The notes beneath the pieces are model-generated. The model was not told the DNA's origin, made no database searches, and saw only the letters and a program-made list of their open reading frames with translations. From assembly GCF_006345805.1 (NCBI RefSeq), contig NC_043007.1, forward strand, positions 21,948,001 through 22,012,000: a DNA stretch of 64,000 nt, written 5' to 3'. The DNA is from Octopus sinensis. Lineage: Eukaryota. Shown piece after piece: positions 1-64,000 of this stretch; position 1 is the first letter of the stretch; the number at the start of each line of letters is the position of its first letter. The position numbers and the translations under genes were made by a program.

Positions 1-116
1 GTTCCTAACACTAGCTGAATGATAACTAAGTTATTTTACTAAATTCTTTGTTATATTTAAAGTAATTGAAAGAACCACACAGCATCTCAAAATAAATACA
101 ATAACGAAAGGGTTAA
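1..116 (+). mobile_element. piggyBac-like MITE, partial (window edge)
   Basis: Ends AAAGGG-TTAA; same sequence as full copies at 8170-8395 and 11156-11376. Confidence 0.7.
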
Positions 117-644
117 ATATCTCAACATCATTCTTCTTATTATTATTATTAAGGTGGCTAGCTGGCAGAATCGTTAGCAGTATTTCACCTATCGCTACAT
201 TGTGAGTTCAAATTCTGCCAAGGTCAACTTTGCCTTTCACCATCTTTGGGTTAATATACTAAGTACCAGTTGCGTACTGCGGTCAATGTAATCAACTCCT
301 CCTCCTCCCTCAAAATTGCAGCCCTTGTGGCAAAATTTGAAACTACTATTATTATTATTAGGGTGGCGACCTCGGCGTAATTTGAACTCAGAACGTAACG
401 GCAGACGAAATACCGCTAAGCATTTTGCCCGGCGTGCTAACGTTTCTGCCAGCTTGCCACCTCATTGGTTTTATGTCTTGTCCAAAATACTTTTAACATT
501 TTTTTTCTATATTCACATTTCAAAAGCTTCTGCTTTGTCAGTTTTCATCAATGTCCATGTTTCTATACCATATAAAAATTTTGTTTTTCCTGCCTTTAAC
601 CCGCCTTAACGCGGAGTATAGGCCACTTATAGCTGAATTCCACA

Positions 645-1119
645 AGGCGGCGAGCTGGCAGAAACGTTAGCACGCTGGGCGAAATGCGTAGCCGTATTTC
701 GTCTGCCGTTACGTTCTGGGTTCAAATTCCGCCGAGGTCGACTTTGCCTTTCATCCTTTCGGAGTCGATAAATTAAGTACCTATTTCTTTACTACACAGA
801 AGAGACAAACAAGGACAAACAGAGGGATTAAGTCGATTACATCGGCCCCAGTGCGTAACTGGTACTTATTTAATCGACCCCAAAAGGATGAAAAGCAAAG
901 TTGACCTCGGCGGAATTTGAACTCAGAACGTAATGGCAGACGAAATACCGCTAAGCATTTCGCCCGGCGTGCTTACTGTCTCTGCCAGCTCGCCGCCTTA
1001 AGTACCATTAAGTAAATTAAGTACCATTTACGCACTGGGGTTGATGTAATCGACTTAATCCATTTGTCTGTCCTTATTTGTACCCTCTGTGTTTAGCCCC
1101 TTGTGGGTAGTAAAGAAAT
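645..1119 (+). mobile_element. tRNA-derived SINE (family 1) with a nested antisense copy at ~782-1000
   Basis: Head AAGGCGGCGAGCTGGCAGAA, B-box-like GGTTCAAATTCC; flanked by 16-bp TSD ATAG(C/T)TGAATTCCACA (629-644, 1120-1135). Confidence 0.8.
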
Positions 1120-1157
1120 ATAGTTGAATTCCACACACAAATATATTTTGACAGTGA

Positions 1158-1495
1158 AGGTGCATGGCTCACTGGTTCGAGTGTTGGGCTCACAATCATG
1201 AGGTAGTGAGTTCAATTACCATGCCGGACTGTGTGTTGTGTTCTTGAGTAAGACACTTTATTTCACATTGCTCCAGTTCACTCAGCTGTAGAAAAGAGTT
1301 ATGATGTCACAGGTGCCAAGCTGTGTTGGCCCCTTTACCTTTCCCTTGGATAACACCAACCAGTGGTATTGGTGAGAGGAGGCTGGTATGCATGGGTGAC
1401 TGGTCTTTCATAAAACAAACTTGCCCAGACTTGTGCCTCAGAGGGTAACTTTCTAGGTGGAATCCCATGGTCAGTCATTCATGACCGAAGGGGGT
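1158..1495 (+). mobile_element. tRNA-derived SINE (family 4), diverged
   Basis: A-box-like TGGCTCACTGG, B-box-like GAGTTCAATTACC; similar to 35022-35362 and 45478-45778. Confidence 0.6.
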
Positions 1496-1745
1496 TTTTA
1501 CTTTACACTTTGATAGATTCAAGTAATTGGCGTGAAGTAGATTAAATACTTTAATGATAAAGACGAGAGGTTGGTGATATTGATGATAGGAAGAATTTGG
1601 CAGTTGCTTACCAAAAAGCTAAGAGATTTCTTTTATTTTCCTTCTCTTCATGCTTCATAGAATCCACTGAAGTAAAAGAAAATATGTCATCAGAAAAATA
1701 AGGATATTAACACAACCTCATACGCATGCACAGAAATATACACAT

Positions 1746-2180
1746 CATCATCATCGTTTAGCATCCGCTTTCCATGCTAGCATGGGTTGGACGGTTCAAC
1801 TGGGGTCTGGGAAGCCAGAAGGCTGCACCAGGCCCAGTCTGATCTGGCAATGTTTCTACGGCTGGATGCCCTTCCTAACGCCAACCACTCCGTGAGTGTA
1901 GCTGGTGCTTTTTACGTGCCGCCAGCACAGGTGCCAGACGAGGCTAGCAAACGGCCACGATTGGATGGTGCATTTTACATGCCACTGGCACGGGGGCCAG
2001 GCGAGGCTGGGAACAGACACGAACGGATGGTGCTTTTTACGTGCCACCAGCATGGGGGCCAGATGAGGCTGGCAACGGCCACGAACGGATGGTGCTTTTT
2101 ACGTGCCACTGGCACGAGGCCAGTCGGGGCGGCACTGGCAACGGCCACGTTCGGATGGTTCTCTTATGTGCCACTGGCAC
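1746..2180 (-). mobile_element. SINE family 3 ((GAT)n tail) with internal ~60-bp tandem units
   Basis: CATCATCATC tail at left; repeated GGTGCTTTT-ACGTGCCAC-GGCAC units; copies at 9912, 18495, 25600, 26005, 35920, 39400, 52655, 61008. Confidence 0.8.
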
Positions 2181-2491
2181 TGTACAGATAAATATACACT
2201 TAAAGAATGAAAGAGAGGAAAAGAGAGAGAGAGAGGGAATCATTTAAACGTCTGATGTCAAATAAGTCAGCTTCGATTCAGTGACATGAAATAAGTGATG
2301 CCAACTGGCTGTGAAAAATGACCCAAAGCACTACCCACAAATCCTGCTGATCCTCCTGCTTTTCCATTCTTCATAACTCTTTTGCTTCAATTACAGCTAA
2401 CAGCCCTGCCAGTCTAAAGACTGGATTGCTCTCCATGTTCTCACTTCATTGACTTTTCCATATCCAACAACCTCTCTCTCTCTCTCTAATA

Positions 2492-2744
2492 TTGGGTTGG
2501 TGAATAATTATTGTGGCTTTTTTTTTCAACAAATTTTATTCAACAAAAACAATAACAGCATATAACAAAAATATCTTTAAATGATTATTCTGGAGCATAT
2601 TCACCATCTACTTCAATTACTGCTTCCCATTTGCTCAGCAGATGGTCAGATCGTCAATTAAAGATGTTTTTGTTAAATATTGTTATTGTTTTTGTTGAAT
2701 AAAATTTGCTGAAAAAAAGCATCAATAATTATGCACCAACCCAA
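2492..2744. mobile_element. mariner-derived MITE with ~85-bp TIRs
   Basis: TIR TTGGGTTGGTG(A/C)ATAATTATTG; TA at the left end; internal minus-strand WEAVIEVDGEY resembles a mariner transposase C-terminus. Confidence 0.75.
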
Positions 2745-2839
2745 AAATAAATATATATTTTCCACCTTCCTTTAATTCCATCTGGGACCACTTCATCGCT
2801 GTCTGTCCCACTTCATCGTTCAAGTAAGAAATATATTTG

Positions 2840-3060
2840 CACCCCCTCGTCTCCAGCATCCCATACAATCTTGCAAACCCCCACCCTGTCTTCCACCTAC
2901 CCACTTTGAGGCTAACTGGACACCTCATCTCCTCTCTCTCTCTGCAACTACTTCTGATCATCCTCTTCCTTTCCTTAATAAATATGAGAAACCATGCAGC
3001 CCTTCTACAAGAACCTGGTCTGTTCCCAACTCACCCACAATTCTCTCGTAGGAACCTGTA
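2840..3060 (+). mobile_element. possible decayed Penelope-like RT-EN linker
   Basis: PLVSSIPYN...LLQEPGLFPTHPQFSRRNL loosely parallels the linker at 38060-38230; weak. Confidence 0.25.
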
Positions 3061-3324
3061 GTCCCCTAGCATAAAACTGATCTTCCTCTCCTTCAGGGTT
3101 TGTAGTTTTGCAAGCTGCACATAGCAACCTCAGTAATGGGGTGGCACAAAAAATGCACCCTGTACTTGTTGTAAAGTGGTTGGCATAAAGAAGGGCATCC
3201 AGCCATAGAAACTATGCCAAAGTAGACTTTGAAGTATGATGCAGTTCTTGGACTCAGTGGATCCTCTCAAATTGTGTGACCCATATCAGCAAAGAGCATA
3301 AGTAAAAAGTAAAATAAAATTGCC

Positions 3325-3741
3325 TTCTCGAATCATGCCAACTCACGAGGGCCGATTTCCTGGTTTCCATTGTATATAAATTCCCCACCTGGATGGGACG
3401 CTGGTCCGTCCCAGGGTTATTCATTTTTTACCAGTTGAGTGAAGTGGAACAACATGAAATGAAGTGAAGTGCTTTGCTCAAGAACACAACGCGTTGCCCA
3501 GTCCAGGAATTGAAACCATAATCTTATGATCATGAGTCCAACACCCTAACCACTAAGCCATGTGACTTCACTGGAAGCCTAGTCTGTCATAGGGTTACCT
3601 ATTAACAGCTGAGTGGACTGTGGCAGCATGAAATGAAGTGTTTTGTTCAAGGACGCAACATGTCGCCCGGTCCAGGAATTGAAACCACAAACTTACGATC
3701 ATGTGTCTAACACCCTAACCATTTAGCTATGCGCCTCCACG
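3325..3741 (-). mobile_element. two tandem family 4 SINE fragments
   Basis: Repeated GGAATTGAAACCA...CACCCTAACCA; a further copy at 5135-5362. Confidence 0.65.
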
Positions 3742-4194
3742 CGAGAATAGAACATAAACGTTGAATGATGATGATGACAATGATAATGATGATGATGAAG
3801 ACCCAGTGAGTAATGAAGAGGTTAGTATTAAAATTGTGGCTTACAGGAATGTTGTGAATTGTTTTGCATTGTAGAAGTGGAGTGTTCAGAAGGAAGCAGG
3901 TAGGTAGAATCTTCAGCGTTCACTTGATCTAAAAAAAAAAGATTTTAAAAAATGGTAAAATGTGCATACAACTATTTCTCAAAAAAACATGACTAGTAAG
4001 GTTGGAGGAATTAGAAGAACAGAATGAGAGGATTTAGTACAGCTGTTTAGATACTGGCATTTTGCCATGGGTGATAGGGCATTCAACCTGCTTTGTACTT
4101 TTTGGCACTCAAGGAAACAGGAATATGCAGAGAGAGACAAAGAGAAATATTACAGTTTATTAATTGAATATGACCACCTGACAGAAACTTCACG

Positions 4195-4912
4195 GTGAGT
4201 GGGCTTGAGGATCAGCCAGGAAAAGACAAAAGTGCTGCATATCAACAACAAGCAGGAAAAGCCAATCACAATTGAGGGGGCACCTGTGGAGGATGTTAGT
4301 GAGTTTGTCTATCTTGGAAGCAAGATCAGCAAATCAGGTGGATCAGACAAGGACATCACAGCAAGAAGGAAGAAGGCTTGGCAAGCCTTCGCTATTCTTC
4401 GGCCGGTATGGAAGTCCATTGCCATCTCAACTCGAACTAAACTCCACTTATTTGGTTCAAATGTAAAATCTGAGCTTTTGTATGGCTCTGAAACATGGAG
4501 AGCCACCTGCAGCAACTATAAGAAGATCCAGAACTTCATCAACAAATGTCTCCGGCAGATCCTCCGTCTGAAGTGGTTTGACAGAGTGCCAAACACCGAC
4601 CTGTGGGAAAGGGCCAACCAGGAGAGCCCATGCATGTTCAGATTAGACGAAGGAAACGGAGATGGATCGGACACACACTGCAGAAAGAACCCTCAAATGT
4701 GACACAACAAGCACTTGACTGGAACCCGCTGGGGAAAAGGAAGCGAGGACACCTGAAGCAGACATGGAAGTGGAGCATTTTGGACGAGCTCAGGACCGCC
4801 GGCCTGACATGGGAAGCAGCCAAGAAACATGTCAATGACTGCAAAAAGTGGAAAACAACTGTTGAGGCCCTATGCTCCACAAGGGGCAAAAAGGATTATT
4901 ATTATTATTATT
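4195..4912 (+). mobile_element. RTE-clade LINE, 5'-truncated RT C-terminus with one frameshift and (TAT)n tail
   Basis: GLRISQEKTK, FVYLGS, LLYGSETW, RWIGH, GKRKRGHLKQTW motifs across ORFs 4199-4702 and 4603-4914. Confidence 0.9.
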
Positions 4913-5619
4913 AAGAAGAAGAAGGAGGAGGAGGAACTGTTTTTCTTTTAACAATAATCATAAGGTTTAGCTTGGTTCCATCAGCTAAACAAAAAACAGT
5001 ATCATGTTTTTTTGTCTTGTTGCTCTTCCATAGTAATACTCCATATTTTATTCAATGCTCTGTTCCTTGACATGTTACAGGAAAAACAACAAAAAACAAA
5101 TATGTATCTTATAAAATAATAATAAATGTGCCCTTGTAAAGCCTAGCCAGGCTCATGAGCCCAGTTTCTATGGCGTATGTGTCCCCCAGCTGGACGGGAT
5201 GCCAGTCCATTGCAGCGTTACTCATTTTTGCCAGCTGAGTGGACTGGAGCAACGTGAAATGAAGTGTTTTGCTCAAGAACACGTGTTGCCCGGTCCAGGA
5301 ATTGAAACCACAATCATACGATCATGGTGCTGACACCCTAACCACTAAGCCACGCACCCCCACATGTATCTCATACATGTCTTGAATTTGACACAGTCCA
5401 AAGTCATACCACCTCCTCAGTTTTATTATAAAGCAATGAAACTGCACAATCATTTCGTCTACATCAGAAGGAAGCTTCTATGAAGTATTTGTTTTCTGAC
5501 TTACAGCTAAAGAATGTCTTCTGAAGAATCTTTGGCACCATCCATTCAGAAACTTGAAAGATTGACTAATTCCATATTTCTCATCTTTTGACATTTTCTT
5601 TGCTTGTAACTTTACATCC

Positions 5620-5945
5620 GATGTTCTTGTCTTGTCTTATGACGGCGTTCACCCAGGGCAGGTTGAGCTGGCTTCTTCTCTGGTCCTAACGGCATCACGA
5701 ACCATGGCGGCCCACGCTCGACGGTCCTGTGCAAGGTCACTGGAGATAGCGAGCGATTCGTGGTTCCATCTGTGCAGACTGACCACCTGCAGACCTGAGA
5801 GCTCAGAGAGGTCCTCCTTTATCGTCGTTGCCCAGGTCTTCAGCTGCCCGCCTGCACTAGCTGGGAAGTGGAGGTGGGAGGAGGACATCGCAAATCAGCT
5901 CACCCTCTGGACACCGGGCTGCATGACCGAACCACCTTAAGCGCC
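5620..5945 (-). mobile_element. RTE-clade LINE 3' end
   Basis: GGQLKTWATTIKEDL...LAQDRRAWAAMVRD; CAAGA-like tail. Confidence 0.8.
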
Positions 5946-5989
5946 GTTATAAAAGCACTGAAGGGAAGGGCCAGAGATTCAGACGATGA

Positions 5990-6480
5990 CGAAGACTGGC
6001 TGTAGGAACCCGATCAATGCGTTGGCGGCAAAGAATGTGGCGGAGACAGTCATCCGATGTTGTTACAATATGTCCATCCTTTCTCTTTTCTTCCACCCAT
6101 TCAACCAATTCTTCCTCCAGTTCTGGATAGTGAGCCTGCTTCCTCCTTAGAGATTGTTTCTTGCTAGGCATTTTTTGCAATTGGATTTTGTTCTTCCTCC
6201 ATTGATATTGTTCTCAAGAACACCAAATTTCATACAGGTTGCACAGTTGTTGTTCTTTTCGGGGTGATGTTTCGGTATAGGTACACACGTGACTTTGTTC
6301 ACATTTCTGAAGATAACAGAAACCCTTTTCTCCCACCCCTAACCCAAACCCCCCATATATAAAAAAAACACTTTCTTGAAATGTATCCGGTACTTACACC
6401 GGTACCTATACCGAAGTTACGCCCTTTTCGGAAAATTCTACAGCTTGAAGTTTAAATTTCGCACTGTAAGCAATACACCT
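5990..6480 (-). mobile_element. pogo/Tigger transposase N-terminal relic (Brinker-like DBD + CENP-B HTH), interrupted by a MITE
   Basis: Removing 6263-6423 plus one TSD gives AYSAKFKLQAVEFSEK-NNNCATCMKFGV..(frameshift)..WRKNK...YPELEEELVEWVEEKRKDGHIVT. Confidence 0.8.
6263..6423. mobile_element. MITE with GG-initiated TIRs and 8-bp TSD (Merlin/hAT-like)
   Basis: TSD CTTTTCGG (6255-6262, 6424-6431); TIR core TTCGGTATAGGTAC / GTACCTATACCGAA; internal CCCACCCCTAACCC shared with the 30730 and 31310 elements. Confidence 0.8.
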
Positions 6481-7654
6481 GCTTTTCACATCCATACTTC
6501 TATTACAACGGTGTTTACCGAAACTTTTTTTTCACTATTTGCGTAAGTTTAAACCGTATTTTTATTTTATAATTATAGAAACACTTTTAAACAAGTCTAT
6601 ATACACGCACCACCAGGGACCCATGTTAATGAAATCTACAATTATTATTGGATATATTTCCTCAAAACACAGGCGATAAAAACACGTTCATCGTGAGATT
6701 CCCCGGAGCTACTACATTCAGTATATTCGTTTTTAGATTTGTTGCTGTATTTATAATTTACACTCAAGTGTATTGCAACCCCTGCATTTTCATTTTTATG
6801 TTTTTTTCAAATTAAAATTTTCGCATTACATACGAGTAAATGCGTGTGTGTGTATGGGTGTATGTGTGCATGTGTAGAAAAGCTTAGTCGAATGACAAAC
6901 TTCATAAATATTGAAAAAGGATGACTGGGCTAAATAGTGGATAATCTTTTCTACGTCAAACTAAAGGGTCTGACCCAGGCATTAAAAAAAAAATAGTGTA
7001 ATAGATGTAAAACAACTTGCTCTAAACAAATATGACAAATAAATGCGCGCTCGCGAAAGGGGGTGGGGGATTGGACTCGAAAATTCACATCATGAATTTC
7101 CGAAAGAGTCTGAGGGTCAGACCCGGGCACAAAAACAAACAAAAATAAATAGTGTAATAGGTGTAAAGCAACTTGCTTTACAAGAAGTCAGTTTGACCCT
7201 TTTCTAATCACGGAAAGTTAACGAAAAGGTGTTGAAAATCACCACAAAATATAAAATTACAAAGAAAGTTGAAATAACGGAAACCATACAATAACAATTA
7301 GAATTCATGTGACAGTTTAACGCTTTAAAGAGTGTCAAGAAAGTAACTTATTTAAAGTTTTCCAGTTTGGGTAAAATCTCAGTCGAATCCTTCAAAGTTA
7401 TAAACTTACCGTCCATATCTTCTTCAGTTGACAACTGTGAAAAACTGACAGAAGCATTCCTACGGTTTTTTATGTTGTCCATTTCCTCCACGAAGTGTTT
7501 GTTGATGAAGTAAAAACAGCGATAAAGAAATATATTCCTCGCTTATCAACGAAAACTTTTAGGAAAGTTTTAAAAAATAATATTGGTGTGAAGAACAGAA
7601 GTCCAGTATAACGGATAGACCTTTCGGCTGAGGGAGTTATTTAATAAATTTTAA

Positions 7655-7812
7655 CAATTAATAATATATTAATTGTTAAATATATAAATATAATATATTA
7701 ATTGTTATATATATATAAATATAATATATTAATTGTTATATATATATATAAGTATAATATATTAATTGTTATATATATATAAATATAATATATTGTTATA
7801 TATATAAATATA
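7655..7812. repeat. AT-rich ~31-33-bp minisatellite, ~5 units
   Basis: ATAATATATTAATTGTTATATATAT repeated. Confidence 0.85.
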
Positions 7813-8169
7813 TGAAGTGGTCGCATCTGTTCAATGGGTCCAGGTCGTCTTTGATCCATCAGACCTATGATCAAAGTATACTCGCCTTAGCCATACAGTC
7901 TTTGCAAGGGTATGTATGGCTACCATAACTAATGTGTTCTTAAGACACTCGGGTCGATTTGGGTGAGATTTTGCTGTTATGATCAGCGAAGGGAGCTTTC
8001 TCTATGAGGTTCATTCACTTGCTTGGTTTGTTGTGATCTTGAGGCCTTAAATAACTTCGTTATCACGTGATTGGGGAGTGCTCTCCCTTGCTGTAGTGTA
8101 TTCGCTCAAGGGAGAGCACTCGCAGGTTGTATAATATTATTTGCATTGCAGGCGCTAGACCAGAGGTTT

Positions 8170-8395
8170 AACCCTTTCACTCCCAACCTGGCTGAAACTG
8201 GCTTCGGTCCTGTAGTACAAATGTCTTGTTTTCATAAGTTTTGAATTAAAATCTTTCACCAAACCTTCGTCACAATTTATGTTCCTAACACAAGCTGAAT
8301 GATAACTTGAGTTATTTTACTAAATTCTTTGTTATATTTCAAATAATTGAAAGAAACACAGAGCATCTCAAAATAAATACGGTAACGAAAAGGTT
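8170..8395 (+). mobile_element. piggyBac-like MITE
   Basis: TTAACCCTTT start; ends AAAAGGTT; matches other copies. Confidence 0.7.
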
Positions 8396-8403
8396 GGAGC
8401 AAA

Positions 8404-8817
8404 AGACGGCGAGCTGGCAGAAACGTAAGCACATCGGGCGAAATGCTTAGCGGCATTTCGTCTGTCGTTACGTTCTGAGTGCAAATTCCGCCGAGGTCGA
8501 CTTTGCCTTTCATCCTTTCGGGGTCGATAAATTAAGTACCAGTTACGCACTGGGGTCGATATAATCGACTTAATCCGTTTGTCTGTCCTTGTTTGTCTCC
8601 TCTGTGTTTGGCCCCTTGTGGGTAGCAAAGAAATAGGTATTTCGTCTGTCGTTACGTTCTGAATTCAAATTCCGCTGAGGTCGACTTTGCCTTTCATCTT
8701 TCGGGGTCGATAAATTAAGTACCAGTTACGCACTGGGGTCGATGTAATCGACTTAATATCTATGTCTGTCCTTGTTTGTTCCCCTCTATGTTTCGCCACT
8801 TGTGGGCAATAAAGAAA
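8404..8817 (+). mobile_element. tandem family 1 SINEs (second is 5'-truncated)
   Basis: Two consecutive bodies ending CCCCTTGTGGG...AAAGAAATA. Confidence 0.8.
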
Positions 8818-9627
8818 TAAGAAGTTTAATGGAGCAAGGGGCTTGTTGATTAAATCGGCTTTGGTGCTCATTCTGAAGGACAAAATCGGCGGAATCTGAA
8901 CACCAAATGTAAAGTCGGAAAAATGTCACTAAGCATTTTGTCCGGCTTTCTAAGGATTCTGCAAGGGCATATCTACACAATTGTGCCCCCTCTCCGAATT
9001 TGTGAATGAGATTTTCTACAAATACTTTTTGAGTGATGTAGATTCAAGTTATATTTGAATTTGTTGTAAGAAAAAATTTCGATAAGAGTGAAAAGCAGTT
9101 TCAGATAATTCATACGAGTCGACTTTGTTTCCTTTCCTCAATGGGGAAAAAAAATTGGGTGGGTGCGCACACATACATACTGAAACATCACAATTTTTTT
9201 TTCAAAATTTCAAGTTTTATATTGTAAACATCTACGTGATGGGTGTCTGCTAATTTCTTTCTGTTTTTTGTTTTTTTCAGATTAAATTCCGACATAATCT
9301 GAAAAGTATGGAAAGTTTTGAAAATTCCATTAAAAACCACCATTTTTTTCTTAAAATGACAACAAAACAAACGGCGGGGGCACATTTGTATAGATGCGCC
9401 AAACATCGTAATACTAATGGATACCAGATCTTTTGGAAGCTTGGTTAAGTAAGGAGTTGTAAATATGAGAAAGCGTTAATATTTCAGCTTTATTCATGGA
9501 CTAAGCATCGCATCAAGGAAGTCTGAACGGAGCCACGCCTCATTCAAAACCAAAATGAAAGAAAAAGAGAGGGAGAAGAGGAAACTTTTCAAACTATGAA
9601 AGGAAGGCTGAGCGAATGATAATGGAA

Positions 9628-9652
9628 GGGTCAGTAGGAGGTCAGTAGGTCA
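9628..9652 (+). promoter_or_regulatory. composite DR5 + DR2 nuclear-receptor element (RARE-like)
   Basis: GGGTCA-gtagg-AGGTCA-gt-AGGTCA; CCAAT at 9688 and TATAAAA at 9701 follow. Function not shown. Confidence 0.4.
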
Positions 9653-10469
9653 TAAATCCGTTAGGGTAAACAAAAATAAATAAAAATCCAATACAAAGGG
9701 TATAAAACCGCACACAAGCAGATTCACATGCAACCACATATATGCGCGCACATCAAACTTGCATATACACATATATTTAGGGACCGGCTATAGCAACTAA
9801 GAGGATTCAAAATCCGAATCCACGTTTTTATTAATTGACAAATTTCCGGTCTTTTGCCCCCCCCCCCCTGCACCAATAGATTTATGTGAATGAGAATTCT
9901 GGTGAAATCTTTAGTTTGACATGTCCGCTTTCCATGCTAGCATGGGTTGGACGGTTCGACTGGGGTCTGGGAAGCCAGGAGGCTGCACCAGGCTCCAGTC
10001 TGATCTGGCAGAGTTTCTACAGCTGGATGCCCTTCCTAACAGCAACCACTCCAAGAGTGTAGTGGGTGCTTTTACGTGCCACCGGCACAAGGGCCAGTCT
10101 GGTAGTACTGGCAACGGCCATGCCCAGATGGTGCTTTTAATGTGCCACCTGCACAGGAGCCAATCCAGCGGCACTGGCAATGACCCATCCGATAGTCTTG
10201 TCAATCATGTGATATATACATGTAGATATGCACACATAAAACATACGCATGTGCACACGTACATACATACACAACCACACATATAAAGCTATACATACAT
10301 GCACATATACTTAATCATATGAAAGCCCCAATACTAATACATACACATAGCACAAATGTATGCATATAACCTGCATGCCCAAATATGCACACATACATAC
10401 ACTTGCACTGATATATTCACATTCACATACAATCTATTTGCAGTTTATTAAGTAGTTTACAGTTTTACA

Positions 10470-10849
10470 CTTTTACTTGTTTCAGTCATTTGACTGCGGC
10501 CATGCTGGAGCACCGCCTTTAGTCGAGCAAATCGACCCCAGGACTTTTTCTTGGCAAGCCTAGTACTTATTCTATCGGTCTCTTTTACTGAACCGCTAAG
10601 TTACGGGGATGTAAACACAACAGCATCGGTTGTCATGTGATGTTGGTGGGACAAACACAGACACACACACATACATATATATATATACATACGACGGGCT
10701 TCTTTCAGTTTCCGTCTATCAAATCCACTCACAAGGCTTTGGTCGGCCCGAGGCTATAGTAGAAGACACTTGCCCAAGGTGCTACGCAGTGGGACTGAAC
10801 CCGGAACCATGTGGTTGGTAAGCAAGCTACTTACCACACAGCCACTCCT
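10470..10849 (-). mobile_element. tRNA-derived SINE (family 2), full length
   Basis: Minus-strand head AGGAGTGGCTGTGTGGTAAG, GGTTCAGTCCC box, tail GAAACAAGTAAAA; copies at 16925, 42245, 43195, 46560, 62890 and others. Confidence 0.85.
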
Positions 10850-11155
10850 ACATCTATATTTGATAACTTTTTCCTAGTCATGTGTGTCATGAATTGTTCA
10901 ATTTTTGTTTATGTAGCATAGCCAAAGGAGGAATGAGGTGAGGGTATTCTGAAGTAGTTTTATATATCAGATATGGTAGTTATGATATCACACACATGTG
11001 AGCCATGGTCACATGTAAAAAAACAAAAATCACAAAAAGAAGTTCATGATAGCTGCCTTACAGTATAGAGTAATGGTTCTCAACTATTTTTTATCTGTGG
11101 ACCACTTTGATAAATATTTTATTCTAGTGGACCTCCATAACCATTTGATGTTTAA

Positions 11156-11376
11156 CCCTTTCATTACCAACCCGGCTGAAACCGGCTCTAGCTCTGTAGT
11201 ACAAATCTCTTGTTTCCATAAGTTTTGAATTACAATCTTCCACCAAACCTTAGTCACAATTTATGTTCTTAACACTAGCTGAATGATAACTAAGTTATTT
11301 TACTAAATTCTTTGTTACATCTAAAATAATTGAAAGAAATACAGAGCATCTCAACAGAAATATAGGAACAAAGGGG
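11156..11376 (+). mobile_element. piggyBac-like MITE
   Basis: TTAA at 11152-55 and 11377-80; CCCTT..AAGGGG termini. Confidence 0.85.
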
Positions 11377-11485
11377 TTAAAAACTAGTTTTATAGGTATT
11401 TCTTTTAAAATTCCTATTTTGTTATTCACTCGAGTTGTTTGAACTATGTAAAAACCAATCTGTTTCTTGCAATAAATGTATTTAA

Positions 11486-11707
11486 CCCTTTCATTACCAT
11501 ACTTCTGTTGAGATGCTCTGTGTTTCTTTCAATTAATTTTAAATATAACAAAGAATTTAGTAAAATAACTTAGTTATCATTAAGCTAGTGTTAGGAACAT
11601 AAATTATGACTAAGGTTTGGTGGAAGATTTTAATTCAGAACTTTTGAAAACAAAACATTTGTACTACAGGGCCAGAAGTGGTTTCACGTGGGTTGGTATC
11701 AAAAGGG
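11486..11707 (-). mobile_element. piggyBac-like MITE
   Basis: TTAA on both sides, CCCTTT/AAAGGG termini, inverted orientation. Confidence 0.85.
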
Positions 11708-11763
11708 TTAATGTGGCACCATCACAAGTGCTTTCTACATGGCACCAGCATGAGTGCTTTTAA

Positions 11764-11984
11764 CTCCTTTGTTCCCATATTTCTGTTGAGATGCTCTGTG
11801 TTTCTTTCAATTAATTTTAAATATTACAAAGAATTTAGTAAAATAACTTAGTTATCATACAGCTAGTGTTAGGAACATAAATTGTGACTAAGGTTTGGTG
11901 GAAGATTTTAATTCAAAACTTCTGAAAACGAGACATTTGTACTCAGAGCCAGAGCTGGTTTCAGCCGGGTTGGTATCAAAAGGG
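11764..11984 (-). mobile_element. piggyBac-like MITE
   Basis: TTAA at 11760-63 and 11985-88. Confidence 0.8.
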
Positions 11985-12580
11985 TTAAAGCAAAATTTTT
12001 TCATGGACGTGCATCCCCAATTTACTGATTTCCTTTCATGGACCTTCAAAATTCTTATATGGGCCTTCAAGGATCATATGGGCCCTGATTGAGGACCATT
12101 GGTGCAGGGGCTTCCAGAGGAGGCTGTAATAATCCCCCAACCCTATAAGTGAGCATTACAGTCTCCTTTGAGAAACCTTAATTTCTTATGCTTATTTAAT
12201 CTTCATGTTGAAGATTAATATGGATGATAGGAGTAAAATAAATCTGCTTCACTTGGGGACATTGAAAATCTTACAAATTCAAGAGGAATTGTTTGAGTGT
12301 TTCTGTATTAAAATGTACCAGGAGCTAACATTACACATCATTGCTATTCAACAGAGTGAAATCTCATTTGTACAGTAAAAGCAGTGATGTTTTAATCCCA
12401 TTGATATCAACCCACCGAAAACTGCCCTTCGTTTTATGATACAAACTTCTTGTTCTAAAGTGATCCAAACTAAAAACTTCCATCAAAATTAATGGCTAAT
12501 TTATGTCTCAAACAGCAGATTAGCAATGGTTTCAGATTTTGGCACAAGGCTATATTTATTGTTCTGTATTTATTGAACCA

Positions 12581-12915
12581 CTAGCAGTAAAAATTTTGCA
12601 TCATGTAGCTTGTTATTCTCTTTAAGTGAACATTTTTCTGGTTGAAATACACCGAAAAATGGCGACACAGCAGTCAAAAAATCGTAAAAATAGGGATTTT
12701 CATAGAAAAAAAGCACCTTTTTGATGTAAATAATTTTTGGTGTTAACATGGTCTGATTTGAATTTTATCTTCTACTGAAGGAAGAGCAAGCCTTCTTCTA
12801 TCATACTCTCAATTTTGGTCAACTTGCGCCGTAGGGTCTCAGAGGAGATAGTGTTAGTTGAAGGCTGCCAAACCTGCTATACACACAGACAACTTCAGCT
12901 TTATATATATAGAGA
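12581..12915 (-). mobile_element. non-autonomous Helitron lacking its 3' hairpin
   Basis: Minus strand TC...CTAG in an A|T site; same body as 18902-19292. Confidence 0.75.
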
Positions 12916-13017
12916 TTTATAGTCTAAAAATGAATGCAACATTGGTGATGACACTACTTTCTGGAACAATATAGGCATGTATGTGAAGATAGACTCGTGC
13001 ACACACACACACACATG

Positions 13018-13061
<44 letters not shown>

Positions 13062-13064
13062 TAC

Positions 13065-13345
13065 ATACATGATGGCTGCCCCTCGTTATCGAGTATGGCC
13101 ATTGCACAAAGCTTAACTGTTATTGGTGCTGTGATCGAACGTGACTTTTTAGCCCAACTAAAGATCTACAATGTCTTGTACAGATTTGGCAACTAAAACC
13201 TTTACCGGTAATAGCCTGCTGTAGTTGTAACTGGGCTTCATGTATCTTTGCATGTCGTTTAAGTCTTCCAGCCGAATTACACTCTCTTCCACATGCCCGA
13301 CAGATATGATTAGTATGGTGTGTAACACAACCACCACCAGTGGCC
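13065..13345 (-). mobile_element. RTE-type LINE 3' end with two C2H2-like fingers and (TATG)n tail
   Basis: CRACGRECNSAGRLKRHAKIH, CQICTRHCRSLVGLKSHVRSQH; short 3' UTR ending in a microsatellite. Confidence 0.7.
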
Positions 13346-13521
13346 ATACATACATACATACATATATACATACAAACACACACACATATACATACATATG
13401 CATACACACACAACAGGCTTCTGGACAATTTCCATCTATCAATTTTCGCCCACAAGGCATTGTATCAACCCAAGGTATTTGCTCAAGGTGTTTTGCTAAA
13501 TATATATATATATATATATAT

Positions 13522-13818
13522 TACGGAGATGTACTTGCATAGCAAGTGACTTGATCTGAGATCGTGTGCTGGAACGAAAACAATTGCAGCATGGAAAGTG
13601 TTTGTAAGCCATTTAAGAAACACACAAAACCGTTCGATTCACTTCAACATTTAAATTTAATTCGTCAAAATATTTTCGGCGCTTTAAGACCGCGACTTGT
13701 TCACTGACAAAACTTTGTGCTGCAGCACTGACAAATTAAATTTAAATGTTGAAGTGAATCTAACGGTTTTGGGTGTTTCTTAAATGGCTTATAAACACCT
13801 TCCACGCTGCAATTGTTT
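13522..13818. mobile_element. (TA)n-flanked foldback repeat, putative Penelope-like pLTR
   Basis: 90-bp inverted arms 13578-13667 / 13729-13818; the ~55-bp tail is only on the left arm; hammerhead-like motif inside. Confidence 0.65.
13664..13708 (-). ncRNA. minimal type I hammerhead-like motif, degenerate core
   Basis: GUCA-GUGAACA-A-GUCGC(9)GCGCC-GAAA-AUAU-UU-UGAC. Confidence 0.45.
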
Positions 13819-15833
13819 ATATATATTACATATAACACAAAGTCTAGAGGACAAATTTTTGTAAACAGATTCTTCCTAAAACTCCACTTTTCATAACTGA
13901 CATTGTGTCTAGTAGAACGTAAGCCTGTGACATATTCCAAAGGAACTGGTATGAGATCTTTAGGAGTCAGGTGCTGGGAAATTAGAATTTGATCGTGTAC
14001 AAAGATACACCGAAGAACTGACATGCTTAGAGAAAGAAGGAGAGAGAGAGAGAGAACATGGAAGATTTTCTGGCCCACTTTGTAACAAATTAGAAAAATA
14101 AGAAAGTAGAAGACAACTCGACGATACTAGAAACGGACATATTAGCTTTCAGGTTTAGAGAAGTACAGTCAAATGTTCTGAAATTAGAGTAATTATGTGG
14201 AAGTAAAAAAACACAGTGGAAAGCTAGAAAAATATTAAAATACCATTGAGATCTTGTGCAACAGTTTCTTGAAGTAAAAGTCCGTAATATATTACTTTGC
14301 AGCATGTTAGATCGTTAATCTACATTAATACATGTACTTATCACTAAATACATGACCAAAGGTTATAGATAAAAGCTACACCTGTATGTGTGTGTTTGTT
14401 TGTGTGTGTATACTAAGATCAGGAGGGTGGAGCCATTTAAGAAAGGGATAAATCAAGTAATTTCTAAAGATCATTTCAAACAATATTGTCTTATTGTATA
14501 AAGTTAAAACAAGCGTAGGGAGTAACAATAATAACTTCTTAAACCTATAATATAACCCTTAGTTTAAAAAAAAATTAGTGTAAAATATGAATGTCTCATA
14601 ACTTAAATATTCCTTTAGCTGATACCAGGTATCAGTCTTTTATTGATATTAACTTAATAAATAAATATATAATTTTTAGTCTAATATATTTTGAATTATT
14701 ATACTTTTTCTATAAATGTTCTCTATTGGTGTTAAGAACCTATATATATTTTATCATAGTTTTAGTGATTAAGCTATTTTATTTCCTTTTCTATGGTATT
14801 TTGTCCTACTTGATTATTTTATTTTATTTCTTTATTATTTTATAAAATTAATCAAATTTTTGTATCTCTATAAGTTCATACTTATCTTATATAAAACTAT
14901 AGTGGTATATTCACTACTTATAAATAAACTGTTGAGATTATAATTTTATTAATATATAATTAGCATGTTCCTTTACATCAATACTCTTTTATTAATACCA
15001 ATATATACTAATTAATCAATATTCCCAGATACCATTTGATGAGTTAGTATTTAAGTGTACAATATGTATAAATATCAAACTATTTCTGGATAATTTCTTT
15101 TCCGCCCTCTATTGTGGTAAAATTTTGGTATATACTCAAAAGTATTCATAAATTTCTAACCTTTTGTGATAATATTCTTCTTAATAATCCTCCGAATAAC
15201 CCTAAACTTTAACTGTATACAATATAGTAACATTGTTTAAAATATTTTAACTATAGTACTACATGATAAGACTTCCCCTGTTTCATTATCAATGGTCTTC
15301 TGGTGGGTGACCCCCTTAATTGTTAGCTAACATCTTGTTTTAAGTTTTCCTTTACCAAACCTCATGATATTGCTTCTAATAAATCTTGATTTTATGACTA
15401 TACCAACTATGATTTCTGTCTTCTCCGTCAGCCCTACACCTAACAGATACTGCCTCTTTGTTCTTTCAGCCTTAGATATACAAGGGATTTGATAAATTAG
15501 TCTATAAATTAAAAACTGACCCCATAAAAACAAAAAATCAGTGATAGGCAAAAACAATAGTCTGAAACAATGTATATCTTCTTGATACCTTAGTAGCTTC
15601 TATGCTGGAGTGAGACAGCCTGTTCTTTGTCTAAATCCTTAATTTCTTGGAGATTTTAGGTGTAATTATGCTAATGTGTCCATCTATTTTAATTTAATTA
15701 AATTCTATGTCTTTGTGCAGGTGATGATTGCTCTGCATCTTAAATTGATGTAATGATTGCATTGTTCAATTAAATGGAGTTGCATGAAACAATCGTACTG
15801 CATTACCTCTGGATATCCTTGTTGATTATTTTG

Positions 15834-15837
<4 letters not shown>

Positions 15838-15894
<57 letters not shown>

Positions 15895-15935
15895 TAATAA
15901 TAATAATGATAATAATAATAATAATAATAATAATA
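15838..15935. repeat. (ATA)n microsatellite
   Basis: Direct reading. Confidence 0.95.
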
Positions 15936-16340
15936 TTAGGGAGTATAACTCCAAACTTACAGGGAAAAATTCAAGTTAGTATTAAATCAAATTTCACAAT
16001 ATTATATATATAAAATATATAAATTAGAGAAAAACCACTATCATGCAAGTAAAACAATGATAGACATAAACCAAATCATAAATAAAAAATAAAATATATA
16101 TTTTAAAACAAATAACTAGATCACAAAAAGTACAAAAATGAAAAAAATAATATATAATAAGTAAAAAGACTACGTACATTTCATGGCGATAATTTAAATC
16201 CGAATTACAATTAAATTTAAATTTAATCGAAAAACAATTCAATTTAAAAGTATAGTCACTCCTCAAGTCAACAATAATAACAATAATAGTTGTATAAATA
16301 ATCGAATTAAACAATATTTCTTAAATAGAATTAAACAATA
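15930..16340 (-). mobile_element. A-rich repeat family (TTAGGGAGTA..CCAAACTTACAGGG), putative pLTR
   Basis: Same start as 44291 and 44719; partial copy at ~26570; abuts a microsatellite. Confidence 0.5.
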
Positions 16341-16509
16341 TTTTTGGTTTATTAGGGACCCCCTCCACATTTTTTTTTGACCAGGAGAAGGTAGTGAAGT
16401 CATAAAGCCTTGCTTCGGTTGAGATTGAATGGTATAAATTTTGTCCTAATGTAAAAAAAAGAAATGGTTGTTCTTATAGAAGAAACTCCATTAACTAAAT
16501 TTGAAACTT

Positions 16510-16690
16510 AAACAAACACAACGAAAATTTTAGGAAAATAAAAATAAGAAATAAGTGGAAATTTTACCAGTGAGGGTGTTAAATTATAAGGCACAAAAAG
16601 AAAATGACTCTCCCCAGACACAACAGAATATGCTTCAACACACGCACTCATATAAAGAATCTTGCAAACAGAATCCAAAAACGAAATATG
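16510..16690. repeat. unclassified interspersed repeat
   Basis: Highly similar to 51140-51310 (GAAAATTTTAGGAAAATAAAAATAAG...AAAGAATCTTGCAAA). Confidence 0.75.
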
Positions 16691-17152
16691 AAAGTATAGT
16701 GTTATCAACATAATTTGGCAGATGCTGGGTTAAACAAAATTTGGAGAAATCTTTTAACTTAGTGATTCCCAAAGTGGGTGGTATTGCCCCACTGGGAGCA
16801 GTGGAAAATTCCTAGGGGGTGTTGAAGAAAAGTGGGGCAATAACAGGGTTACAATTCATGTAAAATGTGGGGTGATAATGGGGTAGCGATTCATGTAAAA
16901 ACAACAAAATAATGGGTTCTCTTTTACTCTTTTACTTGTTTCAGTCATTTGACTGTGGCCATGCTAGAGCACCACCTTTACTTAAAGAAATAGACCCCAG
17001 GACTTATTCTTTGTAAACCTAGTACTTATTCTATTGGTCTCTTTTGCCGAACTGCTAAGTTACGGGGACGTAAACACACCAACATCGGTTGTCAAGTGAT
17101 GTTGGGGGACAAACACAGACACACAACCATATACAAACACACATATATATAT

Positions 17153-17208
<56 letters not shown>

Positions 17209-17781
17209 TACAACGGGCTTCTTTCAGTTTCTGTCTTCCAAATCCACTCACAAAGCTTTGGTCGTCCCAAGGCTAAAGTAGAAGACACTTGCCCAAGGTA
17301 CCACGCAGTGGGACTGAACCCAGAACCATGTGGTTGGTAAGCAAGCTACTTACCACACAGTCACTCCTTAGGTTAAGCTTCATTTGTGAAATACAGTTGC
17401 TCTGAATTTGCTTCAGAAAAAGGTTTATGCTTGTGATGGTTAGTTGGGATGGGCGTGCTAGGAATGTGGCCTGAGTATCAAGGAGGCGGCAGCCAGATAA
17501 AGTTTGGGAATCACTGTTTTAACTGATATGTGTGTAGAGAGTAGTGTCATGAAGTGTATGAGAGAGAAAGAAAAGCAGGAATGGTGTGTCACATTGAATT
17601 AAGAATAGTTTTCTCCAACTGAAATCATCCAAAATAATCTATAATGATTAAGTAGAAACCAAGTACTTGAATGGGTTTTAGGATGGAGTCATTATTTTTT
17701 TTCAACTGTTGATTTTGATTAATCCATACAACTTATGTTTTTGTATGGAATTTTCACTGCTCCTGATTAAACTTGATATTA

Positions 17782-18220
17782 ACCCTTTTGATACCAACCT
17801 GGCTGAAACTGGCTCTGGTTCTGTAGTACAAATCTCTTGTTTTCATAAGTTTTGAATTAAAATCTTCCACCAAACCTTAGTCACAATTTATGTTCCTAAC
17901 ACTAGCTTCATGATAACTAAGTTAATTTACTAAATTCTTTGTTATATTTAAAATAATTGAAAGAAACACAGAGCATCTCAAAATAAATATGGGTTAAACA
18001 ATGGGTTAAACAATGTGAATGAATAAGCATTGCATTTGACAGAGTAGTCTGAATGCTAAAGGGTTAACCCTTTCGTTACCAACCTGGCTGAAACTGGCTC
18101 TGGCTCTGAGTACAAATCTCTTGTTTTCAGAAGCTTTGAATTAAAATCTTCCACCAAACCTTAGTCACAATATATGTTCTTAACACTAGCTTAATGATAA
18201 CTAAGTTATTTTACTAAATT
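17782..18220 (+). mobile_element. two piggyBac-like MITE copies (second truncated)
   Basis: TTAACCCTTT starts at ~17779 and ~18064. Confidence 0.75.
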
Positions 18221-18901
18221 CTCATCCTTTTTGGGCTGATAATTCTTATTAGCAATCAATCTCAACAACTTTGATAAACAACCCACTTTCATAGAAGTTC
18301 TTCAACCAGTGAAAGAAATTTGGTTATCAAATAGTTTTGAATTGTGAGTATTTTTATGTTTGGTTTCATTTTTTTTTTAATTCTTTTTTCTTTTTTGTAA
18401 AATCCTACATTACATGATGCTATGGAATGTGTTTGACAAAATGATTAAGTTTTGTATTCTTGGCAAAAAAAAAATAAAAAAAAAACGATTTTTTTGTGGC
18501 CGTTGCCAGTACTGCCTGACTGGCACGTAAAAGTACCCACTACACTCTTGGAGTGGTTGGCATTAGGAAGGGCATCCAGCTGTAGAAACTCTGCCAGATC
18601 AAGATTGGAGCCTGGTGCAGCCATCTGGTTCGCCAGTCCTCAGTCAAATCGTCCAACCCATGACAGCATGGAAAGCGGACGTTAAACGATGATGATGATG
18701 ATGATGATGACATAAGTACTAGTCAATGTAATCAACTAACATCCCTCTTCCCAAATTTCAAGTTTTATGCTTATGGTAGAAAGGATGTTTGCATAAAACA
18801 TTGTTTTCAGCACTAAATAATACAAAAATGAATGGGACTAATGGAACGGGTAATGGCACAAGTGCTGTTTCCAGAGCATTGAAATATCAATATTATATTC
18901 A

Positions 18902-19292
18902 CTAGCAGTATCGCCCGGTGTTGCTCGGGTTTGTTTCAATCCTTTAGAATTGGAATTTTTGAAAAGTAAAAATTTTGCATTATGTAGCTTGTTATTCTCT
19001 ATAAGTGAACATTTTTCTGGTTGCAATATACCGAAAAATGGTGACACAGCAGTCAAAAAATCGTAAAAAATAGGGATTTCCATAGAAAAAAAAGCACTTT
19101 TTTGATGTAAATAATTTTTGGTGTTAACATGGTCCGATTTGAATTTTTTCTTCTACGGAATGAAAAGCAAGCCTTCTTCTATCATACACTCAATTTTGGT
19201 CAACTTGCGCCGCAGGGTCTTGGAGGAGATAGTGTTAGTTGAAGGCTACCAAACCTGCCATACACAGACAACTTCAGCTTTATATATAGAGA
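18902..19292 (-). mobile_element. non-autonomous Helitron
   Basis: Minus strand 5' TC, 3' hairpin CCCGAGCAACACCGGG then CTAG, inserted between A and T. Confidence 0.8.
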
Positions 19293-20477
19293 TTTCATAA
19301 ACAGCTGCCTTCTTGAACTTGATAACAAAAAAAGTCATTAAAGCAAAGATAACTTTAAAAATCTTTTTTAGAATTGCAAAACTTGAAGCAGATAAAGCGT
19401 TACAATGATAGCATGTAAGAACTGGCTTGAAAAACTCCCATTTGGATAAGGGGGAAAAAAAAATTCAAAGGATGCATATGAACTCTCATCTCTTGTAGGA
19501 ATATCAGATGTTCTACCATTGGACTAAAGCAATCATTTTAATTTTCTGATTTATTTTAGAAATTTCATTCTTAGCAGCAAGAATTCTATGTTTTTGATAT
19601 CATAAGAATATTATAAACTCTCAAGAAAATGTGAAATAATTCTTTTTTGGAATAGTGAATTAAAGCATAAGCAGCCTTTGACTTTTTTTTTTCTATCCTA
19701 GGTTTCCCAACCCAATATTTATTTACATGCTATTATTCATAGCTTTATGTGCTTCAAGATCCCTTAGTCTAAAAAAGTATTGTTTCATGGTGTCTCGAAG
19801 GTTTATAAGATTTTAAAACTTCATTTCATTATCCCAGTTTTACAAGTATATTTTGTATTTTCAAGTTATATTTTTTTAATTAGAATACCTATTTATATAA
19901 ATAGATCGGTCATTTATCTTAGTTTTTGCTGTTCTGCATTCATCTATCTATTAATGAAATGCTTGTTTTTAAGCGACACCCTAATAACAGGATTATCAAA
20001 TATAGGATATTTCAACAAGTCACGCAAGTATGAAAAGCAGACGTAAAATGATGATAATGATGAACAGCAACATAGTTTTATTCTAGAAATCTTTATTATA
20101 TAGGCATATAGCCTGAATAGAGAGGGGATATAACAACACAAAGCATGGGGTACATATAACGAAAGATAACGAACATAATTTTATTCTAATACAGGTAAAC
20201 TTTCTCATGTTAAATAATAACAACGACAACAAACTTGAATTGTCCCTTATCACAAACAAGTGATCAGCAGTACACCTTTAACAAAAAAAAAAGCCTCCGA
20301 CTGCTGTCAAAAAAGCTTACAAGAAACTGAAATGGTACGTTAAACTCAAACATCGCCTGCAGTTTTTATGCTCAGGCTGCTGAAAAGAAATGCTTGTCTT
20401 ACCAGCCGTGACTCAGAAAAATAGAAATGAAAATATAATTTGTCTTGTTCGTTATAAAGATGAACTTAATCATTAGG

Positions 20478-20568
20478 CACGTGAGCTTACGATGCGCCGA
20501 CCTTGTCGAATTACATGTTGTGGGTTGATGATACGTTGTTCTGACGCACCTTTGTACTATAAACGTCA
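20478..20568 (+). promoter_or_regulatory. putative SDR-A proximal promoter (E-box, two CRE half-sites, TATA)
   Basis: CACGTG 20478-83, TGACGCA 20542-48, TATAAA 20558-63, ACGTCA 20563-68; E-box and CRE half-sites conserved in copy B. Confidence 0.45.
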
Positions 20569-20636
20569 GAACTGTGAAAGTTGTGCTGTGAAAAAGCTGT
20601 GTTAGTCCTGGTTTCTGTCGAAATCTCAGTATATTA

Positions 20637-21584
20637 ATGATGTTGTTGACAATTTTGGCAGTTGTAGCCATAATAATCATTTTACCTTTGTCGATTCGCT
20701 ATTATATGAAAGGAGCCACCTGTACCAGCCCTGTTAAACTGGAAGGTAAAACAGTTATTATTACTGGAGGTAACTGTGGAATCGGATTCGAAACAGCCCG
20801 TAATTTATTACTACGAGGGGCCCGAGTGATCCTCGCATGTCGGGACTTAAATAAGGCGAAATCGGCTGCGGAACAATTAAGCGAATTAGGTTCAGGTGTT
20901 GTACTTGTTGAAAAACTTGATCTCTCAAGCTTCGATTCCATTCGAACATTCTGCAAGAATATTAAGCAACATATCACCTCTTTGGATATCCTTATAAACA
21001 ATGCGGGTGTTTATTTCCACCCGTATGCTGAGACAGAAGATGGCCTGGAAATGCATATGGGCGTCAATTATTTTGGTCCCTTCCTTTTGACACATCTTCT
21101 ACTGGAGTTATTAAAGAAGTCTGATTCACCCCGCGTCGTTTTTGTCGGGAGTGTTATTTACAAATGCGGGAAAATCGATTTTGACAACATGAATAAACCG
21201 GAGTTTTTCCATCAACACGGTGCCTACTGTGACAGTAAGTTAGCCTGTGCTTTATTTTGCCGTGAATTTAGCAATCGAATGTCAGACACTAATATCAACA
21301 TATATTATGTTCACCCGGGAATAGTAAACACAAATATAAGTCGGAACATTTTGAATTCATTTCCTCTGATACAAAAGGTCTCTGCTTTCAAATCACTTTT
21401 CAAGAATTGCCAAGAAGGTTGTCAAACTGTTGTATATTGTTCTGTTAGTGAAGAGACGAAAGACCAATCTGGTTGCTACTACAGTGAATGCCAGAGAGAC
21501 GAATGGGCAAATCAAGCTCTGGATAAACAACTTGCTATAAAGTTGTGGAACTTCAGCGAAAAAGTTACGGGATTAATCGAATGA
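20637..21584 (+). CDS. NADP(H)-type short-chain dehydrogenase/reductase, RDH11/12/13/14-like, single exon, 315 aa
   Basis: N-terminal hydrophobic anchor; TGGNCGIG; ACR basic residue; DLS; NNAG; tetrad N144-S172-Y197-K201; HPGxVxT; KLW C-terminal motif. Confidence 0.95.
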   Translation: MMLLTILAVVAIIIILPLSIRYYMKGATCTSPVKLEGKTVIITGGNCGIGFETARNLLLRGARVILACRDLNKAKSAAEQLSELGSGVVLVEKLDLSSFDSIRTFCKNIKQHITSLDILINNAGVYFHPYAETEDGLEMHMGVNYFGPFLLTHLLLELLKKSDSPRVVFVGSVIYKCGKIDFDNMNKPEFFHQHGAYCDSKLACALFCREFSNRMSDTNINIYYVHPGIVNTNISRNILNSFPLIQKVSAFKSLFKNCQEGCQTVVYCSVSEETKDQSGCYYSECQRDEWANQALDKQLAIKLWNFSEKVTGLIE

Positions 21585-22757
21585 AAATTGTTCTCTCACC
21601 AAATTATAAATATAAGGCTACCCTTCTTTTCTGTGGAATAATTATATAATAATAATAACGAAAGAAGAAAGACTCTCGGATGCAATTAATGTAAAAAAAT
21701 CTTGTTCGTCGCAAAATTAAAGAAATTCTATGAGAGTTTCGTTTTAAAGAAATACTGATTCGATGTTGGAAGGTGTGAAGGATCGTTTATTTTATACAAT
21801 AGAACCGTTGCAGGGAGCGAAGAAAGTATCTTGTATTTTAATGTATGTTTCGTTTTCTGAATGAAATCGACGGCAGATTAATTATTGATGTTACATGACA
21901 ATTAAGAAAATATTTATTTGTTTGTTTATTATCGATCATGATCAGTGATATTGGAATATCGAGGACTGGCTTTACTGCTTGAATGAAAACATTTTTCAAA
22001 CCAAATATTTGACAGTCCGTGTTGAAGTAATTAATGTTCGTGCGAATGTGTTGAGAATCTCAACATCTGTAGCTTTCTGGTTGTTTTCGTATCGTCGTGT
22101 TTTTAAGAAATCGGAATTTTCTCTTTTTAATTAGTTTAAAGAAAACCATTTCTGCCGAGACCAAAAACCTAATCCTAATCACTCTTTACCAATAATAAGT
22201 TTTTCAGTAATTGTATTAAATGCAGTTAAATACTCCCACATGAAGAAAAGGCAAAACTAAATGTGACCGTCGAGTATTTGTTTTGAAAAGTTTTCGTGTT
22301 GGATTTTAAATCCAGGATTCCCTAATTATTTAATGAGGGTCAGCGTAAGAAGATCCCTGATCGCAAATTGTAACACAAATATATGGTTTAATGAACATCA
22401 TTTTCAAAACTTTCTCACACGCCTTTCTTGAAGTGAGGTACAACAGTTTTCAGGCGTACCTACACAAATGTACCTCGCCCCATCGACTTTGTTTCTACAT
22501 AACTTTCTCCTGTACGTATGTGTGCGTCACAGTATTTTCTTTTTTTACGTTAAATTCCGATATAATCGTAATTTACAGCATCTGAAAGTTATTTATACAA
22601 ATCTTCATTAAAAAAATATCGTGTCTATATGGTTTTATATCATATCTATATCGTTGCATAATCATGTCTGTATTGGTAAGATGGAATTCAAAATCGGATT
22701 CAGTAACTTAAATTTCCAATGTTCCAATGCAAAAATACATAATCAATTACTTTAGAA

Positions 22758-22977
22758 GGTACTATTTAAGAAGAGTGGTCCCGGTGCGCGCACTCGCGCC
22801 AGCTAGTCGTGACTAGTCGATCCTAAAACGACTACCTAGCAAAGTAAATAAAATACAAAATTAATAATTTTTTACACAAAGTAAATAAAACACAAAGTAA
22901 AGATCGACTAGTCACGACTAGCTATCGCGGATGCGCGAGTGCGCGCACCGGGACCACTCTTCTTAAATAGTACTACC
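22758..22977. mobile_element. GC-rich palindromic MITE (~65-bp TIRs)
   Basis: GTACTATTTAAGAAGAGTGGTCCCGGTGCGCGCACTCGCGC inverted; flanked by TTAGAA; empty site in the adjacent tandem duplicate (23152-23157). Confidence 0.7.
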
Positions 22978-23514
22978 TTAGAAATTTCAATCGACTTTTT
23001 ATTCTGCCAATAAAATCCATTTTTTTTTATGGTTCTTATATCATATCTATATCGTTGCATATCATGTCTGTATTGTTATGATGGAATTCAAAATCGGATT
23101 CAGTAACTTAAATTTGCTATGTTCCAATGCAAAAATTCAAAATCAATTATTTTAGAAATTCCAATCGCCTTTTTATTCTGTCAATAAAATACTTTTCTTT
23201 TTAAACGATGGTATTTTCTAAGAGTTTTTTTTTTTATGAAAGGCATACCTTTCATCTTTTACTTGGGTAAGTCATTGGACTCTGGCCATGCTAGGGCACC
23301 ACCCTCAAGGATAGAGTTGAACAAATCAACCTACATACTTATTTATTTATTTTTTTGTGCCTGGTACTTATTCTATCAGTCTTTTTCCCCATATTGTAAA
23401 GTTATGGAGACGTAAACAAACCAACACTGGTTGTCAAGAGATGGGCAGGGGGAACAGAAACAAATACACTTGCACACACACACATATATGATAGGCTTCC
23501 ACACAGTTTCTTAA

Positions 23515-23898
23515 TTCTTTATTGTCCACAAGGGGCTAAACATAGAGGGGACAAGCAAGGACAGACAAAGGGATTAAGTCGATTACATCGACCCCAGTGC
23601 GTAACTGGTATTTAATTTATCGACCCCGAAAGGATGAAAGGCAAAGTCGACTTCAGCAGAGTTTGAACTCAGAACGTAACGGCAGACGAAATACCTATTT
23701 GTTTACTACCCACAAGGGGCTAAACACAGAGGGGACAAACAAGGACAGACAAACGGATTAAGTCGGTTATATCTACCCCAGTGCATAACTGGTACTTAAT
23801 TTATCGACCCCGAAAGGATGAAAGGCAAAGTCGACCTCGGCAGAATTTGAACCCAGAACGTAACGGCAGACGAAATACAGCTTAGCACTTCGCCCGGG
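23515..23898 (-). mobile_element. tandem family 1 SINEs
   Basis: Two antisense bodies. Confidence 0.8.
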
Positions 23899-24199
23899 GG
23901 AAAACCTGATTCAAATCTTTCTCTTTTTTGGCGCCACTTTGTGAACATCACCACTGGCTGCACCTGTCTTTCTCCAGAGGCAATGCGCCTGCACTAACGG
24001 AACTACGTACACAACACACACAGCTAAAGATGGTGGCTGAGGGCAGCACACTACACCTATCCTGTGAATCCTGTAAATAAACCAGTTGTAAACAGCGCTT
24101 GTGCTTGAGGTCTTCTCTCTTCACCTGCCAAAAGCCTGAAGTGATTGGAAGACTGTAAATGGAGCATACTACTTGTATGATGGTGACATCCGTTTACAA

Positions 24200-24431
24200 A
24201 GGCGGTGAGCTGGCAGAACCGTTAGCACGCCAGGCGAAATGCGTAGACGTATCTCATCTGCCGTTACATTCTGAGTTCAAATTCCGCTGAGGTCGACTTT
24301 GCCTTTCATCCTTTCGGGGTCGATTAAATAAGTACCATTTACACACTGGGGTCGATATACTCGACTTAATCTGTGTGTCTGTCCTTTTTTGTCCTCTCTG
24401 TGTTTAGCTCCTTGTGGGTAGCAAAGATATA
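24200..24431 (+). mobile_element. family 1 SINE with perfect 18-bp TSD
   Basis: GGTGACATCCGTTTACAA at 24182-24199 and 24432-24449. Confidence 0.9.
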
Positions 24432-24654
24432 GGTGACATCCGTTTACAACTGTCACATGGATCTAAGACAAGGAGACTAGATCTCACTCACATTAACAAG
24501 ATTCTTTTAATTTCTGTCTACACAATCCACTCCTAATGCATTTGTCTGCTTGTGGGATTGGCACAACAGCTGCAAGTCACTCCCATTTGTGCTTACCTGC
24601 CTCTGGTCAGCTCAATCAGGGTTGACTAAAGGTAGTCATACAACAATAACAACT

Positions 24655-25570
24655 ACAGAATCTGTTGAGGCAGATTTTCTATAGCTGAATGGCCTTCCTG
24701 TTGCCAACCCTCACCTGTGCCCAAGTAAGGTAATATTTCACCTGTTTCTTTACTACCCACAAGGGGCTAAACACAGAGGGGACAAACAAGGACAGAAAAA
24801 CAGATTAAGTCGATTACATCAACCCCAGTGCGTAACTGGTACTGGAGGACATTCGTTTACAACTATCACATGAATCTAAGGCAAAGCGAAAGTATCTCAT
24901 ACATGTGCACACACACACACACATGCACACAATAACAAGCTACTTTCACTTTCTATTTACAAAATCTACTCGTGACACTTTGGTCAGTCTGTGGGTGTAG
25001 TAGAAGACCTGAGTCCATGATGGTCAGGAAGTTCATGGAGGACATGGAGTGTGTAAAACAAGAGGTCTGTGAGTCGTTCTTATTTGCCCATCTGATGACT
25101 TACCTACCTCTGGTCAGCTCAATCAGGGTTGACTAAAGGTAGTCATACAACAATAACAACTACAACAACAACAGCTGAGACTATTCAACAAGTACACAAA
25201 ACCATTTCTCGAAAAGTACTCCAATATCTTCAAGTTACAATCAGATTATAATATAATAATACAAATCTGAAAATAAATGTAAAATAGTCAAAGAGAATTT
25301 TATATTTATTTAAACAAATTATCTAACTTATATATTTATTTTTATTAATATTGCGTATTAAAATTTCTTCGATAAATAATACATTTCAATGGTTTTTATT
25401 TATTCGTTTCATCTCACCATTTAGGCACAAGCGTAGCTGTGGGGTTAAGAGGCTTGCTTTCCAACCAGATGGTCTCAGATTCAGTCCCACTGTACAGCAC
25501 TTGGGGCAAATATCTACTACTATAACCATGGGCTATTCAATGCCTTGTGAATGAATTTGGTAGACAGAAA
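24655..25570. repeat. inverted duplicate of 39562-40680
   Basis: Roughly 90% identical by eye, including non-SINE sequence. Confidence 0.9.
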
Positions 25571-26004
25571 CTGAGTGGAAACATAATATATATATATGTA
25601 TTGTGCCGGTGGCACATAAAAAACACCATCCGATCGTGGCCGTTTGCCAGCCTTGTCTGGCACCTGTGCCGGTGGCACATAAAAAGCACCCACTACACTC
25701 ACGGAGTGGTTGGCATTAGGAAGGGCATCCAGCTGTATAAACACTGCCAGATCAGACTAGGCCTGGTGCAGTCTTCTGGCTTCCCAGACCCCAGTTGAAA
25801 TGTCCAATCCATGCCAGCATGGAAAGCAGACGTTAATCGATGATGATGATGATGATATATATAAAACAAAGGAAAGACAGAAGGTGGAATATATGAGAAT
25901 TTATTATTAATCATGACAGTTGTTTCGACACATTTAACATAGATTCCTCTTGGGTGGGACACTCAACAACTGGTTCAGGAGCATCTGGTGGTGCAGATGT
26001 TAAG

Positions 26005-26425
26005 AGAACCACCCGTTCGTGACCGTTGCCGGCGCCGCCCCGACTGGCCTCGTGCCGGTGGCACGTAAAAAGCACCATCCGTTCGTGTCCGTTGCCAGCC
26101 TCGCCTGGCCCCCGTGCCGGTGGCATGTAAAAGCACCATCCGCTCGTGTCCGTTGCCAGCCTCGCCTGGCCCCCGTGCCGGTGGCACGTAAAAGCACCAT
26201 CCATTCGTGGCCGTTTGCCAGCTCCGTCTGGCACCTGTGCGGGTGGCACGTAAAAAGCACCCACTACACTCACGGAGTGGTTGGCGTTAGGAAGGGCATC
26301 CAGCCATAGAAACACTGCCAGATCAGACTGGGCCTGATGCAGCCTTCTGGCTTCACAGACACCAGTTGAACCGTCCAACCCATGCTAGCATGGAAAGCGG
26401 ACGCTAAATGGTGATGATGATGATG
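26005..26425 (+). mobile_element. family 3 SINE with ~4 internal tandem units
   Basis: Repeated CGTGCCGGTGGCA..AAAAGCACC; (GAT)n tail. Confidence 0.85.
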
Positions 26426-26723
26426 ATATATATACATATCGTTATTCTTTAACATTTGTTTTCCATGCTAGTATTGGTTAGGCAGGTTCCACTCTGATTT
26501 TGGCTTAGTTTCTAAAACTGGGTGCCTTTCTTAATGCCATATATATATATATAGAATAATTATTTGAGGGAATATTAATCCTAACTTAGAGGGAAAAAAT
26601 TCAATTTAGAAATACTAAATCAAATTTCACACAATATTATATATATATATATATATAAAATTAGAAAAGAACCAATAGAAAGAGAGGTATATAGAGTGAG
26701 GGGGTGGAATTTATATATACATA

Positions 26724-28597
26724 TCTACTACATATGTGGAAAATCGGTGTGTGTGTTTGTTCGTGGCATTGTTAGCTAACTCCTTCTACATTATTTTATT
26801 GATTTTCATGAAACTTGACACATGAGTAGAACTTGTGTCTGGAAACCTCATGACGTACATAGATTGTTGAAAAAATTGATAATACGGCCCCTGGAAGGGA
26901 TCATATATCTACCTCATATAACTAGATTTTTATTTTAAACACCCAAGAGAAATAGCCGACAGCACCTGCACAATATTCTTTTTTATAACTCTCAAGGGAA
27001 ATAACCCATAGTACCTCCACTTACAGTTTTTAGTGAAGTGATCAATATTTGATTCTCACGATCAGCGCACCAAATTCTGAATTTTACTACTCACAGTTTT
27101 CAACTGCTAAGCCTTATTGCATTTTCTTCATGTGTGTACACTATCAATGCCCGTAACTCCAATAATTCTGCATTTTTCCAGTTAAAATTTTTTGATGACA
27201 GTACATAAATTTTTGATTCCAGAATGTACTTAACATGTCCCAATACAATGAACTCAAACTTTGAATGCCTAAAATTCTTTAAAAACGAAACCAAACTTCC
27301 ACACCACATTCAGTTGGGACACCCTGTGTCAGTTATACTTATTTTGCAAATTATAACATTTATTTTTATTTACAGTTCATACAACATTTTCATGAAACTA
27401 ATTGAGCCATCGAATTTAGAAATATTTTACAGGTTTCGTTGTTTACGTTCGATTACTTTGAATATTGATTTTTTTTGTGTGTCCAATTTCTAATTTTTGC
27501 AGACAATATCACTTTTATACTTTATTTGACACATGAATAGAACTCATGTCTGGAAACCTTGTGACATACTTAGATTGTTGAAAAAAAAATCAATAATAGG
27601 ACCCCTCCAATGGATCCTTCTATCTACTACATATTACTAATATTTTATTTAAACAACCCATACCACCTGCAGTTTTTAGTGAAGTGATCAATATTTGAGT
27701 CTCATGATCAGCCAACCTAATTCTGCATTTCACTACTCAGTTTTGAACTGCTAAACATTATTATTGCACTGTCTTGATTTGAATCTTAAACCTTAAAGAC
27801 TTCATTCATACATTTCTATACATAATACTTTTTTGAATGCCCATTACTCCGATAATTCTGCATTTTTTACAGTTCCACTTTTCCTATGACAGTAGATAAA
27901 TTTTTTTATTCTACAATGTATTTGTAGTGGCTTCATGCAGGCATAGCGTGGATTCGACCCTCGATTGCCAAATTTCACTTCACACTTCAACAGCGCTTTT
28001 CTCATGGTAAAACAATAGTTTTTCTGTGAATGACAGCAGTTATACATTTCCCAGATGCCTTCGCTAAACAGAATAATGTCTTTGCCACTTGACCCGTCTA
28101 ATCTCTTCTAAGCCACCAGGGGCTGGAATGGAGGTAGCAGACCTCCAACGAGATCATTTGTTCTCAACAATATGTCTATATTTCTGACTGCTTTTCGATA
28201 GTTATAAAAGCAAGAACTCTGTAAGCTAAAGGCAGTTACTGAGAGTGACCATCTGTAACTGTGAATGTTATTACTGCACTTTCTTCATTTCATTCTTAAA
28301 CCTTAAATATTTCATTCATATATTTATATACATATATACTACATGTATATATTATCTTTGATAAATTAGCCTTCATAAAGTTCACGAGTCAGAGTACTTT
28401 CTTGCCAACCTCCGAAAACCTCTCCTGCCAACCTCCAGCAATCTCTCCCTCCTCCAACTGACAGTTTTTTGTACTTTTTCATGACAGAAAATACACCTCT
28501 TGTGGCAGTTATAATGAAATTGCTTTCTTATATCAGAGTAATAAGGCATTTCAATAGAACATCTTTACACCCAGGAATTACCAGGTACACCAGCTAG
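26724..28597 (+). mobile_element. ~1.9-kb non-autonomous Helitron with internal diverged tandem repeats
   Basis: A|TCTACTA start; CpG-decayed hairpin ACCCAGG..CCAGGT then CTAG|T; internal repeats ~26800-27180 and ~27520-27870. Confidence 0.6.
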
Positions 28598-29835
28598 TGT
28601 ATATATATATATATATATATATGGCAAATGGAATAAGTATAAAAATGCATATTGTCTATTTAATTAAAAAATTCTATATGTGGCTGAAGATTGCTCTACA
28701 TTTTAAAACTGATGTAATACTTGCATTGTTTGATTAAATGATGTAGCATGAAATGGTTGTGCTGCACTACCTTTTTTAAGTACCATATTCATCTTAATCT
28801 AAATTTTGCTGAACTTATATATATATAGTGACTTTGAAGTTTTTTCTCTTTGCCTGCCAGAAGCCTGAACTACATAAAGAACAAAATGAATGATGGAAGG
28901 GGACGATATTCTTCCAATATCGTAAATCTTGCCTTCCATTATTAAAGATGAAAGGTAAAGTCGCCCTCAGCAGAATTTGAACTTAGAAATTTGAACAGTA
29001 ATAGTAATATTAAATTCGCTGAAACCAAGGATAGCGTTTACAGTATCAAGTGTTCTTCAACATCTGAATATCACAAAATCCTTTATAGAGGACTAAAATA
29101 TTTCTATGAGTAAGTGCTGTAAACGTCAACTGGGTTGGCATAATTGCTACGCTGCATGCTGATTGGTCAAAATGTTTTTATGAATAGAATGCTGTCACAC
29201 CCACTTAGTTGCGACATCTAAGCAGTACTTTGGTTGATTAAAATACAGTTCGTAAGATTTATGGTACAACTTGCTGGAGCCTGCTGGAAAGTATTTAAAG
29301 GAGAATTTCAAGCATTCTACTACAGTTATCAATTGTGAAACATAGCTGTTGTTTAATACTGCTACTAAATGAACCTGAAGATTGCAGAAAACATGAAAGT
29401 ACTTGTCTTATCATAATATGTAATGTTGTAGAAAAAGTAAAATTGTGAAAAATGCAAGAATTTAACATAAAACATAAGCGCTGGCATGGCTGTGTATTAA
29501 GAAGTTTGCTTCCTGACCAAACAGTTCCGGGTTCAGTCCCACTGCATGGCACCTTGGACAAGTGTTTTCTGCTATAGTTTTGGGTTGACCAAAGCCTTGT
29601 GCGAGGATTTGCTAGACAACAACTGAAGGAAGCCCGTCGTATGTGTGTGTCTTAGTGACTATGTTTGTCCCCATCACCGCTTGGTAAACAGTGTCAGTGT
29701 GTTTATGCCAGCGTAACTTAGTAGTTTAGCAAAGAGACCAATACGATAAGTACTTATCTTTAAAAAATAAGTCCTGAAGTCAATTTGTTGAAACTTGTAT
29801 TTTCAGGTACGCACACACACACACATACATATATA

Positions 29836-29908
29836 GGGAGAGTTTACGAAAAAAACAAAAGACGAAGACAGGTGGTGTACAAAACAAACAGATGTATTAG
29901 TATAACGC
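29836..29908 (-). mobile_element. tail fragment of the 62.2-kb pLTR family
   Basis: Reverse-complement similarity to 62345-62417; flanked by TA/CA repeats. Confidence 0.6.
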
Positions 29909-29933
29909 ACATATATATATATATATATATATA

Positions 29934-30124
29934 TGTAGGTCCCGGGTTGATTCGGGGTTAACCACAGTAAATAAGGTACTCAATACATAGTAGAGTAAAA
30001 TTAATTTATTATATAGAAGGAGCTTCTACAGGACTAGAACTGTTTCATTCAAGAGAAATCTTCAGGACCTGAAGATTTCTCTTGAATGAAACAGTTCTAG
30101 TCCTGTAGAAGCTCCTTCTATATA

Positions 30125-30130
<6 letters not shown>
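29934..30130. mobile_element. (TA)n-flanked foldback pLTR with perfect 63-bp hairpin
   Basis: Arms 30004-30066 / 30068-30130, 1-nt spacer; same family as 36934-37072. Confidence 0.75.
30063..30105 (+). ncRNA. type I hammerhead-like motif
   Basis: CAGGAC-CUGAAGA-U-UUC(UCUU)GAA-U-GAAA-CAGUUC-UA-GUCCUG; canonical core, U.U mismatch at the base of stem II. Confidence 0.5.
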
Positions 30131-30169
<39 letters not shown>

Positions 30170-30729
30170 AACATACATATATAAATATATACATACATAT
30201 ATATGTAAACTTATATACATAAGCGAAGCTGAGGTGACAGGATGATAAGAATACAAGATAATAAAAGCCCTCAAGAGAACCTTTCTGAAAAGATTTTTAT
30301 CAATTTGGCTTTTAACTAGGACTGTGGGAAAAGAGGTCAAAATACAAAAATACACCCCGATAAAAAAAAAAACATTTTTATTTTCATTTGAATGATAATA
30401 TATATGTTATAGGAACGTGCTGTTTGACAAAATAGTTTGCGAGATTTAGTTATGTTGGTATAGGTGCCAGGTCCAGTCTTACTGCGTGGCACCTTGGGCA
30501 AGTGTACTCTACTATAGCCTTGGGTCGATTGAAACCTTGTGAATAGACTTGATAATAGGAATTCCGAAAGAAGCCTGTCATATATGTGTGTGTGTGAGTC
30601 CTTGTGGCTGTATTTGTCTCCCACACCGGTTGACAACTTATGTTGGTTAGTTTACATACTAGTGACTTAGCGTTTGACAATAGAAACCAATAAAATAAGT
30701 GCCATGCTTAAAACGAAAGTACTGGAGTT

Positions 30730-31147
30730 GGATCATTGCGGTTTGAATGGCAGTTTTTTCTAGCGGTGTCATATGAAATTGTCACCCATAATTATGACCC
30801 TAGTATCGATCTATTGCATTTCAATCTGTTTTGGGGTTAGGGTTAGTTAAGGTTAGGGGTGGGGGGAAGGGTATCTTTTTTTCTTCAGAAATGTAAATAA
30901 ACCCAATCTGTTTCTTAAACGAGGGACATATTCATACAGCACAGAATGTTTTCACCTCAATAGACGTCACTGATTGGTTGAAATTGCAGAAAAAAAACAA
31001 CAAATATCTTACAAACTATAGAATTTTCTCAATAAAGCCAAGAGAAAAAGATGTTTTACAAACACATTCTACCAGTATACGAAGTTTAAAAGTGTTTAGT
31101 TACGTGGGAATTGTTTAAAAAAACTGCCAGTCAAACAGAAAAGATCC
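30730..31147. mobile_element. MITE with GG-initiated ~28-bp TIRs and 8-bp TSD, inserted in a SINE
   Basis: TSD CTGGAGT(T/C) at 30722-29 and 31148-55; TIR GGATC..GTTTGA.TGGCAGTTTTT; internal GGGGTTAGGGTTAG. Confidence 0.8.
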
Positions 31148-31309
31148 CTGGAGTCAATTTGTTCAGCTAAAATTCTTCAAGGCAGTGCCCCAGTATGACC
31201 TCAGTCTAATGACAGATACAAGGAGAAGATAATAGATAAAAAAAACCCATATTTTCCGGTATATAAAATGCACTTAGAAAATACCATCGTTTAAAAAAAA
31301 AAAGGTCTG

Positions 31310-31868
31310 GGATCTTTTCACTTTGACCGGCAGATTTTAAAAAATAATTTCTTTGTAACTAAACACTTTTAAACTTCGTATACTGGTAGAATGTGTTACA
31401 TAAAACATCTTTTCTTCTTGGCTTTCTTGAGAAAATTCTGTAGTTTGTAAGCTATTTGTTGTTTAATTTCTTGCATTTCAGCAATTTCAACCAATCAATG
31501 ACATCTATTGAGGTGAATACAATTTCTGCTGTAGTGTGTCAACAACATTTTCTGGCGGTATCATATCAATGTGTCACTGTTATTTATGACATGTTTCATA
31601 TCAGTTACGTTCGTATGAATAAAAGATTATCATTATTAAACTTTTATCAATAAACACAGATTCTAAGTTCACAACATATGCAGTTTTAATTTCCCTCTCT
31701 GTTGCACAGATACACACATTACATATTATATATTCGTTTAAGAAACAGATTGGGTTTATTTACATTTCTGAAGAAAAAAAAGATACCCTTCCCCCACCCC
31801 TAACCCAACCCCAACCCTAAAACAGATTGAAATGCAATAGATCGATACTAGGGTCATAATTATGGGTG
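31310..31868. mobile_element. truncated longer member of the same MITE family, opposite orientation
   Basis: GGATCTTTTCACTTTGACCGGCAG start; shared body; right TIR deleted. Confidence 0.75.
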
Positions 31869-33278
31869 GACATAATAGCTAGTCGTGACTAGTCGATCTT
31901 TACTTTGTGTTTTTGTGTTTTATTTACTTTGTGTAAAAAAATTATTAATTTTGTATTTTATTTACTTTGCTAGGTAGTCACGACTAGCTAGCGCGATTGC
32001 GCGAGTGCGCGCACCGGGACCACTCTTCTTAAATAGTACCTTCTAAGCTAATTGATTTTGTATTTTTGCACTGGAACATTGGAAATTTAAGTTACTGAAT
32101 CCGATTTTGAATTCCATCTTACCAATACAGACATGATTATGCAACGATATAGATATGATATAAAAACCATATAGACACGATATTTTTTTAATGAAGATTT
32201 GTATAAATAATTTTCAGATGCTGTAAATTACGATTATATCGGAATTTAACATAAAAAAAGAAAATGATGTGACGCACACGTACGTACAGGAGAAAGTTAT
32301 GTGGAAACAAAGTCGATGGGGCGAGGTACATTTGTGTCGGTACGCCTGGAAACTGTTGTACCTCACTTAAAGAAAGTCCTGTGAGAAAGTTTTGAAAATG
32401 ATGTTCATTAAACCATATATTTGTGTTACAATTTGCGATCAGGGATCTTCTTACGCTGACCCTCATTAAATAATTAGGGAATCCTGGATTTAAAGTCCAA
32501 CACGAAAACTTTTCAAAACAAATACTCGACGGTCACATTTAGTTTTGCCTTTTCTTCATGTGGGAGTATTTAACTGCATTTAATACAATTACTGAAAAAC
32601 TTATTATTGGTAAAGAGTTCATTAGGATTAGGTATTGGTCCCGGCAGGAATGGTTTTCTTTAAACAAATTAAAAAGAGAAAATTCCGATTTCTTAAAAAC
32701 ACGACGATACGAAAACAACCAGAAAGCTACAGATGTTGAGATACTCAACACATTCGCACGAACATTAATTACTTCAACACGGACTGTCAAATATTTGGTT
32801 TGAAAAATGTTTTCATTCAAGCACTAAAGCCAGTCCTCGATATTCCAATATCACTGATCATGATCGATAATAAACAAACAAATAAATATTTTCTTAATTG
32901 TCATGTAACATCAATAATTAATCTGCCGTCGATTTCATTCAGAAAACGAAACATACATTAAAATACAAGATACTTTCTTCGCTCCCTGCAACGGTTCTAT
33001 TCTATAAAATAAACGATCCTTCACACCTTCCAACATCGAATCAGTATTTCTTTAAAACGAAACTCTCATAGAATGTCTTTAATTTTGTGACGAACAAGAT
33101 TTTTTTACATTAATTGCATCCAAGAGTTTTTCTTCTTTCGTTATTATTATTTTTTAATTATAATAAATCTCTGGGCCCTGACCCTAGCCACATTCAGATG
33201 GCTGATCCCTGTATTTTTTAATTATTCCACAGAAAAGAAGGGTAGCCTTATATTTATAATTTGGTGAGAGAACAATTT

Positions 33279-34226
33279 TCATTCGATTAATCCCGTAACT
33301 TTTTCGCTGAAGTTCCACAACTTTACAGCAAGTTGTTTATCCAGAGCTTGATTTGCCCATTCGTCTCTCTGGCATTCACTGTAGTAGCAACCAGATTGGT
33401 CTTTCGTCTCTTCACTAACAGCACAATATACAACAGTTTGACAACCCTCTATGCAAGTCTTTGAAAATAGTTTGAAAAGATAGTGCATTGGTTTCCAAAG
33501 AAATGAATTAAAAAGGTTTCTTCCTATATCTGTGTTCACTGCTCCTGGGTGAACATAATATATGTTAATATTAGTGTCTGACATTCGATTGCTAAATTCA
33601 CGGCAAAATAAAGCACAGGCTAACTTACTGTCGCCGTAGGCATTGTGTTTTTGGAAAAATGTTTTTCTAATCGTGTTGTTAAAATCGATTTTCCCGCATT
33701 TGTAAATCCCACTCCCGACAAAAACGACGCGGGGTGAATCAGACTTCTTTAATAACTCCAATAGAAGATGTGTCAAAAGGAAGGGACCAAAATAATTGAC
33801 GCCCATATGCATTTCCAGGCCATCTTCTGTCTCAGCATACGGGTGGAAATAAACACCCGCATTGTTTATAAGGATATCCAAAGAGGTGATATGTTGCTTA
33901 ATATTCTTGCAGAATGTCCGAATGGAATCGAAGCTTGAGAGATCAAGTTTTTCAACAAGTACAACACCTGAACCTAATTCGCTTAATTGTTCCGCAGCCG
34001 ATTTTGCCTTATTTAAGTCCCGACATGCGAGGATCACTCGGGCCCCTCGTAGTAATAAATTACGGGCTGTTTCGAACCCGATTCCACAGTTACCCCCAGT
34101 AATAATAACTGTTTTGCCTTCCAGTTTAACAGGGCTGGTACAGGTGGCTCCTTTCATAAAGTAGCGAATCGACAAGGGTAAAATTATTGTTGTGCCCACA
34201 GCTGCCAAAATTGTCAATAACATCAT
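33279..34226 (-). CDS. SDR paralogue B, RDH11/12/13/14-like, single exon, 315 aa
   Basis: Same motifs and intact tetrad; 36 substitutions versus copy A (~89% identity). Confidence 0.95.
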   Translation of the reverse strand: MMLLTILAAVGTTIILPLSIRYFMKGATCTSPVKLEGKTVIITGGNCGIGFETARNLLLRGARVILACRDLNKAKSAAEQLSELGSGVVLVEKLDLSSFDSIRTFCKNIKQHITSLDILINNAGVYFHPYAETEDGLEMHMGVNYFGPFLLTHLLLELLKKSDSPRVVFVGSGIYKCGKIDFNNTIRKTFFQKHNAYGDSKLACALFCREFSNRMSDTNINIYYVHPGAVNTDIGRNLFNSFLWKPMHYLFKLFSKTCIEGCQTVVYCAVSEETKDQSGCYYSECQRDEWANQALDKQLAVKLWNFSEKVTGLIE

Positions 34227-35021
34227 TAATTTCGACAGAAACCAGGACTAACACAGCTTTTTCACAGCACAGATTTTACAGTTCTGACGTTTAGAGTACA
34301 AAGGTGCGTCAGAACTACATATAATCTCACATCAGGTATTTCTTCACAATCGGCGCATCATAAGCTCACGTGCAAATGTGTAAGTTCACCTTTATAACGA
34401 ACATGACAAATTTAAATATTTTCACCTCTATTTTTGTAAGTCTCACACTCAGCCGGAAGGACTAGTATTTCTTTTCCGCACCCTGCGCATAAGGACTCGA
34501 GGCAATGATTGGGTTTAACGTGCCATTTACCAATTTATTCGGTAACAGCGTGCTTGACGGCAGTCGGAACCTTTTTATTTTTACAGTGTACTGAGTCCCG
34601 CTTGTTTGTAATAAGGGACGATTGAAGCAATCCTTCGATATAACTCGACAAAATCTAAAACAAACACTCGGCTGTTTCCGTGACAACTCGACAATTCACG
34701 AATCACCATAAGACATTTTTGTGTATAAATATATTGTTTATTCTGTGTTTACCTTGTTGCGAACTCTATTGACCTTCCTCTCTCTATAATATACAAATAC
34801 ATACGAACGTAGCAGGTAACTGCTAACCTTTGGGTGCTGTTTTGGAACCCACTGTGTTTACCACTCTGAGTGGTTGGGGTTGGTGCAATTTGCCTCTTAC
34901 TCTATCGCACCCTAGTATGAAACCCAACCAATCACAACCCTCAAATAAGTCACGTAAGACAGTCTGTCCCAAACATCATTTGAGCCTCTTCATCTTCGTG
35001 ATGTCTCTCACCAACGACATC

Positions 35022-35362
35022 GTGGAGGCACAATGGCCCAGTGGTTAGGGCAGCGGACTCGCGGTCGGAGGATCGCAGTTTCGATTCCCAGACCGGGCGT
35101 TGTGTGTGTTTATTGAGCGAAAACACCTAAAGCTCCACAAAGCTCCACAAGGCTCCGGCAGGGGTGGTGGCAACACCTGTTGTACTCTTTCGCCCCATCT
35201 TTCTCTCACTCTTTCTTCCTGTTTCTTGTCCCCGACTTCCTACACAACCGCTGAGCCTGGATGCGCATTCATCCATCCGTCGATGCTCTCGGTGTCGGGG
35301 GTTGACCTGCTTTCTCTTCTGTGGGTCTTACGGATAGCAAAGGACCACGTTTCGGACTTCTC
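35022..35362 (+). mobile_element. tRNA-derived SINE (family 4), well preserved
   Basis: TGGCCCAGTGGTTAGGGC A-box, GTTTCGATTCCC B-box; similar copy at 45478-45778. Confidence 0.8.
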
Positions 35363-36570
35363 CCACTACAGACAATCCTGAGGCGCGATCTTGCGAGCTC
35401 TGGGGTGAAGACCGCTTCACTCAACAAAGAAAGAAACAAACCAACGTCATCAACAACATCTATACAGCACCAACACACTGCACTAGTTCTGATATATCGC
35501 TGTTCGTGAGCTTTCCTCACCAGGGTTAACAGCTAGCATACAACCCACGCAGATGCATGAAGATATATGAATAAATGTACATCAACCACTTCCATTTGTC
35601 ATTCAGTTGTGTATATATACGTGTAGCCACAATAAACGTATTTAAAGTTATCACATTTGATCCATGTATTTCTTTACCGGTTTCCTACCACGATAACATT
35701 ACAGCCTTCTGAGCAGAGTCACATTAGAGGGAATACCACCTATCCATCTAAAACCCTTTGTGGTGGAAGTCTGTAGTATGATACAAAAACGTGTGTGTTT
35801 ACATAGAAAGAAAGTTTTGATTTTATCCATGTGTGTAATGAGAACAGTCGTTTTGAGAATGTGTGTGTGTGATAAAATATCTTCGTTTACAAACCATATA
35901 TCCGTAAATAAAATTTGAGCGAGGTCGTTGCCAGTACCGCCTGACTTGGCCCCCGTGCCGGTGGCACCTAAAAGCACCCACTACACTCTTGGAGTGGTTG
36001 GCATTAGGAAGGGCATCCAGCTGTAGAAACTCTGCCAGATCAAGATTGGAGCCTGGTGCAGCCATCTGGTTCGCCAGCCCTCAGTCAAACCGTCCAACCC
36101 ATGCTAGCATGGAAAGCGGACATTAAACGGTGATCATGATGATGATGATGATATCTTGTGTCGAGGTGAATAGACTTGTGAGTCGCACGTGGGAGATTGT
36201 GTGTGGAGCTGCAGAGAAGACATGTGTCTTTGACGAAAGCCTGGCAGGAACTCAGGCCGTTTCTACAGAGGAGCTCAGAACGAGGCTACTGTATCAAAGC
36301 GAGGCTAGCTGCCTCATTGATATATTCGTTTGCTGAGCAGGTCAAATCCCTTAATACTATGCCTATATGTAGCTCTGCTTCAATAGCATGTGAATATTGG
36401 GTTGGGAAACCCTCTTGGATAGTAAAAAGTCAAATGTTGCTTATGCTATTATTTATAGCTTTATGTGCTTCAAGATTCACTAACGAAAATTTATAATATT
36501 CTTACATCAAAAACATACAATTCTTGCTGATAAGAATGAAGTTCCTAAAATGAATGAGGAAATTATAAAG

Positions 36571-36638
36571 ATCACTTTAGTCTAATGGCAGAACATCTGA
36601 CATGCCCACTAGAGATGAGGGTTCAAATCCCAAGGACA
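36571..36638 (+). other. decayed tRNA-like sequence (not a functional tRNA)
   Basis: TAGTCTAATGGCAGAACA and GGGTTCAAATCCC boxes; acceptor and anticodon stems do not pair. Confidence 0.35.
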
Positions 36639-36787
36639 TCCTTTGTATTTTTGTTTTTTTACATTTATGCAAAAGTGAGTTTTTAAAACCAATTTTTGCA
36701 TGCTAGATATATATGTGTGTGCGTGCGTGAGTATGCATATGTATATATATATGTTTGTATATGTATGCATGCTTATACTTGCATGTG

Positions 36788-36830
<43 letters not shown>

Positions 36831-36883
36831 TGTTAGGTGTGGTGTACAGATATTGAATATTATATATATGTTATATATATATG

Positions 36884-36931
<48 letters not shown>

Positions 36932-36933
36932 TT

Positions 36934-37072
36934 ATTTATTATATAGAAGGAGCTTCTACAGGACTAGAACTGTTCTAGTCCTGTAGAAGCTCCTTCTATA
37001 TAATAAATTAATTTTACTCTGCTATGTATTGAGTACCTTATTTACTGTTAACCCCGAATCAACCCGGGCCTA
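36934..37072. mobile_element. foldback pLTR with perfect 37-bp hairpin
   Basis: Arms 36934-36970 / 36972-37008; tail identical in kind to 29934-30003. Confidence 0.75.
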
Positions 37073-37075
37073 CAT

Positions 37076-37106
<31 letters not shown>

Positions 37107-37111
<5 letters not shown>

Positions 37112-38050
37112 AGAAAATAGTAAAGTGTGAAAAAACGACAGAAGGCTTAAATGTTAAAAAATATATATATTTGTGTCAAAATGTCTGGAGAATATTGGAA
37201 AAATTTTTTTCCTTTCCTTAAAATGACATAATTTTAAAATTTTTAAAGAAATTACCGGTTTCGCGTGTAGCTTTTCAAATTTCTTGTGACGTTATGTTTA
37301 TATTGCATGGAATTATCGTTGTTTTTATTTCCAGGAGATTTCTAAATAAGGGGAGGTAGTGAGTGATTTTTTCCGGTGTAGGGGAGATAATCGCTTAAAA
37401 AATTTTTTTTTCCATTTCCTTGTTAATTTCTCTGTGTCAGTATGTTCGGATGGTTGAGTCTGGGTTTGTACTTTTCAATGAAGAATGTTTCCTTGTTCAG
37501 TCTCATTTGTGTTGATGATCCGAAAGCACATTGGTAAAATGGGAAGATTAAAAATTGTGGCAGTAGTTGCTTTGCGCATTTCTCAATGTGCTCACTAAAA
37601 GGTATCATTCTATATTCTGGAATGCAATCTGTTGTCGATGCAGTGTGCATCTGCGCCTGAGTGATAGTCCCGTGGAACCCACGTAGTCTTGGTGGCAGCC
37701 CGAGCATTTAATAACATAAATTATGTTTTCAGAGGCACAAGTAAAGTTAGATTTGATCTTAAATTTCTGTCCCTCTTTAAAGAGGAATTCTGATCCTTCC
37801 AATAGGTTAGGACATGTTGCACAGTTCGATCTACCACATTTTTTTACTTTTGCATCCGTAATTTTAGAAGACAATTTTGCCTTTGTGAGAATCTTTTTAA
37901 GTGATTTAGGCTGTTTGTAGCTTTTAATGATTTGGTGTATGTTTAGAATTTCCTTTAATTTTGGGTTTTTATGAAGTATTGGTAAATTCTGGGTGATGAT
38001 GGTGAAGGCTTCTTTGTTTCTGGGGTTGTATGTAGATATGTAAGGTAGTA
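37107..38050 (-). mobile_element. Penelope-like element 3' part (linker + GIY-YIG endonuclease + 3' region), left arm, one frameshift
   Basis: Reverse complement of 38052-38995; a C is missing near 37620. Confidence 0.9.
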
Positions 38051-38051
38051 T

Positions 38052-38995
38052 TACTACCTTACATATCTACATACAACCCCAGAAACAAAGAAGCCTTCAC
38101 CATCATCACCCAGAATTTACCAATACTTCATAAAACCCAAAATTAAAGGAAATTCTAAACATACACCAAATCATTAAAAGCTACAAACAGCCTAAATCAC
38201 TTAAAAAGATTCTCACAAAGGCAAAATTGTCTTCTAAAATTACGGATGCAAAAGTAAAAAAATGTGGTAGATCGAACTGTGCAACATGTCCTAACCTATT
38301 GGAAGGATCAGAATTCCTCTTTAAAGAGGGACAGAAATTTAAGATCAAATCTAACTTTACTTGTGCCTCTGAAAACATAATTTATGTTATTAAATGCTCG
38401 GGCTGCCACCAAGACTACGTGGGTTCCACGGGACTATCACTCAGGCGCAGATGCACACTGCATCGACAACAGATTGCATTCCCAGAATATAGAATGATAC
38501 CTTTTAGTGAGCACATTGAGAAATGCGCAAAGCAACTACTGCCACAATTTTTAATCTTCCCATTTTACCAATGTGCTTTCGGATCATCAACACAAATGAG
38601 ACTGAACAAGGAAACATTCTTCATTGAAAAGTACAAACCCAGACTCAACCATCCGAACATACTGACACAGAGAAATTAACAAGGAAATGGAAAAAAAATT
38701 TTTTAAGCGATTATCTCCCCGACACCGGAAAAAATCACTCACTACCTCCCCTTATTTAGAATCTCCTGGAAATAAAAACAACGATAATTCCATGCAATAT
38801 AAACATAACGTCACAAGAAATTTGAAAAGCTACACGCGAAACCGGTAATTTCTTTAAAAATTTTAAAATTATGTCATTTTAAGGAAAGGAAAAAAATTTT
38901 TCCAATATTCTCCAGACATTTTGACACAAATATATATATTTTTTAACATTTAAGCCTTCTGTCGTTTTTTCACACTTTACTATTTTCTTATATAT
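38052..38995 (+). mobile_element. Penelope-like element 3' part, right arm; GIY-YIG ORF 38227-38679
   Basis: KCGRSNCATC Cys motif, NIIYVIKC..C..DYVGST..LRRR...H, LNKETFFIEKYKPRLN; ends in TA repeat. Confidence 0.9.
38815..38854 (+). ncRNA. minimal type I hammerhead-like motif in the PLE 3' region (mirror copy 37246-37285, minus)
   Basis: AAGAAAU-UUGAAAA-GC(UACAC)GC-GAAA-CCGG-UA-AUUUCUU; 7-bp stem I, palindromic ACCGGU; two core transitions. Confidence 0.55.
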
Positions 38996-39028
38996 TCACC
39001 CACGTGCTTTACCAAACAAACTTTCTTA

Positions 39029-39079
<51 letters not shown>

Positions 39080-39363
39080 GTTGGTATGTATTCTTTTACT
39101 TGTTTCAGTCATTTGACTCAGCCATGCTGGAGCACTGCCTTAAAAGGTGTTGGTCGAAGAAATCAACCCTAGGACTTATTCTGTTTAAGCTTAGTACTGT
39201 ATGTGCGTGTGTGTGTGTGGTGGTGGTGGTGGGGATTAGGAAAGGCACCTAGTTGTAGAAACCAAGCGAAATCAGAGTTGAACCTGGTGCAGTTCGCCAG
39301 CTTGTCAGCTCTGGTCAGACTGCCCAAGCCATGCCAGCGTGGAAAACGAAAGATAAAGGATAA

Positions 39364-39397
<34 letters not shown>

Positions 39398-40361
39398 TCA
39401 TCATCATTTAACGTCCGCTTTCCATGCTAGCATGGGTTGGATGATTTGATTGAGGACTGGCAAACCAGATGGCTGCACCAGACTCCAATCTTGATCTGGC
39501 AGAGTTTCTACAGCTGGATGCCCTTCCTAACGCTAACCACTCCGAGAGTGTAGTGGGTGCTGCATTTCCACTCATTTTCTGTCTACCAAATTAACTCACA
39601 TAGCATTGAACAGCCCATGGTTATAGTAGTAGATATTTGCCCCAAGTGCCGTACAGTGGGACTGAAACCGAGACCATTTGGTTGGAAAGCAAGCCTCTTA
39701 ACCCCACAGTTACACTTGTGCCTGTATGGTGAGATGAAACAAATAAATAAAAACCATTGAAATGTATTATTTATGGAAGAAATTTTAATACACAATATAA
39801 ATAAAAATAAATATATAAGTTAAATAATTTGTTAAATAAATATAAAATTCTCTTTGATTATTTTACATATATTTTCAGATTTGTATTATTATAATATAAT
39901 TCTGATTGTATCTTGAAGATATTGGAGTACTTTTTGAAAAATAGTTTTGTGTACTTGTTGAATAGTCTCAGCTGCTGTTGTTGTAGTTGTTATTGTTGTA
40001 TGACCACCTTTAATCAACCCTGATTGAGCTGACCAGAGGTAGGTAAGTCGTCAGATGGACAAATGAGAACGACTTATAGACCTCTTGTTTCACACACTCC
40101 ATGTCCTCCATGAACTTCCTGACCATCATGGACTCAGGTCTTCTGCTACATCCATGGACTGACCAAAGTGTCGTGGGTAGATTTTGTAAATAGAAAGTGA
40201 AAGTAGCTTGTTAATATGTGTATGCATGTGTGTGTGCGCATGCACATGTAAGATACTTTCGCTTTGCCTTAGATTAATGTGATAGTTGTAAACGAATGTC
40301 ACCCTCATACAAGCAGTGTCCTCCATTTCCAGTCTTCTGATCATGGTGAAATATTACCTTT

Positions 40362-40592
40362 AAGGCGGCAAGCTGGCAGAAATGTTAGCACGCCAGGCAA
40401 AATGCGTAGCCATATTTCGTCTGTCATTACGTTCTGAGTTCAAATTCCTCCGAGGTCGAATTTGGCTTTCATCTTTTCGGCGTCGATTAAATAAGTACCA
40501 GTTACACACTGGAGTCGATGTAATCGACTTAATCCATTTGTCTGTCCTTGTTTGTCTCCTCTATGTTTAGCCCCTTGTGGGTGGTAAAGAAA
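40362..40592 (+). mobile_element. family 1 SINE with 16-bp TSD
   Basis: GGTGAAATATTACCTT on both sides. Confidence 0.85.
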
Positions 40593-41106
40593 CAGGTGAA
40601 ATATTACCTTACTTGGGCACAGGTGAGGGTTGGCAAAAGGAAGGCCATTCAGCTATAGAAAATCTGCCTCAACCGATTCTGTCCAACCCATGCAAGCATG
40701 GAGAAGTGGACATTAAAACAATGATGATGAGGTAGACTCTGGCATGAAGTAGTTAACGATATAGGGGAGCAGCCTGAACATGTGCTCTCCTCATTGTCCA
40801 CTCTGTTTCTGTATACCCATAGATCCTGGTCCTAGTGTTGACCACAACAGAAGGGGCAAGTCAGACGGCACTATGTGTGGAGTCAGGTAATTGAATACTC
40901 TGGCAATTAGATTATCCACAGATCTGACTAGTGAGATTTCTTGTAGTCATTCCCTTTACTGTTGTAACAGCAAATGGTCCCTATTAAATTCTCATCCATG
41001 CTGGAAACGTGGATTATGTTAAAATGGTTTAAACAGGGGAATTGATAGTTTCCTGTGTTTTCGGTTCAAATTTCCTGTAGGTCCTACTATTTGACACTTT
41101 TAGAAT

Positions 41107-42138
41107 TCATTTTAAGTAAGGCAGATCATTGTTATGAGTATTTACACATTGGGGTGGATATTTATCCATAATCTTATATAAAATGTTTTCATTCAGAGTG
41201 GGGGATCCATCAACGGGTTGTAGATGTAATATTTTGTCCATGTTTTGATTGCAGGAATTAGATTTCCCTAAAATGAAATCAGTGTTGTCTAACTGCATGT
41301 TATTTACAGTTTCAGTCCCAAAATTAAAGTTGCTAATTCTGTCAAGAAATCCATCACCGTTTCTATTAGTATATGCGCCGCCGTGGTTGATGTTGCTGTT
41401 TAGTCTTGGAAAAGCATTAAAGTCAATGTTGTTACTGAAGCTGGTACCATTACTTACATCAACAGGTGCACCAAGGTCGATGTTGTTATATATATCAGTA
41501 AATACATCATCCTGATTGATGTTGTAATTTACATAAGATGACGAACCAAAATTTGTGTTGTTATTTGCAAAAGTGGATGTTTGGGAGTTCTCGTTATCAC
41601 TCCAGTCAAAAGCAGTCTCAGAACCGGCAGAATCATAACTAGTAAGACTATACTGTGAACCAGACATAACACTGGAGGGAGACGTGCTTGAAATGTCAGA
41701 GCAGCTACTGAAACTTCCACTGATATCCAGATTATTTGATCCAGGAAGGCAATAAAAGCCATTAAAGCTCGAAGAAATTTTAGATTGATCGTATTTTTGA
41801 TCAGAAACATTTACAGGAGAGGATGCTTCAAAGGAAGCCGATGGATAATAAATTGGCTGTTGATAAGCATTAAATGTATTTGTATGTGCAGGTGTGTTAT
41901 TGATAAGATTATCATTCAGGTAATTTCCTTCATACGTTTCCGTTTGGGGATACGTTTGCCTTGTCCAGTCCTGAGTAATATCCCTGAAGCTAGGATGGCC
42001 ATAAAGTTCATTGGAGTTGATGTCTCTAACTTCATCTGTGAGATTAGACAACAGCCTTCCCATATTTTGTTTCATATTTGTAAGCATCGTTACGATGCTT
42101 TTTAACATTATTTGTTTTTTTTCTTCTTCCAAGAGATT
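41107..42138 (-). CDS. ATF3/Fos-family bZIP gene, last coding exon (zipper + long Ser/Asn-rich tail, 343 aa)
   Basis: Acceptor TTTTATCAATTTCAG; phase 0; L48/L55/M62 heptad in register with c-Fos; open to TAA. Confidence 0.85.
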   Translation of the reverse strand, partial: NLLEEEKKQIMLKSIVTMLTNMKQNMGRLLSNLTDEVRDINSNELYGHPSFRDITQDWTRQTYPQTETYEGNYLNDNLINNTPAHTNTFNAYQQPIYYPSASFEASSPVNVSDQKYDQSKISSSFNGFYCLPGSNNLDISGSFSSCSDISSTSPSSVMSGSQYSLTSYDSAGSETAFDWSDNENSQTSTFANNNTNFGSSSYVNYNINQDDVFTDIYNNIDLGAPVDVSNGTSFSNNIDFNAFPRLNSNINHGGAYTNRNGDGFLDRISNFNFGTETVNNMQLDNTDFILGKSNSCNQNMDKILHLQPVDGSPTLNENILYKIMDKYPPQCVNTHNNDLPYLK

Positions 42139-42979
42139 CTGAAATTGATAAAAGAAAGAAAAATTAAATCCAGGTTTTTACTTAACATTTCAGAAAGTTT
42201 AGTATGTATAAAAAAAGCACAAGAGGTTACAATATGTTATTCTTTTATTCTTTTACTTGTTTCAGTCATTTGACTATGGCCATGTTGGAGCAAATCGACC
42301 CCAGGACTTATTCTTTCTAAGCCTAGTACTTATTCTATCAGTCTCTTTTGCTGAACCGCTAAGTTATGGGAACATAAACACACCAGCATTGGTTGTCAAG
42401 CAATGTTGGGGGACAAACACACACACACATATATATATATATATACGACGGGCTTCTTTCAGTTTCCACCTACCAAATCCACTCACAAGACTTTGGTCGG
42501 CCCGAGGCTATAGTAGAAGACACTTGCCCAAGGTGCCATTCGGAGGGACTGAACCCAGAACTATGTGGTTGGTAAGCAAGCTATTTACCACAGCAGGAAT
42601 CTTTTAGAGAGATATTCTTCCCAAAGTGTAAGTTGTTTATGAGTTTGCAAATGGTGTTGTATGGACTTTGACTTTGACAAGCATGCATAACTGATTGATT
42701 AATTATTGACCAAATTATTCAATCAAAGAACTGAATAGTTCATTGGTTAAATAGTCATCCAATTAACAAATAATAAAGAAACAAAATAGAGCCAGTGTGT
42801 GTATGTTCATCAGTGGCCCAATGACCCTCCCTAGATACAACAAAGTCTCATATAATATTCTTCCCTCTAAATGATGACACTAGCACCATCTCAAAACATT
42901 GCCCCAAACTAACATACCAGCGATTAATTGAAATACAAATAATGTAATATACAGTATTAGTAAAGTATCGACTACTTAC

Positions 42980-43087
42980 AGCTTGAGAAAGCCTTTCTTC
43001 ACATTTTTTCTTGTTGCGACATTTAGCAGCGGCTCTCCGGTTCTGTTCTCGGCGCTTCTCTTTCTTCATCTCTTCATCGGGTCTCAA
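42980..43087 (-). CDS. ATF3/Fos-family bZIP gene, basic-region exon (108 bp, phase 0-0)
   Basis: LRPDEEMKKEKRREQNRRAAAKCRNKKKCEERLSQA; acceptor TTTTTGAACAG, donor GTAAGT; same size and phase as the c-Fos basic-region exon. Confidence 0.9.
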
Positions 43088-43629
43088 CTGTTCAAAAAGA
43101 CAAAACAGTTGTCATTAGTACTCAGAACATTTCTCCTCTTCCACCACCGACTTCATTATTTTCAGTATTGGCTTCAAGTGTCATACACATGCTCTTTTAC
43201 TCTTTTACTCTTTTACTTGTTTCAGTCATTTGACTGTGGCCATGCTGGAGCGCCGCCTTTAGTCGAGCAAATCGACCCCAGGACTTATTCTTCGTAAGCG
43301 CAGTACTTATTCTATCGGTCTCTTTTGCCAAACTGCAAAGTTACGGTGACTTAAACACACCAGCATCGGTTCTCAAGCGATGTTGGGGGGGACAAACACA
43401 GACACACAAATATATACATACATATGTACACACACACGTACACACACACACACACACACGCATATATATACGATGGGCTTCTTTCAGTTTCCGTCTACCA
43501 GATCCACTCACAATGCTTTGGTTGGCCTAAGACTGTAGTAGAAGATACTTGCGCAAGGTGCCACACAGTGGGACTGAACCCAGAGCAATGTTGTTCGGAA
43601 GCAAGCTTCTTACCACACAGCCACACCTG

Positions 43630-43648
43630 CACCTATATATATATATAC

Positions 43649-43691
<43 letters not shown>

Positions 43692-43739
43692 TATATATAT
43701 GTATGTATGTATATATATATATATATTATATATATATAT

Positions 43740-43792
<53 letters not shown>

Positions 43793-43830
43793 CAGAGAGA
43801 CAGACAGACAGACAGATAGATAAACAGATA
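43630..43830. repeat. compound (TA)n/(GATA)n/(GACA)n microsatellite
   Basis: Direct reading. Confidence 0.95.
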
Positions 43831-44055
43831 AACGGACAGACATAAACACACACATACAGAACAGGCTTCTTTCAGTTTCCGTCTCCCAGTCTCACTCATA
43901 AGGTATTGGTCAGTTCTGTGGTTACAGTAGCGCATACCACCAGACAGTATCCATACCGTGGTATCTGTCAGGTTCAATGATAAAACTGGTAGATTATTTT
44001 GGGCCAGATATGGGCCAGTTTAAATGCTTAAGGGTTAAGAGGTAATAAAACTTAC

Positions 44056-44226
44056 TCGATATTTTTTCTCTCCAGTAAATGTAGTATTAATCGGGCTCAG
44101 TCCATTGGCATGTCTTTTATTCAGGATGTTAAGCTTCAAATACTGCTTGGTCATAGGACTAGCAGAATTCTGCAGCTGACATTGTTTCAGGCATTCTTCA
44201 ATCTCCGGATCAAGTTTTGTATACAT
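44056..44226 (-). CDS. ATF3/Fos-family bZIP gene, first coding exon (57 aa)
   Basis: Acceptor ...TTAG|GTCAAAATG, donor CGA|GTAAGT, phase 0; SPMTKQYLKLNILNKR resembles the ATF3 N-terminal PxxKEELRxxIQxK motif. Confidence 0.75.
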
Positions 44227-44280
44227 TTTGACCTAATTTAAAGAAGGAAAGAAAAAAAGCTCAATACATATATATATATA

Positions 44281-45135
44281 ATAATAATATTAGGGAGTAA
44301 ATCCAAACTTACAGGGAAAAATTAGATTTAGGATTAAATCTAATTTCACAGTATAAATATTAATTTAAATTAGAGATAAAACCACTATTAGGTAAATCAA
44401 ACAGTGAAAAACATAAACCAAAATATAAAAATAAAAATAATTAATATAATATACAAAATATATAAAAAATATAAAATTTAAATTATTTAAATTTAAAATT
44501 ATTAATTTAAATTTATAATTTTTTATATTTTAAAAAATATTTTTAAAATTTAGATTAATAAATTTTTTAATTTTTAAACTTAAAAAAAATTTTTTTTATT
44601 TAAATATATATAACTATCAAAAGGTATTAAAAAGATTAATATAAGATAATGATTTGCCTAATAGTGGTTTTATCTCTAATTTAATTTATATATATACATA
44701 TATATATAATAATAATATTAGGGAGTAAATCCAAACTTACAGGGAAAAATTAGATTTAGGATTAAATCTAATTTCACAGTATAAATATAATTTAAATTAG
44801 AGATAAAACCACTATTAGGTAAATCAAACAGTGAAAAACATAAACCAAAATATAAAAATAAAAATAATTAATATAATATACAAAATATATAAAAAATATA
44901 AAATTTAAATTATTTAAATTTAAAATTATTAATTTAAATTTATAATTTTTTATATTTTAAAAAATATTTTTAAAATTTAGATTAATAAATTTTTTAATTT
45001 TTAAACTTAAAAAAAATTTTTTTTATTTAAATATATATAACTATCAAAAGGTATTAAAAAGATTAATATAAGATAATGATTTGCCTAATAGTGGTTTTAT
45101 CTCTAATTTAATTTATATATATACATATATATATA
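44281..45135. repeat. 428-bp near-perfect tandem duplication of an extremely AT-rich foldback element
   Basis: Units start 44291 and 44719; each carries inverted AAATTAGAGATAAAACCACTA / TAGTGGTTTTATCTCTAATTT. Confidence 0.9.
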
Positions 45136-45270
45136 TAAAATAGTGTACATTTAAACACAAGAGAAATTACCTATAACAGGCAATTTCTACACGCTAGGAG
45201 ACAGTCAAAATGACCAAAAACCATAAAATTTAAGCAATTTCAAAGGGAATGAAAAAATGTAAACTTTTAC

Positions 45271-45410
45271 CTTGCTTTTACAGTTATACCTATAAGTTTC
45301 GGATTTTTTTAGTAAATAAAATAATTTACAAGGCAAATCTTCATCAATAACTGAGCCATCCAAGACTAACCGATAATTATGAGACCAATAGCACGCGTCT
45401 CATCTTTATA
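45271..45410 (-). promoter_or_regulatory. candidate TATA and non-coding first exon of the bZIP gene
   Basis: Minus-strand TATAAA at 45410-45405; donor CAAG|GTAAAA at 45271/45270; sequence-only inference. Confidence 0.25.
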
Positions 45411-45777
45411 TGTTATAATTTTTTCAAAATCCACCACGCAAGTTGATTTATATATATCTTATATATATATTATATATGTGGAGGCGCAATGACCCAGTGG
45501 TTAGGGCAGTGGACTCACGGTTGTAGGATCGCGGTTTCGATTCCCAGACCAGGCGTTGTGAGTGTTTATTGAGCGAAAACACCTAAAGCTCCACAAGGCT
45601 CCGGCAGGGGGTGGTGGCGATCCCTGCTCTACTCTTTCACCACAACTTTCTCTCACTCTCTCTTCTGTTGACTTGCTCGCTTAGCCAGCAGGGCGGCGTC
45701 ATTGAAGGCTAAGACAGTGCGAAGCGCATTGTGACCAGCGATGTGTAACAACATCTGATAGCCAGGTCAGTCACGGT

Positions 45778-45854
<77 letters not shown>

Positions 45855-46799
45855 ACCATAGATAATTCAAAAAGAAAAAAAATGAATAATTTCAAATGTT
45901 ATCCATATTGATTTTTATTAATTTACTTCAGCAATAGGGCCTTGTCACGGGGCTGGAAGAAATGTCGCTAGGCATTTTGTCCGAAACTCTAATAATTCTA
46001 TAAACTTTCAGCTTTTTTAAAATCTTTTTGAATTTATTGGAAACCATTGGCATTCTAGCACGATATTTGGAGCTAGGGTTACCATATGGAAATTATTTTA
46101 AAGGCTGTTCAAGTTTTATATTTTGGGGGACTAAATAGGAAATATTTGTTTTAAGGTGGTTTTGAAATACAGTTTTAAAGCTTTGTTGATGTGTTTAGAT
46201 GTTACTAGAAATGCATTTAGAAATAACTAGATTGTGAAGATAGAGTGGTTTGTGCCAAATTCCGCATGAACTCTCATTGTAATTTTACAATCTACATCGA
46301 CTTATCAACTAAGAGCAATGTTCATTATTACATTGTATGAAGTTCAAAATATCGTTTAATTTCACTTTGTCTAACAATTATGTACAAATAAAAAATATAT
46401 TCACTTTCAACTGTTTTGTGGTCAGTATTTCTGAAGAGAGAACATGCTAAAACTGGTGCCTTCACATGGAATTATTTTACCAAAAAAAAATTTTTTTAAA
46501 TGGTAAATTTATTAATTTTCTTTTTTGATTTTTCATCACATAATATTTCAGCTTTTATTTTTTACTTGTTTCAGTCATTGGACTGTCGCCATGCTAGGGT
46601 ACCCCTTTGATGGATTTCAGTCCCCTAAAAAGTCCACCCTGGTACTTGTTTTTTTAAAGTTTGATACCTATTTTATCAGTCTCTATCGCTGAACTGCTAA
46701 GTTATGGAGTCATAAACAAACCAACACAGTTTGACATGTGGTAACGAGGGGAAAACATAAACACAAAGACACACACAATTTATATATATCTATCTACAC

Positions 46800-46816
46800 A
46801 CACACATATATATATG

Positions 46817-46876
<60 letters not shown>

Positions 46877-46929
46877 ATATATACATTATATATATCTATA
46901 CATATATATACATATATACATATATACAA

Positions 46930-46961
<32 letters not shown>

Positions 46962-46982
46962 GTATATATATATATAATATAT

Positions 46983-47035
<53 letters not shown>

Positions 47036-47070
47036 ATATGTATATATGTATATATGTATTGATATATATA

Positions 47071-47118
<48 letters not shown>

Positions 47119-47140
47119 ATATATATACGTATGCATATAT
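46800..47140. repeat. long imperfect (TA)n/(CA)n microsatellite
   Basis: Direct reading. Confidence 0.95.
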
Positions 47141-47510
47141 ATGATATTAATGATTGCTTGCAGAATGCAAACTCTTTCCAGACAGACCTTTTCAGAACCT
47201 TGAAATGTCAATGAAGAATGGTTTAGATGGAGGAAAGAAAGACGAAATGATGACTAGAGAACCATAGGCAGACAGACAACAGTTACATTCCGTTTATGGA
47301 AAGTAAAGAGTGAAATCAATTCATATGCTAGAAAAACAAAATAATTATCTTCTAGTGTGAGCAGTCAAAAATATGACGGAATTATAAATTGAAACCAACA
47401 AAAAGAAGTATGTCAGTTATTGGGTGAGGGGAAATAACTTTGTTATGAAGTATAAGCAATATTAATGAGATTGAGAAGGTTGAAAATAAAATAAGTGGGA
47501 TTAAAATATA

Positions 47511-48077
47511 TTGGGTTGTCCGGAAGGTTCGTACCGGTTTTTAAAGGAAAGAAAAAGGTCAATGAATATTTGCCATTACATTTTTAATCAACCAAATATG
47601 AACCATTTTGTTGCACAATGCATCTCCATCTTTCCTTTAACTTGAAAATACCATCTTCCCAGAATTGTGGTGGTTTCATGGCAAAGAATTCATCAAGGTA
47701 TCTTTTTACGTCATCCAAGGAATTGAAATTTTTACCATTAAGACTATTCTGCAGAGACCTGAATAAGTGGAAATCCAAAGGAGCAATATCTGGTGAATAT
47801 GGAAGGTGGGGTAACACATCCCAGCCAAGCTGTAGCAATTTTTGTCTGGTTCCCAAAGCATCAAGTGCCAAAAATGAAACTTTCTTATCTTCCATTTTAA
47901 AGGGTTACAGAATTAACACAGGTTATAGGAACATAAACCTTCTTCCACTAAAAGATGGCTTAAACTGTGCTCTAAATGGAGGTATAGTCAAATCTTATTT
48001 TATGGACTCAACCATGTTCTAAAATAAGTCGAAATGTAAGCTACTATAAATCGGCATGAACTTTCCGGACAACCCAA
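47511..48077 (-). mobile_element. internally deleted mariner element
   Basis: TA TSDs; TIR TTGGGTTGTCCGGAA; PYSPDIAPLDFHLF...RWRCIVQQNGSY. Confidence 0.9.
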
Positions 48078-48204
48078 TATTTATGAATTTGTTCTGCAAG
48101 ATTCTTGATGTGAAACTGTGTGTTGCAACAAATATTGTTATATTTCAGGGTAGTCACTTTTTTTTTCTTGCCCAATAAACACACGCTCCGTCATATAGAA
48201 AATT

Positions 48205-48465
48205 ACTCGTTTACTTGTTTCAGTCATTTGACTGTGGCCATGCTGGAGCACCACCTGTTTTAGTCGAGCAAATCGACCCCAGGACTTATTCTTTGAAAGC
48301 CTAGTACTTATTCTATCGGTCTCTTTTGCTGAACTGCTAAGTTACGGGGATGTAAACACAAAGAATAAGTCCTGGGGTCGATTTGCTCGACTAAAAGCGG
48401 TGCTCCAGCATGGCCACAGTCAAATGACTGAAACAAGTAAACAAGTAAACGAGTAAAAGAGTAGC
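48205..48465. mobile_element. foldback of family 2 SINE 3' ends
   Basis: Antisense 48205-48360 joined to sense 48361-48465. Confidence 0.85.
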
Positions 48466-49215
48466 TAATGATTGGAAATGGGTAACTCTGAGTATTGGAA
48501 ATCGGAGCCTTTCAGTTATAATGTATTAACGGATACTCTGCACTTGTATTGAGTCCTTTATTGCTTCTGGTGGATCAAAACACACACACACACACACATA
48601 CACGTACAATTATGTTCTGCAGACAAAAGCTGATAAGAGATAAAGCAGTAGGCAATGACACTGACATTAAAATATTTAAAAGATAAGATGAACTTCCCCA
48701 TAGATTGGAAAAAGTTTCTATTGTTCATGAATTCTACGTATGTACGTATGTGTGTATATATGTATGGGTGTATGTATGTATGTGTGTGTGAGTGTATGTG
48801 TATGTATGTATGTATGTGTATGTATGTTTGTGTGTGTGTATGTATGTATGTATGTATATATGTAAGTATGTATGTATATATGTGTATCTATGTATTTATT
48901 TATGTACGATAGTGTGAGTGCATGTATAAATGTATCTGTGTTTGTACTTATAAATGTAGGTGTGTATGTGTGTCTGTATCTGCATTCACACATGTGTATA
49001 TTTATACATGTGTAATGTATGTTTAGACACAGCTCAGGCACTCGGTTAAGAAGTTTGCTTTGCACTCACAAGATCCTGGGTTCAATCCATCTCATAACAT
49101 CTTCAGAAAGTATTATTCCTTTTATAACCTTGGGTAAATCTAAGCCTTGTGGGGGGGAGACATAATGTTGATAAAATTTGAATGAAAAATCTGTCCGATG
49201 AATTGTACCTATAGT

Positions 49216-49921
49216 CAAGGGGTTCTCAACCATAGACCCTTTTGATTACTATTTTATTCTAGTAGAACTCCACCCCACTTGCATTTGTTGTTTAAAAACT
49301 AATTTTATAGAAACTTCTTTCAAAATTCCTATGTAAAATGTTAGAGAAAAAAACCTGGCTGTTTCTTGTAGTATATACCAATACAGACATCCAAAGCCGG
49401 GGTTCTCAACCATTTTTTTTATTTATGGACCCCTTTCATTATTATTTTATTCTGGTGAACCCCATAGTTATCCGATGTTTAAAAACTAGTTTCATAGAAA
49501 CTTCTTTCAAAATTCCTATTTCATTTTTCACACATGTTAGAGAAAAAAACCTAGCTGTTTCTTGCAGTACATACCAATACAGACATCAAAAGCAGGGGTT
49601 CTCAACCATTTTTTTTTTTATCTATGGACCCCTTTCATTATTATTTTATTCTGGTGAACCCCATAGTTATTCAATGTTTAAAAACTAGTTTTATAGAAAC
49701 TTCTTACAAAATTCCTATTTTGTTTTTTCACACATTCACTTGTGTAGGGTGAACTATGAAAAATGCTAGAGAAAAAAACCTAGCTATTTCTTGCAATACA
49801 TACATCTGAATCAAAATTTTTTTTTTGCAGGAGCCCTTAAAATACTATTATGGAAAGCCAATTAAAATTTTGTTGTGTGGAACCCCGCAAAATCTTATAT
49901 GGACTCTAGTTGAAAACCACC
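49216..49921. mobile_element. hAT-like MITE with three internal tandem units
   Basis: GGTTCTCAACC repeated at ~49221, 49400, 49597; end GTTGAAAACCAC. Confidence 0.65.
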
Positions 49922-50960
49922 ACTTTAGCCCAATAACCCAACCTTGTCAGACACTGTGTCAGGCTGATTTTGTCCATGGATTACATTAAGGATACTCATG
50001 TCTATGGAATACTCAACCAGAAGTTCATTTGATGAAACAGATGAATAATTGCCTTTGAAGCTGACTGAGATTCATATACTGTCCCTTTTTTTATGTATGT
50101 ATATTTGTATTCTTTTATTCTTTTATTTGTTTCAGTCATTTGACTTTGGCCATGCTGGAGCACCGCCAGGGTGAAATAATGCATTCTTCCAGGAGTGAAT
50201 AAAAAATTCTCAAACTTGAGGGGACAAGCCTCTTAGATACTAACATGGGCCCCCAAATATGGATTCTAATGGTGCAGGGGCTCACTTGCCATCGGGCAAG
50301 CTGGCAACCTGACCAGTCCACCACTGCACATAGACATACAGAAGAACATATATCATATTATTATGGTCACCTACAAAAATCACCATATTTTAGGGAGAAA
50401 TCAAGTTTGTACAGCAAGAAACCTGTTCTGTTCTGGCTCCATCTTTCATATTTTAATTTCTCATCCCCTAGTGTAAACCCACCTTCATTTTTTTCTGTTG
50501 TCCCACTCAACTGAAGGGGGTCTTAGTCTTATGGGTATACAGTGACCCCACTAGTGCTGGTGCCATGAAAAATGCACCCAAGTAAACACTGTAAAGAGGT
50601 TGACATTAGGAAGAGCATCCAGGCCATAGAAGCCATCGCAAAGAAGACGTTGTAGCATGATGCAGTCTTTGGCCCCCATCAGATCCCATCACACTATCTA
50701 ACCTATACCAGCGTTAAAAGGCAATGCTGCTACTGCTACTGGTGCTACTGCTGTTGTTGTTGTTGTTAAGCAACAAGACGGGTAAGGGTGATTAGGTGAT
50801 GGTCTAGGGCTTAGGGGCAGGAGACCCCAGACCTTGGAAAAAAAAAAAATTTGGTCGTCTTGTTGTAGTCGAGGGCTCTTCGTTGACGCCCGACACCACT
50901 GGGAGGTGGCCCTCGAAGTCGCTGGAAATGGAGATCTCCAGGTCCAAATTCTTGGATGGC

Positions 50961-50991
<31 letters not shown>

Positions 50992-51484
50992 ATTACTTTT
51001 ACTGAGGAGCAAAATTACTTTGCTGTATTGCCACTCTAATGGGAATACAGCACAACAGGGTTAATAAAAGTGCAAATCTCTGCTGGATTCCTGGTAAAGC
51101 AGTAATAAAAAAAGAGTCAAGACTATTGAAAAGGTTGCAAGACGCAACGAAAATTTTAGGAAAATAAAAATAAGAAATAAGTGGAAATTTTACAGGTGAG
51201 TGCGTTACATTATAAGCCACAAAAAGAAAATGACTCTCCCCAGACACAACAGAATATGCTTCAATACACAAACTCACATAAAGAATCTTGCAAATCAAAT
51301 CCAAGAACGAATATTAATTAAAAATATGTATGTAGAAAAGGAAGATGCTGCTAATTCTGTCTGAAATTAGTTTGCCTGAAATTGTTGCACCTGAGCTTCC
51401 TATGGTGTTTATATATTGTTTCCTCAGTAGCCCAGGTGTGGGGGTAAAGTTAGACATAGGGGCCCAGGTCCAAGAGGGTTAAGT

Positions 51485-52075
51485 TACTCTTTTACCCTTT
51501 TACTGGTTTCAGTCATTTGACTGTGGCCATGCTGGAGCACCGCCTTTAGTCGAGCAAATCGACCCCTAGTACTTATTCTTTGTAAGCCTAGTACTTATTC
51601 CATCAGTCTCTTTTGCCGAACCGCTAAGTTATAGGGATGTAAACACAGAATAAAGTACTAGGCTTACAAAGAATAAGTCCTGCGGTCGATTTGCTCGACT
51701 AAAGGTGGTGCTCCAGCATGGCCACAGTCAAATGACTGAAACAAGTAAAAGAGTAATTGTTTGTTTATGTCACCGTAACTTAGCGGTTCAGCAAAAGAGA
51801 CCGATAGAATAAGTACTGGGCTTTCAAAGAATAAGTCCTGCGGTCGATTTGCTCGACTAGGTGGTGCTCCAGCATGGCCACAGTCAAATGACTGAAACAA
51901 GTAAAAGAGTAATTGTTTGTTTACATCACCGTAACTTAGCAGTTCAGCAAAAGAGACCGATAGAATAAGTACTAGGCTTTCAAAGAATAAGTCCTGGGGT
52001 CGATTTGCTCGACTAAAGGTGGTGCTCCAGCATGGCCACAGTCAAATGACTGAAACAAGTAAAAGATTAAAAGAG
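51485..52075. mobile_element. one antisense plus three tandem sense family 2 SINE 3' ends
   Basis: ~155-bp period; each unit ends GACTGAAACAAGTAAAAGA. Confidence 0.85.
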
Positions 52076-53229
52076 TATGGACTGACCATAAAATGTCATG
52101 TTGACTGAAGGAATGCTTATTTTAGTCACAAAAATCTTATGAATTCACCACAGAATGACTATAAAAATGCATATGAATTAACTAATGAAATATCCATTAA
52201 AACGATTGTTGAGATTATTGTTTACTTGGGAATTATTTCGTTTTGATCTTTTGACTGAGAAATATCAAACACTAATGCAAAATATACAAACTGTTGACTT
52301 TACATGTGGATTTTTTTGAAACATATTTTGTTAAAGAGGTAAACACTTACAGACGTATTATTTCCAAAATGTTATTGTTTGTCTCTCTCCAAAACTTCCT
52401 GTAGAATGAATGTAAATAAACAAACGCACATGTAATTATATACAAAATATTTATAAAAATTCCTGGAGGTGAGTCAGAGGAAAACACGTGTGATAATTTG
52501 GTGATGATGTCACTATTGATAACACTGATTTAATGAGTGGAGTGTGGTGATTGTGGGGATGTGGAGGAGGGTGTAATAATTGAACTCCAAAATAATTTTT
52601 ATTTATCTAGTTTTTATTAATTATTTTGAAGACCTATCAATGGCAAATTGTAGCTGTGATACCAGTGCCGGTGGCACATAAGAGAACCATCCGAACGTGG
52701 CCGTTGCCAGCGCTGTCCCGACTGGCCTCCGTGCCGGTGGCACGTAAGCACCATCCAATTGTGGCCGTTGCCAGCCTCGTCTGGCACGTAAAAAGCACCC
52801 ACTACACTCATGGAGTGGTTGGCGTTAGGAAGGGCATCCAGCCGCAGAAACTCTACCAGGTCAGATTGGAGCCTGGTGCAGCCATCTGGCTCCCCAGACC
52901 CCAGTTGAACCGTCCAACTCATGCCAGCATGGAAAGCGGACGCTAAACGATGATGATGATGATGTTAAGGCAAGTGAAATCGAAATCAAATTCGATGACT
53001 GGCATCCGGGCTAGTGGAGTGCTAAGAGCACCATCCGGGGGCGTGATCGTTGCCAGAGCGGCTGTCTGGCTTCCATGCCGGTGGCACATCAAAAGCACCA
53101 TTCGAGTGTGATTATTACCAGCGTCGCCTCACTGGAACTTGTGCAAGTGGCACGTGAAAAACATTCGAGCAAAGTCGTTGCCAGTGCCGCTGGACTGGCT
53201 CCTGTGCAGGTGGGACTTAAAAAAAAAAC

Positions 53230-53296
<67 letters not shown>

Positions 53297-54544
53297 TTTG
53301 TGTGTGTCCTTGTGCCTATGTTTGTCCCCTCCCAACTTGTGTTGGTGTGTTTGTATTTCTATAACTTAGCAGTTCAGCAAAAGAAACCGATAGAATATAT
53401 ACCAGGCTTTAAAAAAATATATGCACCAGGATTGATTTGTTCTGCTAAGCCCTTCAAGGTGATGCCCAGCTGGATATATTTAAAAATTCATCATAGCATC
53501 CTCTTCTCAAGTGTGTGCACAGGGCCCTCTCTTGGCAAGGGGCCCAATTTGAACAAATCTGTCTGACTGGTTTAAAATTAGCCCTGCCTGTTGGTATAGT
53601 TTTCACATCCACCACTAAAAGTATTTGATTCTTGCACATTAAAGAATTATTTAATGAAATATATGAAAAATTTAAGAAAGTTTGAGAAGTTCTTATTTGC
53701 TAAAAGTGTCCCTGGTTGGGATGAGTTGCATTTGACAGCATTAGAGATGTTTTTGTCAAAGCAGTGGGGTAAAATCATTTTCTGCAATTAACCCTTTAGC
53801 ATTCATATTAATTTGTCAAAAGTAATCCTTATTTATTCACATTTAAAAAAAATTATCTGATATTATTTTGTAGCTTCCAGATAGGAAAGATGTAATTGCT
53901 TATTTTAAGAATGACATTGCAGGGTAGGTGTGAGATGCTGGTTCTGGCCAGTTTGAGCATAAAATGTATAGAATATTTGGGCCAGACACAGCTGGTTTAA
54001 ACACTAAAGGGTGAATGGTAATAAAAATTTTGAGCCGATATATCCACTTACTGCATTCAAAGGATTAATAGCTCCAATGGGGCAAACAATTTGAACTCAC
54101 TATTGTTAACCTTTAGCATGCTGTAGACGCATAATGTCGCTGTATTAGTCTGTAGTGACGCTATTTTGGAAGTTTTCAGCACGCATGCGCAGAGTTGGAT
54201 TACTTCTGGTAGGCTGCCAGAAGTTCCCTCATGTGCAGAGAACTGCCAACAGAAAGTTTTCCCGCTAGATCTGTCTTTTCGAAGCTGCAGCCGAATCGAG
54301 TGGATACGACCCAACCTTCTCTCAAAGGAAACCCAACATGTAGAGAAGCCCCCTTCTATGCGGGAACGGAGACAGCATTTTGGCTCACACAAGTTAACTA
54401 TTGTGAATAGTTTCATGGCCTTGGCTACCGGTTCGCCCTGAAGAAAAATATATGTATATATATTTTTATTTGTGAATCCAGACCAAAATAAAATATTATT
54501 TATTGCTGTTGAAGATAGTTGAAGTTTTGGTTTTCCTTTCAATA

Positions 54545-54945
54545 ATAATAATAATAAAACATTGTGTACAGTGCTCAGGTGCACTACAACTCATCTAAAG
54601 TGTATGTATAGTACATAGGGTAATGTACAAGCGTCAGGAAAAGAACAGTGCATGAGTCATGACATACACATATGTGTATGAGTATGGAAGGGGGACAATC
54701 AGGTGTGGTTTCGGTGGATTTCGGAAAACATGAGGGCCTTAAAGCATGCAGTGTCATGGCAGTCAAGAACTGACGCAGGCAGTTTGTTCCATGCTTCAGC
54801 AACCCTGAGCGTGAAAAAATGTTTCCGAAAGTCATGGGAGCTGTGCTGTTTTCTGACTTTGTAGGCATGTCCACGTGTGTTGGACACATGGAGATCAAAA
54901 ATGTGTTCAGTGTTGTTAATTGAATGTAACAGGATAAGACCAACA
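54545..54945 (-). mobile_element. CR1-like LINE 3' end
   Basis: TRGHAYKVRK...RKHFFTLRVAEAWNKLP. Confidence 0.8.
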
Positions 54946-56084
54946 CCCCTCGAGTGTTCCAGAGACCTTCATCCTGTTACAAGTCTTCTCCCATCTCAAT
55001 GCAACACACCGTGCCTAGATCTACAAAGAAGAAAACTTGAATGGTGCCATGATGTGTGTAAGTGTTCTGAAGATTAAAGCAGTTTTAGCAGGGAGACCAA
55101 ACTGATAGTTTGATAACCCAGTAAAATAAGCATTAAAACTCAAAAGGAGAAAATAAACTGCTTTGTGAGTTTGACTCAGTGTTTATTGAACAAGAGAGGG
55201 GCAAAATTTAAGAAGTGACTTGTTAGAATATACTTGTCTGTGAGGAAACAATAAATATAACGTAAAGTATACTAGCCATCTTAATATGGCTAACCACTAA
55301 GAGTGGGTGTTACTGTAGCTTTTTAGCCCCAGGAGATCATCGTCTCCAGCTGGCTTTAGGCACACTTTCTGTGCCCTTATGGTATTTGCAAAGGGAGGTC
55401 ATCCCTCTCTCGTAACAATAAATAAGAATAGCTAAAATCTACTGTTCCAAAAGAACTGGTAATACATACACTACAAGTGTTCTATGAAGAGAACATGACA
55501 TTGTTGCATAATTCAACATGAATGTGAAATGACATTAAACATCGTATAAGGAAAATGAAGATTTTTGTGGGAACACTAAAAGTCATATTTACTTAGTGAG
55601 TTAACATGCAAAGATGAATTATAATGTTAGATTTAGTAAGAGTTAGATTCAGGTAAGAGCTAGTAACAGTGATATTGGTGATGATGAATTTCATTGTGTC
55701 GTAACATGGAGAAAGTGAGCAATAGCTTCCTGTGACATAAGCAAGCTAGAATCCCGAAGCAGAGAAAAACTGATCCATTTAAGGAAATTTCTAGGCTCCA
55801 CAGAGATGTGCAAGGTTTTTCTGACAAGAGAACACATGATCCATTTGAGCACATCTAATTGGTTGACCAGGTAATTTGGCATAATTGTTTAGGGGACAAA
55901 TTGTGCCTAAAAACTAACTAAACAGAGCAAATAGTTCAAACATGGTCTTTATAGCTAAGTGTTCACTGCTACGTCCAAACAACAACTGTGAATAAAAGGG
56001 AGAGAGAATAGTTTGTCATTTATGCTTTTGTCAAACCATTCTGCTACACTGTTATGAGTAAGTTATATGAGTTACAACCAGATA

Positions 56085-56595
56085 TGTTTCTTATTTCTTT
56101 ATTGCTCACAAAGGGCTAAACACAGAGGGGACAAACAAGGACAGACAAACAGATTAAGTCGATTATATCGACCCCCAGTGCGTAACTGGTACTTAATTTA
56201 TCGACCCCGCAAGGATGAAAGGCAAAGTTGACGTTGGCAGCATTTGAACTCAGAACGTAGCGGCAGACAAAATACCGCTAAGCATTTCACCTGGTGTGCT
56301 AACATTTCTTATTTCTTTATTGCCCACAAGGGGCTAAACATAGAGGGGACAAACAAGGATAGACAAAGGAATTAAGTCGATTACATCGACTCCAGGGGCT
56401 AAACATAGAGGGGACAAACAAGGATAGACAGAGGAATTAAGTCAATTACATCAACCCCGGTGCGTAACTGGTACTTATTTTATTGACCCCGAAAGGATGA
56501 AAGGCGAAGTTGACCTCGGCAGAATTTGAACTCAGAACGTAACGGCAGACGAAATACCGCTAAGCATTTCGCCCGGCATGCTAACTTTTCTGCCA
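56085..56595 (-). mobile_element. cluster of family 1 SINEs
   Basis: Repeated antisense bodies with an internal duplication. Confidence 0.8.
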
Positions 56596-57131
56596 GCTTG
56601 CCATCTTTGAAACCAAGCTGGCCAGATATGTTTCTTTACTTCTACATCTTTTATTCCTGTGTTCTTCCAAAAGATAAATGGAGCCAAGTAAAAGATCAGT
56701 CACTTATCTACAACAAAATGCAGTGGAATTAATAGCATATAAACTCCAAGAGTTTTGCTCTTAGACACTTTCTTGCTCCATATACACTTAACCATTGCAA
56801 CTCAAAGGGCCTGATATAAGCAGGCTTTGTATTCTTTAATGATAAGGTTGATAATTTAAAATAGCAAAGCTTTATCTCTTGTCACCGGTTACATAAAAAA
56901 ATGAAAAAAATGTGATTTTAATCAAATATTTTTGTCAGCATTGCTGTGATAATCCTCACTGATCTATAGTAAACATGAAGTATTTTTAAGCATTATTTTT
57001 GTTCTCAGACAAAATGCCATGTGAATAGAAAACCTTTGGTAATTCCTCAAACACAATATGAATAAATGAAAACATATGCAATAAATGTTGTTACTCGAAT
57101 TAATAATAAATTCTCTTGATTAAGTTAGATA

Positions 57132-57643
57132 CCGTAAATCCTTGAGTATAATCTGCACTTTTTTCCCAAAATTTAATGGTCAAAATCCCAAGTGCGTACT
57201 ATATACAAGGTTAAAAATGAAAAATATTTTCTAAGCAATGCCTGAGTCTCTATTTGCTGTCCAGCAATGTTTATTCAGGCGCATTTTGTGATGTTGGGCG
57301 TGAAAATACCTTAAGCTAAGCCTGAAAGCAATGAAGTCATAAAAGAATCATCCATAACTTGCAGTAAGCAACATTTATTAAACGTTATTACTGTTATTTC
57401 TTTATTTTCTACAAACAAAATGCACGAAAAAACTACATGTTTGCATTATGTTATATACACAATAATAATAAAGGATGTTACCATATACATTTTTACAAAC
57501 CCAGGATGTTATATAGACCTCCTTGACTCAAGTTAGAGAAGGAGTGCGTATTACACACAAGGTTTAGGTTTTACAGAGGTACAGCCCCCTAAAAATCCCC
57601 TGCGTATTATACTCAAGGGTGGACTACACTCGAGGATTTACGG
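57132..57643. mobile_element. pogo/Tigger-like MITE
   Basis: TA TSDs; TIR CCGTAAATCC(T/C)..GAGT; subterminal GCGTA(C/T)TA..CAAGG repeats. Confidence 0.8.
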
Positions 57644-57779
57644 TATTTATTTTTATGTAGTGTATGAATGTAAAACAGGATTCTTCAACAACAGAAAAGA
57701 AATTACCCCAGTTGTCAACATTTGTTGGAAACAGTCAATATTTTCAATCTTAAAATGAGAAATCCAAGATGGCGCAAGC

Positions 57780-58830
57780 CAGAAAGCAAGGAGAGACGCA
57801 GATTCTTTTGAATCAAGAACCTGTTGAAAACATCGTCAATTTTGCCTACAAAGGTAGCTTTATTGCTAGAGAGGGGGATACTGAGGCAGATGTCAGTTGC
57901 AAGGCATCGTGATGGCAGAACCGTTATCGTTCCGGGCGAAATGCTTAGCGATATTTTGTCTGCCGCAAGGTTCTGATTTCAAATTCCGCCGAGGTCGACT
58001 TTGCCCTTCATCCTTTCGGTGTCGATTAAATAAGTACCAGTTACGCACTGGGGTCGATATAATCGACTTAATCCGTGTGTCTGTCCTCTCTGTGTTTAGC
58101 CCCTTGTGGATAGAAAAGAAATAGGTATTTTGTCTGCCGCTACGTTCTGAGTTCAAATTCCGCCGAGGTCGACTTTGCCCTTCATCCTTTTGGGGTCGAT
58201 TAAATAAGTACCAGTTACGCATTGGGGTCGATATAATCGACTTAATCCGTGTGTCTGTCCTTGTTTGTCCTCTCTGTGTTTAGCCCCTTGTGGGTAGTAA
58301 AGAAATAGATGTCAATTGCAGAATTAGGAGTGCAGGAGCAGTGTTCAGAAGAATGAACCAGATCTGAGCCATCATTTTGATTAGTAACCAAATGAAGAAC
58401 CTGGCAGCATTGTCTTACCAACCATAGTTTTATGCAGGAGAAACTTGGGCAAATGACTACCAAGACCACACAGAGGTTGAATGTATTCCATTAATGGTGT
58501 CTATGCAGAATACAGAAGATCACCGACAGAGACAGAATCACAACCTCTGAACAGTTTGCAGAATCTGCACAGCCGGCAGGAGATTGTGGCTGAAATAAGA
58601 ATGAGATTCGCAGGTTATGTTTTCTAGCTGCCCATCTTTGCAAGACAGTTATACAATGGACAGCTGAAGATAGCTATGCAAAGGGTTACTAAGAAAAAGG
58701 CAAAGAAAAAGAGGGTGAACCTAGAAGTCATAGCATGCTGCCTTCAAAGATGATCTGAAGAAACTTAGTAACTATGCTAAAAATTGGAATGACTGGAGAC
58801 ATCTTGCTGCCTGAGGTACAAGACAACTGT
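57780..58830 (+). mobile_element. decayed RTE RT fragment interrupted by a SINE dimer (57902-58306)
   Basis: ILLNQEPVENIVNFAYKGSFI..DV|NCRI...YAGETW; TSD AGATGTCA(G/A)TTGCA. Confidence 0.75.
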
Positions 58831-60519
58831 AGAGGAGGAACTAAGACTCAGATGAAATCAGAAATAGATAATCTTTTCTACTCTAGGCACAAGGCCCGAA
58901 ATTTTGGGGGAGGGGCCAGTCGATTAGACTGGTACTTAATTTGTTGACCCCAACCGGTACTTAATTTACTTAATTTACTGGTATTTAATTTATTGACCCC
59001 AAAAGCATGAAAGGCAAAGTCGACCTTGGCAGAATTTGAACTCAAAATGTAAAGGCAGATGAAATACTACTAAGCATTTTTACCCAGCGTGCTAACGATT
59101 TTGCCAGCTCACCACCTTAATTAGAAATAGATAATAGGATGTAGATGCAATTATGATTATATTATAATTACATTATAATTAAAAGTAAAGAACACTGGGA
59201 AATATGGCTATTTGTTAAGCCATTGATTTCCCTTTTGTTTTTACAACTACAAGACATAGCCTAAGAATGCTTCAAAGAATTGATTTCAAATTTTTACATA
59301 AGACCAGTAATTTCAGGAGAGAGGGTAAGCTGATTACATTGACCCTGCTGCTCATCCTTATACTTATTTTACCTGCCCTGGAAGAAAGGCAAATTTGACT
59401 CTGGGAGCATTTGAACACAGAATGTAAAGACAGAAGAAATTCCATTGAGCACTTTCTGTGGTGCACTAATGATTCTACCTGCTTGCTATCTTTTTTTTTT
59501 TCATGTTCTCTTTTGATCAAAAGTCCCCCCCCCCATTTTTTTCCCTTCTTCCCAAAAAGAAAAGCTCTACTTTGTATTTTGTCCCTTCTGTGTTCAGCTC
59601 TGCATGGCCAATAAAGAAATCTATTTTAGAGTACTCTTCAGAATATTAGAATTTTCATTCAGATATTAATGAAGGTTATTTCATAAATATTAGAATGAAA
59701 ATTAGAATGAAAAACTTAACAACAATATTTCTTCTTTGTAGGTGTATGTCTGAGATTTCATTGCTTGCAGGTTCTTGAAACCAAAATTTCAAATTAAAAT
59801 TGCATTAATAACATATTAGAACCCTTGGAAGTTCAGTCCTGAGAAAAGGTAACATGACAACAAATTTCTTCTACTCCTACACTTATCATTCTCACCTGTA
59901 TGGCCTGTGAGATTGTAGAATACATATTCTTAAACATGTTGTAGAATACATATTCTTAAACATGTTGTGGAGGCACATGGCCTAGTGGTTATAGCAGTGG
60001 TTCCAGCAGAAGGTAATGGCGAACTTCTGCTGACTCTTTCGTCACAACTTTCTCTCAAAGGCGGCGAGCTGGCAGAAACGTTAGCACGCTGGATGAAATG
60101 CTTAGCGGTATTTCGTCTGTTTTTACATTCTGAGTTCAAATTCCGCCGAGGTCGACTTTGCCTTTCATCCTTTCAGGGTCGATAAATTAAGTACCAGTTG
60201 TGTATTGGGGTCGATATAATCGACTACCCTCTGCCCCCCAAATTTTGGGCCTTGTGCCTAGAGTAGAAAAGACCATATTCTTAAACATGTTAACACTGAC
60301 AACTCTAAAGATATACAAGATTTATTCACTTATACTCTGGAAAGAAAGTTTGAAATAATGCTACGAAATGCAGTATATTTAAGAGACCAAAAAAGTAAGA
60401 TGCAAAAGAGATATTTTCTTCAAACTTGGCATGAAGGAAGGAAAGACTATTTGGTTTCTCAAGAAGGTTATTTTTGCCTTAACTTCGTTTAACAAAACCA
60501 ACTCATGGACACAAGCAAT

Positions 60520-60865
60520 GATTTCTTTACCAAATTGTTACTGGCAATGAAAAATGGTGCCTGTACATCAATATGAAGCAGCGTAAGGAATGGCTCAGCC
60601 CCGGTAAACAAGGGACACCACATGTGAAACAAGATCTTCATCCATGTAAAACGATGTTGTGCATATGGTGGGACTGGGAAGGGATTATTTATTACAAATT
60701 GTTTGAACGGAACCAAATGGTCAACATGGAACTCTGTGTTCAACAGCTGGAACGACCAAGGAAGCCATTCAAATGCATGGCTGGGAAGTGCTGCCACACC
60801 CACCGTACTCTCCTGATTTGGCACCAATGGATTTCCACCTCTTTTGATCTCTTTCAAATGCTATG
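60520..60865 (+). mobile_element. mariner transposase relic
   Basis: IVTGNEKW, KTMLCIWWDWEGIIYY, PPYSPDLAP-like segments with an internal deletion. Confidence 0.85.
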
Positions 60866-61289
60866 TGCTGAGTTTCATTCAATACTGATGCAGAATTGAG
60901 AGCTTTGTAATTAAATTCTAATTAATTCTCATATATTCTCTGTGCATTTTTGACTTCATATCTTCCATTCCTCACTTGTTTTAATTAATAATAATTTATA
61001 TATATGTCATCATCATCATCGTTTAGCGTCCGTTTTCCATGCTAGCATGGGTTGGACGGTTCAACTGGGGTCTGGGAAGCCAGAAGGCTGCGCCAGGCCC
61101 AGTCTGATCTGGCAGTGTTTCTACAGGTAGATGCCCTTCCTAACGCCAACCACTCCATGAGTGTAGTGGGTGCTTTTTACATGCCACCTGCACAGGTGCC
61201 AGACGAGGCTGGCAAATGGCCACGATCGGATGGTGCTTTTTACCTGCCACCAGCATGGGGCCAGATGAGGCTGGCAATATGCAAATGAT

Positions 61290-62150
61290 ACGAAATTCTC
61301 GCAGAAAATAAAGAACTCCAGCAATGTTGAACACCTGCAGCAGGAGTAGGACCATTTACAGATGGGCCGAGGACAATAATATATTGTTTAATGCTGAAAA
61401 ATTCCAATCCCTGTGCTACCAGTATCCAAAACGGAATATAAAACTTACAGGGTACATTGGTCCACAGGGGATTACAATCCCAGAGCCTAAATCAGTGAGA
61501 GACCTGGGTATTGATATGAGTGGTGATACCTCTTTCCAAGTGCACATTACCAGGATGGCCACAAAGTGCAGATGGTTGGCTGGATGGATCCTGAGAACAT
61601 TCAGGACCAGAGAGAAGCAAACCATGATGGTCCTCTGGTGGACATTCATCCTCAGCCGTCTGGACTACTGTTCCCAGTTAAGGTCACCCTACAGTGTAAA
61701 ATTAACAGCGGACCTTGAAGCAATCCAGCGAAGCTTCACAAAGAAGATCGCCTCATTGCAACAGCTTAGTTACTGGGAAAGGCTGAAAGAGCTAAGACTC
61801 TACTCCCTGGAGTGAAGGTGGGAGAGTAATATACATCTGGAAGGTTCTGGAAGGAATTGTGACAAATTTTGGCACTAAAAGCTACACCAGTGCCAGAATG
61901 GGTCGACACTGCACAGTGCTAAAAATCCCAGCACTTCAGGATCGGTTACTGCAACAGCCTGGGTTTCAGGGGCCCACAGATTTTTAATATTCTCCCAAAG
62001 AACCTGAGAGACCTACACAAAGTAGATGTAGGTGATTTCAAATCGAGAGTCCCAGATGAAAATACTCCATGGCAAGAGGTGCGAATAAGGGTACCTTACT
62101 TGGATTTTACCACTTCTGAGGTTCCACTCGCTATAAAACATATGTAACCC
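61290..62150 (+). mobile_element. CR1/L2-like LINE RT C-terminal fragment
   Basis: WAEDN..LFNAEKFQ, VRDLGI, SRLDYC, LEAIQRSFTK, SYWERLKELRLYSLE. Confidence 0.85.
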
Positions 62151-62179
62151 AGGCTTTTCCTACTCCATTCCATAACTCT

Positions 62180-62209
<30 letters not shown>

Positions 62210-62212
<3 letters not shown>

Positions 62213-62417
62213 CCAGATCGCCATGTTGATTCGCTAGCTTCTGCACGCATTTTTTTTCTCCCCTTGTTTCTTTTCTGTGTATCTTTCTGTTGAAGAGCGT
62301 AGGCTCGAAACGTAAAAGACTTGTTTTATTTATATTCCTGAGCGCCATACTAATACAATTGTTTGTTTGTATTCCACCTGCCTTCCTCTTTTGTTTATTT
62401 TCATAAAGCTTCCCGTT
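62210..62417 (+). mobile_element. (TA)n-flanked putative PLE pLTR
   Basis: TA repeats on both sides; carries a hammerhead-like motif; tail shared with 29836-29908. Confidence 0.6.
62282..62319 (+). ncRNA. minimal type I hammerhead-like motif
   Basis: UCUUU-CUGUUGA-A-GAGC(GUAG)GCUC-GAAA-CG-UA-AAAGA; perfect stems I and II, ACGU palindrome, A6U core change. Confidence 0.6.
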
Positions 62418-62477
62418 ATATATATATATAAAAGTACAAAGTGAGATAGGGGTTATGAGTGTTCTCCATTTTCTTAT

Positions 62478-62518
<41 letters not shown>

Positions 62519-62841
62519 TTACATACAGACATGTATAAGATGGGCTTCTATTTTAAAAATATGTTAATACAAATAAGCAGTTTATAAATGCATTTTTCAT
62601 CATCGTTATTATTATTATTATTATTGCCCTAAAGATATTAGTAATTAATAATATTTATATTATTGTGATCAAACTGAACCGGACACGTTTCCAGATAAGA
62701 TTTGTATTGAGGTGATCGTAATAGTATTGGTAGTGGCGATGTCAGTGGTGGCAGCAGTGTTTGTAGTGGCAGTGGTGGTGATATTGAAGACCTGCCAGTG
62801 TTGACAAACTTAAGTGCCAGTAGAGCTGTGTGTGTATGTAT

Positions 62842-62891
<50 letters not shown>

Positions 62892-63388
62892 CTCTTTTAC
62901 TTGTTTCAGTCATTTGACTGCAGTCATGCTGGAGCACCGCCTTTAGTTGAGGAAATCGGCCCCCAGGACTTATTCTTTGTAAGCCTAGTACTTATTCTAT
63001 CAGTCTCTTTCGCCGAACCGCTAAGTTGTCAAGCGATGTTGGGGGGGACAAACACAGACACACAAACACACACACATACATATATATATATATACATATA
63101 TACGACGGGCTTCTTTCAGTTTCCATCTACCAAATCCACTCACAAGGCTTTGGTCAGCCCAAGGCTATAGTAGAAGACACTTGCCCAAAGTGCCATACAG
63201 TGGGACTGAACCCGGAACTATGTGGTTGGTAAGCAAGCTACTTACCACACAGCCACTCCTGTATGTCACCTACACTTTATATATATATGTATATATATAA
63301 AGTGTAGGTGGCATACGAGTGGGTATATATTTATAAAAAAGAAGTTTGAAAACGCCACTATATAAGATAAATTTTCATTTCCTGAGAG

Positions 63389-63437
63389 ATTTCACATGTT
63401 TCGGTTGTTCTTGAAAAAAACGAACCTTATCAAAAAT
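63389..63437 (-). ncRNA. decayed hammerhead-like motif
   Basis: AUUU-UUGAUAA-GGUU...AACC-GAAA-CAUG-UG-AAAU; G at the cleavage position. Confidence 0.35.
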
Positions 63438-64000
63438 ACTTTTAAAAGTTAAGTGTAATAAAAAAGTTCATAGTTGTTTCTTACTAGCCTCAGAGTCCAC
63501 CTGGTGGTGTTTTGTGTGTGGGAGCATATTGGCAGTCTTGTGTATATATATATATATATATATAATTATATGTATTGAAAGATACAGAAAAGGAAATGAT
63601 TTTATTCTCAACTGCAGAATTATGCTAATAATATAGCATGAACAGGATATGTGTGTGTGTGTGTGTGCGTGTACATTGAAGAAATTGGGGTTCATCTAAT
63701 ATGTCCTTGCATCTTTTATACAGAGGAAAACCGTATTTATTTATTAATGTCATGTTTGAGGAATTACCAAATGTTTTCTGGTCACATGGCATTTTGTTCC
63801 CTAGGAGGATAATGCTTAAAAATATACTCCATGCTTACTACGGATTATCAAAGCAATGCTGGCTAAAAAAAGGTTTTGATTAGTCTCGTTTTCCCGTTTA
63901 CTAATTATTTTTTCCATTATGTTTATTTATTTATTTTTTTTCATATGTGACACGCAACAAGAGATAAGCTTTATCATTTCAAGTGATCGGTCTTATATTT

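What the first reader, a model, noticed from the sequence alone, without database searches (positions are those of the whole stretch)
20637..34226. Inverted SDR pair: homogenised Rossmann fold, hypervariable substrate loops
Seen: 36 of 315 residues differ. Residues 24-172 are identical, with only a handful of silent changes, while 29 differences fall in 173-198 and 229-259, with multi-nucleotide codon changes. Known: these segments (after the catalytic Ser, before YxxxK, and after PGxVxT) form the SDR substrate pocket. Inference: gene conversion between inverted copies homogenises the scaffold while selection keeps two substrate specificities, possibly for different retinoids or aldehydes. The substrate is unknown.
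Basis: partly seen in the sequence, partly recalled or inferred. Interest (0 to 1): 0.8.

Follow-up and report, generated by a model that had tools for sequence, protein, structure and literature searches.

The report
Octopus dehydrogenase gene pair, partly homogenised
Two old, convergently oriented copies of an intronless retinol-dehydrogenase-like gene in Octopus keep overwriting each other by gene conversion except in a ~260-bp stretch encoding the two substrate loops and at the 5' end; it is a clean new example of a well-known evolutionary pattern, and the enzymes' function is still unknown.

Summary
They differ at 36 residues, 29 of them in codons 173-198 and 229-259. Codons 24-172 differ only at 6 silent sites.

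The window is Octopus sinensis chromosome CM016869.1. The same tail-to-tail pair is present in an independent O. vulgaris assembly, so it is not a chimera or uncollapsed haplotypes.

Gene conversion is well supported:
- Synonymous divergence is 0.06 outside the patches and 0.34 inside them.
- The 3' flank is about 97% identical between copies, the same as between orthologues. The 5' flank is 81%.
- Outside the patches the copies group by species. In patch 1 the B type groups across species with O. bimaculoides copy 2 (99% bootstrap).

The duplication therefore predates the O. bimaculoides split, and homogenisation continued after the sinensis/vulgaris split.

Selection for two substrate specificities is plausible but not shown. 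dN/dS in the patches is about 1. These loops are the least constrained part of the whole RDH11-14-like family. Patch 2 is not trans-specific in the available data.

The enzymes are intact, membrane-anchored classical SDRs with unknown substrates. This is a new member of a known kind, the "divergence peak under gene conversion" seen in red/green opsins and frog ATP1A1.

The parts
20637..21584 (+). Gene A: intronless 315-codon ORF, RDH11-14-like classical SDR with an N-terminal membrane helix
   Evidence: ORF. (PF00106, 121 bits against cut-off 26.6). (43-48% identity to proteins named retinol dehydrogenase 11/12/13/14). (AF2 pLDDT 93.1, helix 2-25).
33279..34226 (-). Gene B: paralogue of A, 315 codons, 88.6% identical in protein
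   Evidence: (AF2 pLDDT 92.0, same fold).
20234..22925 (+). Inverted-repeat arm carrying A: about 400 nt of 5' flank, the CDS and about 1340 nt of 3' flank
   Evidence: The inner boundary is sharp at about 22925 in both species.
31875..34627 (-). Inverted-repeat arm carrying B
20706..21152 (+). Homogenised tract, codons 24-172 of A (partner 33711-34157 in B): 6 silent differences in 447 nt
   Evidence: dS 0.059, dN 0. (15 species-type sites, 0 paralogue-type sites against O. bimaculoides).
21153..21230 (+). Patch 1, codons 173-198 of A (partner 33633-33710 in B): beta5-alphaF loop between catalytic Ser172 and Tyr197. 18 nt and 11 aa differences. The A and B types are shared with O. bimaculoides copies 1 and 2.
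   Evidence: (7 type sites against 1 species site). (B-type clade, 99% bootstrap).
21231..21320 (+). Middle segment, codons 199-228 (partner 33543-33632): YxxxK helix and beta6. Two silent differences. Whether it is converted or merely constrained cannot be decided.
   Evidence: dS 0.125 on 17 silent sites. (1 type site, 1 species site).
21321..21413 (+). Patch 2, codons 229-259 of A (partner 33450-33542 in B): lid loop after the PG motif. 29 nt and 18 aa differences. It has the lowest model confidence.
   Evidence: dS 0.31, dN 0.43. (pLDDT 60-71).
21414..22736 (+). Homogenised tract: codons 260-315 plus about 1.15 kb of 3' flank (partner about 32100-33449 in B)
   Evidence: (species and cross sites outnumber type sites). 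(A-B identity 96.9-97.2%, equal to orthologue identity of 96.7-97.6%).
20237..20705 (+). Unconverted 5' region of A: 400 nt upstream plus codons 1-23 (partner 34158-34626 in B). 81% identical between A and B, 96-99% between orthologues.
   Evidence: 59 + 10 type sites, 0 species sites.. (codons 1-23 dS 0.39).
33156..33219 (-). 64-nt B-specific insertion 59 nt after the stop codon, present in O. sinensis B and O. vulgaris B and absent from all A-type copies
22926..31874 (.). Spacer of about 9 kb between the arms. It is repeat-rich and collinear (not inverted) with O. vulgaris.

Best explanation
A and B are an old duplicate pair of an intronless, ER-membrane-anchored, NADP(H)-type classical SDR of the RDH11-14-like group, specific to octopods. 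The duplication predates the split of O. bimaculoides from O. sinensis/vulgaris.

Since then, repeated non-reciprocal exchange between the convergent copies has overwritten codons 24-172, codons 260-315 and about 1.15 kb of 3' flank. This continued until at least the time of the sinensis/vulgaris split.

Two regions have escaped. One is the 5' flank plus the membrane-anchor codons 1-23. The other is an island of about 260 bp (codons 173-259) that encodes the two loops closing over the active site.

Shown: conversion, the age of the pair, the position of the island, and intactness of both enzymes.

Inferred: the island persists because conversions that swap the loop sequences are selected against, so the paralogues have diverged in substrate or partner recognition. 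This holds most clearly for the B-type patch 1, which acquired at least 6 replacement changes and then stayed recognisable across species. The diverged promoters may also give the copies different expression.
For: Source and reality of the pair:
- The window is O. sinensis GCA_006345805.1 CM016869.1.
- The same tail-to-tail pair is found in O. vulgaris GCA_951406725.2 OX597824.1.

Evidence for conversion:
- Nei-Gojobori A against B: outside the patches dS 0.061 and dN 0.004; in the patches dS 0.343 and dN 0.342. Silent-site excess: Fisher P = 9e-4.
- Flanks: 5' 81% identical between A and B against 96-99% between orthologues. 3' flank 96.9-97.2% between A and B, equal to orthologues.
- Four-taxon sites with O. 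bimaculoides: core 15 species / 0 type; C-terminus 10 / 0; patch 1, 1 / 7.
- NJ bootstrap: core (Obim_1, Obim_2) 93%, all sinensis/vulgaris copies together 100%; patch 1 (Obim_2, Osin_B, Ovul_B) 99%.
- After the sinensis/vulgaris split: 8-9 species-specific shared sites and 5 cross sites against 9 type sites in the homogenised parts. The patches and the alignable 5' region (-400 to codon 23) hold 16 + 23 + 69 type sites against a single species site, the codon-177 position.
- Codon 177 is TGC in both O. sinensis copies and TAC in all three O. vulgaris copies.
- O. vulgaris A carries B-type states at 16 sites where its off-chromosome copy C and O. sinensis A keep A-type states.
- Run test: P = 0.006, <1e-4 and 0.039 in the three species.

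Enzyme intactness:
- Motifs and catalytic residues are intact in both.
- Both give confident SDR models. Secondary-structure differences and pLDDT minima are confined to the patches. The nearest folds are LPOR and 3RD5.
Against: - dN/dS in the island is about 1 and not significantly above 1. It is 0.4-1.4 even between orthologues.
- The loops are the least conserved part of the family. A selectively neutral escape from conversion is therefore not excluded.
- In patch 2, O. bimaculoides copy 2 does not group with B, and copy 1 lies in a 473-N assembly gap. Patch 2 divergence may therefore be lineage-specific.
- There are only 33 silent sites in the patches.
- No expression or enzymatic data exist.
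- The loop-to-pocket mapping rests on SDR topology, not on measured contacts.
Confidence: 0.6

Rival explanations
1. Neutral escape. Conversion is real, but the island exists without selection for difference. The weakly constrained loops accumulate substitutions several-fold faster than the constrained core. Once locally too mismatched, heteroduplex rejection blocks conversion there, which is self-reinforcing. The two enzymes may be functionally equivalent.
For: - dN/dS is about 1 in the patches between paralogues and 0.4-1.4 between orthologues.
- The patches have the highest family-wide entropy and the lowest model confidence.
- Patch 2 is not trans-specific.
- A non-coding 64-nt indel and the non-coding 5' flank also escape conversion.
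Against: - Patch 1 types are retained in three species while both sides were homogenised independently in each lineage.
- A-type patch 1 is well conserved out to a more distant octopod.
- Short tracts do reach into the island edges (codons 173 and 177, nt 758) without spreading.
Confidence: 0.3
2. Recent duplication with a burst of positive selection in the loops and no gene conversion.
For: The core and 3' flank differ by only 1-3%. Nearly all patch changes are replacements.
Against: - Silent divergence is also about 6-fold higher in the patches.
- The 5' flank is 19% diverged.
- B-type patch 1 is shared with O. bimaculoides.
- Species-specific shared sites arose after the sinensis/vulgaris split.
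Confidence: 0.03
3. Assembly artefact: a chimera, or two haplotypes left uncollapsed as an inverted duplicate.
For: The same window holds a perfect 1.9-kb palindrome (37105-38995) that looks like a possible long-read artefact.
Against: - An independent O. vulgaris assembly has the same pair, the same orientation, a collinear spacer and the same type-specific differences.
- The 5' flanks are only 81% identical.
- O. bimaculoides also has both patch-1 types.
Confidence: 0.01
4. The divergent patches were imported into one copy by ectopic conversion from a third, more distant SDR paralogue.
For: The mosaic structure and multi-nucleotide codon changes. Other RDH14-like genes lie on the same chromosome (P0010).
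Against: - No other SDR copy is in the window.
- The next-closest paralogues (no more than 52% identity) do not resemble B's patches more than A's.
- The 5' flank shows comparable old divergence, as expected from a common old duplication.
Confidence: 0.03

Closest known systems
Red/green opsin (OPN1LW/OPN1MW) concerted evolution with a divergence peak at exon 5 (Teshima & Innan 2008, as reviewed in PMC3924837)
   Same: Nearby duplicates are kept almost identical by ongoing conversion. They are more similar within a species than to their orthologues, with a sharp peak of divergence over the residues that determine ligand or spectral specificity.
   Different: The opsin copies are tandem and the functional sites are experimentally known. 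Here the copies are inverted and convergent, function is unknown, the peak spans 57-87 codons rather than a few sites, and selection is not demonstrated.
ATP1A1 paralogues of Leptodactylus frogs (bioRxiv 10.1101/2020.08.04.234435)
   Same: Trans-specific neofunctionalised duplicates in which a small set of substitutions is maintained against homogenising gene conversion.
   Different: In the frogs the maintained substitutions were shown by protein engineering to confer toxin resistance. No functional assay exists for the octopus SDR pair.
Arm-to-arm gene conversion in palindromes and inverted repeats (for example primate sex-chromosome palindromes; from general knowledge)
   Same: Inverted arms separated by a spacer exchange sequence non-reciprocally without deleting the spacer. 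Non-coding arm sequence is homogenised too.
   Different: The arms here are short (2.7 kb) and only partly homogenised. Identity ranges from 81% to about 99% along the arm rather than being uniformly above 99.9%.
Vertebrate RDH11/RDH12/RDH13/RDH14 (SDR7C) and the related LPOR / 3RD5 structures
   Same: 43-48% identity to proteins named RDH11-14. N-terminal membrane helix, TGxxxGxG, NNAG and the N-S-Y-K tetrad are present. The best fold matches are LPOR and 3RD5 at TM 0.74-0.79.
   Different: This is an intronless octopod-specific lineage. The family's near-invariant Tyr at position 191 is Phe in A and B. Substrates are untested, and no one-to-one orthology to a vertebrate RDH was established.

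Membership tests
Classical short-chain dehydrogenase/reductase (Pfam PF00106 adh_short) | Profile match above the curated threshold | tested here: met
   A scores 121.2 bits and B 119.5 bits against a cut-off of 26.6.
Classical short-chain dehydrogenase/reductase (Pfam PF00106 adh_short) | Cofactor motif TGxxxGxG, NNAG, and the catalytic Asn-Ser-Tyr-Lys tetrad | tested here: met
   T43-G44-x-N46-x-G48-I49-G50, N121-N122-A123-G124, N144, S172, Y197 and K201 are present in both copies. All of these are invariant across 65 family members except S172 and I49, which are nearly invariant (90% or more).
Classical short-chain dehydrogenase/reductase (Pfam PF00106 adh_short) | Rossmann-type alpha/beta fold | tested here: met
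   AF2 models have pLDDT 93.1 and 92.0 and pTM 0.92 and 0.91. Foldseek gives probability 1.00 to LPOR, 3RD5 and many other SDRs.
RDH11/12/13/14-like retinol dehydrogenases (SDR7C) | Closest named relatives are RDH11-14, and an N-terminal membrane anchor is present | tested here: met
   Non-octopod full-length hits of 43-48% identity are named RDH11/12/13/14. A hydrophobic helix is predicted at residues 2-25.
RDH11/12/13/14-like retinol dehydrogenases (SDR7C) | NADPH-dependent retinal or aldehyde reductase activity | not testable with these tools
   No enzymatic data exist. R69 and K73 after beta2 suggest an NADP(H) preference, but only from general SDR knowledge.
RDH11/12/13/14-like retinol dehydrogenases (SDR7C) | One-to-one orthology with a particular vertebrate RDH | not tested
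   No family-wide phylogeny was made. Source names vary between RDH11-, 12- and 14-like for the same octopus lineage.
Concerted evolution by gene conversion with a selection-maintained divergence peak | Paralogues are closer to each other than to orthologues in the homogenised region, including silent and non-coding sites | tested here: met
   Core: 6 nt between A and B against 21-23 nt to O. bimaculoides. 15 species sites and 0 type sites. dS 0.06 against 0.34. 3' flank A-B identity equals orthologue identity.
Concerted evolution by gene conversion with a selection-maintained divergence peak | The peak of divergence is paralogue-specific across species (trans-specific) | tested here: inconclusive
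   Met for patch 1 (7 type sites against 1; 99% bootstrap). Not met or untestable for patch 2: Obim_2 groups with Osp_X, and Obim_1 lies in an N gap.
Concerted evolution by gene conversion with a selection-maintained divergence peak | Evidence that selection, not just lack of conversion, maintains the peak | tested here: inconclusive
   dN/dS is 1.0 in the patches (Fisher P = 1.0 against neutrality). The N:S ratio differs from the rest of the gene (38:9 against 2:9, P = 2e-4), which also fits relaxed constraint.

The most novel reading that the evidence does not exclude
The island marks a true neofunctionalisation. Octopods would carry two membrane-bound RDH-like reductases whose lid loops give them different substrate or isomer specificities, for example different retinal isomers in the rhodopsin/retinochrome system, or lipid aldehydes. 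Their diverged promoters would give different tissue expression. Both differences would be actively defended against a conversion process that keeps the catalytic scaffold identical.
Probability: 0.3. Interest if true: 0.55.

Novelty: new member of a known kind. Interest (0 to 1): 0.35.

Why it matters
The pair is a compact, well-delimited natural experiment. Two enzymes have an identical catalytic scaffold and differ almost only in the two active-site loops, the membrane anchor and the promoter.

If the loops confer different specificities, the pair points directly to the specificity determinants of the poorly understood RDH11-14/LPOR-like SDR branch. No retinoid-bound structure appeared among the structure-search hits for this branch.

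It would also add an invertebrate example of selection opposing gene conversion.

On the practical side, the public gene models for these genes are wrong in O. vulgaris and O. bimaculoides (truncated, spliced or fused). The intact 315-codon intronless ORFs should replace them.

Tried and rejected
- A compensated frameshift as the cause of the multi-nucleotide changes in patch 2. The codon-by-codon view with five other sequences shows ordinary substitutions and no length change.
- The 86%-identity dip in the 3' flank at 22094-22193 as a third island. It is an alignment shift caused by a small indel in a short repeat in O. sinensis B only.
- Looking up XP_014786541.1 (P0001) in the contig collection: not on record. 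Its residues 200-275 may be filled in or chimeric, because copy 1 has a 473-N gap there, so it was not used as evidence for patch 2.
- Identifying the species behind Logan runs SRR11869390-94 (sequence Osp_X) through the paper library: no hits.
- A literature search for this gene pair or for octopus RDH gene conversion: nothing specific.
- The bacterial promoter/terminator scan of the 5' flank is irrelevant for an animal genome and was ignored.
- Residue-level contact mapping of the patches to the active site. The structure tools return no coordinates, so only secondary structure and confidence could be used.
- The orientation of the O. bimaculoides copies (both on the + strand) was not interpreted. 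Copy 2 sits on a 3.9-kb contig between N gaps and could be mis-oriented.


Full report
**1. What is there**

The window holds two intact 948-nt ORFs: A at 20637-21584 (+) and B at 33279-34226 (-). They align without gaps and differ at 68 nucleotides and 36 of 315 residues.
- Codons 24-172 give identical protein, with six silent differences.
- Eleven replacements lie in codons 173-198 and eighteen in 229-259.
- Fourteen codons differ at two or three positions.

The clustering is not chance: hypergeometric P = 7e-19, and no permutation out of 2000 puts more than 19 differences into two windows of those sizes, against 29 observed.

The ORFs lie in inverted arms of about 2.7 kb (20234-22925 and 31875-34627). 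They are convergent, with a repeat-rich spacer of about 9 kb. No other SDR copy is in the window.

**2. Source and reality of the pair**

Exact-protein look-ups place both genes on Octopus sinensis chromosome CM016869.1 of GCA_006345805.1.

An independent assembly of the sister species O. vulgaris (GCA_951406725.2, OX597824.1) is 97-98% identical and collinear through the spacer. It carries the same tail-to-tail pair of intact 315-codon ORFs.

The differences that distinguish A from B are conserved between the two species. The pair is therefore neither an assembly chimera nor two haplotypes.

Related copies elsewhere:
- O. vulgaris has a third, A-type copy on another chromosome. It shares only the 2.8-kb arm.
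- O. bimaculoides has two copies 5 kb apart. Copy 1 is interrupted by 473 Ns.
- Argonauta hians has a single intronless copy within 20 kb.
- An unidentified octopod from Logan assemblies yields a single A-like sequence, here called Osp_X.

**3. The mosaic is one of coalescence time, not only of constraint**

Nei-Gojobori estimates for A against B:

| Region | dS | dN |
|---|---|---|
| Codons 24-172, 199-228, 260-315 | 0.061 | 0.004 |
| The two patches | 0.343 | 0.342 |
| Codons 1-23 | 0.39 | 0.10 |

The excess of silent differences in the patches is significant (9 of about 33 silent sites against 9 of about 154; P = 9e-4).

Non-coding sequence tells the same story.
- The 400 nt upstream are 81% identical between A and B but 96-99% identical between orthologues.
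- The 1.15 kb downstream of the stop codon are 96.9-97.2% identical between A and B. That is the same as between orthologues (96.7-97.6%).

Purifying selection cannot explain low silent and non-coding divergence. Differing histories along the sequence can.

**4. Direct evidence for concerted evolution**

Four-taxon sites from O. sinensis A and B and O. bimaculoides copies 1 and 2:

| Segment | Sites grouping by species | Sites grouping by paralogue type |
|---|---|---|
| Codons 24-172 | 15 | 0 |
| Codons 276-315 | 10 | 0 |
| Patch 1 | 1 | 7 |

Segment NJ trees agree.
- In the core, the two O. bimaculoides copies group together (93%) and all five sinensis/vulgaris copies group together (100%).
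- In patch 1, O. bimaculoides copy 2 joins the B copies (99%).

So the duplication is older than the O. bimaculoides split. Island dS is 0.34, against 0.16 between the species.

Conversion also went on after the sinensis/vulgaris split.
- In the homogenised parts there are 8-9 sites shared by both copies of one species and 5 cross sites, against 9 orthology-consistent sites. In the patches and the alignable 5' region essentially every informative site is orthology-consistent.
- Codon 177 is TGC in both O. sinensis copies and TAC in all three O. vulgaris copies.
- O. vulgaris A carries B-type states at 16 sites, in small clusters including codon 173. At these sites O. sinensis A and the off-chromosome copy C keep the A-type state. 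This indicates short B-to-A tracts.
- A Sawyer-type run test is significant in all three species (P = 0.006, <1e-4, 0.039).

**5. What the island encodes**

Both proteins are classical SDRs.
- They match PF00106 at about 120 bits.
- They have TGxxxGxG, NNAG, and the residues N144, S172, Y197 and K201.
- Their nearest named relatives are RDH11/12/13/14 at 43-48% identity.
- The nearest solved relatives are 3RD5 and light-dependent protochlorophyllide reductases.

AlphaFold2 models of A and B are confident (pLDDT 93.1 and 92.0). Each has an N-terminal helix at residues 2-25.

By the secondary structure of the models:
- Patch 1 is the long loop between beta5 (catalytic Ser172) and helix alphaF (Tyr197/Lys201).
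- Patch 2 is the segment after beta6 and the PG motif, with two short helices. This is the 'substrate-binding loop' or lid of SDRs according to established SDR structural knowledge.

The two models differ in secondary structure only there, and confidence is lowest there (60-82). I could not measure contacts because no coordinates are returned.

**6. Is selection needed?**

Against selection:
- dN/dS in the patches is 1.0 (patch 1 0.65, patch 2 1.37), not distinguishable from neutrality.
- It is 0.4-1.4 even between orthologues.
- Across 60 other family members these two segments are the most variable part of the protein (1.75 and 1.97 bits against about 1.0).
- In patch 2, O. bimaculoides copy 2 groups with the A-like outgroup rather than with B, and copy 1 is unknown. 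Patch 2 divergence may be specific to the sinensis/vulgaris lineage.
- The 30 codons between the patches have too few silent sites to say whether they were converted. One island covering codons 173-259 is an equally good description.

In favour of selection:
- Patch 1 types have persisted in three species while both sides were homogenised independently.
- The B stem carries at least six shared replacements (M185T, E189T, H192Q, Q193K, and changes at 195 and 198) and no shared silent change.
- A-type patch 1 is conserved out to Osp_X.
- Small tracts reach the island edge without spreading.

I therefore rate conversion at about 0.9, selection-maintained loop divergence at about 0.55-0.6, and neutral escape at about 0.3.

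**7. Rivals rejected**
- A recent duplication with a selective burst fails on silent divergence, the 5' flank and trans-specific patch 1.
- Import from a third paralogue has no candidate donor.
- A compensated frameshift does not explain patch 2.
- The apparent extra dip at 22094-22193 is an alignment shift.

**8. Comparison with what is known**

A 'peak of divergence' inside duplicates that are otherwise homogenised by conversion is an established signature. Red/green opsin exon 5 is the textbook case (PMC3924837). Frog ATP1A1 is a recent, functionally proven one (10.1101/2020.08.04.234435).

The octopus pair fits this kind. It differs in being inverted and convergent, in the breadth of the peak, and in lacking any functional evidence. 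It is a new member of a known kind.

No paper in the searchable library describes it.

**9. Verdict**

This is a tidy, well-documented case of mosaic concerted evolution in an octopod-specific RDH-like SDR pair. It is of moderate interest and would rise if the loops prove to set different specificities.

Noticed in passing
window 37105-38995: A near-perfect 1.9-kb palindrome (arms 37105-38050 and 38052-38995, 100% complementary in three blocks). Each arm carries an ORF (for example 38227-38679) with a weak, sub-threshold GIY-YIG hit (E 0.003). The whole segment is absent from the orthologous O. vulgaris site. It is either an inverted-dimer insertion of a Penelope-like element or a long-read foldback artefact of the O. 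sinensis assembly.
   Followed up: partly
L002 9571-12360 (O. vulgaris OX597827.1), equivalent to window 20203-23016: A third, intact A-type copy on a different chromosome in O. vulgaris. It shares only the 2.8-kb arm, including 91 nt of A-specific flank. It keeps A-type states where the linked O. vulgaris A copy has acquired B-type states, so it acts as an out-of-reach control for conversion. It could also be a misplaced contig.
   Followed up: partly
L008 9932-10879 and 23600-24547; L002 10001-10948; L009 5010-6204 and 10001-10948: Public gene models of these genes are wrong. O. vulgaris CAI9730597.1 (182 aa), CAI9732554.1 (213 aa, spliced to a spurious exon 26 kb away) and CAI9730596.1 (292 aa) all sit on intact 315-codon intronless ORFs. 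O. bimaculoides A0A0L8FVH0 (504 aa) fuses copy 1 with copy 2. Copy 1 is split by a 473-N gap.
   Followed up: yes
window 33156-33219: A 64-nt insertion 59 nt after the stop codon. It is specific to B copies in both O. sinensis and O. vulgaris, and it sits inside otherwise homogenised 3' flank.
   Followed up: partly
window 22633-23157 and 31975-32165: The inner ends of the arms carry nested short repeats. These are a 97-nt direct repeat at 22661-22757 and 23061-23157, a 65-nt direct repeat at 22909-22973 and 31975-32039, and a self-complementary stretch at 22759-22973. Together they suggest a small TIR-type element at the duplication boundary.
   Followed up: no
window 4199-4702, 61324-61815, 23512-23878, 26002-26251: Transposon debris and repeats around the pair. 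There is an ORF with DUF6451 (E 9e-15) and a similar-looking ORF with no Pfam hit, both possibly retroelement remnants. A repeat unit of about 183 nt is present ten or more times in the window. There are also GC-rich 61-nt tandem units.
   Followed up: no
window 41107-44226 (-): The upstream neighbour of B is a gene model of about 436 aa, low-complexity and Ser/Asn-rich, with no Pfam domain. A 435-aa domain-less gene model also lies next to the SDR pair in O. bimaculoides; their homology was not checked. Its orientation relative to the B-type copy differs between the two assemblies, which may reflect a mis-oriented contig in O. bimaculoides.
   Followed up: no
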